A stretch of DNA of 50,156 nucleotides, counting the filler, from Circinaria calcarea (lineage: Eukaryota), in the NCBI GenBank assembly GCA_051942165.1. It is 2 parts of 2 records of this genome, joined end to end, with 100 filler letters (N's around TTAATTAATTAA, not from the genome) between each part and the next. Parts side by side here need not be neighbours in the genome. Positions count along the whole stretch, not along the records: positions 1 to 25,074 come from JAVECS010000098.1; 1 more part is not named here. One strand, written 5' to 3'. The notes under the pieces are model-generated. The model was not told the DNA's origin. It saw only the letters and a program-made list of their open reading frames with translations, and searched no databases. Shown piece after piece: positions 1 through 50,156 of the stretch. Both the position numbers and the translations under genes were made by a program. Positions within the stretch are counted from its first letter, which is position 1; every line of letters starts with the position of its first letter.

Positions 1-1853
1 AGACACGAGATCGACCGAGCTCATGCTAAAGGCATCTGGCTTGATATTGGGGTATCCGGTATCCGAAATCTACGACGGATTTACAAAGGACGATGGCTCC
101 TTTGGATTTGTCTCGCTTTGAGCTCAATTCCACTCCATTTACTGTAATGTTATTCTATCTTCGAGCTATGTGTTCTTCCTGATCTGACTATGCTGCAGAT
201 ATAACTCCGTAATCTTTACATCTTTATCTGCGAACAATTACATAGCTGTGTTAGTGGCGCAAGATTTCCTTAGTGGAGGGCCTTGGACCACAAAGCATGA
301 CCTTCTCGGCGAGGATGTTGCGGTAGTTGGGAATCTCCAAAGGAACATATCATCCCTCAAAAGACTCGATAATACGGAGTGTAAACAAACTTACGGAACG
401 AGCTTCATTTCAACCTATCGGAATCTACTACTGGTGTCCGAAGCGTACAACAACACTGACTCTGTTATAGATATTTACGAGGCCTATGGAATCTACAACA
501 ATAACAATTATCTATGCAGTGGATCGGGGGATTGTGATATCAGCAAGGCGGTACAGGACGCAGCTACCTGGACCATCAAATCATGTTCTCCGAATTCGAA
601 TCGGCAAGGTAGCCGCGAGACATGTACCCCTTTTAATGTTGACTACTGTTTGGCCGAGGCTTCTTCTCCTATTTGTACCGTCAGTTTGAGTCGCCCTCTG
701 CTGGTCGTAGTCATTGTTTGCAATGCCATAAAACTAATATGTCTCGCTTCAACCCTGGCGTTGACATCCTTTGAACCTCTGATTACTGTTGGCGATGCTA
801 TCGCCTCATTCATCAGCGATCCAGATCCGACAACAGTCAACCAGGGTACGCTATCTGCGATGGAAGTCCGCAAAGGAAAGTGGAATCGCTCGAAAGGCCG
901 AAAAATACCAGATGCAACTAATCCAGTAGCATTATCGGAACAACGGACCCGAAGATCCGAGTATTGGTTCAAATCAGCAAGTACCAGGCGGTGGATAATC
1001 TGCAGCCTTTGGTACCTCCCCATGCGTACACATATCCTGATCGAGGGCTCATGCTGACAGATCCTCAAGTTGCTTCGGAGTCTGGACGGCCCCACTGGTC
1101 CTCCTCGGTCTGAACAATACCAACGGAAAGCCCATGGCCCTCTCCGAGCTCTGGGCCCAAGGCTTCGGCACCGTCAGCACCGGTTTTATCATCACCGCGA
1201 CCATCGCCTTACCTCTAACCGCGAATGTCATCGTCGCCAACACCCCTCAGCTCCTCATCTCCTTTGTGGCCGTCTTCTACAACGGCCTTCTCACCTGCAT
1301 GCTCCTCTCGTCCGAAGCCAACGACTTTGCCCGACGCCGGAAGACGTTACGGGTATCGCGGCCCCGTGGGCCCCAGAGGTCGACGTACTGGCTCCAACTT
1401 CCCTACCGCTACGCCGTCCCTTTGCTCGTCGCCATGGGCGCTCTGCACTGGCTGGTCTCCCAGAGCATCTTCCTTGCCCGGGTCAACATCTACGACAAAT
1501 ACGGCCATCTCGCGCCAACCGCCACGTCTAACGCGTACCTGAAACCGCAAAACTCCCTCAGCAGCTGTGGGTGGTCACCCAAGGCCATCATTTTCGCCCT
1601 CATCCTCGGCGGCGCCATTATCCTGACGCTGTACTTATTGGGCTTCCGGAAATATGATGCCGGGATGCCGGTTGTTGGCAGCTGCAGTGCCGCAATAAGC
1701 GCGGCGTGTCATCGTCTCGATGAAGGGCCGGAGGTGGCGGAGTTACCGCTCAAGTATGGCGTCTTGGGCGCGGGAAGTGATAGCGTGGACAGGGCTGGTT
1801 TCGCTGCCGGGGAGGTACGGAGACTGGCAGCAGGTAAAAATGGGTTGGACTGA
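1..1853 (+). CDS. DUF6536-like multi-pass membrane protein, 5'-truncated by the window edge; introns 144-198 and 1012-1069
   Basis: Splicing GTAATG...GCAG (144-198) restores SSIPLHLLYNSVIF. Splicing GTACCT...AAG (1012-1069) joins ORF 248-1057 in frame to ORF 1134-1853. Motifs PLITVGDAIASF, ANTPQL, QRSTYWLQLPYRY, LHWLVSQSIF and GSCSAAISAACH are typical of this fungal family. Confidence 0.8.
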
Positions 1854-1967
1854 AAGTAGCAGAAAGGGTGAGAGGTCTGTGCTGGGAAGATGAGCAGAGA
1901 AATGGCGGCCTCATCCTGCAACCCTTCTTCTCACAGCAAGATTCAACTGGTAAAATGAATATGCTAA

Positions 1968-2107
1968 TTTTAGGTATCTGGGGATTCTCGTAGACTAGCT
2001 ATCAAACGCTCAAGCCATCTTTGGCGGTCTGCCCCTATGCATCCTCAGCTCTTCGGCGCTAGTCCTAGGCCCGGGATTTCTTTGGTTCCTCGCACCGACG
2101 GTCTTAT
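1968..2107 (+). repeat. Direct repeat, copy 1 (140 bp) of the sequence at 17381-17521
   Basis: Manual alignment TTTTAGGTATCT...GACGGTCTTAT: 7 substitutions plus one 1-nt indel relative to copy 2. Confidence 0.97.
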
Positions 2108-2383
2108 TACTTTGGATCGACCAGGCTCTGACACCAGCCAGGATGCCAGGGAAGGCAGATGAGTTGAGATATTTCTAAATCGGGCTTAGTACATGTTGTG
2201 CACGTCGAGTTAACAGCCCGCGAAGCAGCATATTTCCTGGGTTTCGTCGCTGGTGATTTCAAAGACTATAAGCCCTGAATTACTGAAGAATCCTATCGAC
2301 TTTTAGCTGCCGCAAAGGTTGCCATGGCAGACTTAGGTGGCGAAGTGCTAAAACCAAGGGAACTACGGAAACAAGCAGAAGTA

Positions 2384-3335
2384 ATGAGTCCCTGAAGGAA
2401 GTCTCTCCATCACGGAGGCGCTCACAAACGCAACTAAATATCGAGACCAGCGACAAAGCTCCTAGCAAATCCCATCGGACGAGGAAATCATCACAGCACT
2501 CAAAGATCCATAACTCAGGTGTGCAAAATTGTTGGATTAGCTCGAGGATGAAAGTGATTGGACGTTCTCGGATAAACGATTGAAAAAGCTGATAAAGAAG
2601 CATGGGCTAAAAAGCAACGCTCAGGCCGAAATGCACTTGCAGCTCAGCAGCAGCACAGGGATAATAGCACCGTGGTGTTTCAAAATTTAATCTTATGGAC
2701 CCTACGACTATGGAGTCACTCCGATTCGAACATGGCAATCAAGATAAATGTACGTATGACTCCGTAATCCAGCATAAATCTCTTGCATATAGATGGCTGA
2801 CGTAAAAAACTATGCTATAACTTAGATCGCTCATGACAGACTATTCAAACCGGCCGTCCAAGCACCGAATCGAGGAAGCAATCTCGTGCTCAATCATTGG
2901 CTTATGCAGACATTATGGGACCACCATTGGGCAGCTGTGATTAAAGCTGGTGCAAATAAAGAGGATATGGGCCGCCAATTGCAAGCAGAGTAACTGAGAA
3001 TCCTCTTATTTTATTCAATCCTTGAAGCATGCAGCCTGACTTCCCGATACAGGTACGGCGTCAACCCCATCCCCTATCTTCCACCTCCTTCGACCGAAGC
3101 CGAAGTAGAGACAAGAGCAGCCGCTTTCAAGAAAGATGGTATGAAGATGAATCGTGAGATATCCTAAACGAGAGAGGGAAGGCAGTACGTTCCGGTCCAC
3201 GAAAATGGTGAAACCATCTAGCAACTAGAGAGACATGGTTAGTTCGTGATCAAGGTGACAAAGATCGACAAGGGGATCGGATTGCAAGAGTTTTGGGATG
3301 TTTCAAAATCTCGATGCCATCAGACGCTTGAGTGA
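2384..3335 (+). pseudogene. Decayed gene for a fungal hypothetical protein, with multiple nonsense and frameshift lesions (boundaries approximate)
   Basis: Protein-like translated segments interrupted by stops: PSDEEIITALKDP*LRCAKLLD*LEDESDWTFSDKRLKKLIKKHGL, CFKI*SYGPYDYGVTP, LWDHHWAAVIKAGANKEDMGRQLQAE/YGVNPIPYLPPP and ETI*QLERHG*FVIKVTKIDKG. Intron-like GTACGT...TAG and GTAACT...CAG segments lie between them. Confidence 0.6.
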
Positions 3336-4274
3336 GAGAGAGTGGTCAATAGTGATGACTGGCAGAAAAGATATCAGAGAGATGAGCGGACACGGTTCAG
3401 TCTCAGTTATGAGTACTTCACCAAAAGGGATCTAAGGCAGCGGTGGAAGACAATCCCCTTACTGCCTAAGCATTGTTCGGAGCATTTAACTTCCCTAGAG
3501 CGGATCGACGGAAGCCCGCAGGCCAACGCCTAGGGAGCATGTCATGGAAGATGCATCCGAAGCCCGGAAAAGAGCGGATGAATCTCATCAGCCATCATCT
3601 TTGAAGGCTCGTTACCTCACCTGGGATGTTCGAATAAGAAACAATATTTCTTGATAGAGGATATTGCATTGTACACTTGTTACGGTATCATCTTGGATAT
3701 TACCTTGGAGCCATCGGCTGATTCCGATAATGTCTTGCGACATTCTCTCTGGTACCCTTCTTAATGATAGCGTAGAGAATAAACCGCTCAAGCTATTCGC
3801 CCCAGAGAAGGTTGTTTCCATTCGATAAAGCCTCGCCAGCAAATGACAGTACACTATTAACGGTAATGCCTTCTTGATAACCTGTTACAATGAGTTTAGT
3901 CACTTGAACCTGATGGAAGAATGAAAGAACAAGTATGTCCTTAAATGGCTACCTTACTTGACTTGAACTACTTCTTACGATTACCTACTTGTGATTCCCA
4001 TCTGCAATGTTGTCGACTATCCGCAGTAGTCTTTATTTGTTGATAGTATGTCTTGACTGATGTGTATCCCTTGCAGTAATTGTGCTAAAGACCCTAGGCC
4101 GCTTGCCTATTTCATCCTGTTTTCAAACGGCGCAGAGAACTTATGCTTTTAGAAAGTAATTCGTTAAAGGATTTATACTTGTATTGAAGTTAACAGGACT
4201 GAATTCTCTAAGGCGTGGTGTGGAAAGTTAGGCTGCATAAAGACATAGAAGCTGACCGCGATCTTACAGGCCAG

Positions 4275-5415
4275 CTATGCTGCAGGCTTCTGGCCGATTG
4301 TGATGACCCGCTGCAGATTGAATGCAGTGTTCTGGCGATTCTTGCCCACTTCCTCGATCAATCCCCGGGCCACATCCCCTTGCCCGCCCCCTAACCGATC
4401 CAAAACATTGACACTGATTTCTTGGCTTGCCATCATCCAAGTATCTAGCAGCAATGTCACAATTTCTTGGGAAAACTTATGGCGATCCACCACAACATTC
4501 TCGAACCCGTTCTCTTTGAATGTCTCCGGAAGGCGGGTAATCCAGCTAGATGAGAGAGCGTGATTAGCGTAAATATGGATTACGTGGGAGAAAAGAAAGA
4601 GGGCATTTCAAATCAAAGAAAGACCAACCCGCTACTGATGAAGCTTGGGCCTGGCTTCGTTTTGCCTAGTGTAGAGGTGTACTCTCGAAGCTCATTCAAC
4701 TCCTCGTTGGCATGGGAGCTGGCGGAAGGAACTCTGATAATCTCCCATGTATTCACGTCCCATTCTCCCCAGGATATATAGCCTCCTGGCTCTGCCAGTT
4801 ATTGTTAATCAAGTAATTCCCATCAGGATCTTTTTGTTCCATGCATGATCCATTGATTGTAAACTCACTCAGCATTTTCATCAAGTTGCGCAGCATAGGC
4901 ACTGGATTTCCATCTCTTAAGATTGTGATGAACAGCTGCACATGAATGATATCATACTTCTCGAGCAGCTCAGAGGGGGGTTCTGAGAGGACATCGTGCG
5001 TGACCCAAGAGATGTTCGACGGAAGCCATTCCTTCGGCGGGCACTGCCCGAAGTTGATGTCCAAGCCGTCAAGTTGAGCGGAAGGGGGCAGGTTACGAGC
5101 AAGCTCGATAAGCCAGATGCTGCAATAGCGAGAATGGTTGTCAGTCGCTACTTTGGTATTCCAAGTTGAAGGAATGCAAGAAGGATCACCCGGTTCCAAC
5201 CCCTATCTCTGCGATTTTCAGATCTTCCTTTTCTGTAGGAATACTTGGATGAAGGAGGTAATTGAGGCCATCTTTCCATAAATAGTGTTGCAGAGTTGAC
5301 CTGTGGGATAACTCATAAGCTTGAGCAGAGCAGAGTATGTAGATCAAAAAGGCACCAACCTGGTATTGGCGGCAAATCCGCGAGATAACATATAGCTATT
5401 TGGATTACTGTCCAT
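4275..5415 (-). CDS. Class I SAM-dependent methyltransferase, GliN/SirN-like (paralog 1), 5 exons
   Basis: ATG at 5415. Spliced product: MDSNPNSYMLSRGFAANTR|STLQHYLWKDGLNYLLHPSIP...KIAEIGVGTG|IWLIELA...LDGLDI...YDIIHV...ML|KPGGYISWGE...TIGQKPAA*. It has SAM-binding motif I and the LKPGG motif, with canonical GT-AG introns. Confidence 0.88.
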
Positions 5416-6223
5416 TTTATTATGACATCAGAAGGATACCTTAAGGGGAAAAGAGAAGGAGAAGAAAAGGAAAGCCCTCGGGGGGAGGTAAAAGGTACCA
5501 TGTCATCGGACATATTCTATTGGTTCGAGAAAACCCCCCTTGGCCGACGTTTACAACATGCTGAGACAGGAAGAAGAATACCGGAATTATATTATAATAC
5601 ACGCACCTTACACAACAAAACGCTCCATACCGAAGGGGGGTTGGAGAGGATGTACGTTATGATGGTCAGCCCCCAGATGCCGGGTCCCTCGCCAATCGAA
5701 GCAGACACCAAAAGTCCGAGCACCTCAATACAACATCAGCCAATAACGGTTTCATAAACCCCTGTTGTCCCACTCTGGCACCCATCCTCGGGCCGCGCGG
5801 ATTTTCAATGCTTAATTACGGCTCAGCTACACAGCGTGACATCGATCGAAGCCCTCCGAGCACCCTTATCAGCTATTAGCTCCACGCTAAAGCCACTAAA
5901 CATTATGATTAACTGACTCATCTAACTGGTGGAGAACGAGGCTTTAGCTATATAAGGCATTGATCTACTGTGTCGCGCTAACAGCCGATTCCCCTACGAC
6001 CACAGTAGACACGGCATCTCGGAAGTGGTACCATAACACTGCAAATACCGGAGAGCGAAAATACCCGAGTCACCCCCACCATTTCCCTGCATATTGTTTC
6101 AAATGATTTGTATACTAGTCAAGGATCATTGATAGCACTAATGGACTATTATATTTTTATTTAAGGCACATGTTGAGTTCTCAAAGCGGCACCTAACGAG
6201 GGTGAAAGGCACCCTAAATTGAT

Positions 6224-7079
6224 CTAGAATACTTCCCCCGCCGCCCTTCTTAGTACATCCGCCAGCCACTGCGGACGGCTGATCATAAGGCAATGTCCAG
6301 CGTCGCATTTCTCCACAACATCAAACGCACTTGGTTCCAGCTGCCTTGCTGTGTTGATAATCATCTCAACAACCTGGGGTGTAAATGTCGTCTTATCTCG
6401 CTCGCCAATGACGTACGTGGATGGGATATCGCGCCAGGCAGCGTACGTTGTCGTGCTGGAGTAGACTCCGATGCTCTGGTGTGTGAGCTTGGAGGCCCAC
6501 TCATCTCCTTCGTCGGAGGAGAGGTCGTTGTAGAATACTTTCTTCGCATCTTCGGGATCAACATTGACAACCCCTTTCTGGATAGATCGAATGAAAGTCT
6601 TAGTAAACCAGTGACTGGATAAAAGGAGAGAGAGGGAAGGGGATAGCTGATGGGTGATATCTAACCTCAAGGTCCACCTTCATCCAGTCTGGCATCTGGG
6701 CTCCACCGGCAGTCGGTTGGAAACCCTCGGGCATGGCGAATGCCATGATAAACACCAGTCTCACAACCCCACCTTTGAGGCCCTGTTCTTCGCGCTCCTT
6801 CTTGCCAAGCCCCTTTGGTGCCTCGGCTCCAGGCATGCCGGTATATGAATGTACAACAAGGACTACTTCTTTCTCCTCTGAAACAATGAGCTTAGTGAGA
6901 CAATTGCGGATACCATTCACATCTTCAGTGAAGTCCATATTGGCCGGTATAGCGCCAGCAGAGGGAAGTGGTAGGCCAACCGTGGGGTAGCCATGGGCAG
7001 AAAGAGAATCGATAACGCCAGCGTAAATGTCGGGTTTGTGCCAGGCTCCAGGAACGAGGACGATGGTCGGTTTAGCCAT
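6224..7079 (-). CDS. Alpha/beta hydrolase (Abhydrolase_6; methylesterase/SABP2-like), intron 6578-6665
   Basis: N-terminal VLVPGAWH, nucleophile elbow VHSYTG, IPSTYV..ERD and catalytic His in DAGHCLMISRP. The GT-AG intron joins ORFs 6600-7079 and 6224-6670 in frame. Confidence 0.88.
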
Positions 7080-7593
7080 GCTGAGAGATTTCAGTGGCCG
7101 ATAGGGATGTTAGCCTAAGTATAAATGCGAGAGTAAGGTTCTCAAAAAGGGGAAATTATGAATGACGAACAGACAAAGAGGAGAGCTGAGAGGAGAGCTG
7201 AGGCTTATAAATGGAAGAGCAATAGCGGGGCATACCTTTGTATGCAACCATAAGGTAAGGATTTATAGTGGCTTGGTGGCTAGCGATGTCTGTTCTCGGG
7301 AGTGTCAACCATTTAACTTACAGTTTGGCATATGGAGAAGGGAAAGATCCCGCTGCTTTTAGTCGTATATCAAAAGAGGACTTTATGTATACATTGTCTC
7401 AAAGCGGCATTAAAGCAGACATTTGGTCAATTGCAAATTAAGGTTTTTTTGGTGAAGTAATATCCTGGTGTAGACGCGAACCTTAGGCATGTAAGTCTAC
7501 TCGTGTAATAATTTCTATAGCATTTGTACAAGACAATAAGTGAGCTCTCTAGGGCTTAGGCTTTCAAAGTCGGATAAACTCCTATCCACTGCC

Positions 7594-8855
7594 TTACTTT
7601 TTATTTATCGAATTTGTGTCCTTGTCCGAAGCCGTATCGTATCCTAAACCGCTAGTATGACTTTGTGTGGCAATTACATCCGTGAGAGGGTACGGGTCAC
7701 CAGGGAGGCGACGGAATTTGTCGGATTTGGAGTCGCCAGATCGCTTATTTGATCGAGTCAACCAAAGTCTCTTCAACGACGAGTCACCACCCGATTTCCA
7801 ATTCTTGGACCAAGTGAAAATCATGCTGCCGGAGAACTTGGATATCACTGGCTGTAAGATTGGCAGACAGGCGTTTATGACACCAAGCGTTGGCTCGAGA
7901 GAGGTACAGATGTTATCAAGAACGACACTGTATGTGATGTCCTGAAAATTCAGCCTCTGGATTGCAATAACTCGAATGATCGATATAATACAGATACTAC
8001 CAATTGCGATTAGTACATAAACATCTAGGAAGTGGTGCATATAGACTCACATAGCGCCGAGACTGAAGATTGCTGTCAATGAGACCTTTTTCGAGGTTTT
8101 CATCTGAAGACTCCATACTACTGGAAGGGGGAGAGCGACAATAGCCACGTCGATGATCAGGTTAACGATGCCTGTCGACAAATAATATGCTGGCAAATCT
8201 CCACAATGGCCCGATACTGTAATCTTGTTCCAATTGTATTCGAAAGGACGGCATATCAATAAGGCAGTTAGAACAGTAGACAGCCAGTAGGCTATTGTCA
8301 CTGCCCCCAAGGCGTATGCTGCATAGATCATCCTGGGGTTGCGGAAGATCTTACTATAGAAATGTAGGACCGAGACTTTTACGAGTGTGTTGGCAGTTGG
8401 CCATAGCAGCGTTGCGGCCACGGTACTCTGAGGTTGTCAGCTTGTGCTCTTATGCTAGCACCATGTCTTTGCAGATATACTTTGGCGAAAACAGTAAGCT
8501 CCTCAGAACTCAGCGCAATGATGTGCTGTGCGTAGCCTCCCTTGATACTGGCTGTTACACCTGTTATTCCATGCTCATGGAGAACGCTAAGGGAGCGTAC
8601 ATATGACGGAATTGACGTTGAATCCCAACGTGAAAATCTTGGGATAAGCTTAGTACGAGCCCATGCATGAGGATCTGGAAGGCTAAATACCGATGCTACG
8701 AATATCGCATAGTCATTGAAACACAAAGGGGTTCTTTTGAGCCTTCTTGCCCATATTCTGAGAGCGACGAAGACCAACGGCAAAACCGAGAACAATACAG
8801 TGGCACCTAGCACAGCTCTTGCCCGACCTTGGTGAGGACCGGAGAGAGGTGCCAT
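7594..8855 (-). CDS. PTH11-like (fungal rhodopsin-domain) 7-TM integral membrane protein, multi-exon
   Basis: ATG at 8855 (MAPLSGPHQGRAR). Family motifs: FVALRIWARR..NDY, KVSVLHFYSKIF, ICRPFEYNWNK..GHC, NLIIDVAIVALPLPVVWSLQM..KK and LEPTLGVINACLP. No CFEM domain is seen. Confidence 0.85.
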
Positions 8856-9600
8856 GCTGGAGTGAATAAGTAAAAGTAAACGGGAGAGGTTTAATTGAAA
8901 TCTGTTGTAGCTGAACAAAAATGGATTGAGTGTAAAGGTGAAAATAAACTGCGTTACCAACATTGGCCATTCCCCGAAATTTGATGCCGGTGCTGACTTC
9001 CGCGCAGGATCATCACACCATCTTTATTAAACCAGTAACATAAAACGCCCTGAAAGGAGCCTGTACCATTAACCGAAGTCACTTTGCATGCATGCTATTC
9101 CACATACTGGCATAATCTCTTATGGTATGCCGCCTCGATGCAAAGATTGCCGAAGAGCATGCTGCTTTTGTAGAGTTACACGACGTAAAGCATCGGAGAT
9201 TCCCCATTAGAGAAGTGACCGGAAGTCCCCTGCATTAGCTCCCGCATGAATGGATGCCGGAAAAGCCCGTAGCCCGGTTAATCGGGGTTGCATTGCATCC
9301 GGAATCCTAACTAGAGAGCTCCACTGCAGTTAGCTCCGTTGCAACCAAAGACTTTACATGGGCTATCATTGCGCCTCCCCTCCGTTAGGGAAATGTGGAT
9401 CGGTTTACAAATCGCGCAAGCAGCTATGGCTTTGTCTATCAGCACGTGTTCAGTGTTATGTAATCATCTGGTAACGCCTTAGTACTTTGTGTGATTATTG
9501 AGACGAGGAGAAAAGAGCTTGAACTACTACATAGGAATTTCAGTACAGTCTCTTTTATTGCATCGATTGAAGCATCTCTTAGCTTTCATTTCAAGAAGTG

Positions 9601-10702
9601 ATGGTGCCAGTCTCAGCGCAAACAACGGAGAGCACTCCGGTGAAAGACAATTACATCTTATCCCGAGGGTTTGGTGCCAATACGAGGTTTGCGCTTTGTC
9701 GTTCTACTGTGGTCCGGAGTTGATGGCAAACTCTTAGGCAGAATCTCCAGCATTATCTCTGGAAAGATGGAATTGGCTATCTTCTGCATCCTAGCATCCC
9801 CATCGATGTAGAAGACCTACGAGTTGCTGAAATCGGTGTCGGCACTGGGTATACTGTCTTCATACTATCTCAAGCGGACGGAGGTTAATAACATTTATAG
9901 CATATGGCTTGTCGAACTTTCCCGCATCCTAAGACCTTCTGCGCGACTGGACGGATTCGATATCAGTCATGCGCAATGCCCTCCTATCGAATTTATCCCG
10001 TCAAATATCTCCCTGCATATCCACGACTGTCTCGCAGAGCCTCCCAACGATTTGCTCGAACAGTACGATATCATCCATATTCAATGCTTTAACTCTGTCG
10101 TTCCGGACAACGATCCTATCCCAGTTGTCCGCAACATGCTGAAAATGCTCAGTTAGTGTTGTCGCATATCCAAATGTGGTGCCTTTCTGGCTAACAATGA
10201 AATGCCAAACCCAGAACCAGGAGGATATATTTCATGGGGAGAATTCGATTTCCTTTCCTGGGAAACCATTACAACAGCCTCCGCTAGCGGCTATAACGAT
10301 GAGCTCAACACTCTTCTAGAATATAACGCGACTTTCGGCGGCACGCGGCCAAAGCCCAATTTCCTTGCTCACAAGTAAGTCTCAGTTCCCTTCGGGCCCT
10401 TAGGGATACATAGATACCCACAGATATGTAGCTGGACCGCGAAATTGCCTCAAACCTTTTCGGATTTCGGCATGACGAATATCATCGTAGACCGACATCC
10501 GTTTTCAAAGGAGATCGCCACATATTTGTTGGATACATTCATGGTAGCAGGCCAAGAAATCAGTGCGAATGTGCTGGATTCTACTGGGGGCGGGCGGGGG
10601 GATATTGCGAGAAGGCTCATTGAGGAGGTGGGCAGGAACAGAAGAAACATTGGACTCGGCCTGGATCGGCTGACGGTCATAGGGCAAAAGCCGATAGCGT
10701 AA
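9601..10702 (+). CDS. Class I SAM-dependent methyltransferase, GliN/SirN-like (paralog 2), 5 exons
   Basis: ATG at 9601. Spliced product: MVPVSAQTTESTPVKDNYILSRGFGANTR|QNLQHYLWKDGIGYLLHPSIP...RVAEIGVGTG|IWLVELS...LDGFDIS...ML|KPGGYISWGE...TVIGQKPIA*. It has the same four intron positions as paralog 1. Confidence 0.88.
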
Positions 10703-11065
10703 AGCTAAAAATTTACTTTATTAATATTATAAAATCATCTAATTTTTCATCGGCTTGAAGTACTCCAAATACAAACACTAATACCACAAAAGTTTTAGAA
10801 GTAATTAACCTTAAAGATTTATGTCTAATAAATATAGACGGCTCATTGCTGCCGAGCTTTAGGGCGTTTCTATTTTTGGGAAAATAACATAGAGGCTAGC
10901 AAATATCTCCGCATTCGTAAATACGTTTCTCTAGGCTTGGTCCCGAAAAGTGGAAATCGGGTGTAAGACCTGATGTATACGATATAGGCTTTGCGGATGT
11001 TAGTAAAAGCATTGCCTTCAGCGTCAAAATTCTTTTCTTCAGCTTTATCTAGACTTATTCGCCCC

Positions 11066-11296
11066 CAGCGCCGCCAGTAGTCCGGACTGTGGACTGACAG
11101 TCCAGCTTAACAGTCCGAAACATGTGTGGAAATTGCAGGCAAGTAGGGCGTTGACTGGGAAATATATATGTACGTAGTAGAAGTTGGCACGTGCGTATAT
11201 GTTTCCCAGTCAACGCCTTGTTTGCCTGCAATTTCCACACATGTTTCGGACTGTTAAGCTGGACTGTCTGGACTGTCTGGACTACTGGCGGCCCTG
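11066..11296. mobile_element. Foldback MITE (~231 bp) with ~100-bp inverted arms; hAT-like CAG...CTG ends
   Basis: Left end CAGCGCCGCCAGTAGTCC and right end GGACTACTGGCGGCCCTG. Arms 11066-~11168 and ~11196-11296 are near-perfect reverse complements. Flanks TTATTCGCCCC / TGAATCGCCCC may be a degenerate TSD. Confidence 0.85.
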
Positions 11297-11420
11297 TGAA
11301 TCGCCCCTTTAAGGACATGATCATCCTTAATTATCTTCAAATCTCGAACGAGGTTTTTTACTTTGCGTTGCTAAAGGGATAGGTTACAAACGGTTAATGG
11401 ATTCTCATTGTTACGGGCTT

Positions 11421-13444
11421 CTAAGTTGATTCGTTTTCCAAAGGAGTGAAGATAAGTTCCAGTTTCCCAGGTGCTGCCGTGAACTGATCTTTCATATCCT
11501 TCCAAACCCTGATCCCATCTTCCCCAGGCGCGAAAGTTATGTCATACTTACTCACTAATAGCGCAGTCACGAACCGCACCTCTGCGAGCGCCAAGTTCTT
11601 CCCTACGCAAGCAAAGCGGCCAATGCTAAAGGGCGTGAAAGCTTTCCTATCCGCCACCATCTCAGGTTTAGAATACCATCGCTCGGGGATGAACTCTGCG
11701 GCCTTTTCGAAAGACTTCTCGACTGCAGGGGAAGTTAGACCTTTCCTTCTTCTATCTCAAAGTGGATTAAAGCGAATAGAGAAATGGAAGGACGTACGGC
11801 GACCCATTGTATAGCGCGGAGATACGATAGTGGTGTTTCCGGGGATGAAGTGGCCCGCGATCTCAACACCTTGTGGAGGACTCTCGCGATAGCCGCCGGT
11901 TGGGACCGAGGGGTGTAAGCGAAGTGTTTCATTTATCGCGCCATTCAAGTGGTCAAGAGTCTTCAAAGCCTTTGTGTCGTAGATAGAAGGGATGGTATCC
12001 AATTCAGTGCGGATTTTTTTAGCATGCTGAGGCTCTAAAGCTAGACGGTAGAAGAGGTAAATCATAGTTGACGCAACCGTGTCGCTGTTGGTCATCAGTC
12101 AATATAATGAGATTCGTGACTCTATTGGCCAGAACTTGCCTGCCAGCAACGATTAAAGCTACTGAATCACCATTTAGCCAGAACTGATCTTCCTTTAAAC
12201 TGTTCTTCTTTTTGGAGCCGTCGATCAGCCATGAAGAAATCTGCGCATCAATATCAGCTTGAAAGTCAAGCCTATATACTAGCGAAGATAGCATACGTCA
12301 GGTTTGTCCACTTCAGTCTGAATAAAAAGCGTGTGTTAGCTTACATTATGCTGACGTGAACAGAGGAAGAAGCCTATTGCTTACATGGATTCGCTCACCC
12401 ATACGTTCGGCACACCACGAAATCATCTTATTCCAGTCTCGTACAACTGGGATCACTGGGAAGCTGAAGGCTAGCTGAACTAGCCAGGGTACAGAGCTTA
12501 AAGGACCTAGTAGATTGAGTGCCCTTCGCAGCATTAGAACAGCATAGTGCCATTCTTTACTCTCCAGCATTTTGAAAGACTTTGCAAATGCAAAGTCTCC
12601 CATAACATCAAAGCTAAGAAAGTAAAACCAAGTTGAGACGTCTACTGGTTTCCCAGAGGTACTTGCGATATGCTTTTCAAGTAGCAACCCATATGTCTGG
12701 ATACGCTTTTCATAACCCTCCAGAGCTGTCAAACAAGGTATTAAGAATAAACTAGTTTCTCTGAATGAAGGAGGCTAACCTTTTACAGTAAAAGCGCGGT
12801 CCCAAATCCGGCGACGGTGGTCATGCTCCTTCTTATCTCGAGTCGTATTAAGAGCAATGAGTGGCAGAAGAATATCGTACCAAACCGCTTTATTGCAATG
12901 GTTGGCAGGACCGTCAACTGCCCATTTGACTTCCGGTGTAAAGATAGTTATTTCAGTTGGACCTTCAATATTTCATTGTAAGCTAGGAAACAGATATTTT
13001 ATAGAATAGCTCTCTCCTCTTACCAGTTCGCACAAAATCCCCGTATTTCTCGTGCAAGCCGTCTAGTAAGATATGATTCTGAGAGTCCAATGTATTTGCG
13101 GTATGCCAAAGTTTGGTGACGCCCGCCATAAATGGACCTGGGAACTTGCGCAACCGATGAAAACCTTTCCGGTAGATGACAATGCTTGTTAAGAGCGAGA
13201 GAGCGTAGGCAGCGAAAACTGAGAGTGTTTCCATAACACCACGGAATGCGCTTTGATTCTTGACTGCAATCTCCCCATACAGCAAGATAAAACATAGGAT
13301 TAAATACAACCAGAAAAGTATTGGAGCCTTCATATGATATTCACCGTAGATGTAAAAACAAAGATGCGAGGCAATGCCAAATACTGCTGCCACAAATACT
13401 TCCTCCAACAACGTCCAGTTGGTCGGAAAAGTTGACAATAACAT
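11421..13444 (-). CDS. Cytochrome P450 monooxygenase, multi-exon, with a short TEVDKPD exon and one GC-AG intron (12085-12139)
   Basis: ATG at 13444, then N-terminal TM segments, FPGP hinge, I-helix AG|SDT, K-helix ETLR, FIPERW and heme motif FSIGRFACVGKNLA. Spliced exons appear in frame. Confidence 0.93.
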
Positions 13445-14196
13445 AATGAAATATTTGTTTGCGTTACAATAAAGCTTGTTAGTAATAGAGAAGTTGATTA
13501 AGTGTGAAAACTTGTGGGGAGAAGATGTTGACAGTAGACAGAATAGGAGGAGAGTCTGGGCGAGGTGGTTCTTACTGAAAAGTACATTCGTGATTCTGCT
13601 TACCTTGCACCACACCACATTAAATTACCGATCAGTCTTAAATAGCCAACAGGTAAGAGATGTAGATCCCCTGACGCAATCCCGTTAACCAGACAAGTCA
13701 ATTGTGCCAAGATACGGAAAATACCGAACATATTCTGTTGAACTCTCCACAAGAGCGGGAGGATTCAAGTGCGAGGCACACCTTGGGTAGAAGGGAAAAG
13801 TCCGAGTGGTGGACGGTCTCACGGCACAGTCTGTCGGCTTGGGATTGAGTTCTAGTAGGATTGGACTGTTACCTTGGACGCGCACTCTCCACAATGGGTG
13901 GTTCAATTATGAATGTTTCAGTGGCCATGCACTTCCTTGCAGCTGGCTTTCCTACCACATTGCCCGAGGTGTGCATACTACGGTAGGCAACCCTGGCGTT
14001 TTAAGCTAAAATATAGATAGCCAGGCGCAGGTATGCAAGATCTCCTTAGACCCCTCTGTACTATTGCGGCGACTGCAGCTGGAGGGTAGGGAATATTTGA
14101 GCCAAAAGCGCTCACGCCTAAGCTCACACATGGGTAGAATAATCTCTGCACCTCATCACCATGCTAGTAGATTACATGCTCAGCTCCATCCTCCAA

Positions 14197-15069
14197 CGAG
14201 CCGTCTCCGGACAGTACGCTTTCGCCAAAGTTTGTACTGTCCGAACCTTCGGTGCATGGGTGGAGCGGGGACTAAAAGCGAGTTAGTGGAGATGGCTGGG
14301 ATACAACCATGCTTAGGGTTGTATTGTAGCTTAGCTTCCATACAAACTTACCGCACACAATCAATCTTCCCACTTTTCTTCCATTTTTCTCTCCCAAGTC
14401 CCCCACACACATAGAATTGTACATTCTTGTAATACAATACGAGCCAATTGCTAATTAGTATAATAATTTAACATACTATGGAGCCTACCAATTTTTCCAC
14501 CTCTTTGCCAGCGGAGCTCATCCATTCAGTGACCCCTGAGCTTGCTGGCGCAATCAGGAAAGCCACAGAGAGGCTATACCCGAAGCGCATCGACGTCGGC
14601 CTGTCCAGGACGACGTGGTGGAGTCACTAAAGGTCGGTTTTATTCGCCTGCAGGATTTCGCAACGGAAACGAACTGTGGAGGCAGCGGCGGCGAAGGAAG
14701 CGGCGAAGGAAGCAGCGAAGGGAGCGAAGGAAGCGGCGAAGGTGAAGAAGGAAGCCAAGACGCAGGCAAAGGAAAGGAAGATTCGTAAATCGAAGCTAAT
14801 ACGGACCAGCCAGATATTCGATTCATTCGTGGATCCTAGTCAGAGGTACGAATTAGTAATTAGAAGCTCATAGTAAATACATACATATATTACATATATT
14901 ATTGCGCATTATAATGCATTCCAATGCGCAACATCTATTCGAATTACTATATGGCTTATGAATATATTACTAGTACTAATCTACTGAATTAGTGCCCGCT
15001 CCACCCTTGCACAAAAATAGCGGACAGTACGAAACTTTGGCGAAAGCGTACTTGTCCGGAGACGGCTCG
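14197..15069. mobile_element. Non-autonomous Mutator-like (MULE) DNA transposon, 873 bp
   Basis: Long (~80 bp) imperfect TIRs: CGAGCCGTCTCCGGACAGTACGCTTTCGCCAAAGTTT... and ...AAACTTTGGCGAAAGCGTACTTGTCCGGAGACGGCTCG. Perfect 9-bp TSD ATCCTCCAA at 14188-14196 and 15070-15078. No intact transposase inside. Confidence 0.88.
14688..14742 (+). repeat. Imperfect 12-bp tandem repeat (GCGGCGAAGGAA) inside the MULE
   Basis: Directly visible; would encode AAKEAAKEAAKGAKEAAK. Confidence 0.8.
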
Positions 15070-15229
15070 ATCCTCCAAACATGGCGGTCTTACTCAAGTA
15101 GGAAACATGGGTTTTCCGTGGAAGCCTCTACTTACGCACCACATATCTGCCGATAGCGCTGAGATTCTCTCAGCCGTAACCTAATTTCTTTGCCGTTAGA
15201 CTACCGAAACGGGGTCCGGCAAATAAGCC

Positions 15230-15489
15230 TAGCGTCGCCAGTAGTCCCAACGGTCTAGTCGGGCTCTAAGATTGTGGCTGCCTTGGCAGTCCAGAATCTG
15301 GAGCCGAGGGTATATTCCTAAATCGTAGAAGAACATACAATAGGGGTAGGTTATCAGCCTGGACTGATAGCTTAGTCCAGTTCACTACCCCTAGACTGGA
15401 ATGTTGATCCGCCCTGTGAACTATTAATCCCACTAAGAGTGTGACTGCAGTCCACCAGTCCAGTTCAGTCCAGGCTACTGGCGGCGCTG
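15230..15489. mobile_element. Second MITE of the same TIR family as 11066-11296 (~260 bp)
   Basis: Ends TAGCGTCGCCAGTAGTCC and GGCTACTGGCGGCGCTG. Many internal AGTCC/GGACT motifs, as in the first copy. Flanking 8-mers AATAAGCC / ACTATGCC (6/8 match) are consistent with an eroded 8-bp hAT-type TSD. Confidence 0.75.
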
Positions 15490-16037
15490 ACTATGCCGCA
15501 CAGATTGCGGCGATCATACATTACATCGGAGTGATAATTTGTATGTGCCGGCATAAATTACTAGGGTTCGACACACTCACTTACTAAGAGCCTAAGTCAT
15601 GCCACCCACTTATATGCTTCAGAGACTAAAATACATTACAGTTGGACTAAGTACAAGACATTATAAAACATAGTAAGGAACGCTCAACTATTCTGCGTTA
15701 CTGATCAATGCTACGTATGCGGCATCTGCTTGTTTCAGCTCTATGACGAAGTCCAAAGTCTAAGCAACTATCCTCCTCTACTTGTTGATTGGCTGATACT
15801 GTGAAAGATAGAAGTACCCTGCCAGCTCAGGGTTCCAAAAGGCTCACCAAGCTGAATTCAATAATCCGTGCCTCTGCCACTCGAGATAATGCGTTGCATT
15901 TCCGGCTCCTTCTATGCATTCCATTTTCAGCTCCTTCTGTGCGTTCCTGCAAAGCTTTATCTTGTCAACTCAATCAACCTTCCCGCCCTATCAGTCGAGT
16001 ACTTAACCCCTCAAGGAATCTTATCAAAGTACTAAAC

Positions 16038-17084
16038 ATGAGGAACCAATGTGTGGAAAAGAAAACCCTCACGGAACCACATCAGGTAAGAGACCTGTAT
16101 ATATATTTTATAACCTTACAAGGTCTGAAAATGTCCTGGTGCTAACTAGTACTAACTTGTTTGAAGGCAATGAAACATTTTCAAAAAAGGAAATCACTGT
16201 TCTATCACGTATACACAATATGGCTTTTTACCCGCAGTGACCTGAAAACGATCGTCATTCCAAGTACGGTTTTTGGCGTGGTCTGTACTTTGTCGGGACC
16301 AGTACTAACGACCAATCCGTCGCCTTCGATACTCGACACTGGAAAGCGTCTACCAATAACCGTGTATTGGGTTTGGGTCAATCTATTACCGTTCGCGATA
16401 GATAATCAGCGGCAGCCAGAAGGCATTAAGGAAGACATCGAAAACAAGGCCTGGAGACCACTACCATCGAAGAGGTTAACAGCAAGACAAGCGACTTTGC
16501 TGATGCTGGCGTTATATCCTGTAGCATTTTTATCCAGTCTATATTTCGGAGGGATATGGCAGTGCATCATTCTAATGGGCCTAGGATATTGGTACAATGA
16601 TCTGAAGGGAGCCGATAGCAGTTGTATAACCCGGAACTTCATCAATGCCTGCGGTTACATTTGCTTTATTTCTGGATCCTTTGAAATCGCGTTCAATTGT
16701 TCAGTTGCTTTCCTGGAGCCGGTGGCCTACAAATGGGTCCTCACAATTGGCCTGGTAGTCCTTACCACGATACAATCGCAAGACATGTACGATCAAGCTG
16801 GTGATAGCCTCCGCAAGCGTTGGACTGTCCCGTTGGTAGTTGGGGACTCGGCAGCGAGGTGGACTATTGCAGTCCCTATAGGAATCTGGTCCTGGGTTTG
16901 TCCAGCATTCTGGCAGATTGGCGTGGAAGGTTTTGCGACATCCACCGTCTTAGGGATCATCATCATTTGGAGAATCTTCTTGAAGAGAACGGCCGAAGCG
17001 GACAAGACTTCGTTTCGAATTTATAATATGTGGATGGTTAGCCTGTACTTGTTACCATTGCTAAAAAGGTTAAGCGAGTTTTAG
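16038..17084 (+). CDS. UbiA-type membrane terpene cyclase (Fma-TC/Af520-like), intron 16086-16166
   Basis: Exon 1 (ATG 16038-16085) splices GTAAGA...AAG in frame to ORF 16161-17084. Multi-TM protein with TIWLFTRSDLKTI, NQRQPEGIKEDIENKAWRPLPS, WYND..G and QDMYDQAGDSLRKRWTVPLVVGD, the motif set of the fungal UbiA-type terpene cyclase subfamily. Confidence 0.85.
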
Positions 17085-17380
17085 CAACGCCGTTGGAGAT
17101 TGACGACATGAGCTTCAGACGATTAGACTCATCACCTACCCTGGTTTCTTCCACCATAGTCCAAAAGTTGAGAACTCTATAAAGTGGGCAAATACGTCAA
17201 ATCGTCTCTTTCAAAGTCTCGAGCAGCCAGGCTAATGACCAATGTAACTCACGGTTTCTTCCATATTGACATTGCGAGAAAAGGCGAGAAGGTACTAACC
17301 CAGGTTTTGATGCCGGACCTGATGACCTATCCCGTAAGCTCTTTTCTTGCAACGAGAAACTGATGAAAAGAATAGGCAAG

Positions 17381-17521
17381 TTTTAGGTATCTAGGGATTC
17401 TCGTACACTAGCTATCAAACGCTCAAGCCACCTTTCGTGGTCTGCCCCTATGCATCCTCAGCTCTTCGGCGCTAGTTCTAGGCCCGGGATTTTTTTTGGT
17501 TCCTCGCACCGACGGTCTTAT
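17381..17521 (+). repeat. Direct repeat, copy 2 (141 bp); begins 27 nt downstream of the EB1 stop codon (likely EB1 3' UTR)
   Basis: ~94% identical to 1968-2107 in the same orientation. Confidence 0.97.
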
Positions 17522-17547
17522 CACCACTAGTCAGGGGTATTTGCTAC

Positions 17548-18670
17548 TCAAAATGTCTCCAGATCGTCCCCAGCTGCTCCCTCCGCTTCTGCGGGAATCT
17601 CGAATCCCTCCTACGGGTACCATCCATGTCAGTATTGTGTTTCGTGAACGTGAACTGTACGACTCACCTCCGTCGAGTACAATATCGCCTGGATATGCTT
17701 CACCAACCCTTCCTCGTCCTTTTCAATCTCCGGATCCGCCTCGATGGCCTGCTGCACGAGCAGCTCAATATCTCTGAGCTTGCTAAAGTAGAAATCCCGC
17801 TCCCGCTCCAAACCCGCCACTGTCTCCTTCAACTGCGCGTTCTCCTGTGCCACCGCTGACGAAGTCGCGCTCCCCCCAATTGTCCTTGCGGGCCGTACAG
17901 CGGTGGTTTTGGTGGGAGTGTTGCCTCTTCGAGCAGCCCCAGCACCGGATGTAGATGTACGAGCTGCCGATACCGCTGCCGGTGGAGGAGCCGCCGCGGC
18001 TCCTGCCGGGGCGCCTGAAGCTTTCCGCCGTGCGATGGCGTCGTATTCACCACCGGGGAAGTATTGGTCCCAGAAGCGCTTAGTCCATTGGAGGAACTCG
18101 AGGTTATCTTGCATTTTACACTTTACAAGGTTTTCAATGGGAACGAGGCGCTCGATCTGATGTTTGGTAAAACAGTCTGTGAGGTTTAAATAGTCAGCTT
18201 TCAGGGCCTTGCGGTTTGAAAGGAGAGGGGAGTGATACTCTGAAGAATTTTGAAGTTCTGAAGGTAGAGGTATTCGGTGTTCACGTTGAATTTTACTTTG
18301 GACATTGGTAGGTCCTCTGAAAGGGTTAGTGAACGAGAGCTCGTCAAGGTGGCGTGTACATCGACGCACGGAAGATGCTATCGTAAATTTGACATAACGC
18401 GGCCCTGATGGTTCAAAGCATGTCAGTCTCGACTCAACTCCTTCATATGCAGCCATATATGGGCCTTTACTCTCTCCATCGGTGGGGAATGGTCTGGTGG
18501 GAGAGCGTACCCTGTTCCACACTGCTCGACTCTAGTAATGTTGAGTTGTAGTAGGTTGTTCATCCATGCCAATAGCTCCTGTCTGGTTGGGGGCACGTAT
18601 CAGCAACGGACACTGAGGATCAAGTGACTGTAAACGTTTTGGATGCCTGTGTTTACCTTGATTCACCCAT
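17548..18670 (-). CDS. BIM1: EB1 family microtubule plus-end binding protein (Bim1/Mal3), multi-exon
   Basis: CH domain MGESR|QELLAWMNNLLQLNITRVEQCGTG|AALCQIYDSIF...KCKMQDNLEFLQWTKRFWDQ, EBH domain LERERDFYFSKLRDIELL, and terminal exon EGFEIP...DLETF* (TGA at 17548-17550). Confidence 0.95.
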
Positions 18671-19172
18671 CTTGGGCGGCGTCTGAAGATTTGGACCAGG
18701 TACACGGTTTGGGAGCAAGGACGTTTAGATAGGTTGAGAGGAGTGGGAAGTAACCTCCGGATATGCAGTACAGTATCAGGTTGATGTCGGAGAGGTAGTT
18801 TTTTGGGCTTCACTGTCACGATTGGAGCAGTAAATTAGTTGCAACGCTTATCCGCCAATCATCACGCGAATTAGAGCTTACCAGATTACTGACATAAGCT
18901 CGAAGGAAAAGCCCTAATTTACGTCATTCATTGAGGCTAATGGTCTCATTTGAACTGGGCAAGGTAGTTCTTTTTGTTCTACAATTTTTAACTCGGGAAA
19001 GAGAGCAAGAAGATACAGATGCATTACATGTTTTGCAATCGGACACCGTCAATGAGCGCAATAAGCGATGCGAATTCTACACTCCTGAAGCTAAGCCCTT
19101 ATTCAGCAACTTGCCACCGCTAGAACCGATGGAGTACAGCGTCGAAGGAAAATCAAGATCTATAGGAATTGG

Positions 19173-19190
19173 TCACGTGAGATCACGTGA
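19173..19190. promoter_or_regulatory. Tandem palindromic E-boxes TCACGTGA (Cbf1/bHLH-type), ~500 bp upstream of the EB1 ATG
   Basis: GG-TCACGTGA-GA-TCACGTGA at 19173-19180 and 19183-19190. Confidence 0.4.
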
Positions 19191-19273
19191 GTGCTTATGT
19201 AATATGAACTAGTCTATTTACTATATAGAGATCTCGCGTAATAGCAAGCAACATCAGCTTGGAATAATACAGA

Positions 19274-21426
19274 TCAACCTTCAAGTAACTCTACGCCTGG
19301 TAGTTGATATCCAAAGTCCATGACGACAACCCGACTGTCCTGGCTCGCTGCCACGATCCTTCGATAATCCGACTTGGCTGCCAACATCCAGGAAGTAGTC
19401 CATCCGGTAAAGTCACAAATCACGTCACCTGTATGGCTATCAAAGGCCTTGACACTTGTATCGTAGCTACCGCTGATAATCCTGCCGTTCGCACTGTCAA
19501 GATATAGCGATCTGACCAGATCGCGATGTCCCTCGAGCGTTCGTATCCGTTTCCCTGTATTTGCGTCGAATTGGTAGATGACCTGATCATTCCCCCCTGC
19601 TAGAATAGTACTAGAGTCTGGACTGAACTCCACACAAGCCATGCCTCGATCTTTGCTTGGAAACTCCTTGATGCAGAGTCCGGATTCCAGGTTCCAGAGC
19701 TTCGCGAACCCATCGCCACTTGCAGACACAACCAGACTACCTCGTAGTTGGACTGCGTTGACAGGACCTCTGTGTCCTCGGAGAACTCGGAGAAGATGCC
19801 CAGTCTGTCGGTCCCAAAGACACAGGGACGAATCTTTCGAGCAGGAAACGATGTGCTTCGCGTCAAAGCAGACATCAAGCACCCCTGCTTTGTGGTGACG
19901 AAGCCGCCGATTAGGCTTATAGTCTTCCTGAATGTCCCATATGATTAACGTGTGGTCTGATGAGCCAGTAATCATAATGTCCTTATCAAACTGCAAGCAC
20001 AAAATGGAGCCCTTGTGGTGAAGGGAAGGGTCCGCTATGAAAGAAGGTTCCTCATGCCTCGAGGCAGTGATGGAAATTGTGGGCTTCCGTCCGCGGCTTG
20101 TCACATTGGCTAATGGCTCATTCATGTGAATGTTGCCAGGCTTTGGAACGCCCAAGACTTTGATGCACTTATATGTATGAGCGTCCCAGACTCTCACAGT
20201 CCGATCTCTGCTGCCGGTAACTATCTTGTGCCTATGCACGTCTTTAGCATTGATTGTACTGGAGTAGGGGTTTACTCACTCGTCAAATTGAACACAATAG
20301 ACACTATCCCTATGGCCTTCAAGGTATATCGCTGCAGCAGAACTGCTAGTCCATCGGCTTTGAAGTGCTTTACGTATCTTCCACATCCTTTTCCAGTTCT
20401 GGTCTGGTCTCTCCTTCCCTAAGCCAAAGCCGCCAACGTCAACAATGGGCATGTTATCCGGAGAAGGGAAACACGGCAGGCCAAATTCTCTCCAGAAAAT
20501 ATGTTTCCAAACATGAGATGAGGCTGCCGTACGATGCCATCGGCGGGAGACGAGGTCAGCGTTGATAATCGAGGCTGCGTCAAGGTAGGATAAGATATGG
20601 GTTACAAGCTCCTCTGGTAGGGAGTAACTCGGGTCTAGTGATAGCCGGTTAGTCGAATATAGGATAGCTTTCCACTAATAGCAATAGAATACCAACCCCG
20701 TCTAACGACTGGCAGCGTATTGTCCATGTAATCGAATTGCCCCCGAACTTCGATGCCAACACCGCTCTCAGAGTCATTCGGCACCTTTGACTCAGTCGAC
20801 TTTAAATCTTGACGTGGTACTCTTGTCCGCTTTGCTTCGAATTTCTCGTTTTGCGCAGCGGCTGCTGCCCTAGCTGCGGTACCACCAGCTACTGTGCACG
20901 GAACAAATGATGGTTCTATACGCGTACTCGGCGAGATTGAATTGACAGGGCTTTGAGACGTGCTATTATGTGTTGTAAGGGTCTTAAGCAGAGAAGGCCG
21001 TCGACTGCGGCCAAAGCTTGTGCTTGCGGCGCGTCGAAGCCAGTTGGGAGAGGGCGGTTGATCTGGATGATCGCGCTCACTGTCGACCGCAGTACTGCTT
21101 TCCCTATCACACAAACCGATGATTGATCGCATTGTTCTTTGTGGGAAGGAGCGAAGGTCACATAACGCGTCACCAAATGATGCCTTCCGAAGCCGACGAG
21201 GTTCATGGCTGGGCGAGATGATTGGAGACTCCGGCTCTTCGAGATGTTTTTCAATGTAGAAAGTGTTTAGAGTAGTCTTGAGGTCCATCAATGAGCCTCT
21301 TTCATCGTCGATGTATGAAGAGCCATTGCAAGTATTCCCTGTCAACCTGAATCCTTGAAGTGACCCTGTCCTTCTTATGCATTCCTTCTCTTTTGGGGAT
21401 TTAGCCAACAGTTGGGATCGTTCCAT
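19274..21426 (-). CDS. F-box/WD40 repeat protein (beta-TrCP/Pof11-like SCF substrate adaptor), two introns; start codon uncertain
   Basis: F-box DPSYSLPEELVTHILSYLDA after intron 1. WD40 repeats GHRDSVYCVQFDE|HKIVTGSRDRTVRVWD, HKGSILCLQFD, HKAGVLDVCFD and GHRGPVNAVQL. Confidence 0.9.
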
Positions 21427-22015
21427 GGTCGTGCCGGGGCTTCACTTTGTCTAAGATCGTCCACAAGTTTCGTGAGCAAGACGTAATTGTAGACAACAGA
21501 TAGATAAATAGTAGCTTTTCTGATCTGGACAACACCGGGTCTCCAGGTACATACACAATGTTGCGTTGCAACGCTAGCACTACCAACAGGAGGACAGATT
21601 CTTGATAGTAGTTAGAGAAGGAAATCGTAATACTCTCATAGTTTAAAAGAACAGAAGAAACTGGCAGAAGGCATTGAAATACAGCCCCCGTAATCTTGTT
21701 GTTACGAGTAAGATGGAGAATTTCAGCGCAAAGAGGCGAAATCTTTCGACTTTGTTGACACATGTTTCTCATCGCCATATTTAGGGACACAGGGGTTTCG
21801 ATTTCAGACAGGCCCCTGAACCTTTGAAGGCTGAAGCATGGAGTCTAGTCTTTAAATGGCGTAGGTCCATCGAACTGGACGCAGGGTCCTTTGGGTTATG
21901 GCAACAGATTATGACGTCTTTGAACACGTTGAAACGTGATAAGTGATCAAATCGAGATACATAAGAGGACTCCAGAAAAGACGGACAGTTGGACATCTTA
22001 CTTCTTCAAAGACCC

Positions 22016-22934
22016 ATGGCTTACACTCGCATCGCCGTGGTGACGGGTGCCAATAAGGGAATCGGTTTTGCGATTGGTTTGTAAGACTCACGATAGTCCT
22101 TCTGAGCCCTTGCTAACAAATGGTCAAGTCCGTAACCTCGCTCTGCAATATCCTAAATCCTCCTTCTGCAACGGACAGTTCCTCGTATACCTGACTGCAC
22201 GGGACAACAATCGAGGTGGGCAGGCAATCAAAGACATTTACGATGATGCGAGCCTCAAGCGCGAGAGGGTACTAGCCCGGGATGGAGGACACACTACCGT
22301 CCAATACCATCAGATCGACATCTCAGATTCCAACAGTATTCATGCCTTTGGTACTTTCCTGAAGAAGGAACACTCTCAGGGAATTGACTTTGTCATCAAC
22401 AATGCTGGCATAGCGATGAACGGATTTGATCGAAACGTCGTTAAGGAAACACTGAAATGCAACTACTATGGTACTCTTGAAGCCACTCGCACCTTTCTAC
22501 CTTTGATTAAAGACGGGGGCCGCCTGGTTAACGTCTCCAGCATGGCTGGCAAACTTGGAAAATATTCCGCCAGCCTACGCTCGCAGTTTCTGGCAGCAGA
22601 TACTGTTGATAAAATCACCTCCTTGATGGAGCAGTTCAAGCAAGCCGTGGAGGCTGGGAAGGAGGTGGAGCAAGGTTGGCCACGTGCCGCATATGCCGTC
22701 TCTAAAGCCGGCTCTACAGGTATGACCGTGGTAATCGCAATGGAGGAGAAGCAAAAGGGGTCAAAGACGTTAATCAACTCTTGCTGTCCTGGCTATGTTT
22801 CTACCGATATGACGAAAGGTAACGGCGCCAAGACAACCGACGAAGGGGCTCAGACACCAGTATTGCTTGCGTTGGGTAATATAGGACAACAGACGGGGCT
22901 TTTCTGGCAAAATGAGCACCCGATAGAATGGTAA
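22016..22934 (+). CDS. Short-chain dehydrogenase/reductase, carbonyl reductase (CBR1-like), one intron
   Basis: ATG at 22016, MAYTRIAVVTGANKGIGFAI|VRNLA, INNAG, catalytic YAVSK and CCPGYVSTDM. Confidence 0.92.
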
Positions 22935-25074
22935 TATTTGTATATACAATCGAATACTGTTAACTTTTCCTCGTCGGTCACACTACTCCCTACTTAAATC
23001 TGGTATATTGGAACCGAAAACTTTGTCACGCACAACTTGCCGTCATGATTTGAGGCAGGCAACCGATTGATTCGATACTGGGTTATTGCGAATGAGACTT
23101 AAGTCATCTTACTCGAATAGATCTTCTAAGGATCTCTGACGAAATTCTTCCCTGCATATACTGTGTACAAGTAAACTTCCATATCAAATCCCCTGAGCCC
23201 AAAAGGCTTATGTTATCCCGCCTACATGAACCAACTGCGCATATCAATCTGGTGAACTCTTGCCATAGTATTTTCAACGCTACCTTCTTAATCGAGAATT
23301 CTTTGACGAAACACTTGATACTACCGTCAGGCGCCAATAGCAATATCTTCAGTTTCTTCTTGTGGCATTGTAGGTTTCTGGCTCTATAAGGATTCCTTTC
23401 GCGAGGAAATCGTCATTGTCCTAGACAAGATCTCGGTGACTTGATAGGGGACGTTCTAGGCAGGTTCCTAGTACCTGTGACAGTAGAAGTGTAGATAGGC
23501 GATAGCTACATTTCCCAGCAGGCAAATCTCGATTAGGGGAGGTATTCGCCCGGAACAGAAACGACTTTTTGTCAAGTGGAAATCCTCCCAAGTGGATAGA
23601 GGTTGCTTCACCCGTAGAGCTTGCTATAGATATTGATAGACGAGAGAGCACCAAACGAGAACATATAAGCTTTGGGGATCAATTGAAATTAGATATTTCT
23701 CGTAAGCTAAAATAAAGATAATAATATTCCTAGCCTTTCTTATAACTCGCATTAGGCTTGATCCGTCCTATATGTAAGACGACAAGAATCATGCTGCCTG
23801 CCTCAAGCTTTCAGAGACAATTGTATGTACAGCTTCCGCAAGATGTCCACGTAAAATGGAAATTCCTCCATAAGCAGCGAAGTACCAATGAGCTGCAATC
23901 ACTTACGGGATCTTAATAGTGATCCACCTCCTCCGCCCTGTCTCCCGCGTCTCACAGGTTTTTACTCGTTGTCCACCTTCTTTCTTCAGCCTCTTAGGGA
24001 CCTCGTATTTATCGATATCCCTTTCACACCAAGGGTGCCCTTTGTCGATCTCGAACATTGCTATGTAGTGGGTGTAAATGACTTTTTGTGAAACCAAGTA
24101 TTGCAGCGTAGGTTATCAAGCTGCGGTCAACACTGCGCCCATGGTATACGATGGGTGCGCCTAGATTTGAGTCCCGCCCGGTAGGAAAGAGAGATTTAGG
24201 TTGTCCAAGTATGTCGTATCTCAGAATATTGACTATGATCGACCGCAAGAATTATCATAGTCCACTGGACGCAGAGAGTACTTGGATATTCATCTCAATA
24301 TTCTTCTACACGGCTTCGGTTTGCCAAGCCGCTAAGCCATATCTTTCTAATTAAGCGACCATCCGCACATCTTGACTTGGATTTCTCCCAACTGATGATA
24401 AACTGCATTCAACGCCTAATACCAATATAGAGCAAGCAACATGGATTCTGAGAAGAGCCATAGGCGTACGTCGCGAATAAATCACCTAGAAGATTAGCGC
24501 TAACTATTGTGTATAACCAGTTTACGTCAAGTGGGCGCACCCCCATAGCTGAATCGACGAGGTGTTACTAAAACCCAATGCAGAGCACGCCACTTGAGCT
24601 ACAGACGTGGAAAGCGGAACACACATCCTGGCACCAGGTAACCACCGTCTTTTACAGAAGGGAAGTATCGGCTCATTAAGGCGCATCAAAGCCTCCTCGT
24701 TCTCGAAGGCGTCGGAGATTCCAAAGCTGCCCAGTACGTTCAATTGCAAGCTGTAAAGGCTTCCAATCCACTAATATGATCAATGCAGATTCTACCTTGG
24801 CAAGCGTTGCGCATATGTCTACCGGGCGAGCAAGGAGGTAAGGGGTACAAAGCTGAGAGTGATCTGGGGAACCATTACAAACGTCCATGGTATGTACGAG
24901 AACGCCGAGAACCATCTATCTTAAGCTGGAAATACTCTTTAAATTGAAACTTCTCTGATATATACCGCTCCCAGGCAATTCAGGTGCCGTCCGCGCCCAG
25001 TTCAGGCATAACCTCCCGCCCCGCTCCTTCGGTGCCTCGGTCCGCGTGATGCTGTATCCCTCCTCGATATGAAC

Positions 25075-25174
25075 NNNNNNNNNNNNNNNNNNNNNNNNNN
25101 NNNNNNNNNNNNNNNNNNTTAATTAATTAANNNNNNNNNNNNNNNNNNNNNNNNNNNNNNNNNNNNNNNNNNNN
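25075..25174. other. Assembly gap or contig-joining spacer (44 N + TTAATTAATTAA + 44 N)
   Basis: A symmetric 100-nt spacer whose core has stop codons in all six frames; artificial. Confidence 0.97.
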
Positions 25175-25351
25175 ACTTCACGGAAGTCCTGAGTCCTAAC
25201 TTACGCTCTTTAGAATGTCTAGGCTTTTGCAAAGTATTCATCGCAATTGGCAGGCTTTTCGAACCCTAAGGTATTCTTGAGTAAACGTGGAGATATCCAA
25301 CTTGCCCTAAACCACCACTGTTGTATTTAGATTCAAACGAACATGGCTTTG

Positions 25352-26856
25352 CTATGTCGCATCTGATTTAAACCAAAGATCGTCGAAGTCTCCAAAATTC
25401 CCCATGTTCTCGTCTCCGCCCATATCATTGTCGTCTGTTCCGCCCATTTCCAGGTCCCCAGAACCAAAGAACATGTCATCAAAGCTAGACTCTATCGGAG
25501 CTGAGCCCATGATGCTCTCCATATTGCTGTTCACTTTGGCGGCCGATGGATTGTCAGTGACTTTGGCCGCATTATGATTGAAACCGGAAGCCGTAGGCGG
25601 CATGTTAAGCATCGAGAAGTCGTCGCTAGCAGTGACGTAGTTTTCTAGTCCTGGTAACAGTGTATTGATATCTTCGTTGGAGGTGGTGTTTAGGTTTGAG
25701 AAATCGTTTGAGTTGGATGTCATCTCTCCAAATGGGTTGTCGTTCAAGAGGTCTTGATCGATGTTGGCTTCATTGGAGAAGTCAAGATCAAAGTCAATTG
25801 CGTCATGAGATCCCGCGAGCTCGGTGTCATTGAACATTGATTCGAAATTTGCATCCCGAAGATTTGCTGTTGTGGGTGTATCTAGAGGCGCATCTGATGT
25901 TGGAGCATCGATGCTGACTTCCTGTAAGATTATGTGATCTCGGGTGTTATCTTCGACATACTCCGTCGATGCCAGGTCGATTGGTTGTCGCGGATCCTTT
26001 AACTCGGCTTCATCGCCCAATGATGCGGTATTTTCCATGGGTTTGCTGAGATTTTCGTCTGACAGGTCAATCGAATGATGTTCGACTGACATGGCGGCTA
26101 CGTCTTGCAAATGGCCTGCTCTATCAGTACTGGGTAGATCTTCAATCATTACAACATCTCTGGGTGGCGTTGATTCGGGTGCGATTGCATGCTCTTTATC
26201 GGCCATATTTGGGCCTCCCACCGCTGGACCGGCGGACAGCAGATCTTTCGTGCTAGGAGGTTCCCTGCTGGATTCCCGTAGCCTTCCTAGGCCTGCAGCA
26301 CGCTCGCGTTCTGCCCGCTTTGCCTGCAGCGCCTTCAAGTCTCTTTCCATTACAGATTTGGCTTTCAGCTGGTGGATGAGTTAGCTTCGTCCTGACTCGC
26401 AAGAGATATGGTTGAAAGGCTTGAAATCTCAACATAATGAATGCTTGACAAGATTTGTATAGTGAAGTTATAGATGGCTGAGAAAAATTCGATCTTCACT
26501 GGTGATTGGACAGTGGATGTGGCTTTCTTTTGGTGGGAGACCCAAATCTGGGGGACGGAATAGAGAAATGGATTGACGGCTGCTGGAATGGGTACTCACA
26601 ATCTCGATTTCAATCTCATCGAGGGCATCATGGAACTCGCCATTAGCCTTGCGGACTTCCTGACGGACTTCGCGTTTGGTATTTGCGGACAGCTTATGGT
26701 CCCTGGAAGAGCCTTCCCGAAAGACCTTTCCAATCTGGATAAGCTGTATCCGATTGAGCGCAGGTACGGTGTTGGACTGGAGAGGTTCATTACCACGTGG
26801 TCTACCAAGACAGGAAGTCTCTCCAGCGGATCTGGTTGATGTGCTATTGCAGCCAT
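25352..26856 (-). CDS. Hypothetical protein with an N-terminal helical/coiled-coil region and an acidic Asp/Asn/Phe-rich tail (possible Mediator Med2-like), 3 exons
   Basis: Spliced MAAIAHQPDPLERLPVLVDHV|LIQIGKVFRE...FHDALDEIEIEI|LKAKSVMERDLKALQAKRAERE... joins ORF 25352-26350 in frame through canonical GT-AG introns. Confidence 0.75.
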
Positions 26857-27971
26857 GTTGTCCACCAATATAAGAAATATTCAAAGCCGTCTCCCAAAGA
26901 ACACCACCTAAGCCGGTCGGGCCAGAAGGAGCTGAGCAAAAGCAAGCCGGTGGCACAATGATGCAGGTCAGGCAAAGAAGGAAGAGCTCGGTGGAGGATG
27001 TCTGTGTCTGTGCATTGCACGGATGAATCCCACATTGCCCCAAGCGCTAACATGCATAAGGTCAAGGGTGGCTTAGGCGAAGGATAATCGCCGATTCCCC
27101 TGCGCGGCCAATCAGCGAATTCTGCCGGCAGCATTTCTTCCCTTTTCCCCAGAAAATGAATTTCATGGCGCACACTCGCCCCCCATCTCTGTACCTCGTT
27201 AACCTGGTCACACGCGATCAGGCGGTACAGGTACTCGGCGCATTCCTGGTGGTTGGAAAGGGGGGGGAAGTCCTTTTCTTCTGCAGTCGCATTGCGCTGC
27301 TGGACAAGTGCTATATAGATTATGTCGTAAAGCTCAGTTTGGACAGGTCGAAAAGATAAATGTGATAGTCCGAGAGCTTCCAGCGGTTCCTTAAACGCCA
27401 AGTGGGGCTAGAGGGAAGCTCTGACTGGGGTTGGTGCTCCCCCAAACGCCTTTTTCGACCACTCCCCTCCAAACTTCTTCCACCACTTCGTCCTCTTCTT
27501 CCCTTCCTTCCTCCCTCCTCCATCGCATATAATCATCAGTCTTCCGGTAGGGCAACGTCGGCGTCGGGATTCTGATATTCGCTCTTCGTCTCTCTCCTTC
27601 CTTCCGTCGTTTCCCTTTCCCTTTCTATTGGGTCCGTTGGTCCTTGAGTCCTTCAGCGCTCCTCGGTTGCTTCGTCCCCGCCAGCTTTAGCCAGTCGACG
27701 CGCTGCTCGACTTTCCCTTCTGGCGGATCGGCTTGCTCTTCCTATCCTGTCTGACCGATTGTAGTCTTATACGCTTGACGCCGCGGTCCATCAGTCTTAT
27801 TTTACACCTTCTCTCCCCAGTCGGCCGCTATCCAATCTCCGACTCGTCTAGAATCTTTGTCTGCCTCGAAGTTTTTCGGCCACTTATATCGGCATCTCCG
27901 TGCCTAATTCTAATTGAGTCTATCTCACGTTCCTCGCCCATTCTTCGGCGACCATTTCTCGAATTCATCCA

Positions 27972-29943
27972 ATGGCAGACGCCGTGTCTTCTTCTTCAAC
28001 GACCCCCCTGCCTCCCCTACCACCGACGTCTGTAGGCGCGCCCGGCCAGCAAGACTATGGAAGTTCTCCAACAAACGGTCAGGGTAATCCCGCACATATG
28101 CCGCCGCCTCCGCTACCTCCGGTGGTGATTCCACAGAATAATAATCCAATCCCCACGGCGATGACCTCGCCTTTCTCGAGTGGGATGTTGTCGCCTTCGA
28201 GCGCGGGTGGATCCGTTCGTCGGGCTGCGCCGGAACCGAATAAGAGGGCACTGTATGTGGGAGGATTAGATCCTAGAGTGACCGAGGAGGTGTTGCGTCA
28301 GATATTCGAGACGACCGGTCATGTCCAAAACGTTAAAATCATTCCTGACAAGAATGTAGGTGCTGTCAGTATCAATTTTCGCTTCTTAGATATCTCGTTT
28401 TTCCCCGGATCGTAGAGCTATACCTAATACACCGGGGAAAGCGTGGACCACTCGAGTGAATTGCCACCCTTTAATTTCGTTTGACGCAAGTTTTCATTTA
28501 CTCTATCTTTCAAGGCCACCACCCGCGTTCAACCATCAAACGCGCCTTTGCTGCAACGCTTTTCGCAACGCTTTTTTGAACAATCCTAAGTCCAATTGCT
28601 AATCGCTGCTTTGTAGAGCAAGGGGTTCAACTACGGTTTCATTGAATACGACGACCCAGGCGCAGCAGAACGCGCAATGCAGACTCTCAACGGTAGGAGA
28701 GTCCATCAGGCGGTAAGAGAATCCTACAGGCCCCGTACACGTTGGATCATTGCTTATATATACACCTGCAGGAGATTCGTGTCAACTGGGCCTACCAGTC
28801 AAACACTTCCAACAAAGAGGACACGTCTAATCACTTCCACATCTTTGTTGGCGATCTTAGCAATGAAGTCAACGATGAGGTCTTGCTTCAAGCCTTTTCT
28901 GCTTTTGGCTCTGTGTCTGAAGCTCGCGTCATGTGGGACATGAAAACTGGTCGCTCTCGTGGTTATGGGTTTGTTGCTTTCCGTGAACGTGCCGATGCCG
29001 AGAAGGCATTGAGCAATATGGATGGAGAATGGCTCGGATCGCGCGCCATCCGCTGCAACTGGGCCAACCAAAAAGGCCAGCCATCAATCTCTCAGCAGCA
29101 GGCCATGGTAGCAATGGGAATGACTCCAACCACTCCTTACGGTGTTCCTGCCAGCGCTGGACATCACAACTTCCCAACCCAGGGCGTTCAGAGCTACGAA
29201 ATGGTCGTTCAGCAGACCCCCCAGTGGCAGACTACTTGTTACGTTGGCAACCTGACTCCCTACACTACGCAGAATGATCTGGTGCCTCTTTTCCAGAACT
29301 TCGGGTATGTCGTTGAGACCCGCTTTCAGTCCGATCGTGGCTTTGCCTTTGTCAAGATGGACTCCCACGAGAACGCGGCCATGGCGATCTGTCAGCTGAG
29401 TGGTTACAATGTCAACGGTCGTCCCTTGAAGTGCAGTGTAAGTTCCCGCTAACCTAAACGCCACGTGCAAAAACGTGCAACCACGTGGGCCATCAGACGC
29501 TAGATACTAATCGATTCTAGTGGGGCAAGGATCGTCCCCCGACTGGTCAGTTCGACGGCTATGCGCCACAGCAAGCCCAACCGCCGACTCCAGTCTATCC
29601 TCCGCAGAACTCGGCAGGCTATGCCTTTCCGCAATATGGTGCACCTGGCCCTATGACTCCCCAAGCGGGGCCTCATGCCTCCACCCCGATGAACACCATG
29701 TCCGGTTATCCGCCAACCCACCAGTCTCCCGGACCCAGCCCAGCTGGTCGTGGATGGAGCCAACAACCCCAAGCAGGCTTCTCACCTACCGGTATGCCAA
29801 CTCAGGCCTACGGAAGCATGCAGATGCCTGGCAGCGCTGGAGGGTACGGTCATGACCAGAACTCTGCCGGTGGTTGGGGTCAAGCTAGCGCTTCTGCTTA
29901 TCAGCGCAACCCTGCTGCCAACAACAGCTTTGGTGGCTACTAG
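27972..29943 (+). CDS. PUB1: Pub1/TIA-1-like RNA-binding protein with three RRMs, multi-exon
   Basis: RRM1 RALYVGGLD...KGFNYGFIEY, RRM2 FHIFVGDLS...RSRGYGFVAF, RRM3 TCYVGNL...RGFAFV and LKCS|WGKDR, followed by a Q/P/G-rich tail ending at 29943. Confidence 0.93.
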
Positions 29944-30634
29944 GTGAGGTCGACAACGGAAAGGCGATCAATGCTCTGGACACCAGTTACCCGTTGCTTA
30001 TGATGGCTGTGCGTCAGAGGTAAGGGTATTTGCATGGAACTGTCGGTGGTCAATGTCGTCTCTTCGTCTTCGACCGTCGAAGTCTTGTGTTGAGAGTCTC
30101 TTTCCTAGAGTTGCATGTTTTCCTTACCAACGACTCTCCTTGCTTGTGGTTGATCTGGATACTGTGTATGTTGCGTCCAAGGTTGCATCGCCGCGTACAA
30201 AAGTTACTGTTGGACAGTTGTCGGGTTCCAAGTAATTCTTCATAGCGCGTTGTGTAGGCTACTTGTTTTCCTCGCCTTTACACTACGAGTCACGAATTCC
30301 CTAGGCTCAATGGTCTCTTCCAATGCTGCAGAAACTCGTCGTCGCTTTAGAATACCCAAACCTGTAATTCTCTCGACTGTTGACGTTTGGCTGCCTCGAT
30401 GTCTAGTTTTAGATGTCTTAATAGTTCAAGAGGAAATTCAAGCACTCGTACCGAATGAAAAAACCACATGGAGTAAGGGACGTTCCCACTCTGAGATTAC
30501 CAAATAGTAACCAATCAGCCGTGAGACACGTAAATGATGCCCTCGTGTACCCTAAATAGAAAGTTATTCGTGGCGAGCGAAATCCCCTGCCAAGCCACTA
30601 ATCGATCGCGGTTCAATCAGACGTGACCCCCTCC

Positions 30635-33530
30635 ATGAACATGTTTGCGAATCATTCCGCCGAACACACTGTCAAGTAAGCCCCCATTCTCCGCCCGTTG
30701 CACCGATTGACTCTCCTCTGGTCCCATCGCCATTGCAGCCTGGCGGAATGCCGTTACGCACTGGCAGGGCTTTTGCCAATTGTCTCATGGAGAGTTCTCC
30801 CTAGAGGCGCGCTCCTTCCACCACTCCGGCCATTCCCCTTATTCAGCACCACCTCTCCACGCCTTTTCAGCTCCTCCGTCGTCTCTCCCCTGGTCCAGGT
30901 CATGTTGGCAAAAGCCGTGAAGCAGCACGAATCTGCGCCGCCGTCACACAAAGCCCCTACTCTGTCCCAACAGCTTTTTCCATCGAGTAGCTCGGCCGGT
31001 AGCCAAGATAAATCACGGAGCAGTCTACAGCAATATCTACCCCAAAGCCAAGTTCTGAAACCGAGTATATCAATTGCACATAACACGTCACTGCTAGAGG
31101 GAAGCCTAGGGCAGGGCAATTCACTAAAGCGAACTGCGGCACAGGCACACGGTATGGGAAGCTCCTGGAGCAACCCGGCCGCAGTTGTGAGTAAGGAGCA
31201 TGCTGTTGATCTGACAAAATCTGCGTTTGACGGGGGGCGAGTGGGGAAACTTCACGAGACTGTCTACTTTGATGAAAATGATTTCGTTGACGATGCGGAT
31301 CTGGATCTCGACGTGGAAGACTCTGCGGCCAAAGACTATCTTCTCGTCGATGATTTTAGATCAGCTCAAGCTCCACCAAGTAGTGTGCCTATACCATGGT
31401 CGTCGTCGCCGTTGCAGCACAAGGAAGGACCTTTGAATGCTAGTTTCACACAACCACCGGGGCGTGTGTCCGTTGAATACTCTAGCGGCCATCGACTTGA
31501 AGTTCCGGTATCAGGTAACATCGACGCTCGACCTAGTAAGCGCCGTACCTTACCTTGGCTGGACACAGGTGGACAAGAAAAGGAACAAACTCGGAAAATG
31601 CCTCCACCTCATGTCCAACAGATTATCGATCGTCAAGCCAAATCTCGTCAAGGTGTTGGATTGAGGGTAGAAGGAGAGTCTTCTATGGCTTCACCAAATG
31701 ACAAGTCAAAATCGCCATACCCTTGGAATAAAACAGCAGCTGCAGTCAAGGAGGAGCAGAAAAAGCTACGGCAAGCCAATAAAAAGCTTTTTAAGTCTCA
31801 TGAGAACGATGGATCTGATGCAGCTACGAAGAGAAGAGAGGCCGCCGAACGGAGGGGTGTTGCCCGAGTCTTCCTCAGCGACGAACAGAAGAAAGTACTC
31901 AGCCTGGTGGCCGAGGACAGAAAGAGTGTCTTCTTTACCGGGTCAGCAGGTACGGGGAAGTCAGTTCTACTACGCGAGATTATCAAAGTCCTACGAGAAA
32001 AGTATAAGCGAGAGTCTGATCGAGTAGCTGTTACTGCATCAACGGGACTGGCCGCCTGCAATGTGGGTGGTGTCACGCTCCATAGCTTCTCTGGTATTGG
32101 CTTAGGGAAGGAAAGCGTGCCTGAGCTGGTGAAAAAGATCAAGAAAAACCAGAAAGCCAGGAACCGCTGGATGAGGACCAAAGTTCTCATAGTCGACGAG
32201 ATCTCCATGGTTGACGGGGAACTATTCGATAAACTCGAGGGTATCGCACGAACCATCAGGAACAATGGAAGACCGTTTGGCGGTATTCAGCTGGTGATTA
32301 CGGGGGATTTTTTTCAACTGCCGCCGGTTCCAGATTCTGGCAGGATATCAAAATTCGCCTTCGATGCGGGAACGTGGAACACTTCGATCGAGCACACCAT
32401 TGGACTCACTCAGGTTTTCCGACAAAAGGATCCAGGTAAGCTAATGTCTACTATATTCCAACCGTTATGCTCACAAATCGAAGGCTTTGCGAACATGCTA
32501 AACGAAATGAGGCTTGGAAAGCTATCTCAGAAATCGATAGATACCTTCCGAACGCTCAGTCGACCTCTTGCTTTTAGTGATGACCTGGAAGCTACAGAAC
32601 TGTGAGAAGCACAATCTTGCTTTTTTGGACGGTTATTTCCTGCTAACGACATAAAGGTTCCCAACCAGGATAGAAGTGGAGAACGCAAACAACCTGCGAA
32701 TGAGAAATTTAGGGGGGACACCCGTAACTTTTAGCTCTACCGATGGAGGCACGATGACGGATCTCAATCAGCGAGACAAGCTGCTGGCAAATTGTATGGC
32801 ACCGCCCTCGATTACGCTTAAGAAGGGGTCTCAAGTCATGCTCATCAAAAATATCGACGAGACTTTAGTCAACGGATCCCTTGGAAAGGTTGTAGCTTTC
32901 ATGGACGAGAAGACTTTTGACTATTATGATGAAGACGAGGAAAAATTCCAAGCGATTGAGAACGGGGATCTGAAGGATGAGGACATGACACGGTCTAGAG
33001 TGAAACTTAAAGAACTGATGAACAAGGACGCCTTGGGTAACACAAGCCAAAAGTGGCCCGTAGTGCGCTTTCACATTGCGGACGGTACTACAAGGGATCT
33101 TCTGTGTCAACATGAGTCCTGGAAGATCGAACTACCGAACGGAGAAATTCAAGCATCTCGGTCACAGATCCCACTGATCCTCGCCTGGGCCCTGTCAATT
33201 CACAAGGCACAAGGACAGACCCTCGAGAGGGTAAAGGTAGATCTGGGGCGGATATTCGAAAAGGGCCAGGCCTATGTGGCCCTTAGTCGAGCCACCTGCC
33301 AGGAAGGACTACAGATCACAAGGTTCGATCCTAAGAAGGTTATGGCGCATGACAAGGTCCGCGGCTTCTACGATAGCCTTTACAGCATCGACCAAGCTGC
33401 GACATCAGCAGCAAAGACAGGGGCATCGAACACAGGCAGGAAGACGGCGAAGGGGTATGAGCAGGAGTATTTGCAAGGTACCGGGGCGTTCGACGAGGAC
33501 GAGGATGCTTTGCAGCAAATGTATGGTTAG
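30635..33530 (+). CDS. PIF1: Pif1-family 5'-3' DNA helicase; nuclear-type start at 30902, candidate longer isoform from ATG 30635
   Basis: Walker A FFTGSAGTGKS, TLHSFSGIG, DEISMV, GDFFQLPPV, QVFRQKD, PLILAWALSIHKAQGQTL and GQAYVALSRA. Introns at 32436-32483 and ~32602-32657. Confidence 0.95.
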
Positions 33531-33928
33531 GGCTTGTAGATGTGCGAAGAAGGAGGATTTGGGGAATTGCATTAGCTTTGGGCGTTGCTTGATTGATGGT
33601 ACGGGCTGTTTTGCAACCATGGCTCACAGTAGTTTCGTGTACTTAGCATTAAGACGGAGCCGTACAATGCAACATTTCGCAGAAAAGCCGCACTGCCTCT
33701 TCTGTGCCTCTTAATAGTACATTCAAACGAAACTGGCCGTGAATGATGATCATATCTAAGGAATGGACATGTGTCAGGTATCTTTTCGAAGCTTGGAGCC
33801 CGGATCTTCGTTCACTCCAAATCTCTCACTCCCCACAGCTATTGCATAATCGCTACAGGATCCGAATCTCAGCTATGCTCGACCCCCAGCATTTCATCTG
33901 ATGCAAGTATCTCTTGCTGCTGCTCATA

Positions 33929-36497
33929 ATGGCTGCTGAGTTCATTGGATCCACCATCTTGGTAACCCTGTATTCACCTCCAGATGCTCAAGTTCAAGGC
34001 GTGGTAGCGGATATTGTTGGGCAGGATTTGACGCTGCAAAATGGCAAGGAATCTCACTTCTTCTCTTCTACTAGGAGGCTTATATGTTGAGTAGTCGTCT
34101 GGGTTGCCTCTGGTAGGAGTGGTCCGGATTTCACAATGAAAGGAGCCAATATAGTAGACCTCGAGATTCTACCCGAAACTATCCTCCCTGCAATTCCTTC
34201 GGTTCTCGAACGGCAGAGCCAACCATCAGTGGGCAAGGCTAAAGCCGGTTCAGCTATCCTCCGTGACATTGACCACATTGTCCAATCTCACCAGCCATTA
34301 GGACAGGACATTGCTGCTCGAAGTAGCAGCCCAATGGCTGCCGAGACCCTCACACAACCCTTCGTGGATCCGGCAATTATCAGTCTTCAAAGACCCCTCG
34401 CAAAAGACGACTATACGTACAGGGAACAGCTGCTGATGGCTGACAGCCCACTCGCACCGTCACCATTACCCGATGACGGGATAAGAGACAATCTCCTGCA
34501 TATTACACCAAAAGAATTGTTGAAGCCAGCCGTTCCTTTCACGACAAAGCCGAAACTTGCTGTGAATGGCGCCCCAGCAAGTGAAAACCGCGCTTCGTTA
34601 GCAACGGCGACCCTTTCCGAACCCTTTGATGTTCTGACATTGACGGCTACCACTGATGCCCTCAACGGGCGAGGGACCGCAGAACTTGGCGTATCCCAAG
34701 ATGGAAAGGGAAACATTCAACCGGTAAAGATATTGGCGCCACCGGCGGAAAACATGCCACGACAGAATAGGAAACATTTAAGGCGTCGTAGATCAAAAGG
34801 GAACCCAGCGAAAAATGGCCTATCGCCTTTAGGAGGTGAAGGCCCTTATCCCACAATGACTAGAACTCTTCAGAGACAGACGCTCGACCCGAAGAGCCAT
34901 CAACAACCATCCGCAGAAGAGACCGCGCGAGAGGTGGGAGGATCTTTGAAATATGGAAGTGGATCGGTCAGTGCTCAGGGGCAGGGTACTCCAAGGTTAG
35001 GGAAGCAGAGTCGTCGGGAACGCCTACGCGTTGGTGAAGCAACATATGGATGGGCTACTGAGGACGCTACTGACATTCAAGAGATGGGCGAGTTCGATTT
35101 CGAAGCTAATCTATCCAAATTCGACAAGAGGGGCGTCTTCAATCAATTCCGACATGATGACACCACAGCAGATGAAGCACGACTAGTTAGCCACAACAAG
35201 CTGCCACCCAAACCAGGTACCGCCGGAGGCAAGAATCTGCATTTCACAGAGAACGTACTTGATTCGCCAAAAGTCAACGGTCACGCTAAGTGGAATAGTG
35301 AAGCTGGAGAAAGTGAGGGCGACCTCAGTGATGAAGCTAAGGCAAGCGGCGGGAGGAGCGTAAGGAAGAGTAGTTCTCGTACCACTTTAAGGAAGCCACC
35401 ATCACGCAAGGGAAGTGCTGTGGTTGCCGGAGACAAGCTCAGGACGTCGACGACTTCGCTGAGCGTAATGCGGCACCCGTCGTTTGATCTAATCGGCAGC
35501 CCTAAGCCGAAACAAAACGTATCTACATCGCCCTACGCAGGATCCATAACGGCATCCAAGCCATCCTTGCGAATTCATCCTTCGAATAAACTATGTCCTT
35601 GCCTAAGCCCTTTGCAAATGCTGGAATTTGAGCAGTTTTCTATATCGGATCTAGGCACAACCGAAGAGATGATAACAGAGAATGCTGGTAGAGGTATTGC
35701 TGAAACTGCTGTTCGTTGTCTTCTTAGCCTAGATAAGGATCCTAAAGGTGAAAAAATTGGAAATCCACTTATCATCATCACCGCAGGGAACCATAAGAGC
35801 GGAGCCCGTGCAATTGCAGGTGCTCGCCACCTTCGGAATCATGGCTTCCGCGTCACTGCTTGCATCTTAGGTGGAGAGCATGAAGATGAACTGCTGGATA
35901 GTGTTCGACAACAAGCTTTCGCATACCGAAAATCAGGTGGTACATTGCTCACACCGGCCGCTCTGCTTGACGGATTGAAAGGTGTCCAGATATGTCCTCA
36001 TCTGCTTATCGATGCTTTACTGGGATATCATACCTGCTTTGAGGATTTGCGGCGAGATCAACAAGCCACTTACTTTGAGCTCGTGCTTTGGGTGGAAGGG
36101 AACGAAATTGAGGTCATGTCAATTGATGTTCCTTCTGGTCAGGATGCTTCGAATGGTAAGCACACTTTAATATTTAATTGTAGAGAACCGCGTGTGGATA
36201 AGGATTGACCTGTCCCTTGGATTATTATACTAATCTACCTATACAGGTGAACTTACCCTCGTCGACTCCAAACCGCTTGCCTTCTTCCCAAACGTCATCC
36301 TCTCCCTCGGCGCCCCCAAACCATGGCTTCTGACAATGATGGCGAAATCGTCCCCAAATACCAAAATCCACCTCTTCCTAGCTGATATCGGCATCAGTAA
36401 CATAGCGTGGAAACGCATGAGGAAACGGAGGAGTAGAGGGGTAGATTTTGCAGGGGAATGGGTGGTCAGGCTGAGATATCAAGGAGGTGTCGAGTGA
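33929..36497 (+). CDS. EDC3: Enhancer of mRNA decapping Edc3 (LSm + FDF + YjeF_N); first intron GC-AG 34044-34094
   Basis: LSm-like N-terminus MAAEFIGSTILVTL, GWATEDATDIQEMGEFDFEANLSKFDK (FDF), and YjeF_N motifs ENAGRGIA / AGNHKSGARAIAGARHL / SIDVPSG. The last exon ends ...RLRYQGGVE*. Confidence 0.92.
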
Positions 36498-38699
36498 ATC
36501 ATGCTTGACGGCCCTGGGCCATATGTTTACACGTCGTTCTATTAGCATTCTTCTTGCCTGCATAAACAATTCATTATTCGCAGTTTTGATAAGGGCGGGG
36601 ATGCTTAGCCAATAGCATGGAAGCTTGTCGCAAACCGTACCCGCTTTTTACGCTTGCTCATATCTAGTTGTACGAGATGCCCACTTTTGACGACTTGCTC
36701 TCATTTGAGCTCCACGCACTGCAACCGAGTGGGAATATAAGCAGTCCAGTCTTATTTCTATCATCTTCCTAAGCTTTGATTGCTATTCTCACCTTTCCAT
36801 CAGTTTTCCGCTTTGACAAATCTAGCCTCCATCCTCATCAGGCACGCAGGCAATCCCCATTTCACAATATTGCTGCCATGTCATGGGATCGAGAGTCTAG
36901 CTTCCGGCTTGCTGCCATGAGGTTACCAATATCTTGAAATGGTGATGTCGGCCAGGGGGGAGGGATGGTAGGTCCCGAAACTTGTATGGAGAATTCCATC
37001 GGTACACAAGGAAAAGCTATCCCTAAAGGTGTTGCTCAAGCAGCATGAACCGTGTGTTGCTTGGATACAAGGTTGAGATTGGTCAAGCCAGGCTGGCACG
37101 GACCAGGAGCTGGGGTGGCACAGTTCATGCTGCTTGAGCTACACCTTAAGGGATAAGAATAAGGACTACCTTTGGACAGGACCATCCGTAGACCACCGAT
37201 CCTTGCTATATGACGATAAACAGTCCAAAAACATTCCAACGCTCACCTCTATTTTCCTAACTGAGAAATCTGCGCTAGGGAGTTGGTTCCTCGCCAGGTA
37301 TTTTTATTTTGTTCATTCTAATCCTAAACCTCACACTCTATATAATTCTCTTCGCCCCTAAAGTGTTCATCTTGGTTTCTTTGCACAGCTGGCCCTACCT
37401 CTTGGGGCAGTAGGGGTAGTTTTTAACGTATCGAGGGAAAAGCACCTATAGCATCCTATACGCAATTTTAGATATGGGTTTGTAACGGCTTGCTTATAAC
37501 ACCGAAGAGGTTCCGGTGTACAATTGGTATCGGTGCGTGGAAATGAGTATGTCGTGTTTTGGGGGGATGCCGGGTGGTATGAATCGGAAATTTTAGGATA
37601 GCGGAATAAGACTGAGTGGGGAAAGTAGGATAAGAGTCCGAGGCGGTGTATAACTAGGTACGGATTGGGATATAGGTTAGGGTATGGTTAGAGCATAGTC
37701 TCAAGGGAGCTATTGGGACTAGCAGTGATTGGCGACAATCTTAAATCTCGTCGGTACTCTCGACAGTATATATTAGACCTTGCAGGTGGTCCCAAGAAAA
37801 CCATGACCGGTTATTCTCCAACCCACTCCTCTAACATCATCTTCCATGTTGGAGTCCAATCCAAGACAACTATCCCTTTGAGATAACAAAGTGTCCGTCC
37901 GCAATGCAAGAAGGCCCCGCGGCCCCTATTTCAAGATTGCTATCGTCGCAGCCCTGACACGAATCGTGTTTCTAATGAGCTATAGAATGTCAAAATTCGA
38001 CACTAGCGACCCCTATTAAGCAAGGATACCATGTTTTATACTATAATTTGTATGGTGGCTGGTACGCCTCGTATATAGAACCTAACTACTTCTATAGTTA
38101 CAAAATCAGACCTTTTGACATGGAAGACATCTGTGATGTGGGCTGTTTGGGGGCGACCTTTGATCAAACCTCCTCGAAAGCCCAACGGGGCAAAGCACAG
38201 GAGTAACACCGAAGAAGCAGCTCTTCCATTTAGCGCTGGATAAGAAATCCGCCAGTAACTATCTTTCTCCTATGTCAGTGCCTCCCTGACGTGGAATCTG
38301 CGGCGCACAGCGGTGAAAGGTGAAAGCTACAAAGAGGAGGTGGGTAGGAGGTGGCAAGCACCGCGACATGAACAGGGGAAGAAGTCTCACGTCTTACAAC
38401 TATGTAGAATTAGGCGATGTCAAGCAACAGTCCCAGAAGAGGGCTGAGCACAATGTAGAGAGACTTTCACATGTAGAATTGGAACTGATACTAGTAATGC
38501 ATAGATTGCCAGCATAGCAGATTCTATAAATAATTATCGTGAACTCGTGACTTCAGTAATCATTCGGAGAGTTATAGTCCAACCTTAAAATGCCCTAGCC
38601 TCGAAACTGTACCATACCAAAGGTTGAAAAAGACGGCTTCACATAAGAACATGACTGAAAGGAAGAAATGGCCAGAGCATTCCACTTCTAGAATCTCAT

Positions 38700-39470
38700 T
38701 TACCATTTGCCACCCCAGCTACTCCCGCCACCACCGTGCTGGCTGCTATGATGGCTCCCACTGGAATGACTACCTTTTTTGTGATCCTTGAACTTATCAC
38801 CCAGAACGTTCCCGGCGATGGCACCTCCGATAGCGCCTAAAAACCCATGACCAGCTTTATGGCCGAGGAAGTAACCAGTCGTACCTCCGAGTAAAGCTGT
38901 CCCTAAGCCACGCTCGCCTTCCGGGGCATTTGGGTCGAAGGGTGCGTTGGGATCATGAGGGGCGTTTGGGTTCTGATAGCCGGCTTGCTGCTGATGGGGA
39001 TTGTTGGGGTCATGAGGGGGGTATTGCTGCTGTTGACCGTACGGTCCTTGCTGTGGATATTGGCTGTTGGCGTCTCCATAGCCTCGAGTGTCTTGACCGG
39101 GTGTGCCACCGCCACTACGTAGCCATGTCAGTCTAGCACGGAGAGTACGGATCGAAGGGAAACCATACTAATATCCTGGATGTCCTTGGGGATTGCTAGC
39201 ATCGTAAGCCCCGTACTGGCCGCCTTGCTGTCCGTGTTGAAACCCGCCTTCTTGGGGCGGCCCATAGCTGTTCACATGCTGTGGGGGTCCATAGCCAGAA
39301 GGTGCGTCACCATATTGAGGTTGCTGTGGTGGGTAGCCCTGCTGTTGGCCGTAGTTCTGGTCGTGTTGGGGATAGCCCTGAGATTGATCGTAGCTGCCTG
39401 GAGGCGGGTACCCTTGGCCGGGAGTGGGAGAAGAATAGTTGGGAGGGTATTGGTTGTATGGGTCGGACAT
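38700..39470 (-). CDS. Gln/Pro/Tyr/Gly-rich protein with a C-terminal glycine-zipper motif, one intron
   Basis: MSDPYNQYPPNY...GHPGY spliced to ...EGERGLGTALLGGTTGYFLGHKAGHGFLGAIGGAIAGNVLGDKFK...WGGGKW*. Confidence 0.8.
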
Positions 39471-40758
39471 GATGCTAAATGACTGCAGGAATAAGGAGCG
39501 GATGATTCCGGAGGTGCGTATAGGATGATGCTGGGTGATGAGGGTGAGAGAGGGAGACGGATGGAGTTGAGCTTATGTAGACCCCGCCATCGACGAAATC
39601 AGCCCTACGCTGAGGACGACACTGCGGCGGAGTACTCGGTAAGGCCGGAAGAGGTTAGCCCGTCGCGGCGCAGCGGGTCACTTCAGCTCCCGTTGTGCAT
39701 TTGATTTGCCATGGCGACACTGCCTCGTGTATCTTACTGTATTTCTCATTCACTTCCTAAGGCTCTCCCATCTACCGTTCCCTCTGCTTAGAGGAAGCTA
39801 TATTTGGGACATTAGATGGGTACTTTGTTAGCGAGGCGCTATTATGTTCTTGGAAGAAAGTATGGCTGAGCTGGCAGCGAAGTCCCTAACGACGGTAATC
39901 TTCCATTGGCAGGATGCTCCTTACCTTGGGAGCCTATATCATTCAGGAACCCCGATCAAACAGAGTCGGCCTTGGATAGGGCATAAAGGGGATGCTGTCG
40001 CCAGCGAGACTTTCATCCACTGCTATGTTCTGTAGGCGCCTTGGTCGAAAATAAACTTAGGCGAGGATTTGTTTGGAGGGAAAGGGATGGCTGCGTTTCA
40101 GCTTTGGGTCTCAAACCACGACATACTCAACTTGAGGCCATTGCGATGCTTCCTGATACAAACAACGGGCAATCCCAGCATCGCTGGTGCTGGGCGCGTA
40201 CATGGTCTCTTGGTCCTTTTACTCCTGCCGCCAGACGGCGGTGATGAACACACGGTCAGGTAGCTTGCGGTTTCCTTTTGTGTCCCAAGTGATGCCTCCT
40301 TGACGGATCTTCACTCTTCATATTGATTCTTATACCCAAAAGGCAGCCTGCCGACTCTTTCTTCTCTCTCACCATCGTTGATGAGGTGGCTCTGCTTAAT
40401 CCGAAACTGGGAATAGCTAAATACCCTCTTAATAGTCAATTTCATGTACCATCCTCGGCTGTCAATTCCTTTCTACCTGAGGCCGCATTCAAAGCATTGT
40501 CGATACAAGTTTGGTGTCATAAAGTCATATCCAGTATACAGGCTTCATTCACAAACATCCACATTCACAGTGGCGTTGTCTTCCCCCAGATTTCTCCCGC
40601 CAAAGCCCCGAGACTTCCCGTTCCATCATACCGTCTTGGGCAGCAACACTATCTTATACTACAGCACCGTCGTTTTTCCCAGACGAATCACCATTTCTTG
40701 CATCCGTTCTTAAAGGATACCTTTGCTCCACCATCGTCGCCTCGTCAGTTATTAGGAC

Positions 40759-41754
40759 ATGCGCGCAACTCCCAAGGGCCGCCTTCTCTTGTTCGGCGCT
40801 CCGCTTACTTTGGTCCTATCGACTCCTGTCGAAGCCATCACGTTATCGCAATTCCAACACATAGATGGCTTCTCCGCCCCCTGCACGGCTGCCTACAATA
40901 CTCTAGTTACCGGCTGTACTTCTTCTGATTTCATTTCTACTGGACCGTGCTCATCGACATGCATCAGCGCCCTCATGAATCTGCAAGATAAGATTATATC
41001 CGCTTGCGCCCACACCGCGGTGGATTCTGCAACGCTTATAGGACATTTTCTTACGGCAACTGGCGTGGCTGCCTTATGTCCAAATGAAGCTGGTTCCTCT
41101 GCTGTCCCAACTCTTGAAGTGGGTTCGAGCGGAGGACATGCTATTAAGACGGTATCCTCCACTTCAAAAGTCCCTGTGCCCACCAAATCGACAACGTACG
41201 TTTTGATCACGAGCACTCCTGCCGGATCTACGTCGTTGGCAACCTCATCGAAGTCTCACCCTTTATCTGCAGGCGCTCCTATGAATCTGACCACGATAAT
41301 ACACTCGTCTGCCCTAGCCTCATCAACCTCATCGGCTTCGACGGCTGCTGTGAATCCCCTACAAACGACCGGTTCTAGCGTCACTACAACCCCTCGCATT
41401 AGGTCAAGTGTCAGCTCGACCGTTTCAACTTCCGCTTTAACATTAAAATCCTCATCCTCCACTTCGGAAGCTTCGCCTAACCCGTCGACAAGCCGAGAAC
41501 CGTCTTTGGCTGCCCCGAGTACTAGCTCAATCACAGTCGAGCCTTCTTTTATCAAGACGGCAGTCAACGGCGGTAGCGCAACCGTGCTCACTAGCAAAGC
41601 AGAACAGTCGGCAAGCAATAATCCGGATGCGTTCGGGGGCGGTGGGAGTCCTTTCGAGATCAGCTCATGCACGAAAAACAGGGTGGATATATGGACAATA
41701 TTGAGCGGCCTCTCTGCTGTGATTGTGCTTTGGTTTGAGCTTGCAGGGTTATAA
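40759..41754 (+). CDS. Predicted secreted, probably GPI-anchored Ser/Thr-rich cell-surface protein with a Cys-rich N-terminal domain
   Basis: Signal peptide ending VEA, six-Cys domain, long S/T-rich stalk, GGGSPF motif and hydrophobic C-terminus. Confidence 0.8.
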   Translation: MRATPKGRLLLFGAPLTLVLSTPVEAITLSQFQHIDGFSAPCTAAYNTLVTGCTSSDFISTGPCSSTCISALMNLQDKIISACAHTAVDSATLIGHFLTATGVAALCPNEAGSSAVPTLEVGSSGGHAIKTVSSTSKVPVPTKSTTYVLITSTPAGSTSLATSSKSHPLSAGAPMNLTTIIHSSALASSTSSASTAAVNPLQTTGSSVTTTPRIRSSVSSTVSTSALTLKSSSSTSEASPNPSTSREPSLAAPSTSSITVEPSFIKTAVNGGSATVLTSKAEQSASNNPDAFGGGGSPFEISSCTKNRVDIWTILSGLSAVIVLWFELAGL

Positions 41755-42050
41755 TTGGGCAATTTTTTGGAAGACGAGCCTCTCCTCCCGAGGTAGATTC
41801 CTGATACACGATGATGATACCATTTTGCAGCGTGGCGTTATGGGTCAGGCATCCCAGATCGGACATTGAGCAGAGTCGAGTCATCTGTCAGGCATTTTCA
41901 CCTTGTATTCATCAGTCTGACTCTATCTCTGGGCACCCAAGGAGGCCGGAATGTACATAGGTCTCCATCGATTACTGCGAATAATCACCTTTTGACCATC
42001 ATCCATTTACGCCAGCAACGGCCTCTGTCTCGCCAAAGTGCCCTCCTCTC

Positions 42051-42485
42051 ATGATGGATCCTTCAACCATCCTCGCCCTCGTCAAAATGGCATATGCCTG
42101 CGCCTACCGGCACGCCAGGAAGTCAGGTTACGACATGCCAATTGCCCTCACAATGGCCCTTGTAGCGACATTCGTGACGTCCTGGGTCATGACCATGGTG
42201 TTTGGCTGCCTGCTCTTCGTCTCTAAGGCTGGTCTGCTGGGCATCTTGGCCTACTGGATCCTCCAGTGGTGGGAAGGTCGTCTCCAAAACCAGACTCTAG
42301 ATCCCTTACTAGAGAACATCGAAGGGAGACGGGCGTCCTTGGCAGAATGGGCGCACGGTCTCGAATTGGCACCCCAGGCACCGGCATTCGAGCAACAAAC
42401 CAATGCAGCGTCTACCACGGACGGTGAAGCCGACGTCGCTACGTCCAGGCTGGAGGAGGAGATGGTGAAGCCAATCCAAGCTTAA
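42051..42485 (+). CDS. Small hypothetical membrane protein (144 aa)
   Basis: ATG-initiated ORF with two hydrophobic segments and coding-like codon usage; no family recognised. Confidence 0.5.
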   Translation: MMDPSTILALVKMAYACAYRHARKSGYDMPIALTMALVATFVTSWVMTMVFGCLLFVSKAGLLGILAYWILQWWEGRLQNQTLDPLLENIEGRRASLAEWAHGLELAPQAPAFEQQTNAASTTDGEADVATSRLEEEMVKPIQA

Positions 42486-43490
42486 GATTTGGGTAGGATT
42501 CGATGAGATTGATTTGACAGATCGGAGGACTTTTTGGTGGGGACTTGATTTGGATTTGTACAGAGGCAGGCCTGCCGACTCGAATACAACGTGCCTGCAA
42601 CCAATCGGATTGGGGGAGATTGTGGCGTCTGTTGGAAATCCTTATCGGAGAGTATCAATAGGCGGACGGGAAGGCAATACCTATATCTCTGCACATGCAT
42701 CTTTTGACGATATAGCGCTCAGGTGCAACTGTAGTCATAGGGTCGCAACGGCAGCATCATCATCTGTTGAAGCATTTTCTTGAAGTATCGTCCACGTCCG
42801 CATCTGCCCGAGGCCCGCGTGAAACTCGTAGCGAATCACAAGTCGGATCCGGAGTAGCGCAGGGGAAAGAAAATGATGGTCCCGCTTGCTCATGCATCCA
42901 AAAGCACGTGTTCCCCGATGCGGCTTAGAGGCGCCCAGATGCAACGACAACTCTCGCTGCCCGCCTAACATCCCCAGGCCCTCAAAGACGCCCAAACAGA
43001 ACCGCAACGAGAGACCAACCTGGGAGGAGCCCTCGGTGAGCAAGTTGGAAGCAAACCGACAGCAGCATCGTTTTTCAGTATCCCTACCACCATATCCTGC
43101 TCTTCCCTTTCGGCTCCTGGACCGTTGTTGGCGCACAATAGAATCGCCATACCCTATCGTCATCCGCACCGCTCCAGCTTCACGAAAGCAGCACAATAAC
43201 GACCGGAACCCTCCATTCACAAGACGCTCCACGGCATAATCGACCATTACTCCATTGCATTCCGTGTACAATAGATATCGAATACCTTGCACGACTTCTT
43301 AGACTTGGCACACCACAGCACGGCCTAATAAGCATCACTCCCGACTCTGCTTTCGCTCTCGCTTCAACTTTATCTTTCAATTATCAACTGTTCGAGTTTG
43401 AAAGCTCCCCTATTTCGGGGCGCTGAAGCGTCCTTGAATCACGCTCCATCGAGGAATTGGATTCTTGCTATGTGGGAATAAGCCGGCACA

Positions 43491-45196
43491 ATGGCCTTTC
43501 CTCCTGCCTACCATGCAGACTCCGACGCCGACGACGAGTACGAACGAAGTGTCATGACCTCTCCGATCCTTCACACCGATGATGATACATCCCCAACCGA
43601 TTCCGACCCTCCTTCAACCCAGCACACCCCGACCACTTTCGGACATCCAGACCTGGACCGAATGTCGCCTCGGACCGTCGTCACGGAGTGGACGGCCGAC
43701 GAGTGTGCGGATTATATTACAAGCTTGGGATTGGCACAGTATTGCGACAAGTTCTTGGGTATGTTGAATCGAGCACTGGTACGACTGAGAGCTATGAGGG
43801 CGCCTATGCTAACAGCTCGGTGCACAGAGAACGAGATTGTGGGCGAGGCTTTGATAGCACTCAAGCATGACGAATTGAAAGAAATGGGCATCATCAGCGT
43901 CGGCCATCGCCTTACCATCCTGAAGGGTATCTACGACGTGAAGATCAAGCAGGATATACCGATTGAATCGGATCATTACATACCTCTGTGTATGGATATT
44001 GAACACAACCCTAATTTGGCTTGGCTAATCTGGCAATAGCTGCCGACGCAAGCATGCATGACAAGACTGCGACGCAGGAGGACATTTCTCGGATTATTCA
44101 TTCGATCAAATTACGAGACGAGCGAATCCTACAGGCCGAGACAGAACTTCGGAAGATGACTGAAGAATACCGGAAGCTTCGAGCAGAACTTCTCCCGGTA
44201 TTTCGGATGGCCAAAGACCGATCACAGCCGTTGCCATACCAACCCTCCGCCGGCAGCCCCGATTTTCCTAGCCACGACGGCATGAGCTCCCCCGTCACTT
44301 TGCAACCTCCACCCGAAAAGACCAGCATGTTGGGACGTAAGCTGTCTAAAAAAGGCTTGTGGCTAAATTCTACCCCGAAAAATAATTCTCCTACACATAT
44401 CCCGCAGTCGATTCCCGAAGGGAAATCAGTTTCCGATAGCTCTAACCTAGACCCCTCTGCCGCAGCCGTGGCAGCATCGTCGCATCTGACAGCCTCCATC
44501 AACGGTGGCTCCCAACCTTCGAATTCTCCAAACCAGATGAGCATCCCCTCTCCGACATCTCCAAATACCTACCACAATCAACCGACAATTGCTTCTCGTG
44601 GCTTCTCAAGAGATGGGAGCACACCCAGCACGGGCCGGACTCAGCATTCTTATGGGGAAGAACTACCACACACAGCCTACAGCTCGAATACGTCGTACAG
44701 TTCAAATGCCTCCACGTTAACTGATGCACGAGGCTTTGATCGTAGTGGTCCCACACCTACACCCGGTCGAGCACGTGGACACTCCTCACGAGACCAGGAC
44801 GAACCCCCTGCATCTGGTGGCCGGGAAGCACCGAGTGTTGAAATTTTCAAATCGTTCCGGGTCAGCATGGAAGATCCATGCTACAAGGTCCTTCCGGCAG
44901 CGTTAAAGAAGTACAGCATCAACGCCGACTGGCGCCAGTACGCCTTGTACATTGTGTTTGGAGATCAAGAGCGGTGTTTGGGTTTGGAGGAAAAGCCTTT
45001 GGAACTCTTCAAGCAGCTGGACAAAGAAGGCCGTAAACCGATGTTCATGTTACGACGACATGCCGCACCGATGGAAGGACACTCGGGACCGAGCGGTCTG
45101 GGAGGGATGGGGAGCGCGGGATTCGATTCTTCGAGCGGATTAGGGAGCTTGAGGGGTCATCAAAGCTCCATACAATTACCCGGGGGTGTAATATGA
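43491..45196 (+). CDS. STE50: Ste50 MAPK adaptor (SAM + Ras-association domain), two introns
   Basis: SAM domain EWTADECADYITSLGL...ENEIVGEALIAL...SVGHRLTILK, a coiled coil, RA domain EIFKSFRVSMEDPCYKVLPAALKKY...KPMFMLR and C-terminal LPGGVI. Confidence 0.93.
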
Positions 45197-46614
45197 GATT
45201 TGGATACCGACTATGAAGTGGATTAGTGTTTGGCTGATGAATTGTTGGATGTTCTTTTCTGGGGCATATTCTGGATTATTCTTCTGGGTAAAAATGGGAT
45301 CTGGCATGTGTAATTGGCTAGATTCGCCGTTGAGATTGACGGCAAACTATCTACTTGGGGTTCGGATGTTGAAGTCTGGACTCTTATGAAAGGAGAATCA
45401 CATTTGTTGAAGTCGGGATGTTCCCAACTTCCATCTGGGCCTGTGATTCATCAGTCACCCTGGCTCACGGGCTAACCCCACTCTCTCGCTGCCTTGAGAC
45501 CATCACGATTCTCCCTCCCCGACAACGCTGCCGTTTCCTGAAATATGGGTTCCCAGCTGATATGCTGGCGCTGTGATATTTTCCCCTTTCAGCTATCCCT
45601 TACCATCTTCTCATGTACCTGATGACATAGACTAGATCACAAAGGCCTCATCTCATATCTTGCATCTTGCTTGCCGCGAAAGTTGTACTCGATGACATTT
45701 AGTAGAATCCAGTTCTCGAAAAGGGAACGCCGTTGGATCTGAATGGAATGCCTTGCAAGACGGTTCAAAGAGGGGATCAAACGGCTTGACGAGCAATTGG
45801 AACGTCAGGAGTATAGATACAATAGCCAGCAACCTAACCAGGCCAGCACCTTGATGCCGGGTTCCAATCTTGTCAGCATTTTACACTCGGTAAAGGGGCT
45901 AAGAAACAGCAGTGGGGCCCCAAGGCATGCAGCCCTCTGTCCAAAGTCTGCGGACTGGGGAAATATATACTTTTGAATTTGTCGGTGGCAGAGTGAATGG
46001 CAGGGGCCGCTGGGAGACAGATGCTTTGCGAAGGACTCCACCCGGGAGAAAGTGTATCAAGTGAAAGAAAAAGCTGAAGGTTTACATGTCAGTTTTACAC
46101 TCCTGAAGCAGGAGGAGAAGAGAAGGAAGAGCAAGAGGGGAAATAGAATTAGTAGAGCAAGTATCAACAAGGAAGAAATAGTTGTGTACAAGCCGCTGAC
46201 GATGAGGAAGCATACTAGGCAGGTAGAAAGAGAAGGGAGTAGCATATCACCCTAACGACACTGAAAAAGAGAAACAACCATCCATAGGAGCAGATATACT
46301 AGTTGAACCTAGCATATTCATAGCTTGTATTATAAAGCCAGCTGCTTCCTGTTTCTTTGTTATAGTTAACTGCGGGCTAACTCGCGCTGATATGAATTAA
46401 TAATACTTAATGCATTTTTCTATAAGAAGTAATCTTCTGACGTGAGTTTCCGCCTTCGATCGCTGACTACTTCGGCCAATAAACTAAAAGCGCCTCGGTT
46501 AATTAGATTTAAGCATCCCAGTGGACAGTTGGCCGCCCTACAGGGATTTCTACACTGGACTTCGGCCCAACTTGGATTTCTATCTGAAATTAATCCAACT
46601 TACGATCGCCCATT

Positions 46615-48390
46615 ATGGGGAAAGGTTCGTACTTCTTCGCCATTTCATTGCACACGCTGACTTGTTCCCTTAGGCACTGATAAACTGTACGTAAGTGCCT
46701 CTATCGCAGCTCCCCGAACCTATTCTGACCACCTTAGATTACCCATTCCGAGTGGGCTTCTGAGGATGCCTACTCTGCCAGCGCCGGCTCTGGTGTCACC
46801 AAGTCCAAAGCGAGTGGTGCTTCCTTCAAGCGACTGCCATTCAACTTCTGCGCCGTTTCCCTTCAACCCTTTACACATCCAGTCTGTACCTCCGACGGAA
46901 CGACCTTCGACCTCACCAATATCCTCCCATGGCTGAAGAAACATGGCACGAATCCCGTCACTGGACTCCCACTCAAATCTAGCGAACTCATCAAGCTCAA
47001 CTTCGCGAAGAATGACGAGGGGGAGATGGTGGATCCCGTTACCTTCAAGGTGTTCACCGACAATACGCATATCGTAGCGTTGAGGAATACCGGCAATGTC
47101 TTTGCATACGATACCGTCGAGAGACTCAATATCAAAGCGAAGATGTGGCGGGACCTAATGAACGACGAGGAATTTAGTAGGAAGGATATTATTACGTTGC
47201 AGGATCCGCAGCACATTGAATCCAGGAATCTGAGCTCATTCAAGTACCTGCAAGATGGCGTCAGCACGTTGACGGAGGAGCAAGAGAGAGAACGAAATGA
47301 TATCACTAGGAACGTCAATATGGACGCGTTGGGCAACGCCGCGAAAGTATTGAAGGCCAAAGAAGCGGTGGCTCGAGCGCGTCAGCAGCGTTCCGACCTA
47401 AACCGCAACCTTGCAAGTTCGAAAGCTATCACTCCAGCAAACAGCATGGATAAGTCCAAAGCCAACCAGCTCGTAAATGCCCTTCCGTACAATGCCGCCC
47501 AACATACCACTGGGAAAGCGGCTGCGTCATTTACGTCTACAGGTCTGACCCCTCATACATCTGGAGAACGAGCTTTGCTCACAGACGAGGAATACATGCT
47601 CAAACCTCGACGAGTTAAGCAAAAAGGGTACGCACGAATTCAGACTACTCTTGGTGATCTCAATATTGAACTCCAACCTGAATTTGCTCCCCGTGCTGTG
47701 TGGAACTTTGTTCATCTGGCGAAGAAGGGCTACTACAACGGTGTTGTCTTCCATCGCAACATCAGGAACTTTATGATACAAGGTGGTGATCCTACCGGTA
47801 CTGGGAAAGGCGGAGCAAGTATTTGGGGCAAGAACTTCCAGGATGAATTTGATGGACCACTCACTCACGACAGCAAAGGGGTGGTTAGCATGGCGAATAA
47901 GGGGAAGAATACGAACAGCAGTCAGTTCTTCATCACGTATCGATCCGCGAAACACCTTGATCGGAAACACACGATATTTGGCAAGGTCGTGGGGGGAATG
48001 GATGTCTTGAACCGACTTGAGAACGTGGAGGTCAGCGAAGACAAAAGGCCATTGGAGGACGTCGTAATGAACGATGTCGTTGTGTTTGTGGACCCGTTCG
48101 AGGAGTTCCAGAAGCAGAAGAGGATGAAGGATGAGGAGGCAATGGTGAAGGAGGAGGTCGTTAGGATGGGAGGGACGGAGGACGATAGGACTACATGGAC
48201 TGGGAAAAGGATTAGGGGCGATGGGAAGGTGGATAATGGTGGTAGGGTCGGCGGAGTTGGAAAGTATCTATCAAACAGTGTAGGTGAGGAAGGAGTAAAC
48301 GAAGTTGTGGAGGAGTGGGAGGATTATGGTGAAGAGCCTTTGAAGAAGAAAACCAAGGCGGAAGGATTTGGGAACTTTAATAACTGGTAA
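46615..48390 (+). CDS. U-box/cyclophilin peptidyl-prolyl isomerase, PPIL2/Cyp60 (Cyp8)-like; two short 5' exons
   Basis: MGK|GTDKLY|ITHSEW, U-box FKRLPFNFCAVSLQPF...GTNPVTG, and cyclophilin domain FHRNIRNFMIQGGDPTGTGKGG / SMANKGKNTNSSQFFITY / HLDRKHTIFG. Confidence 0.93.
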
Positions 48391-48823
48391 TACCTTATGA
48401 GAAAATTTAGGCTTCCTGCTGGGCTCACTGTTATGGCGCGACGCCATACCCTGGCAAATCAAGTGCTAGAACGGAGGAACCAGGAGCCGAAGGCTCTTAG
48501 GTGCTCCTAGGACTTGGTAGGGAGCGGTAGAAACACATCACGTGCTACGCTCCCGGTGACTCCCGGGGATCCCTAACATCCTCCCTATTGGTACTTGTTA
48601 CGTCCCTAGGCTTCTTAGGCAAAGGCAATGCTTAGTCACTGGTATAAGGCAGGGGCTCTGTAGATATGCACGAGGGTTCTATACCAATCACTTAGCAAGT
48701 AAGTAAGTGACGAATAGAAGTATATTGCTACACTTGTAAGGTCTTGACTATATAGGTCAAATGCTACGGAAAGGACTGAGATTATATAGATCTTCTAAGG
48801 TTACACGAACCTTCCCAAAAGGG

Positions 48824-48879
48824 GTGGACGTCGTGGACGCCGTGGACGTCGTGGACATAACGACGTCCAGCACGTCCAG
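48824..48879. repeat. 9-bp tandem repeat (GTGGACGTC, ~4 copies) followed by inverted ACGTCCA units
   Basis: GTGGACGTCGTGGACGCCGTGGACGTCGTGGAC-ATAACG-ACGTCCAGC-ACGTCCAG. Confidence 0.7.
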
Positions 48880-48974
48880 TACCATCAGTACGCTTTGCCC
48901 GCGTACCTTTCAGACCTCTTGGCGCAGCCCTACGGGGTACGCCATTACAGTACTCTGCCCAGAGTACCACCCTA

Positions 48975-50156
48975 TATAAAACTGAAAATAAAATAGAATA
49001 TTATTTTTTTAAAAATAATATAATATTTTATAATTATATAGGCTTGCGGGTTAGGTTTTAATATTATAATATTCGATAAATATAAAAATTTCTTTATTCG
49101 TCCGCATTTTAAAACGGCCGAATTATAATTTTTTTTAACCGAATTTTAAAATTCCGACGATAATAAAATATATTTAATTAAATAATAAATTTATATTTTT
49201 AATATTATAAATATATTAATAATTGAATATAGTACGGTGAGTGCTACTGCACGACTTATTGGTGGAATTATTATTATATTGAAGATTATTTAATTAGCTA
49301 CGTTGGGGGTGCGATATATATACTCGCCCATTACTACGTTATTCCTTATTGGGTGTTGCCTATAGCAACTCGCTAGTAAGGAGGAATGCACCGTATTTTA
49401 ACTAAATAAATTATTCTATTTTCTTTAAAATAATATATTTATAAATCGTATTTAATAAATTTTATATTATTAAATCTAAAGCAATAATTTAATTATATTT
49501 TATATAACCGTATTATTATTAATCGAGATTTAATATATTCCTTATTAAGCCTCAAGAATTGCAGCGCCCTTATAATAATAATATTTTATTTTTTATTCTA
49601 AATAATTAAATTATACTTTTCAAAAACGGATATAGTTTTCTATATTATAATAAACGCCGGCTTAAAAAATTTAGGCTTTTAATAATTTAAAAGAATTATT
49701 TCTCCCTGCCTTCGTATTATATATATTTTTTAAAATCCTTTAATATAAATAATAGATTCGTTAATTTATATAATTTTATATTATTTTTCTAAACCCTAAT
49801 TAGCACGTGTAAACGCCTATTATTAATATCGATCTATAATTTTAGCGTTAAAATATGGTTTTTTCCGGGCTATAAAATAAAAAAATCCAGATATAAATAA
49901 AGTCCGGGTAATTATTCTATTACTATAATTAAGGCTTAATATATATTTTAATTATTTATATATTATCCGGCGTGCCCGAGCGGAAGCTTCGATAAAATTA
50001 ATAAAATATTATTTAACCGGAGTATTAATTAGGCGTCCGGTATTATATTTTTTTTTTCGGTATAACCGGCTATTATAAAATAATATTAATTATAAATTAA
50101 TTAAAGCCTATTTATTTTATAATTTATTATTATATCCATCTAATATTATATAATAT
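48975..50156 (-). mobile_element. AT-rich, RIP-degraded repeat region containing a Tc1/mariner (Tc1-type DDE) transposase relic at ~49400-50156+
   Basis: Abrupt shift to very AT-rich, TpA-rich sequence. The minus strand reads in one frame ...IARKKPYF...AN*GLEK*YKII*INES, with RRQGE, KPKF and IIM/I*KTIS further on. These match Tc1-type ARKKP, WxxVxWxDES, RRxGE and MVWGAIS once G>A and C>T changes are reversed. Confidence 0.8.

Follow-up and report, generated by a model that had tools for sequence, protein, structure and literature searches.

A predicted terpenoid gene cluster of Circinaria calcarea was gained or lost as one block between a DUF6536-family gene and EB1

The window analyzed here is a stretch of 50,156 nucleotides (filler included) from Circinaria calcarea, of which positions 1-25074 are a single contig (C98) of a fragmented short-read lichen MAG (31.5 Mb in 5512 contigs); the remainder of the window is other contig sequence behind N spacers. 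On this contig, a DUF6536-family gene on the left and EB1/BIM1 on the right enclose six genes with open spliced models (GT-AG or GC-AG introns), a pseudogene, and several repetitive inserts, and the whole block lies between two copies of a direct repeat (Table 1).

Table 1 Features of the locus, in window coordinates
Feature	Position	Strand	Remarks
DUF6536-family gene, 3′ part (left flank)	1..1853	+	ORFs 188-1057 and 1041-1853; PF20163
Repeat copy 1, left diverged extension	1908..1967		67% to 17325-17380
Repeat copy 1, core	1968..2110		Sharp end at 2110, a single abrupt junction; by alignment
Pseudogene, fungal family of ~250-270 aa	2412..3764	+	No Pfam match; 17 stops in read-through frame, some intronic
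Putative SAM-dependent methyltransferase 1 (MT1)	4275..5415	-	283 aa, 5 exons, open; 61.5% identical to MT2
Short dispersed repeat	5867..6009		Matches on at least 11 other contigs
Alpha/beta hydrolase	6224..7079	-	255 aa, open model; PF12697
Fungal rhodopsin-domain (Pth11-like) membrane protein	7594..8855	-	353 aa, open model; PF20684
Putative methyltransferase 2 (MT2)	9601..10702	+	292 aa, open model; paralogous to MT1, in inverted orientation
MITE-like palindromic insert	11064..11296		Matches on at least 13 other contigs
Cytochrome P450	11421..13444	-	551 aa, open 7-exon model; PF00067
Non-autonomous TIR element	14197..15069		TIRs ~80 bp; perfect 9-bp target duplication
Second MITE-like insert	15228..15490		Ends related to 11064-11296; no other full genome match
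UbiA-family membrane protein, predicted terpene cyclase	16038..17084	+	321 aa, open model; PF01040
Repeat copy 2, left diverged extension	17325..17380		By alignment to 1908-1967
Repeat copy 2, core (EB1 3′ flank)	17381..17524		By alignment
EB1/BIM1 microtubule end-binding gene (right flank, core gene)	17548..18830	-	5′ end approximate; PF03271

The UbiA-family gene adjoins the P450 gene, as in UbiA-type terpene cyclase clusters. Homologues of its product include one named beta-trans-bergamotene synthase (49%), and the protein is probably a UbiA-type terpene cyclase; a PDB sequence search returned no solved relative. MT1 and MT2 are putative methyltransferases by their motifs; MT1, searched as single exons, gave no significant Pfam match. 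The first-pass annotation had described the block as accessory genes with a pseudogene and three transposable elements (TEs). The three TE-like inserts hold up, and one of them, the TIR element, is presumably Mutator-like; the count of three does not, as the short dispersed repeat makes a fourth. RIP indices gave no strong signal in the block. The inserted TEs and the pseudogene suggest that the block has resided here for a long time.

UbiA-type cyclases and P450s appear to be linked in other fungi as well. When P450 homologues were compared against the best 120 of 509 cyclase matches, 7 of 21 non-self homologues, all of them among the 12 at 65% or above, had a cyclase homologue on a contig of equal size (by eye). 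Species names also agree in three of these pairs (Lojkania, Lophiostoma, and Amniculicola), and three further cluster members pair likewise with equal-sized contigs in other fungi. The C. calcarea genome itself has cyclase matches on 16 other contigs (at most 52%); on 13 of these, a related P450 was found on seven, a rhodopsin-domain gene on six, a hydrolase on two, and a methyltransferase on one, as against zero, one, zero, and zero loci, respectively, in a 600-kb control. EB1, by comparison, had no equal-sized contig in common with cyclase or P450 in other fungi among the best 120 of 1015 EB1 matches (by eye), so that this comparison gave no second instance of the cluster beside EB1. The P450 tree is poorly resolved, with partial proteins, long branches, and the window's own database copy left out, and we therefore make no claim of horizontal transfer.

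Clusters of a UbiA-type cyclase with a P450 are a known class giving oxidised sesquiterpenoids; one survey describes 326 clusters of a UbiA-family gene with a P450, several of which gave such products (PMC5895447). Our block resembles the Fma-TC type of that survey in having a membrane UbiA-family gene beside a P450, and is unlike it in carrying two methyltransferase-like genes, a hydrolase, and a Pth11-like protein around a cyclase that is itself putative (PMC5895447). We read the block as a genuine terpenoid gene cluster, of a real type of unit, plus debris.

The left flank is less straightforward than first described. The 3′ part of the DUF6536 gene is indeed in the window, but most of the domain lies on an overlapping contig (C458; overlap 141 nt), where it is split across two frames, and the gene is apparently frameshifted at the contig overlap. 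Its last exon is GC-rich (GC 0.47 vs 0.61). The family has matches on eight contigs of the genome, representing seven loci, so the left flank is also accessory.

Global alignment of 1968-2107 with 17381-17521 gives 133 identical columns out of 141, with five transitions, two transversions, and one gap, exactly as reported in the first-pass annotation. The placement of the copies is likewise confirmed: position 17521 is the 27th base beyond the EB1 stop (TGA 17548-17550, minus strand) and position 1968 the 115th base beyond the DUF6536 stop. The repeat is longer, however, than the ~140-bp core first recognized. The core extends by 3 nt to 2110/17524 (135 of 144 columns identical), and homology reaches further left, where 1908-1967 and 17325-17380 agree in 41 of 61 columns (11 transitions, 3 transversions), with a score equalled by none of 300 random segments and none of 300 shuffles. 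Left of 1908/17325 the similarity is marginal, with 69 of 2000 random segments as good, and weaker similarity may reach ~17270; a by-eye search of 17085-17330 found no DUF6536 coding remnant. On the right, in contrast to this gradual edge, there is no homology past 2110/17524 and the repeat stops sharply.

Divergence between the copies is markedly uneven. K2P values are 0.06 for the core as against 0.33 for the left extension (Fisher p 2.6e-6), the differences are clumped to a degree equalled in 2 of 5000 permutations, and the longest perfect run common to both copies is 38 nt. A high-copy dispersed repeat is not what we see: the own-genome search gave two matches for the 140-mer, both in the window, such match counts being lower bounds (at least two). 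No Rfam family was found in 1-20000, the repeat folds no better than its shuffles (z 0.0, -0.5, and 0.7), and a 21-nt pattern from it had no match in viral contigs.

Such bracketing is also rare. A unique direct repeat of at least 100 bp occurred in none of 15 control stretches (40 kb from the start of each of the 15 largest contigs, 600 kb in all), although these contigs are probably gene-dense core and may understate the rate in accessory regions. Two shorter repeats turned up in this control, a 69-bp pair in near-tandem arrangement and a pair of 73 bp that is also on another contig. Among the 13 contigs with paralogous cyclases (4-18 kb, which may end inside clusters), three had direct repeats of at least 40 bp (C532, in tandem, C253, and C2110), and in no case was the cyclase bracketed.

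The first-pass annotation predicted an empty site with the two flanks adjacent and a single repeat copy, and one biocrust metagenome contig has precisely this arrangement. The contig (3509 bp, depth 7.7, from one run) is the sole evidence of an empty site. It runs from sequence matching 1507-1955 through 31 letters similar to 1956-1985 into 17398-18438, with more EB1 and F-box pieces after that; the joint from 1955 to 17398 skips 15,442 bases. For an empty form, the predicted spacer from one stop codon to the other is ~280 bp. Its genes are ~92-95% identical to those in the window, and since 64 of 1041 EB1 bases and 37 of 730 F-box bases differ, we assign it to a related species rather than the same strain. 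The relative's DUF6536 part has many 1-nt insertions and one large skip, and the gene is probably broken there. The metagenome run that yielded this contig has zero cover on all six cluster genes, a figure that is meaningful only in combination with the joint. Two other metagenome runs, of three examined in all, gave short unrelated matches alone. Scanning metagenomes with the EB1 segment gave four loci, all distant (34-56%); none of them shows homology to DUF6536, the cluster, or the F-box gene, and they thus carry no synteny information.

The relative also permits a three-way comparison, covering 30 bases, with 206 of the relative's differences lying outside the comparison. Over the 12 nt that adjoin the core on its outside, every pairing of the relative, copy 1, and copy 2 shows four differing sites; over the initial 18 nt of the core, the relative departs from copy 1 at one site and from copy 2 at two (both by eye). 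The divergence gradient between the repeats thus looks like the normal between-lineage conservation gradient of the EB1 3′ flank, as far as these sequences can tell.

The absence of visible mobility machinery, noted at the outset, stands. We found no captain and no transposase Pfam in the ORFs scanned within the block, and no inverted pair at the block ends. Starships have a captain at the 5′ end (PMC11162782, PMC10104507) and direct repeats of 2-16 bp (PMC11162782); here the first gene is not a captain, being the pseudogene, whose family has no recombinase match, and the repeats are far outside that range, so the block is not a canonical Starship. For the pseudogene itself, no recombinase or transposase signal was found; its family has 40 matches, weak HTH matches below the cut-off were seen in 2 of 13 homologues tested, and an Atlas search using a natural homologue returned no match. 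The features of TIR DNA transposons such as hAT and Mutator (end TIRs, a 2-11 bp target duplication, and a transposase) were not found at block level. An LTR or TRIM retroelement was considered and rejected, as the repeat gave two matches in the genome and is present once in the empty site. We also considered contig C2245, which has two block pieces in swapped order, as a trace of a circle, and rejected it: the intervening 2.4 kb is not homologous to the block.

What, then, brought the block and its repeats together? It had been proposed that the cluster entered as one unit, either by integration of a circle carrying host sequence or by break repair with a long target duplication. The empty site bears out the unit: the cluster was gained or lost as one block between DUF6536 and EB1. 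It does not support entry as the direction. A plain one-step duplication is not supported because even divergence and two sharp ends would be expected and neither is seen, and the circle fits on condition that the host copy had already diverged. Ordinary recombination, not dedicated mobile machinery, is most likely behind the gain or loss.

Our leading explanation, on which we are evenly divided, is that two long-diverged alleles were joined. In this view the repeats would represent a short DUF6536-EB1 intergenic region in two allelic or orthologous versions, copy 1 deriving from an empty haplotype (DUF6536, intergenic region, EB1) and copy 2 from a second haplotype in which the cluster already adjoined the EB1 3′ flank. 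Homologous exchange, either within the conserved 143-bp core or on the side of EB1, would have combined the haplotypes, together with one illegitimate join at 2110/2111. A circle could have done this by a single crossover with the core, or a linear donor by recombining on one side, and the resulting sequence would be the same; only host repair would be required. Supporting this explanation are the single copy at the empty site, the contrast between the two edges of the repeat, its two levels of divergence and their parallel between species, the lack of a recombinase match in the block, and the rarity of the configuration in this genome. The direct repeat would be a by-product through which the block could in principle be deleted, and such deletion would be rare given the 6% divergence and the short longest perfect run. 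We infer the second haplotype, the order of events, and excision: filled and empty forms alone were observed, and no haplotype turned up in which the cluster adjoins EB1 and copy 1 is lacking.

A plain duplication followed by gene conversion, or by selection at the two 3′ ends, could produce the same gradient as allele joining. As the second possibility we tentatively entertain an old insertion by break repair with a long target duplication (at least 200 bp). Copy 1 would then serve the 3′ end of DUF6536 and copy 2 that of EB1, use or conversion keeping the cores alike while the rest decayed, and the relative would either predate the insertion as a separate lineage or have shed the block when the repeats recombined. 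This history accounts for a single copy at the empty site against a pair here, the identity step at 1968 resembles the end of a conversion tract, and the inserts and pseudogene fit a long residence. Templated copying does occur in this genome, as sub-kilobase pieces of the block are found elsewhere (716 bp at 93% and 796 bp at 87% on C2245; 244 bp at 79% on C458). On the other hand, an extra step is needed for the six-fold uneven divergence, the left boundary is not sharp, and a DUF6536 gene that is apparently frameshifted here and broken in the relative points to weakened selection on copy 1. We think it improbable that a recombinase-free circle of the cluster with a piece of the EB1 3′ flank moves in and out by host homologous recombination, across strains or species; if it did, the EB1 3′ flank would be a natural attachment site and the locus a reversible on/off metabolite switch within lichen populations.

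More doubtful still is a captain-less or derelict mobile island, Starship-like, with its recombinase acting in trans and the repeat as the equivalent of an attachment site. The genome does encode DUF3435 recombinases (21 matches, including at least one open frame of 617 aa), the Hephaestus-family motif TTAC stands at the end of copy 1, and related cyclase clusters sit at many loci; but none of the DUF3435 matches is on C98, the filled locus lacks the conserved A at the position 8 nt after TTAC, copy 2 reads TCAC, the repeats exceed the Starship range, no second whole copy of the block was found in the genome, and the paralogous cyclase contigs show no bracketing. An assembly artefact, i.e., a chimera of two genotypes, we consider very improbable. 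The MAG is indeed a fragmented short-read assembly and the inner junctions come from assembly alone, but the 38-nt longest identical run is far under the 141-nt contig overlap, the 2110/2111 junction lies in unique sequence, and an independent relative is collinear on either outer side.

Among bacterial genomic islands, those that duplicate a target gene's 3′ end use an integrase and a short core. Our locus is like them in that the 3′ region of a host gene is kept intact by a carried copy, and unlike them in that no integrase and no short core were found. In yeast, GAP1 is bounded by LTRs. At GAP1-type loci, as here, direct repeats around selectable genes permit loss or circle formation by host recombination (PMC8150848), whereas in our block the repeats derive from a single-copy host 3′ flank, differ by 6%, and share a longest perfect run of 38 nt. 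Starships share with our block a multi-gene cargo, a clean empty site, and repeats that arise from homology between element end and target (PMC10104507, PMC11162782); our block differs in having no 5′ DUF3435 captain, in its size (15 kb) and its single locus in this genome, and in repeats ~10 times the longest given in the text of PMC11162782 (16 bp).

Whole-cluster gain, loss, and idiomorphic alleles have been described before (PMC5711037, PMC6367777). As in Aspergillus fumigatus, where clusters show syntenic presence/absence or replacement with TEs in and around them (PMC5711037), the cluster here is present in one lineage and absent from the syntenic site in another; unlike those alleles, it comes with a 140-200 bp copy of unique host sequence on both sides, and the term "direct repeat" is absent from the main text of PMC5711037. 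In the main texts of a largely non-subscription literature, we found no described case of unique host repeats of this length around a fungal cluster. We regard the locus as a probable one-off in which a cluster of a known class is present or absent as a block, with ends resolved to the base and flanking homology of unusual length, and not as a demonstrated mobile element. Decay of the breakpoints tends to obscure how fungal clusters come to a locus or leave it. With single-base breakpoints and an empty site available at this locus, a route that needs no captain, whether alleles joined or a circle integrated by host recombination, becomes directly testable. As an isolated instance the locus would make a neat case study, whereas the discovery of circles or of a third allele would place another route of cluster movement beside Starships.

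Two small features of the empty-site contig, at individual letters of the repeat region, also favor the joining of two alleles (both by eye). Its T-run matches copy 1 in length (one letter missing at 17486), T-run length being unstable, and a 4-nt insertion behind 1888 matches the sequence upstream of copy 2 at 17317-17320.

Putative UbiA-type cyclase genes are expanded in this genome, with own-genome matches on 16 further contigs. A Pth11-like rhodopsin-domain gene often lies beside such a cyclase, on 6 of the 13 contigs fetched versus a single locus in a 600-kb control (the first 40 kb of each of the 15 largest contigs), and a P450 does so on 7 of the 13. The putative UbiA-type cyclase, the P450 and the Pth11-like rhodopsin-domain gene thus form a recurring terpene cluster-plus-receptor module.

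Pieces of the terpenoid block also occur elsewhere in the genome. In the degenerate rhodopsin piece on contig C2245 (L030), the differences are biased toward C-to-T/G-to-A (27 of 50), and a 58-bp piece is common to C2245 and C458 (91%), the contig that overlaps the window start. The direct copy on C458 (L031) adjoins a HET-domain gene and falls outside the repeats, ~3 kb to the left of window position 1. Several further DUF3435 captains are present in the genome besides the tabulated one, and are partly broken.

Coordinates of features in the genome and window
Feature	Location	Details
DUF3435 Starship captain	C363:948-2339	617-aa open frame; close to contig start
Degenerate copies, two block pieces	L030 (C2245) 498-1212, 3630-4421	order swapped relative to block
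Direct copy of block sequence	L031:5686-5908 vs window 3676-3918	244 bp, 79%
Putative UbiA-type cyclase loci	C525, C532, C984, C874, C253, C1616, window 7594-17084	own genome
RRM, PIF1 helicase, YjeF/FDF, RA-domain, cyclophilin genes	window 25175-50156
Inverted repeat	window 37018-37155	37-nt arms, 92% complementary; 64-nt gap

Left of the block, the DUF6536 gene switches frame exactly at the C458/C98 contig overlap (L031:8900-8925/window 1-10), which reflects a true frameshift, a polymorphism within the thallus or an assembly error. GC content shifts abruptly within this single gene, from 0.47 in the penultimate exon to 0.61 in the final one (window 1071-1850).

Window 25075-25174 is an N spacer with a stop-codon linker between separate contigs, and 25175-50156 is non-adjacent DNA. 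The inverted repeat in this portion is probably a small MITE, and the window has an AT-rich end at 49000-50000.

Follow-up and report, generated by a model that had tools for sequence, protein, structure and literature searches.

We analysed a 50,156-nucleotide stretch of Circinaria calcarea DNA (the window), in which six genes occupy positions 4275 to 17084. From left to right, these encode a SAM-dependent methyltransferase, MT_A (4275..5415, minus strand, five exons, 283 aa); an alpha/beta hydrolase (6224..7079, minus strand, two exons, 255 aa); a PTH11-like membrane protein (7594..8855, minus strand, five exons, 350 aa); a second SAM-dependent methyltransferase, MT_B (9601..10702, plus strand, five exons, 292 aa); a cytochrome P450 (11421..13444, minus strand, seven exons, 551 aa); and a UbiA-type terpene cyclase, hereafter UTC (16038..17084, plus strand, intron 16086-16166, 321 aa), for which an in-frame ATG at 16170 offers an alternative start. 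Six intact genes in about 13 kb had been predicted here, and our analysis confirms them: all six have continuous reading frames, and exon sums are divisible by 3 in every case. With exon borders set by eye, 19 of the 20 introns are GT-AG and one is GC-AG; a strict branch-like motif is missing from six. Full-length homologs tile the six genes in tblastn searches, and Pfam matches the UTC to UbiA (3e-15), the PTH11-like protein to Fung_rhodopsin (7e-29), the P450 to p450 and the hydrolase to Abhydrolase_6. Queries for fold and profile searches were the main UTC exon, single exons, or the close homologs P0165, P0121 and P0131. As predicted, the P450 is transcribed divergently from the UTC, across a 2.6-kb spacer, and between the repeats that flank the block we saw no ORF for a transcription factor or transporter; the PTH11-like gene occupies the place where one would be expected. 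No recognizable cluster gene lies at 2111-4274.

Those repeats, together with transposon insertions and the many cyclase paralogs of this genome, had gone unmentioned in the original prediction. A 166-bp direct repeat is present on the plus strand at 1945..2110 and again at 17358..17524 (91% over 167 columns), with no further copy found in the genome (G000). A convergent EB1 gene has its stop codon (17550-17548) 24 bp from the end of the right copy. A weaker extension of the left copy reaches back to about 1857, right behind the stop (1853) of the plus-strand neighbor gene; its score of 42 exceeds, narrowly, all of 1000 shuffles (maximum 41), and no downstream extension was found. We rejected the idea of one terminal repeat common to all such cassettes: we found no match to the window repeat at any other locus, the repeat of the related locus L031 is dispersed and of different sequence, and no terminal repeat is seen at L030, L033 or L035. 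RIP as the source of divergence between the copies is unsupported, as the 14 changes are mixed. Within the block, the spacer shared by the P450 and UTC promoters contains two inserted elements. The one at 14197..15069 is non-autonomous and has inverted repeats of roughly 80 bp at its ends and a perfect 9-bp target-site duplication (14188-14196 and 15070-15078), by which length we take it to be Mutator-like. By repeat comparison, the other (15228..15489) is degenerate, with ends resembling those of a MITE-like fold-back element that lies beside the P450 3' end (11064..11296) and has multiple genomic copies.

The UTC falls within the UbiA superfamily (PF01040, 56.6 bits against a Pfam cut-off of 34.2), and its main exon is predicted to adopt an all-helical UbiA fold (pLDDT 89.6). 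Both cyclase motifs read in the original prediction (NQ...ED.ENK.WRP and QD..D..GD) are borne out: motif I is N96-Q...ED106-x-ENK-x-WRP, and motif II, Q221-D-M-Y-D-Q-A-G-D229, fits the UTC-defining QDXXDXXXD (Q221-D222...D225...D229; PMC9835599). The best Foldseek matches were 7bpu, 6m31 and 4tq4, including DGGGP synthase and AfUbiA; this search does not separate cyclase from transferase, and the UTC sequence found no real match in the PDB. The first motif of canonical aromatic prenyltransferases, NDxxDxxxD, is absent from the UTC and from 120/120 homologs; it is present in five of seven UbiA ORFs of this genome that we call canonical (Coq2/Cox10/MenA type) from motif and Pfam score. Grouping with aromatic prenyltransferases had been set beforehand as evidence against a cyclase, and in a FastTree phylogeny of 23 rows the UTC and these seven proteins form separate clades (support 99), with no significant BLASTP match between them (best E 0.85). 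By these sequence measures, the cassette cyclase differs from aromatic prenyltransferases. Purifying selection acts on it: identity to its L030 counterpart is 0.76, 0.86 and 0.46 at the first, second and third codon positions. Because UTC-like matches occur on 17 contigs of the genome and a class I match (PF19086) occurs only once, the sesquiterpene chemistry of this organism may sit mostly in genes annotated as generic prenyltransferases.

Motif I also places the protein within the UTCs. Nine residues separate N96 from D106, a long form found in 119 of the 120 homologs, while the short form NXXX(G/A)XXXD, with seven residues between, was found in none (0/120). The UTC thus lacks the short motif I of the Fma-TC/Tps1A/EriG type, its own exceeding the Fma-TC/Tps1A consensus by two residues, and its N-(9)-D spacing is that printed for the 319-aa Pb_BisA (N95...D105), whose motif II is near-identical. 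Pb_BisA is just 24-29% identical to Fma-TC (PMC11393291), and a ‘distinct motif I’ sets the BibS alpha-bisabolol synthases apart as a subgroup, according to Luo et al. (2022) as cited in PMC11745945 and PMC11393291. In motif spacing, the UTC matches this bisabolene/bisabolol long-motif-I subgroup (Pb_BisA, BibS), not Fma-TC; kinship to Fma-TC, Pb_BisA, BibS, Tps1D and Tps1H was judged by motifs in print and by a single automatic label (P0114, 48%). The original prediction named Fma-TC as precedent; the closer one is the long-motif-I subgroup with its bisabolane products.

Published clusters resemble parts of the cassette. Pb_bis of Penicillium brasilianum (PMC11393291, PMC11745945), which we compared by gene content, lengths and printed motifs, likewise combines a UTC with a P450 (547 aa; cassette, 551) and a GPCR-like protein (353 aa; cassette, 350). 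BisA, the one Pb_bis protein tested, makes beta-bisabolene (PMC11745945, PMC11393291), and the compounds assigned to the cluster carry a carboxylic acid. Unlike the cassette, Pb_bis has a decarboxylase-like gene (BisD, AacuI-like) and neither methyltransferase nor hydrolase; by gene content, no unassigned gene was seen in our block for a BisD-like decarboxylase. The tps1 cluster of Antrodia cinnamomea (PMC9835599) shares UTC, P450 and SAM methyltransferase, and Tps1A, Tps1H and Tps1D yield (S,Z)-alpha-bisabolene, 14-bisabolenoic acid and its methyl ester, but it comes from a basidiomycete, has the short motif I, and needs only three of its ten genes. In the fumagillin (fma) pathway of Aspergillus fumigatus, a UbiA-type cyclase acts on FPP via a bisabolyl cation and a P450 performs multiple steps; the cassette differs in having no PKS or acyltransferase. 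HEx TC1/TC3 (PMC5895447) and BibS are ascomycete UTCs beside P450s leading to oxidized sesquiterpenoids, with no receptor or esterase role in the passages describing them; the HEx survey counts 326 UTC clusters in 581 genomes. The sydonol cluster (PMC12434612) was rejected as a match, since Syd1 shows motifs of the class I type and the cluster has two P450s along with an SDR, and a literature search on the SthD P450 returned nothing usable. The original prediction did not recognize the six-gene set as a characterized cluster; with UTC, P450 and methyltransferase together in tps1, UTC, P450 and a GPCR-like protein in Pb_bis, and hundreds of UTC clusters counted, its architecture is less unusual than that implied. 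Of greater interest than the cyclase are the PTH11-like and hydrolase genes.

Among the tailoring enzymes, the P450 carries AGSDT, ExxR, PERW and heme-Cys motifs. Its GC-AG intron (12139-12085) has a GC donor in common with the L030 ortholog and GT in four other loci. MT_A and MT_B are paralogs (59-75% per exon, identical intron phases), MT_A being the closest relative of MT_B in the genome, and MT_A has an ortholog in L032 (71-76% on exons 3 and 5). Methyltransferase exon pieces alone gave no Pfam match; P0121, 90% identical to MT_B exon 3, matches Methyltransf_25/12/23. Neither the PDB (best E 0.0014) nor the ESM Atlas (generic names only) gave a substrate clue, and no close solved or named relative of either enzyme appeared among the matches, which counts against our preferred explanation below. 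The hydrolase has a putative Ser78-Asp199-His233 triad; a single exon was uninformative against the PDB (FtsY noise), unlike the later profile search, for which family profile and fold were taken from P0165 (74% identical). Relatives were found at profile E 1e-13 to 6e-18, fold TM 0.70-0.75 and about 20% identity, the solved ones including PNAE, SABP2, MES16 and BioH3. The small alpha/beta hydrolase fold and Ser-Asp-His triad are those of plant SABP2/MES methylesterases, PNAE and BioH3, to which the cassette protein is only about 20% identical. It appears to belong with these SABP2/PNAE/BioH-like methyl-ester hydrolases, but hydroxynitrile lyases and a methylketone synthase score much the same in these searches, also with identities of about 20%, which leaves esterase activity as a guess at the level of the family.

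The cassette genes recur together elsewhere. All five gene classes are present, in shuffled order, in 5 of 20 metagenome UTC groups, and the set is complete in 3/3 groups of the window's own clade, as placed by a quick-method tree of UTC homologs; L032 has all six genes with one inversion. The UTC and P450 are adjacent, by consecutive accessions, in 4/4 named Pleosporales pairs checked. Neighbor identity follows cyclase identity (rho 0.60-0.75 for the P450, 0.49 for the PTH11-like protein, 0.90 for the methyltransferase). Genes are interleaved: L031 has a methyltransferase lying between its P450 and its UTC, and in L030 the methyltransferase adjoins the UTC. The flanking genes of related loci differ each time. 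Two observations count against our preferred explanation: L033 and L035 fall in another UTC clade than the window's, and in L040 the hydrolase is present with no methyltransferase detected. From these comparisons, the cassette genes are co-inherited as orthologs and kept together in several unrelated fungi, the co-conservation that the original prediction had called for.

Among GPCR-like families of fungi, that of the PTH11-like proteins is the largest, and lichen fungi have an expanded set; most of their functions are described as unknown (PMC5526305). The cassette member lacks a CFEM domain, and its orthologs in L030-L032 are 58-71% identical, against at most 52% beside other UTCs. Cassette-type enzymes and PTH11-like genes are linked genome-wide: a Fung_rhodopsin match lies within 9 kb on 11 of the 15 other contigs with the cassette methyltransferase family, and nearby on 5/14 hydrolase contigs versus 1/20 control contigs. 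Just one of those 11 contigs carries a UTC, so the methyltransferase family may serve a receptor module and not the terpene. The PTH11-like protein is a fixed cassette member, and its most plausible role is to sense the product or to control the pathway; that a receptor gene beside a pathway can point to its ligand has been proposed as a general idea (PMC12842992).

We consider it fairly likely that the six genes are a real, co-inherited cassette making a sesquiterpenoid acid together with its methyl ester; the product is probably an oxidized, methylated sesquiterpenoid. Family and motifs suggest that the membrane-bound UTC would use its two Mg-binding motifs to ionize host FPP and would cyclize it by way of the bisabolyl cation; a bisabolane-type hydrocarbon or alcohol is the most likely outcome. 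Conserved adjacency and precedent suggest that the P450 would then oxidize the skeleton several times, probably taking a methyl group to a carboxylic acid. One methyltransferase could make the methyl ester, while the second, an old retained duplicate, could methylate another position or congener, and the SABP2/MES-like hydrolase, going by its family, could cleave the ester, interconverting acid and ester.

The same data bear on a composite arrangement, in which a two-gene UTC and P450 pathway lies beside an independent PTH11-like, methyltransferase and hydrolase module that handles another, perhaps external, small molecule or regulates, the oxidized product not being methylated by cassette enzymes. 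The contig counts above fit this arrangement, as do canonical-type UbiA genes (on C709, C979, C987 and C931) that also adjoin PTH11-like genes, some with methyltransferases, the finding of a P450 beside the UTC in 15/20 metagenome groups and a methyltransferase in just 5/20, and the sufficiency of three of ten clustered tps1 genes (PMC9835599). Yet the five classes stay together as interleaved orthologs through several rearrangements and changing flanks, and we regard a composite as unlikely. We find it quite improbable that the tailoring enzymes act on a UbiA product that is not a cyclic sesquiterpene: a linear farnesol/nerolidol type, a diterpene (as EriG), or a prenyl transfer product. In the block and the scanned ORFs of five related loci we saw no isoprenyl diphosphate synthase gene and no gene for an aromatic acceptor (PKS or NRPS), the motifs match Pb_BisA, and the canonical prenyltransferase motif is absent, against which stand the blindness of the fold search to cyclase versus transferase, the lack of a close characterized homolog in the alignment, and the diterpene formers among UbiA-type synthases (PMC9835599).

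The insertions count against the preferred reading in another way. Two sit in the shared promoter spacer and one at the P450 3' end, a degenerate partial copy lies on contig C2245, and stop codons interrupt several UTC paralogs, as might be expected were the cassette real but silent or decaying here, an accessory and mobile block whose regulation is gone. With six open frames, divergence greater at the third codon position than at the first and second, and both old methyltransferase duplicates kept, we hold this to be very improbable.

A bolder and rather doubtful extension of the acid and methyl ester cassette, drawn by analogy, is that it forms a self-contained fungal signaling unit. The UTC and P450 would make the acid, the methyltransferase and esterase would switch that acid to a mobile methyl ester and back, and the PTH11-like protein would be the receptor. 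Comparable acid/ester switching is seen with methyl salicylate in plants and juvenile hormone in insects.

Taken alone, the terpene cluster is one uncharacterized case among the hundreds predicted for its class. The five-class set is a conserved orthologous unit across distant fungi, with its UTC-P450 core also in cultured Pleosporales, and the pathway should therefore be rebuildable in yeast from three to five genes. A receptor gene co-inherited with so short a pathway would name a candidate ligand for a family of mostly unknown signals. Should the signaling view hold, the many PTH11-like genes that this genome has beside UTC and prenyltransferase genes would represent diversified ligand-receptor pairs in a probably lichen-forming fungus, and such pairs would move between loci as blocks with direct repeats at both ends.

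All six genes that the original prediction had placed at 4275..17084 are present there: a UbiA-type terpene cyclase (UTC), a P450, two paralogous methyltransferases (MT_A and MT_B), a hydrolase and a PTH11-like (Fung_rhodopsin) protein encoded by what we call the receptor gene. The cassette lies on contig C98 (window 1-25074) of the source assembly, G000 (31.5 Mb, 5512 contigs). We placed exon borders by eye; the resulting exon sums are divisible by three in 6/6 genes, and splice sites are GT-AG in 19 of the 20 introns and GC-AG in the other, while a strict branch-like motif was not found in six of the 20. P450, MT_A, MT_B and UTC are tiled by full-length homologs, and at the sequence level all six genes look intact. 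The GC donor, in a P450 intron, is shared with the orthologous metagenome locus L030, and GT occupies that site in loci L031, L032, L033 and L035. The window is of fungal origin, and the nearest named protein records belong to filamentous ascomycetes, lichen-forming ones among them. Record P0125, which its source assigns to a lichen-forming fungus, matches a P450 exon piece at 99% identity, so the source organism is probably lichen-forming too. This public model has 427 aa versus 551 aa here. Because it starts late and omits the GC-AG intron region, public models of the cassette P450 gene are probably mis-spliced.

The cassette is bracketed by a 166-bp direct repeat (1945-2110 and 17358-17524, 91% identity, with a weak upstream extension of ~90 bp), of which two copies were found in G000. 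The upstream gene's stop precedes the left copy, and 24 bp separate the end of the right copy from the stop codon of a convergent EB1 gene. This arrangement fits insertion of a ~15.4-kb segment into the spacer between two convergent genes, with that spacer duplicated in the process. Locus L031/L038 is also flanked by a direct repeat (77%, ~130 bp), dispersed and unrelated to that of the window; its copies at L031 (846-971 and 11116-11268) recur in L041, L044 and L035. No bracketing direct repeat is present at L030, L033 or L035. Bracketing repeats accompany 2/5 complete cassettes with both flanks versus 0/29 control stretches, and the flanking genes differ at each locus. Another contig, C2245 (locus L113), carries parts of the receptor gene and of the left spacer as a degenerate duplicate: 498-1212 matches the 5' half of the PTH11-like gene at 93% and 3630-4421 matches window 2910-3701 at 87%. 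Of 49 changes in this gene copy, 27 are C>T or G>A, with no strict CpA preference. Within the cassette, a non-autonomous element at 14197-15069 has long terminal inverted repeats and is flanked by a perfect 9-bp target-site duplication; the element's ends recur on ~20 other contigs.

At 188-1853 lies a multi-membrane gene, truncated by the contig start, whose match to DUF6536 is weak and below the cut-off (E 0.012); no fetched locus holds a relative. To the right of the repeat (17548-48390) are housekeeping-type genes, with EB1, a WD40 protein and an SDR recognized by Pfam; further ORFs there presumably encode an RRM protein, a PIF1-like helicase, EDC3, STE50 and a cyclophilin, which they resemble. 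GC falls to 22% in the last kilobase of 49001-50156, like an AT-rich repeat relic.

The predicted structure of the UTC has the UbiA fold (pLDDT 89.6), with DGGGP synthase and AfUbiA as best Foldseek matches. From the 24 PF01040 matches in G000 we took 18 longer ORFs into a tree, in which seven form a canonical-type clade (NDxxDxxxD in five of them) and the other 11, the window UTC among them, group with record P0114 (support 99), whose source name, 'Fumagillin beta-trans-bergamotene synthase', is an automatic label. The claim that this UbiA protein is no aromatic prenyltransferase is upheld by that placement, and BLASTP gave no significant match between it and the seven canonical-type ORFs. 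Its motif II, QDxxDxxGD, is of the type that fits the UTC definition in PMC9835599. Motif I runs from N96 to D106 with nine residues between, versus seven in the Fma-TC/Tps1A consensus; spacing is equal in Pb_BisA (N95...D105; PMC11745945), as compared on the printed motif. Pb_BisA makes beta-bisabolene and has been grouped with the BibS alpha-bisabolol synthases (PMC11393291). The long motif I occurs in 119 of the 120 homologs listed (of 487 found), and a short or canonical one in none of those 120. Between the window UTC and that of L030, codon-position identity is 0.76/0.86/0.46.

In one scan, metagenome contigs yielded 64 loci, 60 with a cyclase match of >=200 aa; these collapse at 90% identity (single linkage) into 20 groups, one of which, that of L092, may merge different loci, and five of which are contigs <6 kb with little flank. 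Most of these loci come from one accession series and may represent related organisms. A P450 relative occurs in 15 of the groups and a PTH11-like gene in 12. All five gene classes (UTC, P450, methyltransferase, hydrolase, PTH11-like) are complete in five, L030, L031, L032, L033 and L035, to which methyltransferase and hydrolase are each confined among the 20; in L040, a member of one of the five, a hydrolase is present and no methyltransferase was detected. The expected co-conservation of the cluster was borne out, as the orthologous five-class set is kept in L030-L032, L033 and L035. One UTC clade (SH-aLRT 93) of a quick tree unites the window with L030, L031 and L032, so the set is complete in 3/3 metagenome groups of the window's clade; L033 and L035 fall outside it.

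Across the complete loci membership is constant and gene order rearranged: L032 has all six genes with a four-gene block inverted. Because L032 holds clear orthologs of both MT_A (exons 3 and 5 at 71-76%) and MT_B (cut by the contig end), the duplication is old, with both copies kept. Neighbour genes in L030-L032 are far nearer the window genes than are neighbours of other cyclases, and their identity tracks UTC identity. In the genomes of four named Pleosporales (Lophiostoma, Amniculicola, Lojkania, Periconia), the closest UTC and P450 have consecutive accessions in 4/4 pairs checked. The five complete loci have 132 longer ORF pieces, 46 of which lie outside known genes; on these 46, Pfam returned only urease, COQ5 and DUF7730, with no regulator or transporter among them.

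Expansion of the UTC family is evident within G000, where the window UTC has 20 matches on 17 contigs; nine other copies are near full length and several carry stops. Class I terpene synthases have at least one match to PF19086, the sole class I family searched. By tblastn on fetched stretches, a P450 relative occurs on 5/16 other UTC contigs versus 0/20 size-matched controls (p 0.012) and a PTH11-like gene on 6/16 versus 0/20 (p 0.004); by Pfam a receptor match is on 6/16 versus 1/20 (p 0.02). UTC contigs also carry 4 of the 7 closest P450 paralogs. A 9.9-kb contig, C874 (L014), has a weak hydrolase match, a methyltransferase, a UTC and a PTH11-like gene, a second cassette-like locus; no P450 was seen on it. 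Four canonical-type UbiA genes, on C709 (L122), C979 (L127), C987 (L124) and C931 (L126), adjoin PTH11-like genes, three with methyltransferase matches beside them, and form a parallel type of cassette with an aromatic prenyltransferase at its core. With receptor genes near UTC and canonical-type UbiA genes alike, the receptor regularly accompanies prenyl chemistry in G000.

The tailoring genes bear on what the cassette may make. For named relatives of the P450, the labels (benzoate 4-monooxygenase, tryprostatin B 6-hydroxylase) are all automatic. MT_A and MT_B are class I SAM enzymes, for which no informative solved relative was found. The hydrolase retains Ser78, Asp199 and His233; a profile built from 26 relatives, together with the fold of record P0165 (74% identical over exon 1), suggests the small SABP2/MES group (PNAE, SABP2, MES16, BioH3), with hydroxynitrile lyases and methylketone synthase matching equally. 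In Antrodia, Tps1A, Tps1H and Tps1D take FPP through alpha-bisabolene and 14-bisabolenoic acid to the methyl ester (PMC9835599). In the Pb_bis cluster, to which carboxylic acids have been attributed as products, a long-motif UTC of 319 aa is accompanied by a 547-aa P450 and a 353-aa GPCR-like protein, versus 321, 551 and 350 aa in the window. We infer that the UTC would convert FPP to a bisabolane-type skeleton, which would be oxidized to an acid and methyl-esterified, a second methylation also taking place; the hydrolase would reverse the methyl ester, and the receptor-like gene would serve product sensing or pathway control. This scheme, conjectural at every chemical step, is the reading we favour, with moderate confidence.

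Other readings carry less weight. Methyltransferase, hydrolase and receptor might form a module of their own beside UTC and P450. Such a module is allowed because these families pair with receptor genes elsewhere too: of 15 other contigs with the MT_A/MT_B family, 11 (C1256, C709, C101, C979, C144, C1541, C148, C664, C874, C1565 and C2918) have a Fung_rhodopsin gene no more than 9 kb from it, versus such a gene on 1/20 control contigs, and a receptor gene is present on 5/14 contigs of the hydrolase family. Fung_rhodopsin genes are numerous in G000, with at least 165 matches, 150 of them listed. We nonetheless regard this composite neighbourhood as rather improbable. That the cyclase product is not a sesquiterpene seems to us less probable still, and that the cassette is silent the least.

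UTC clusters are an established class, with 326 in 581 genomes and 13 expressed (HEx, PMC5895447). The presence of PTH11-like genes within clusters is documented (4.2%), mostly near PKS and NRPS-like genes, and cluster metabolites have been suggested as PTH11-like ligands (PMC12842992). For Peltigera, PTH11-like and terpene-cluster expansions are described in an account whose main text leaves UbiA unmentioned. In the open literature, the scope of our search, we found no report of the five-class set or of UTC expansion in lichen fungi. It is conceivable, if doubtful, that the cassette is a signalling unit, in which the predicted product would be a ligand of the PTH11-like protein.
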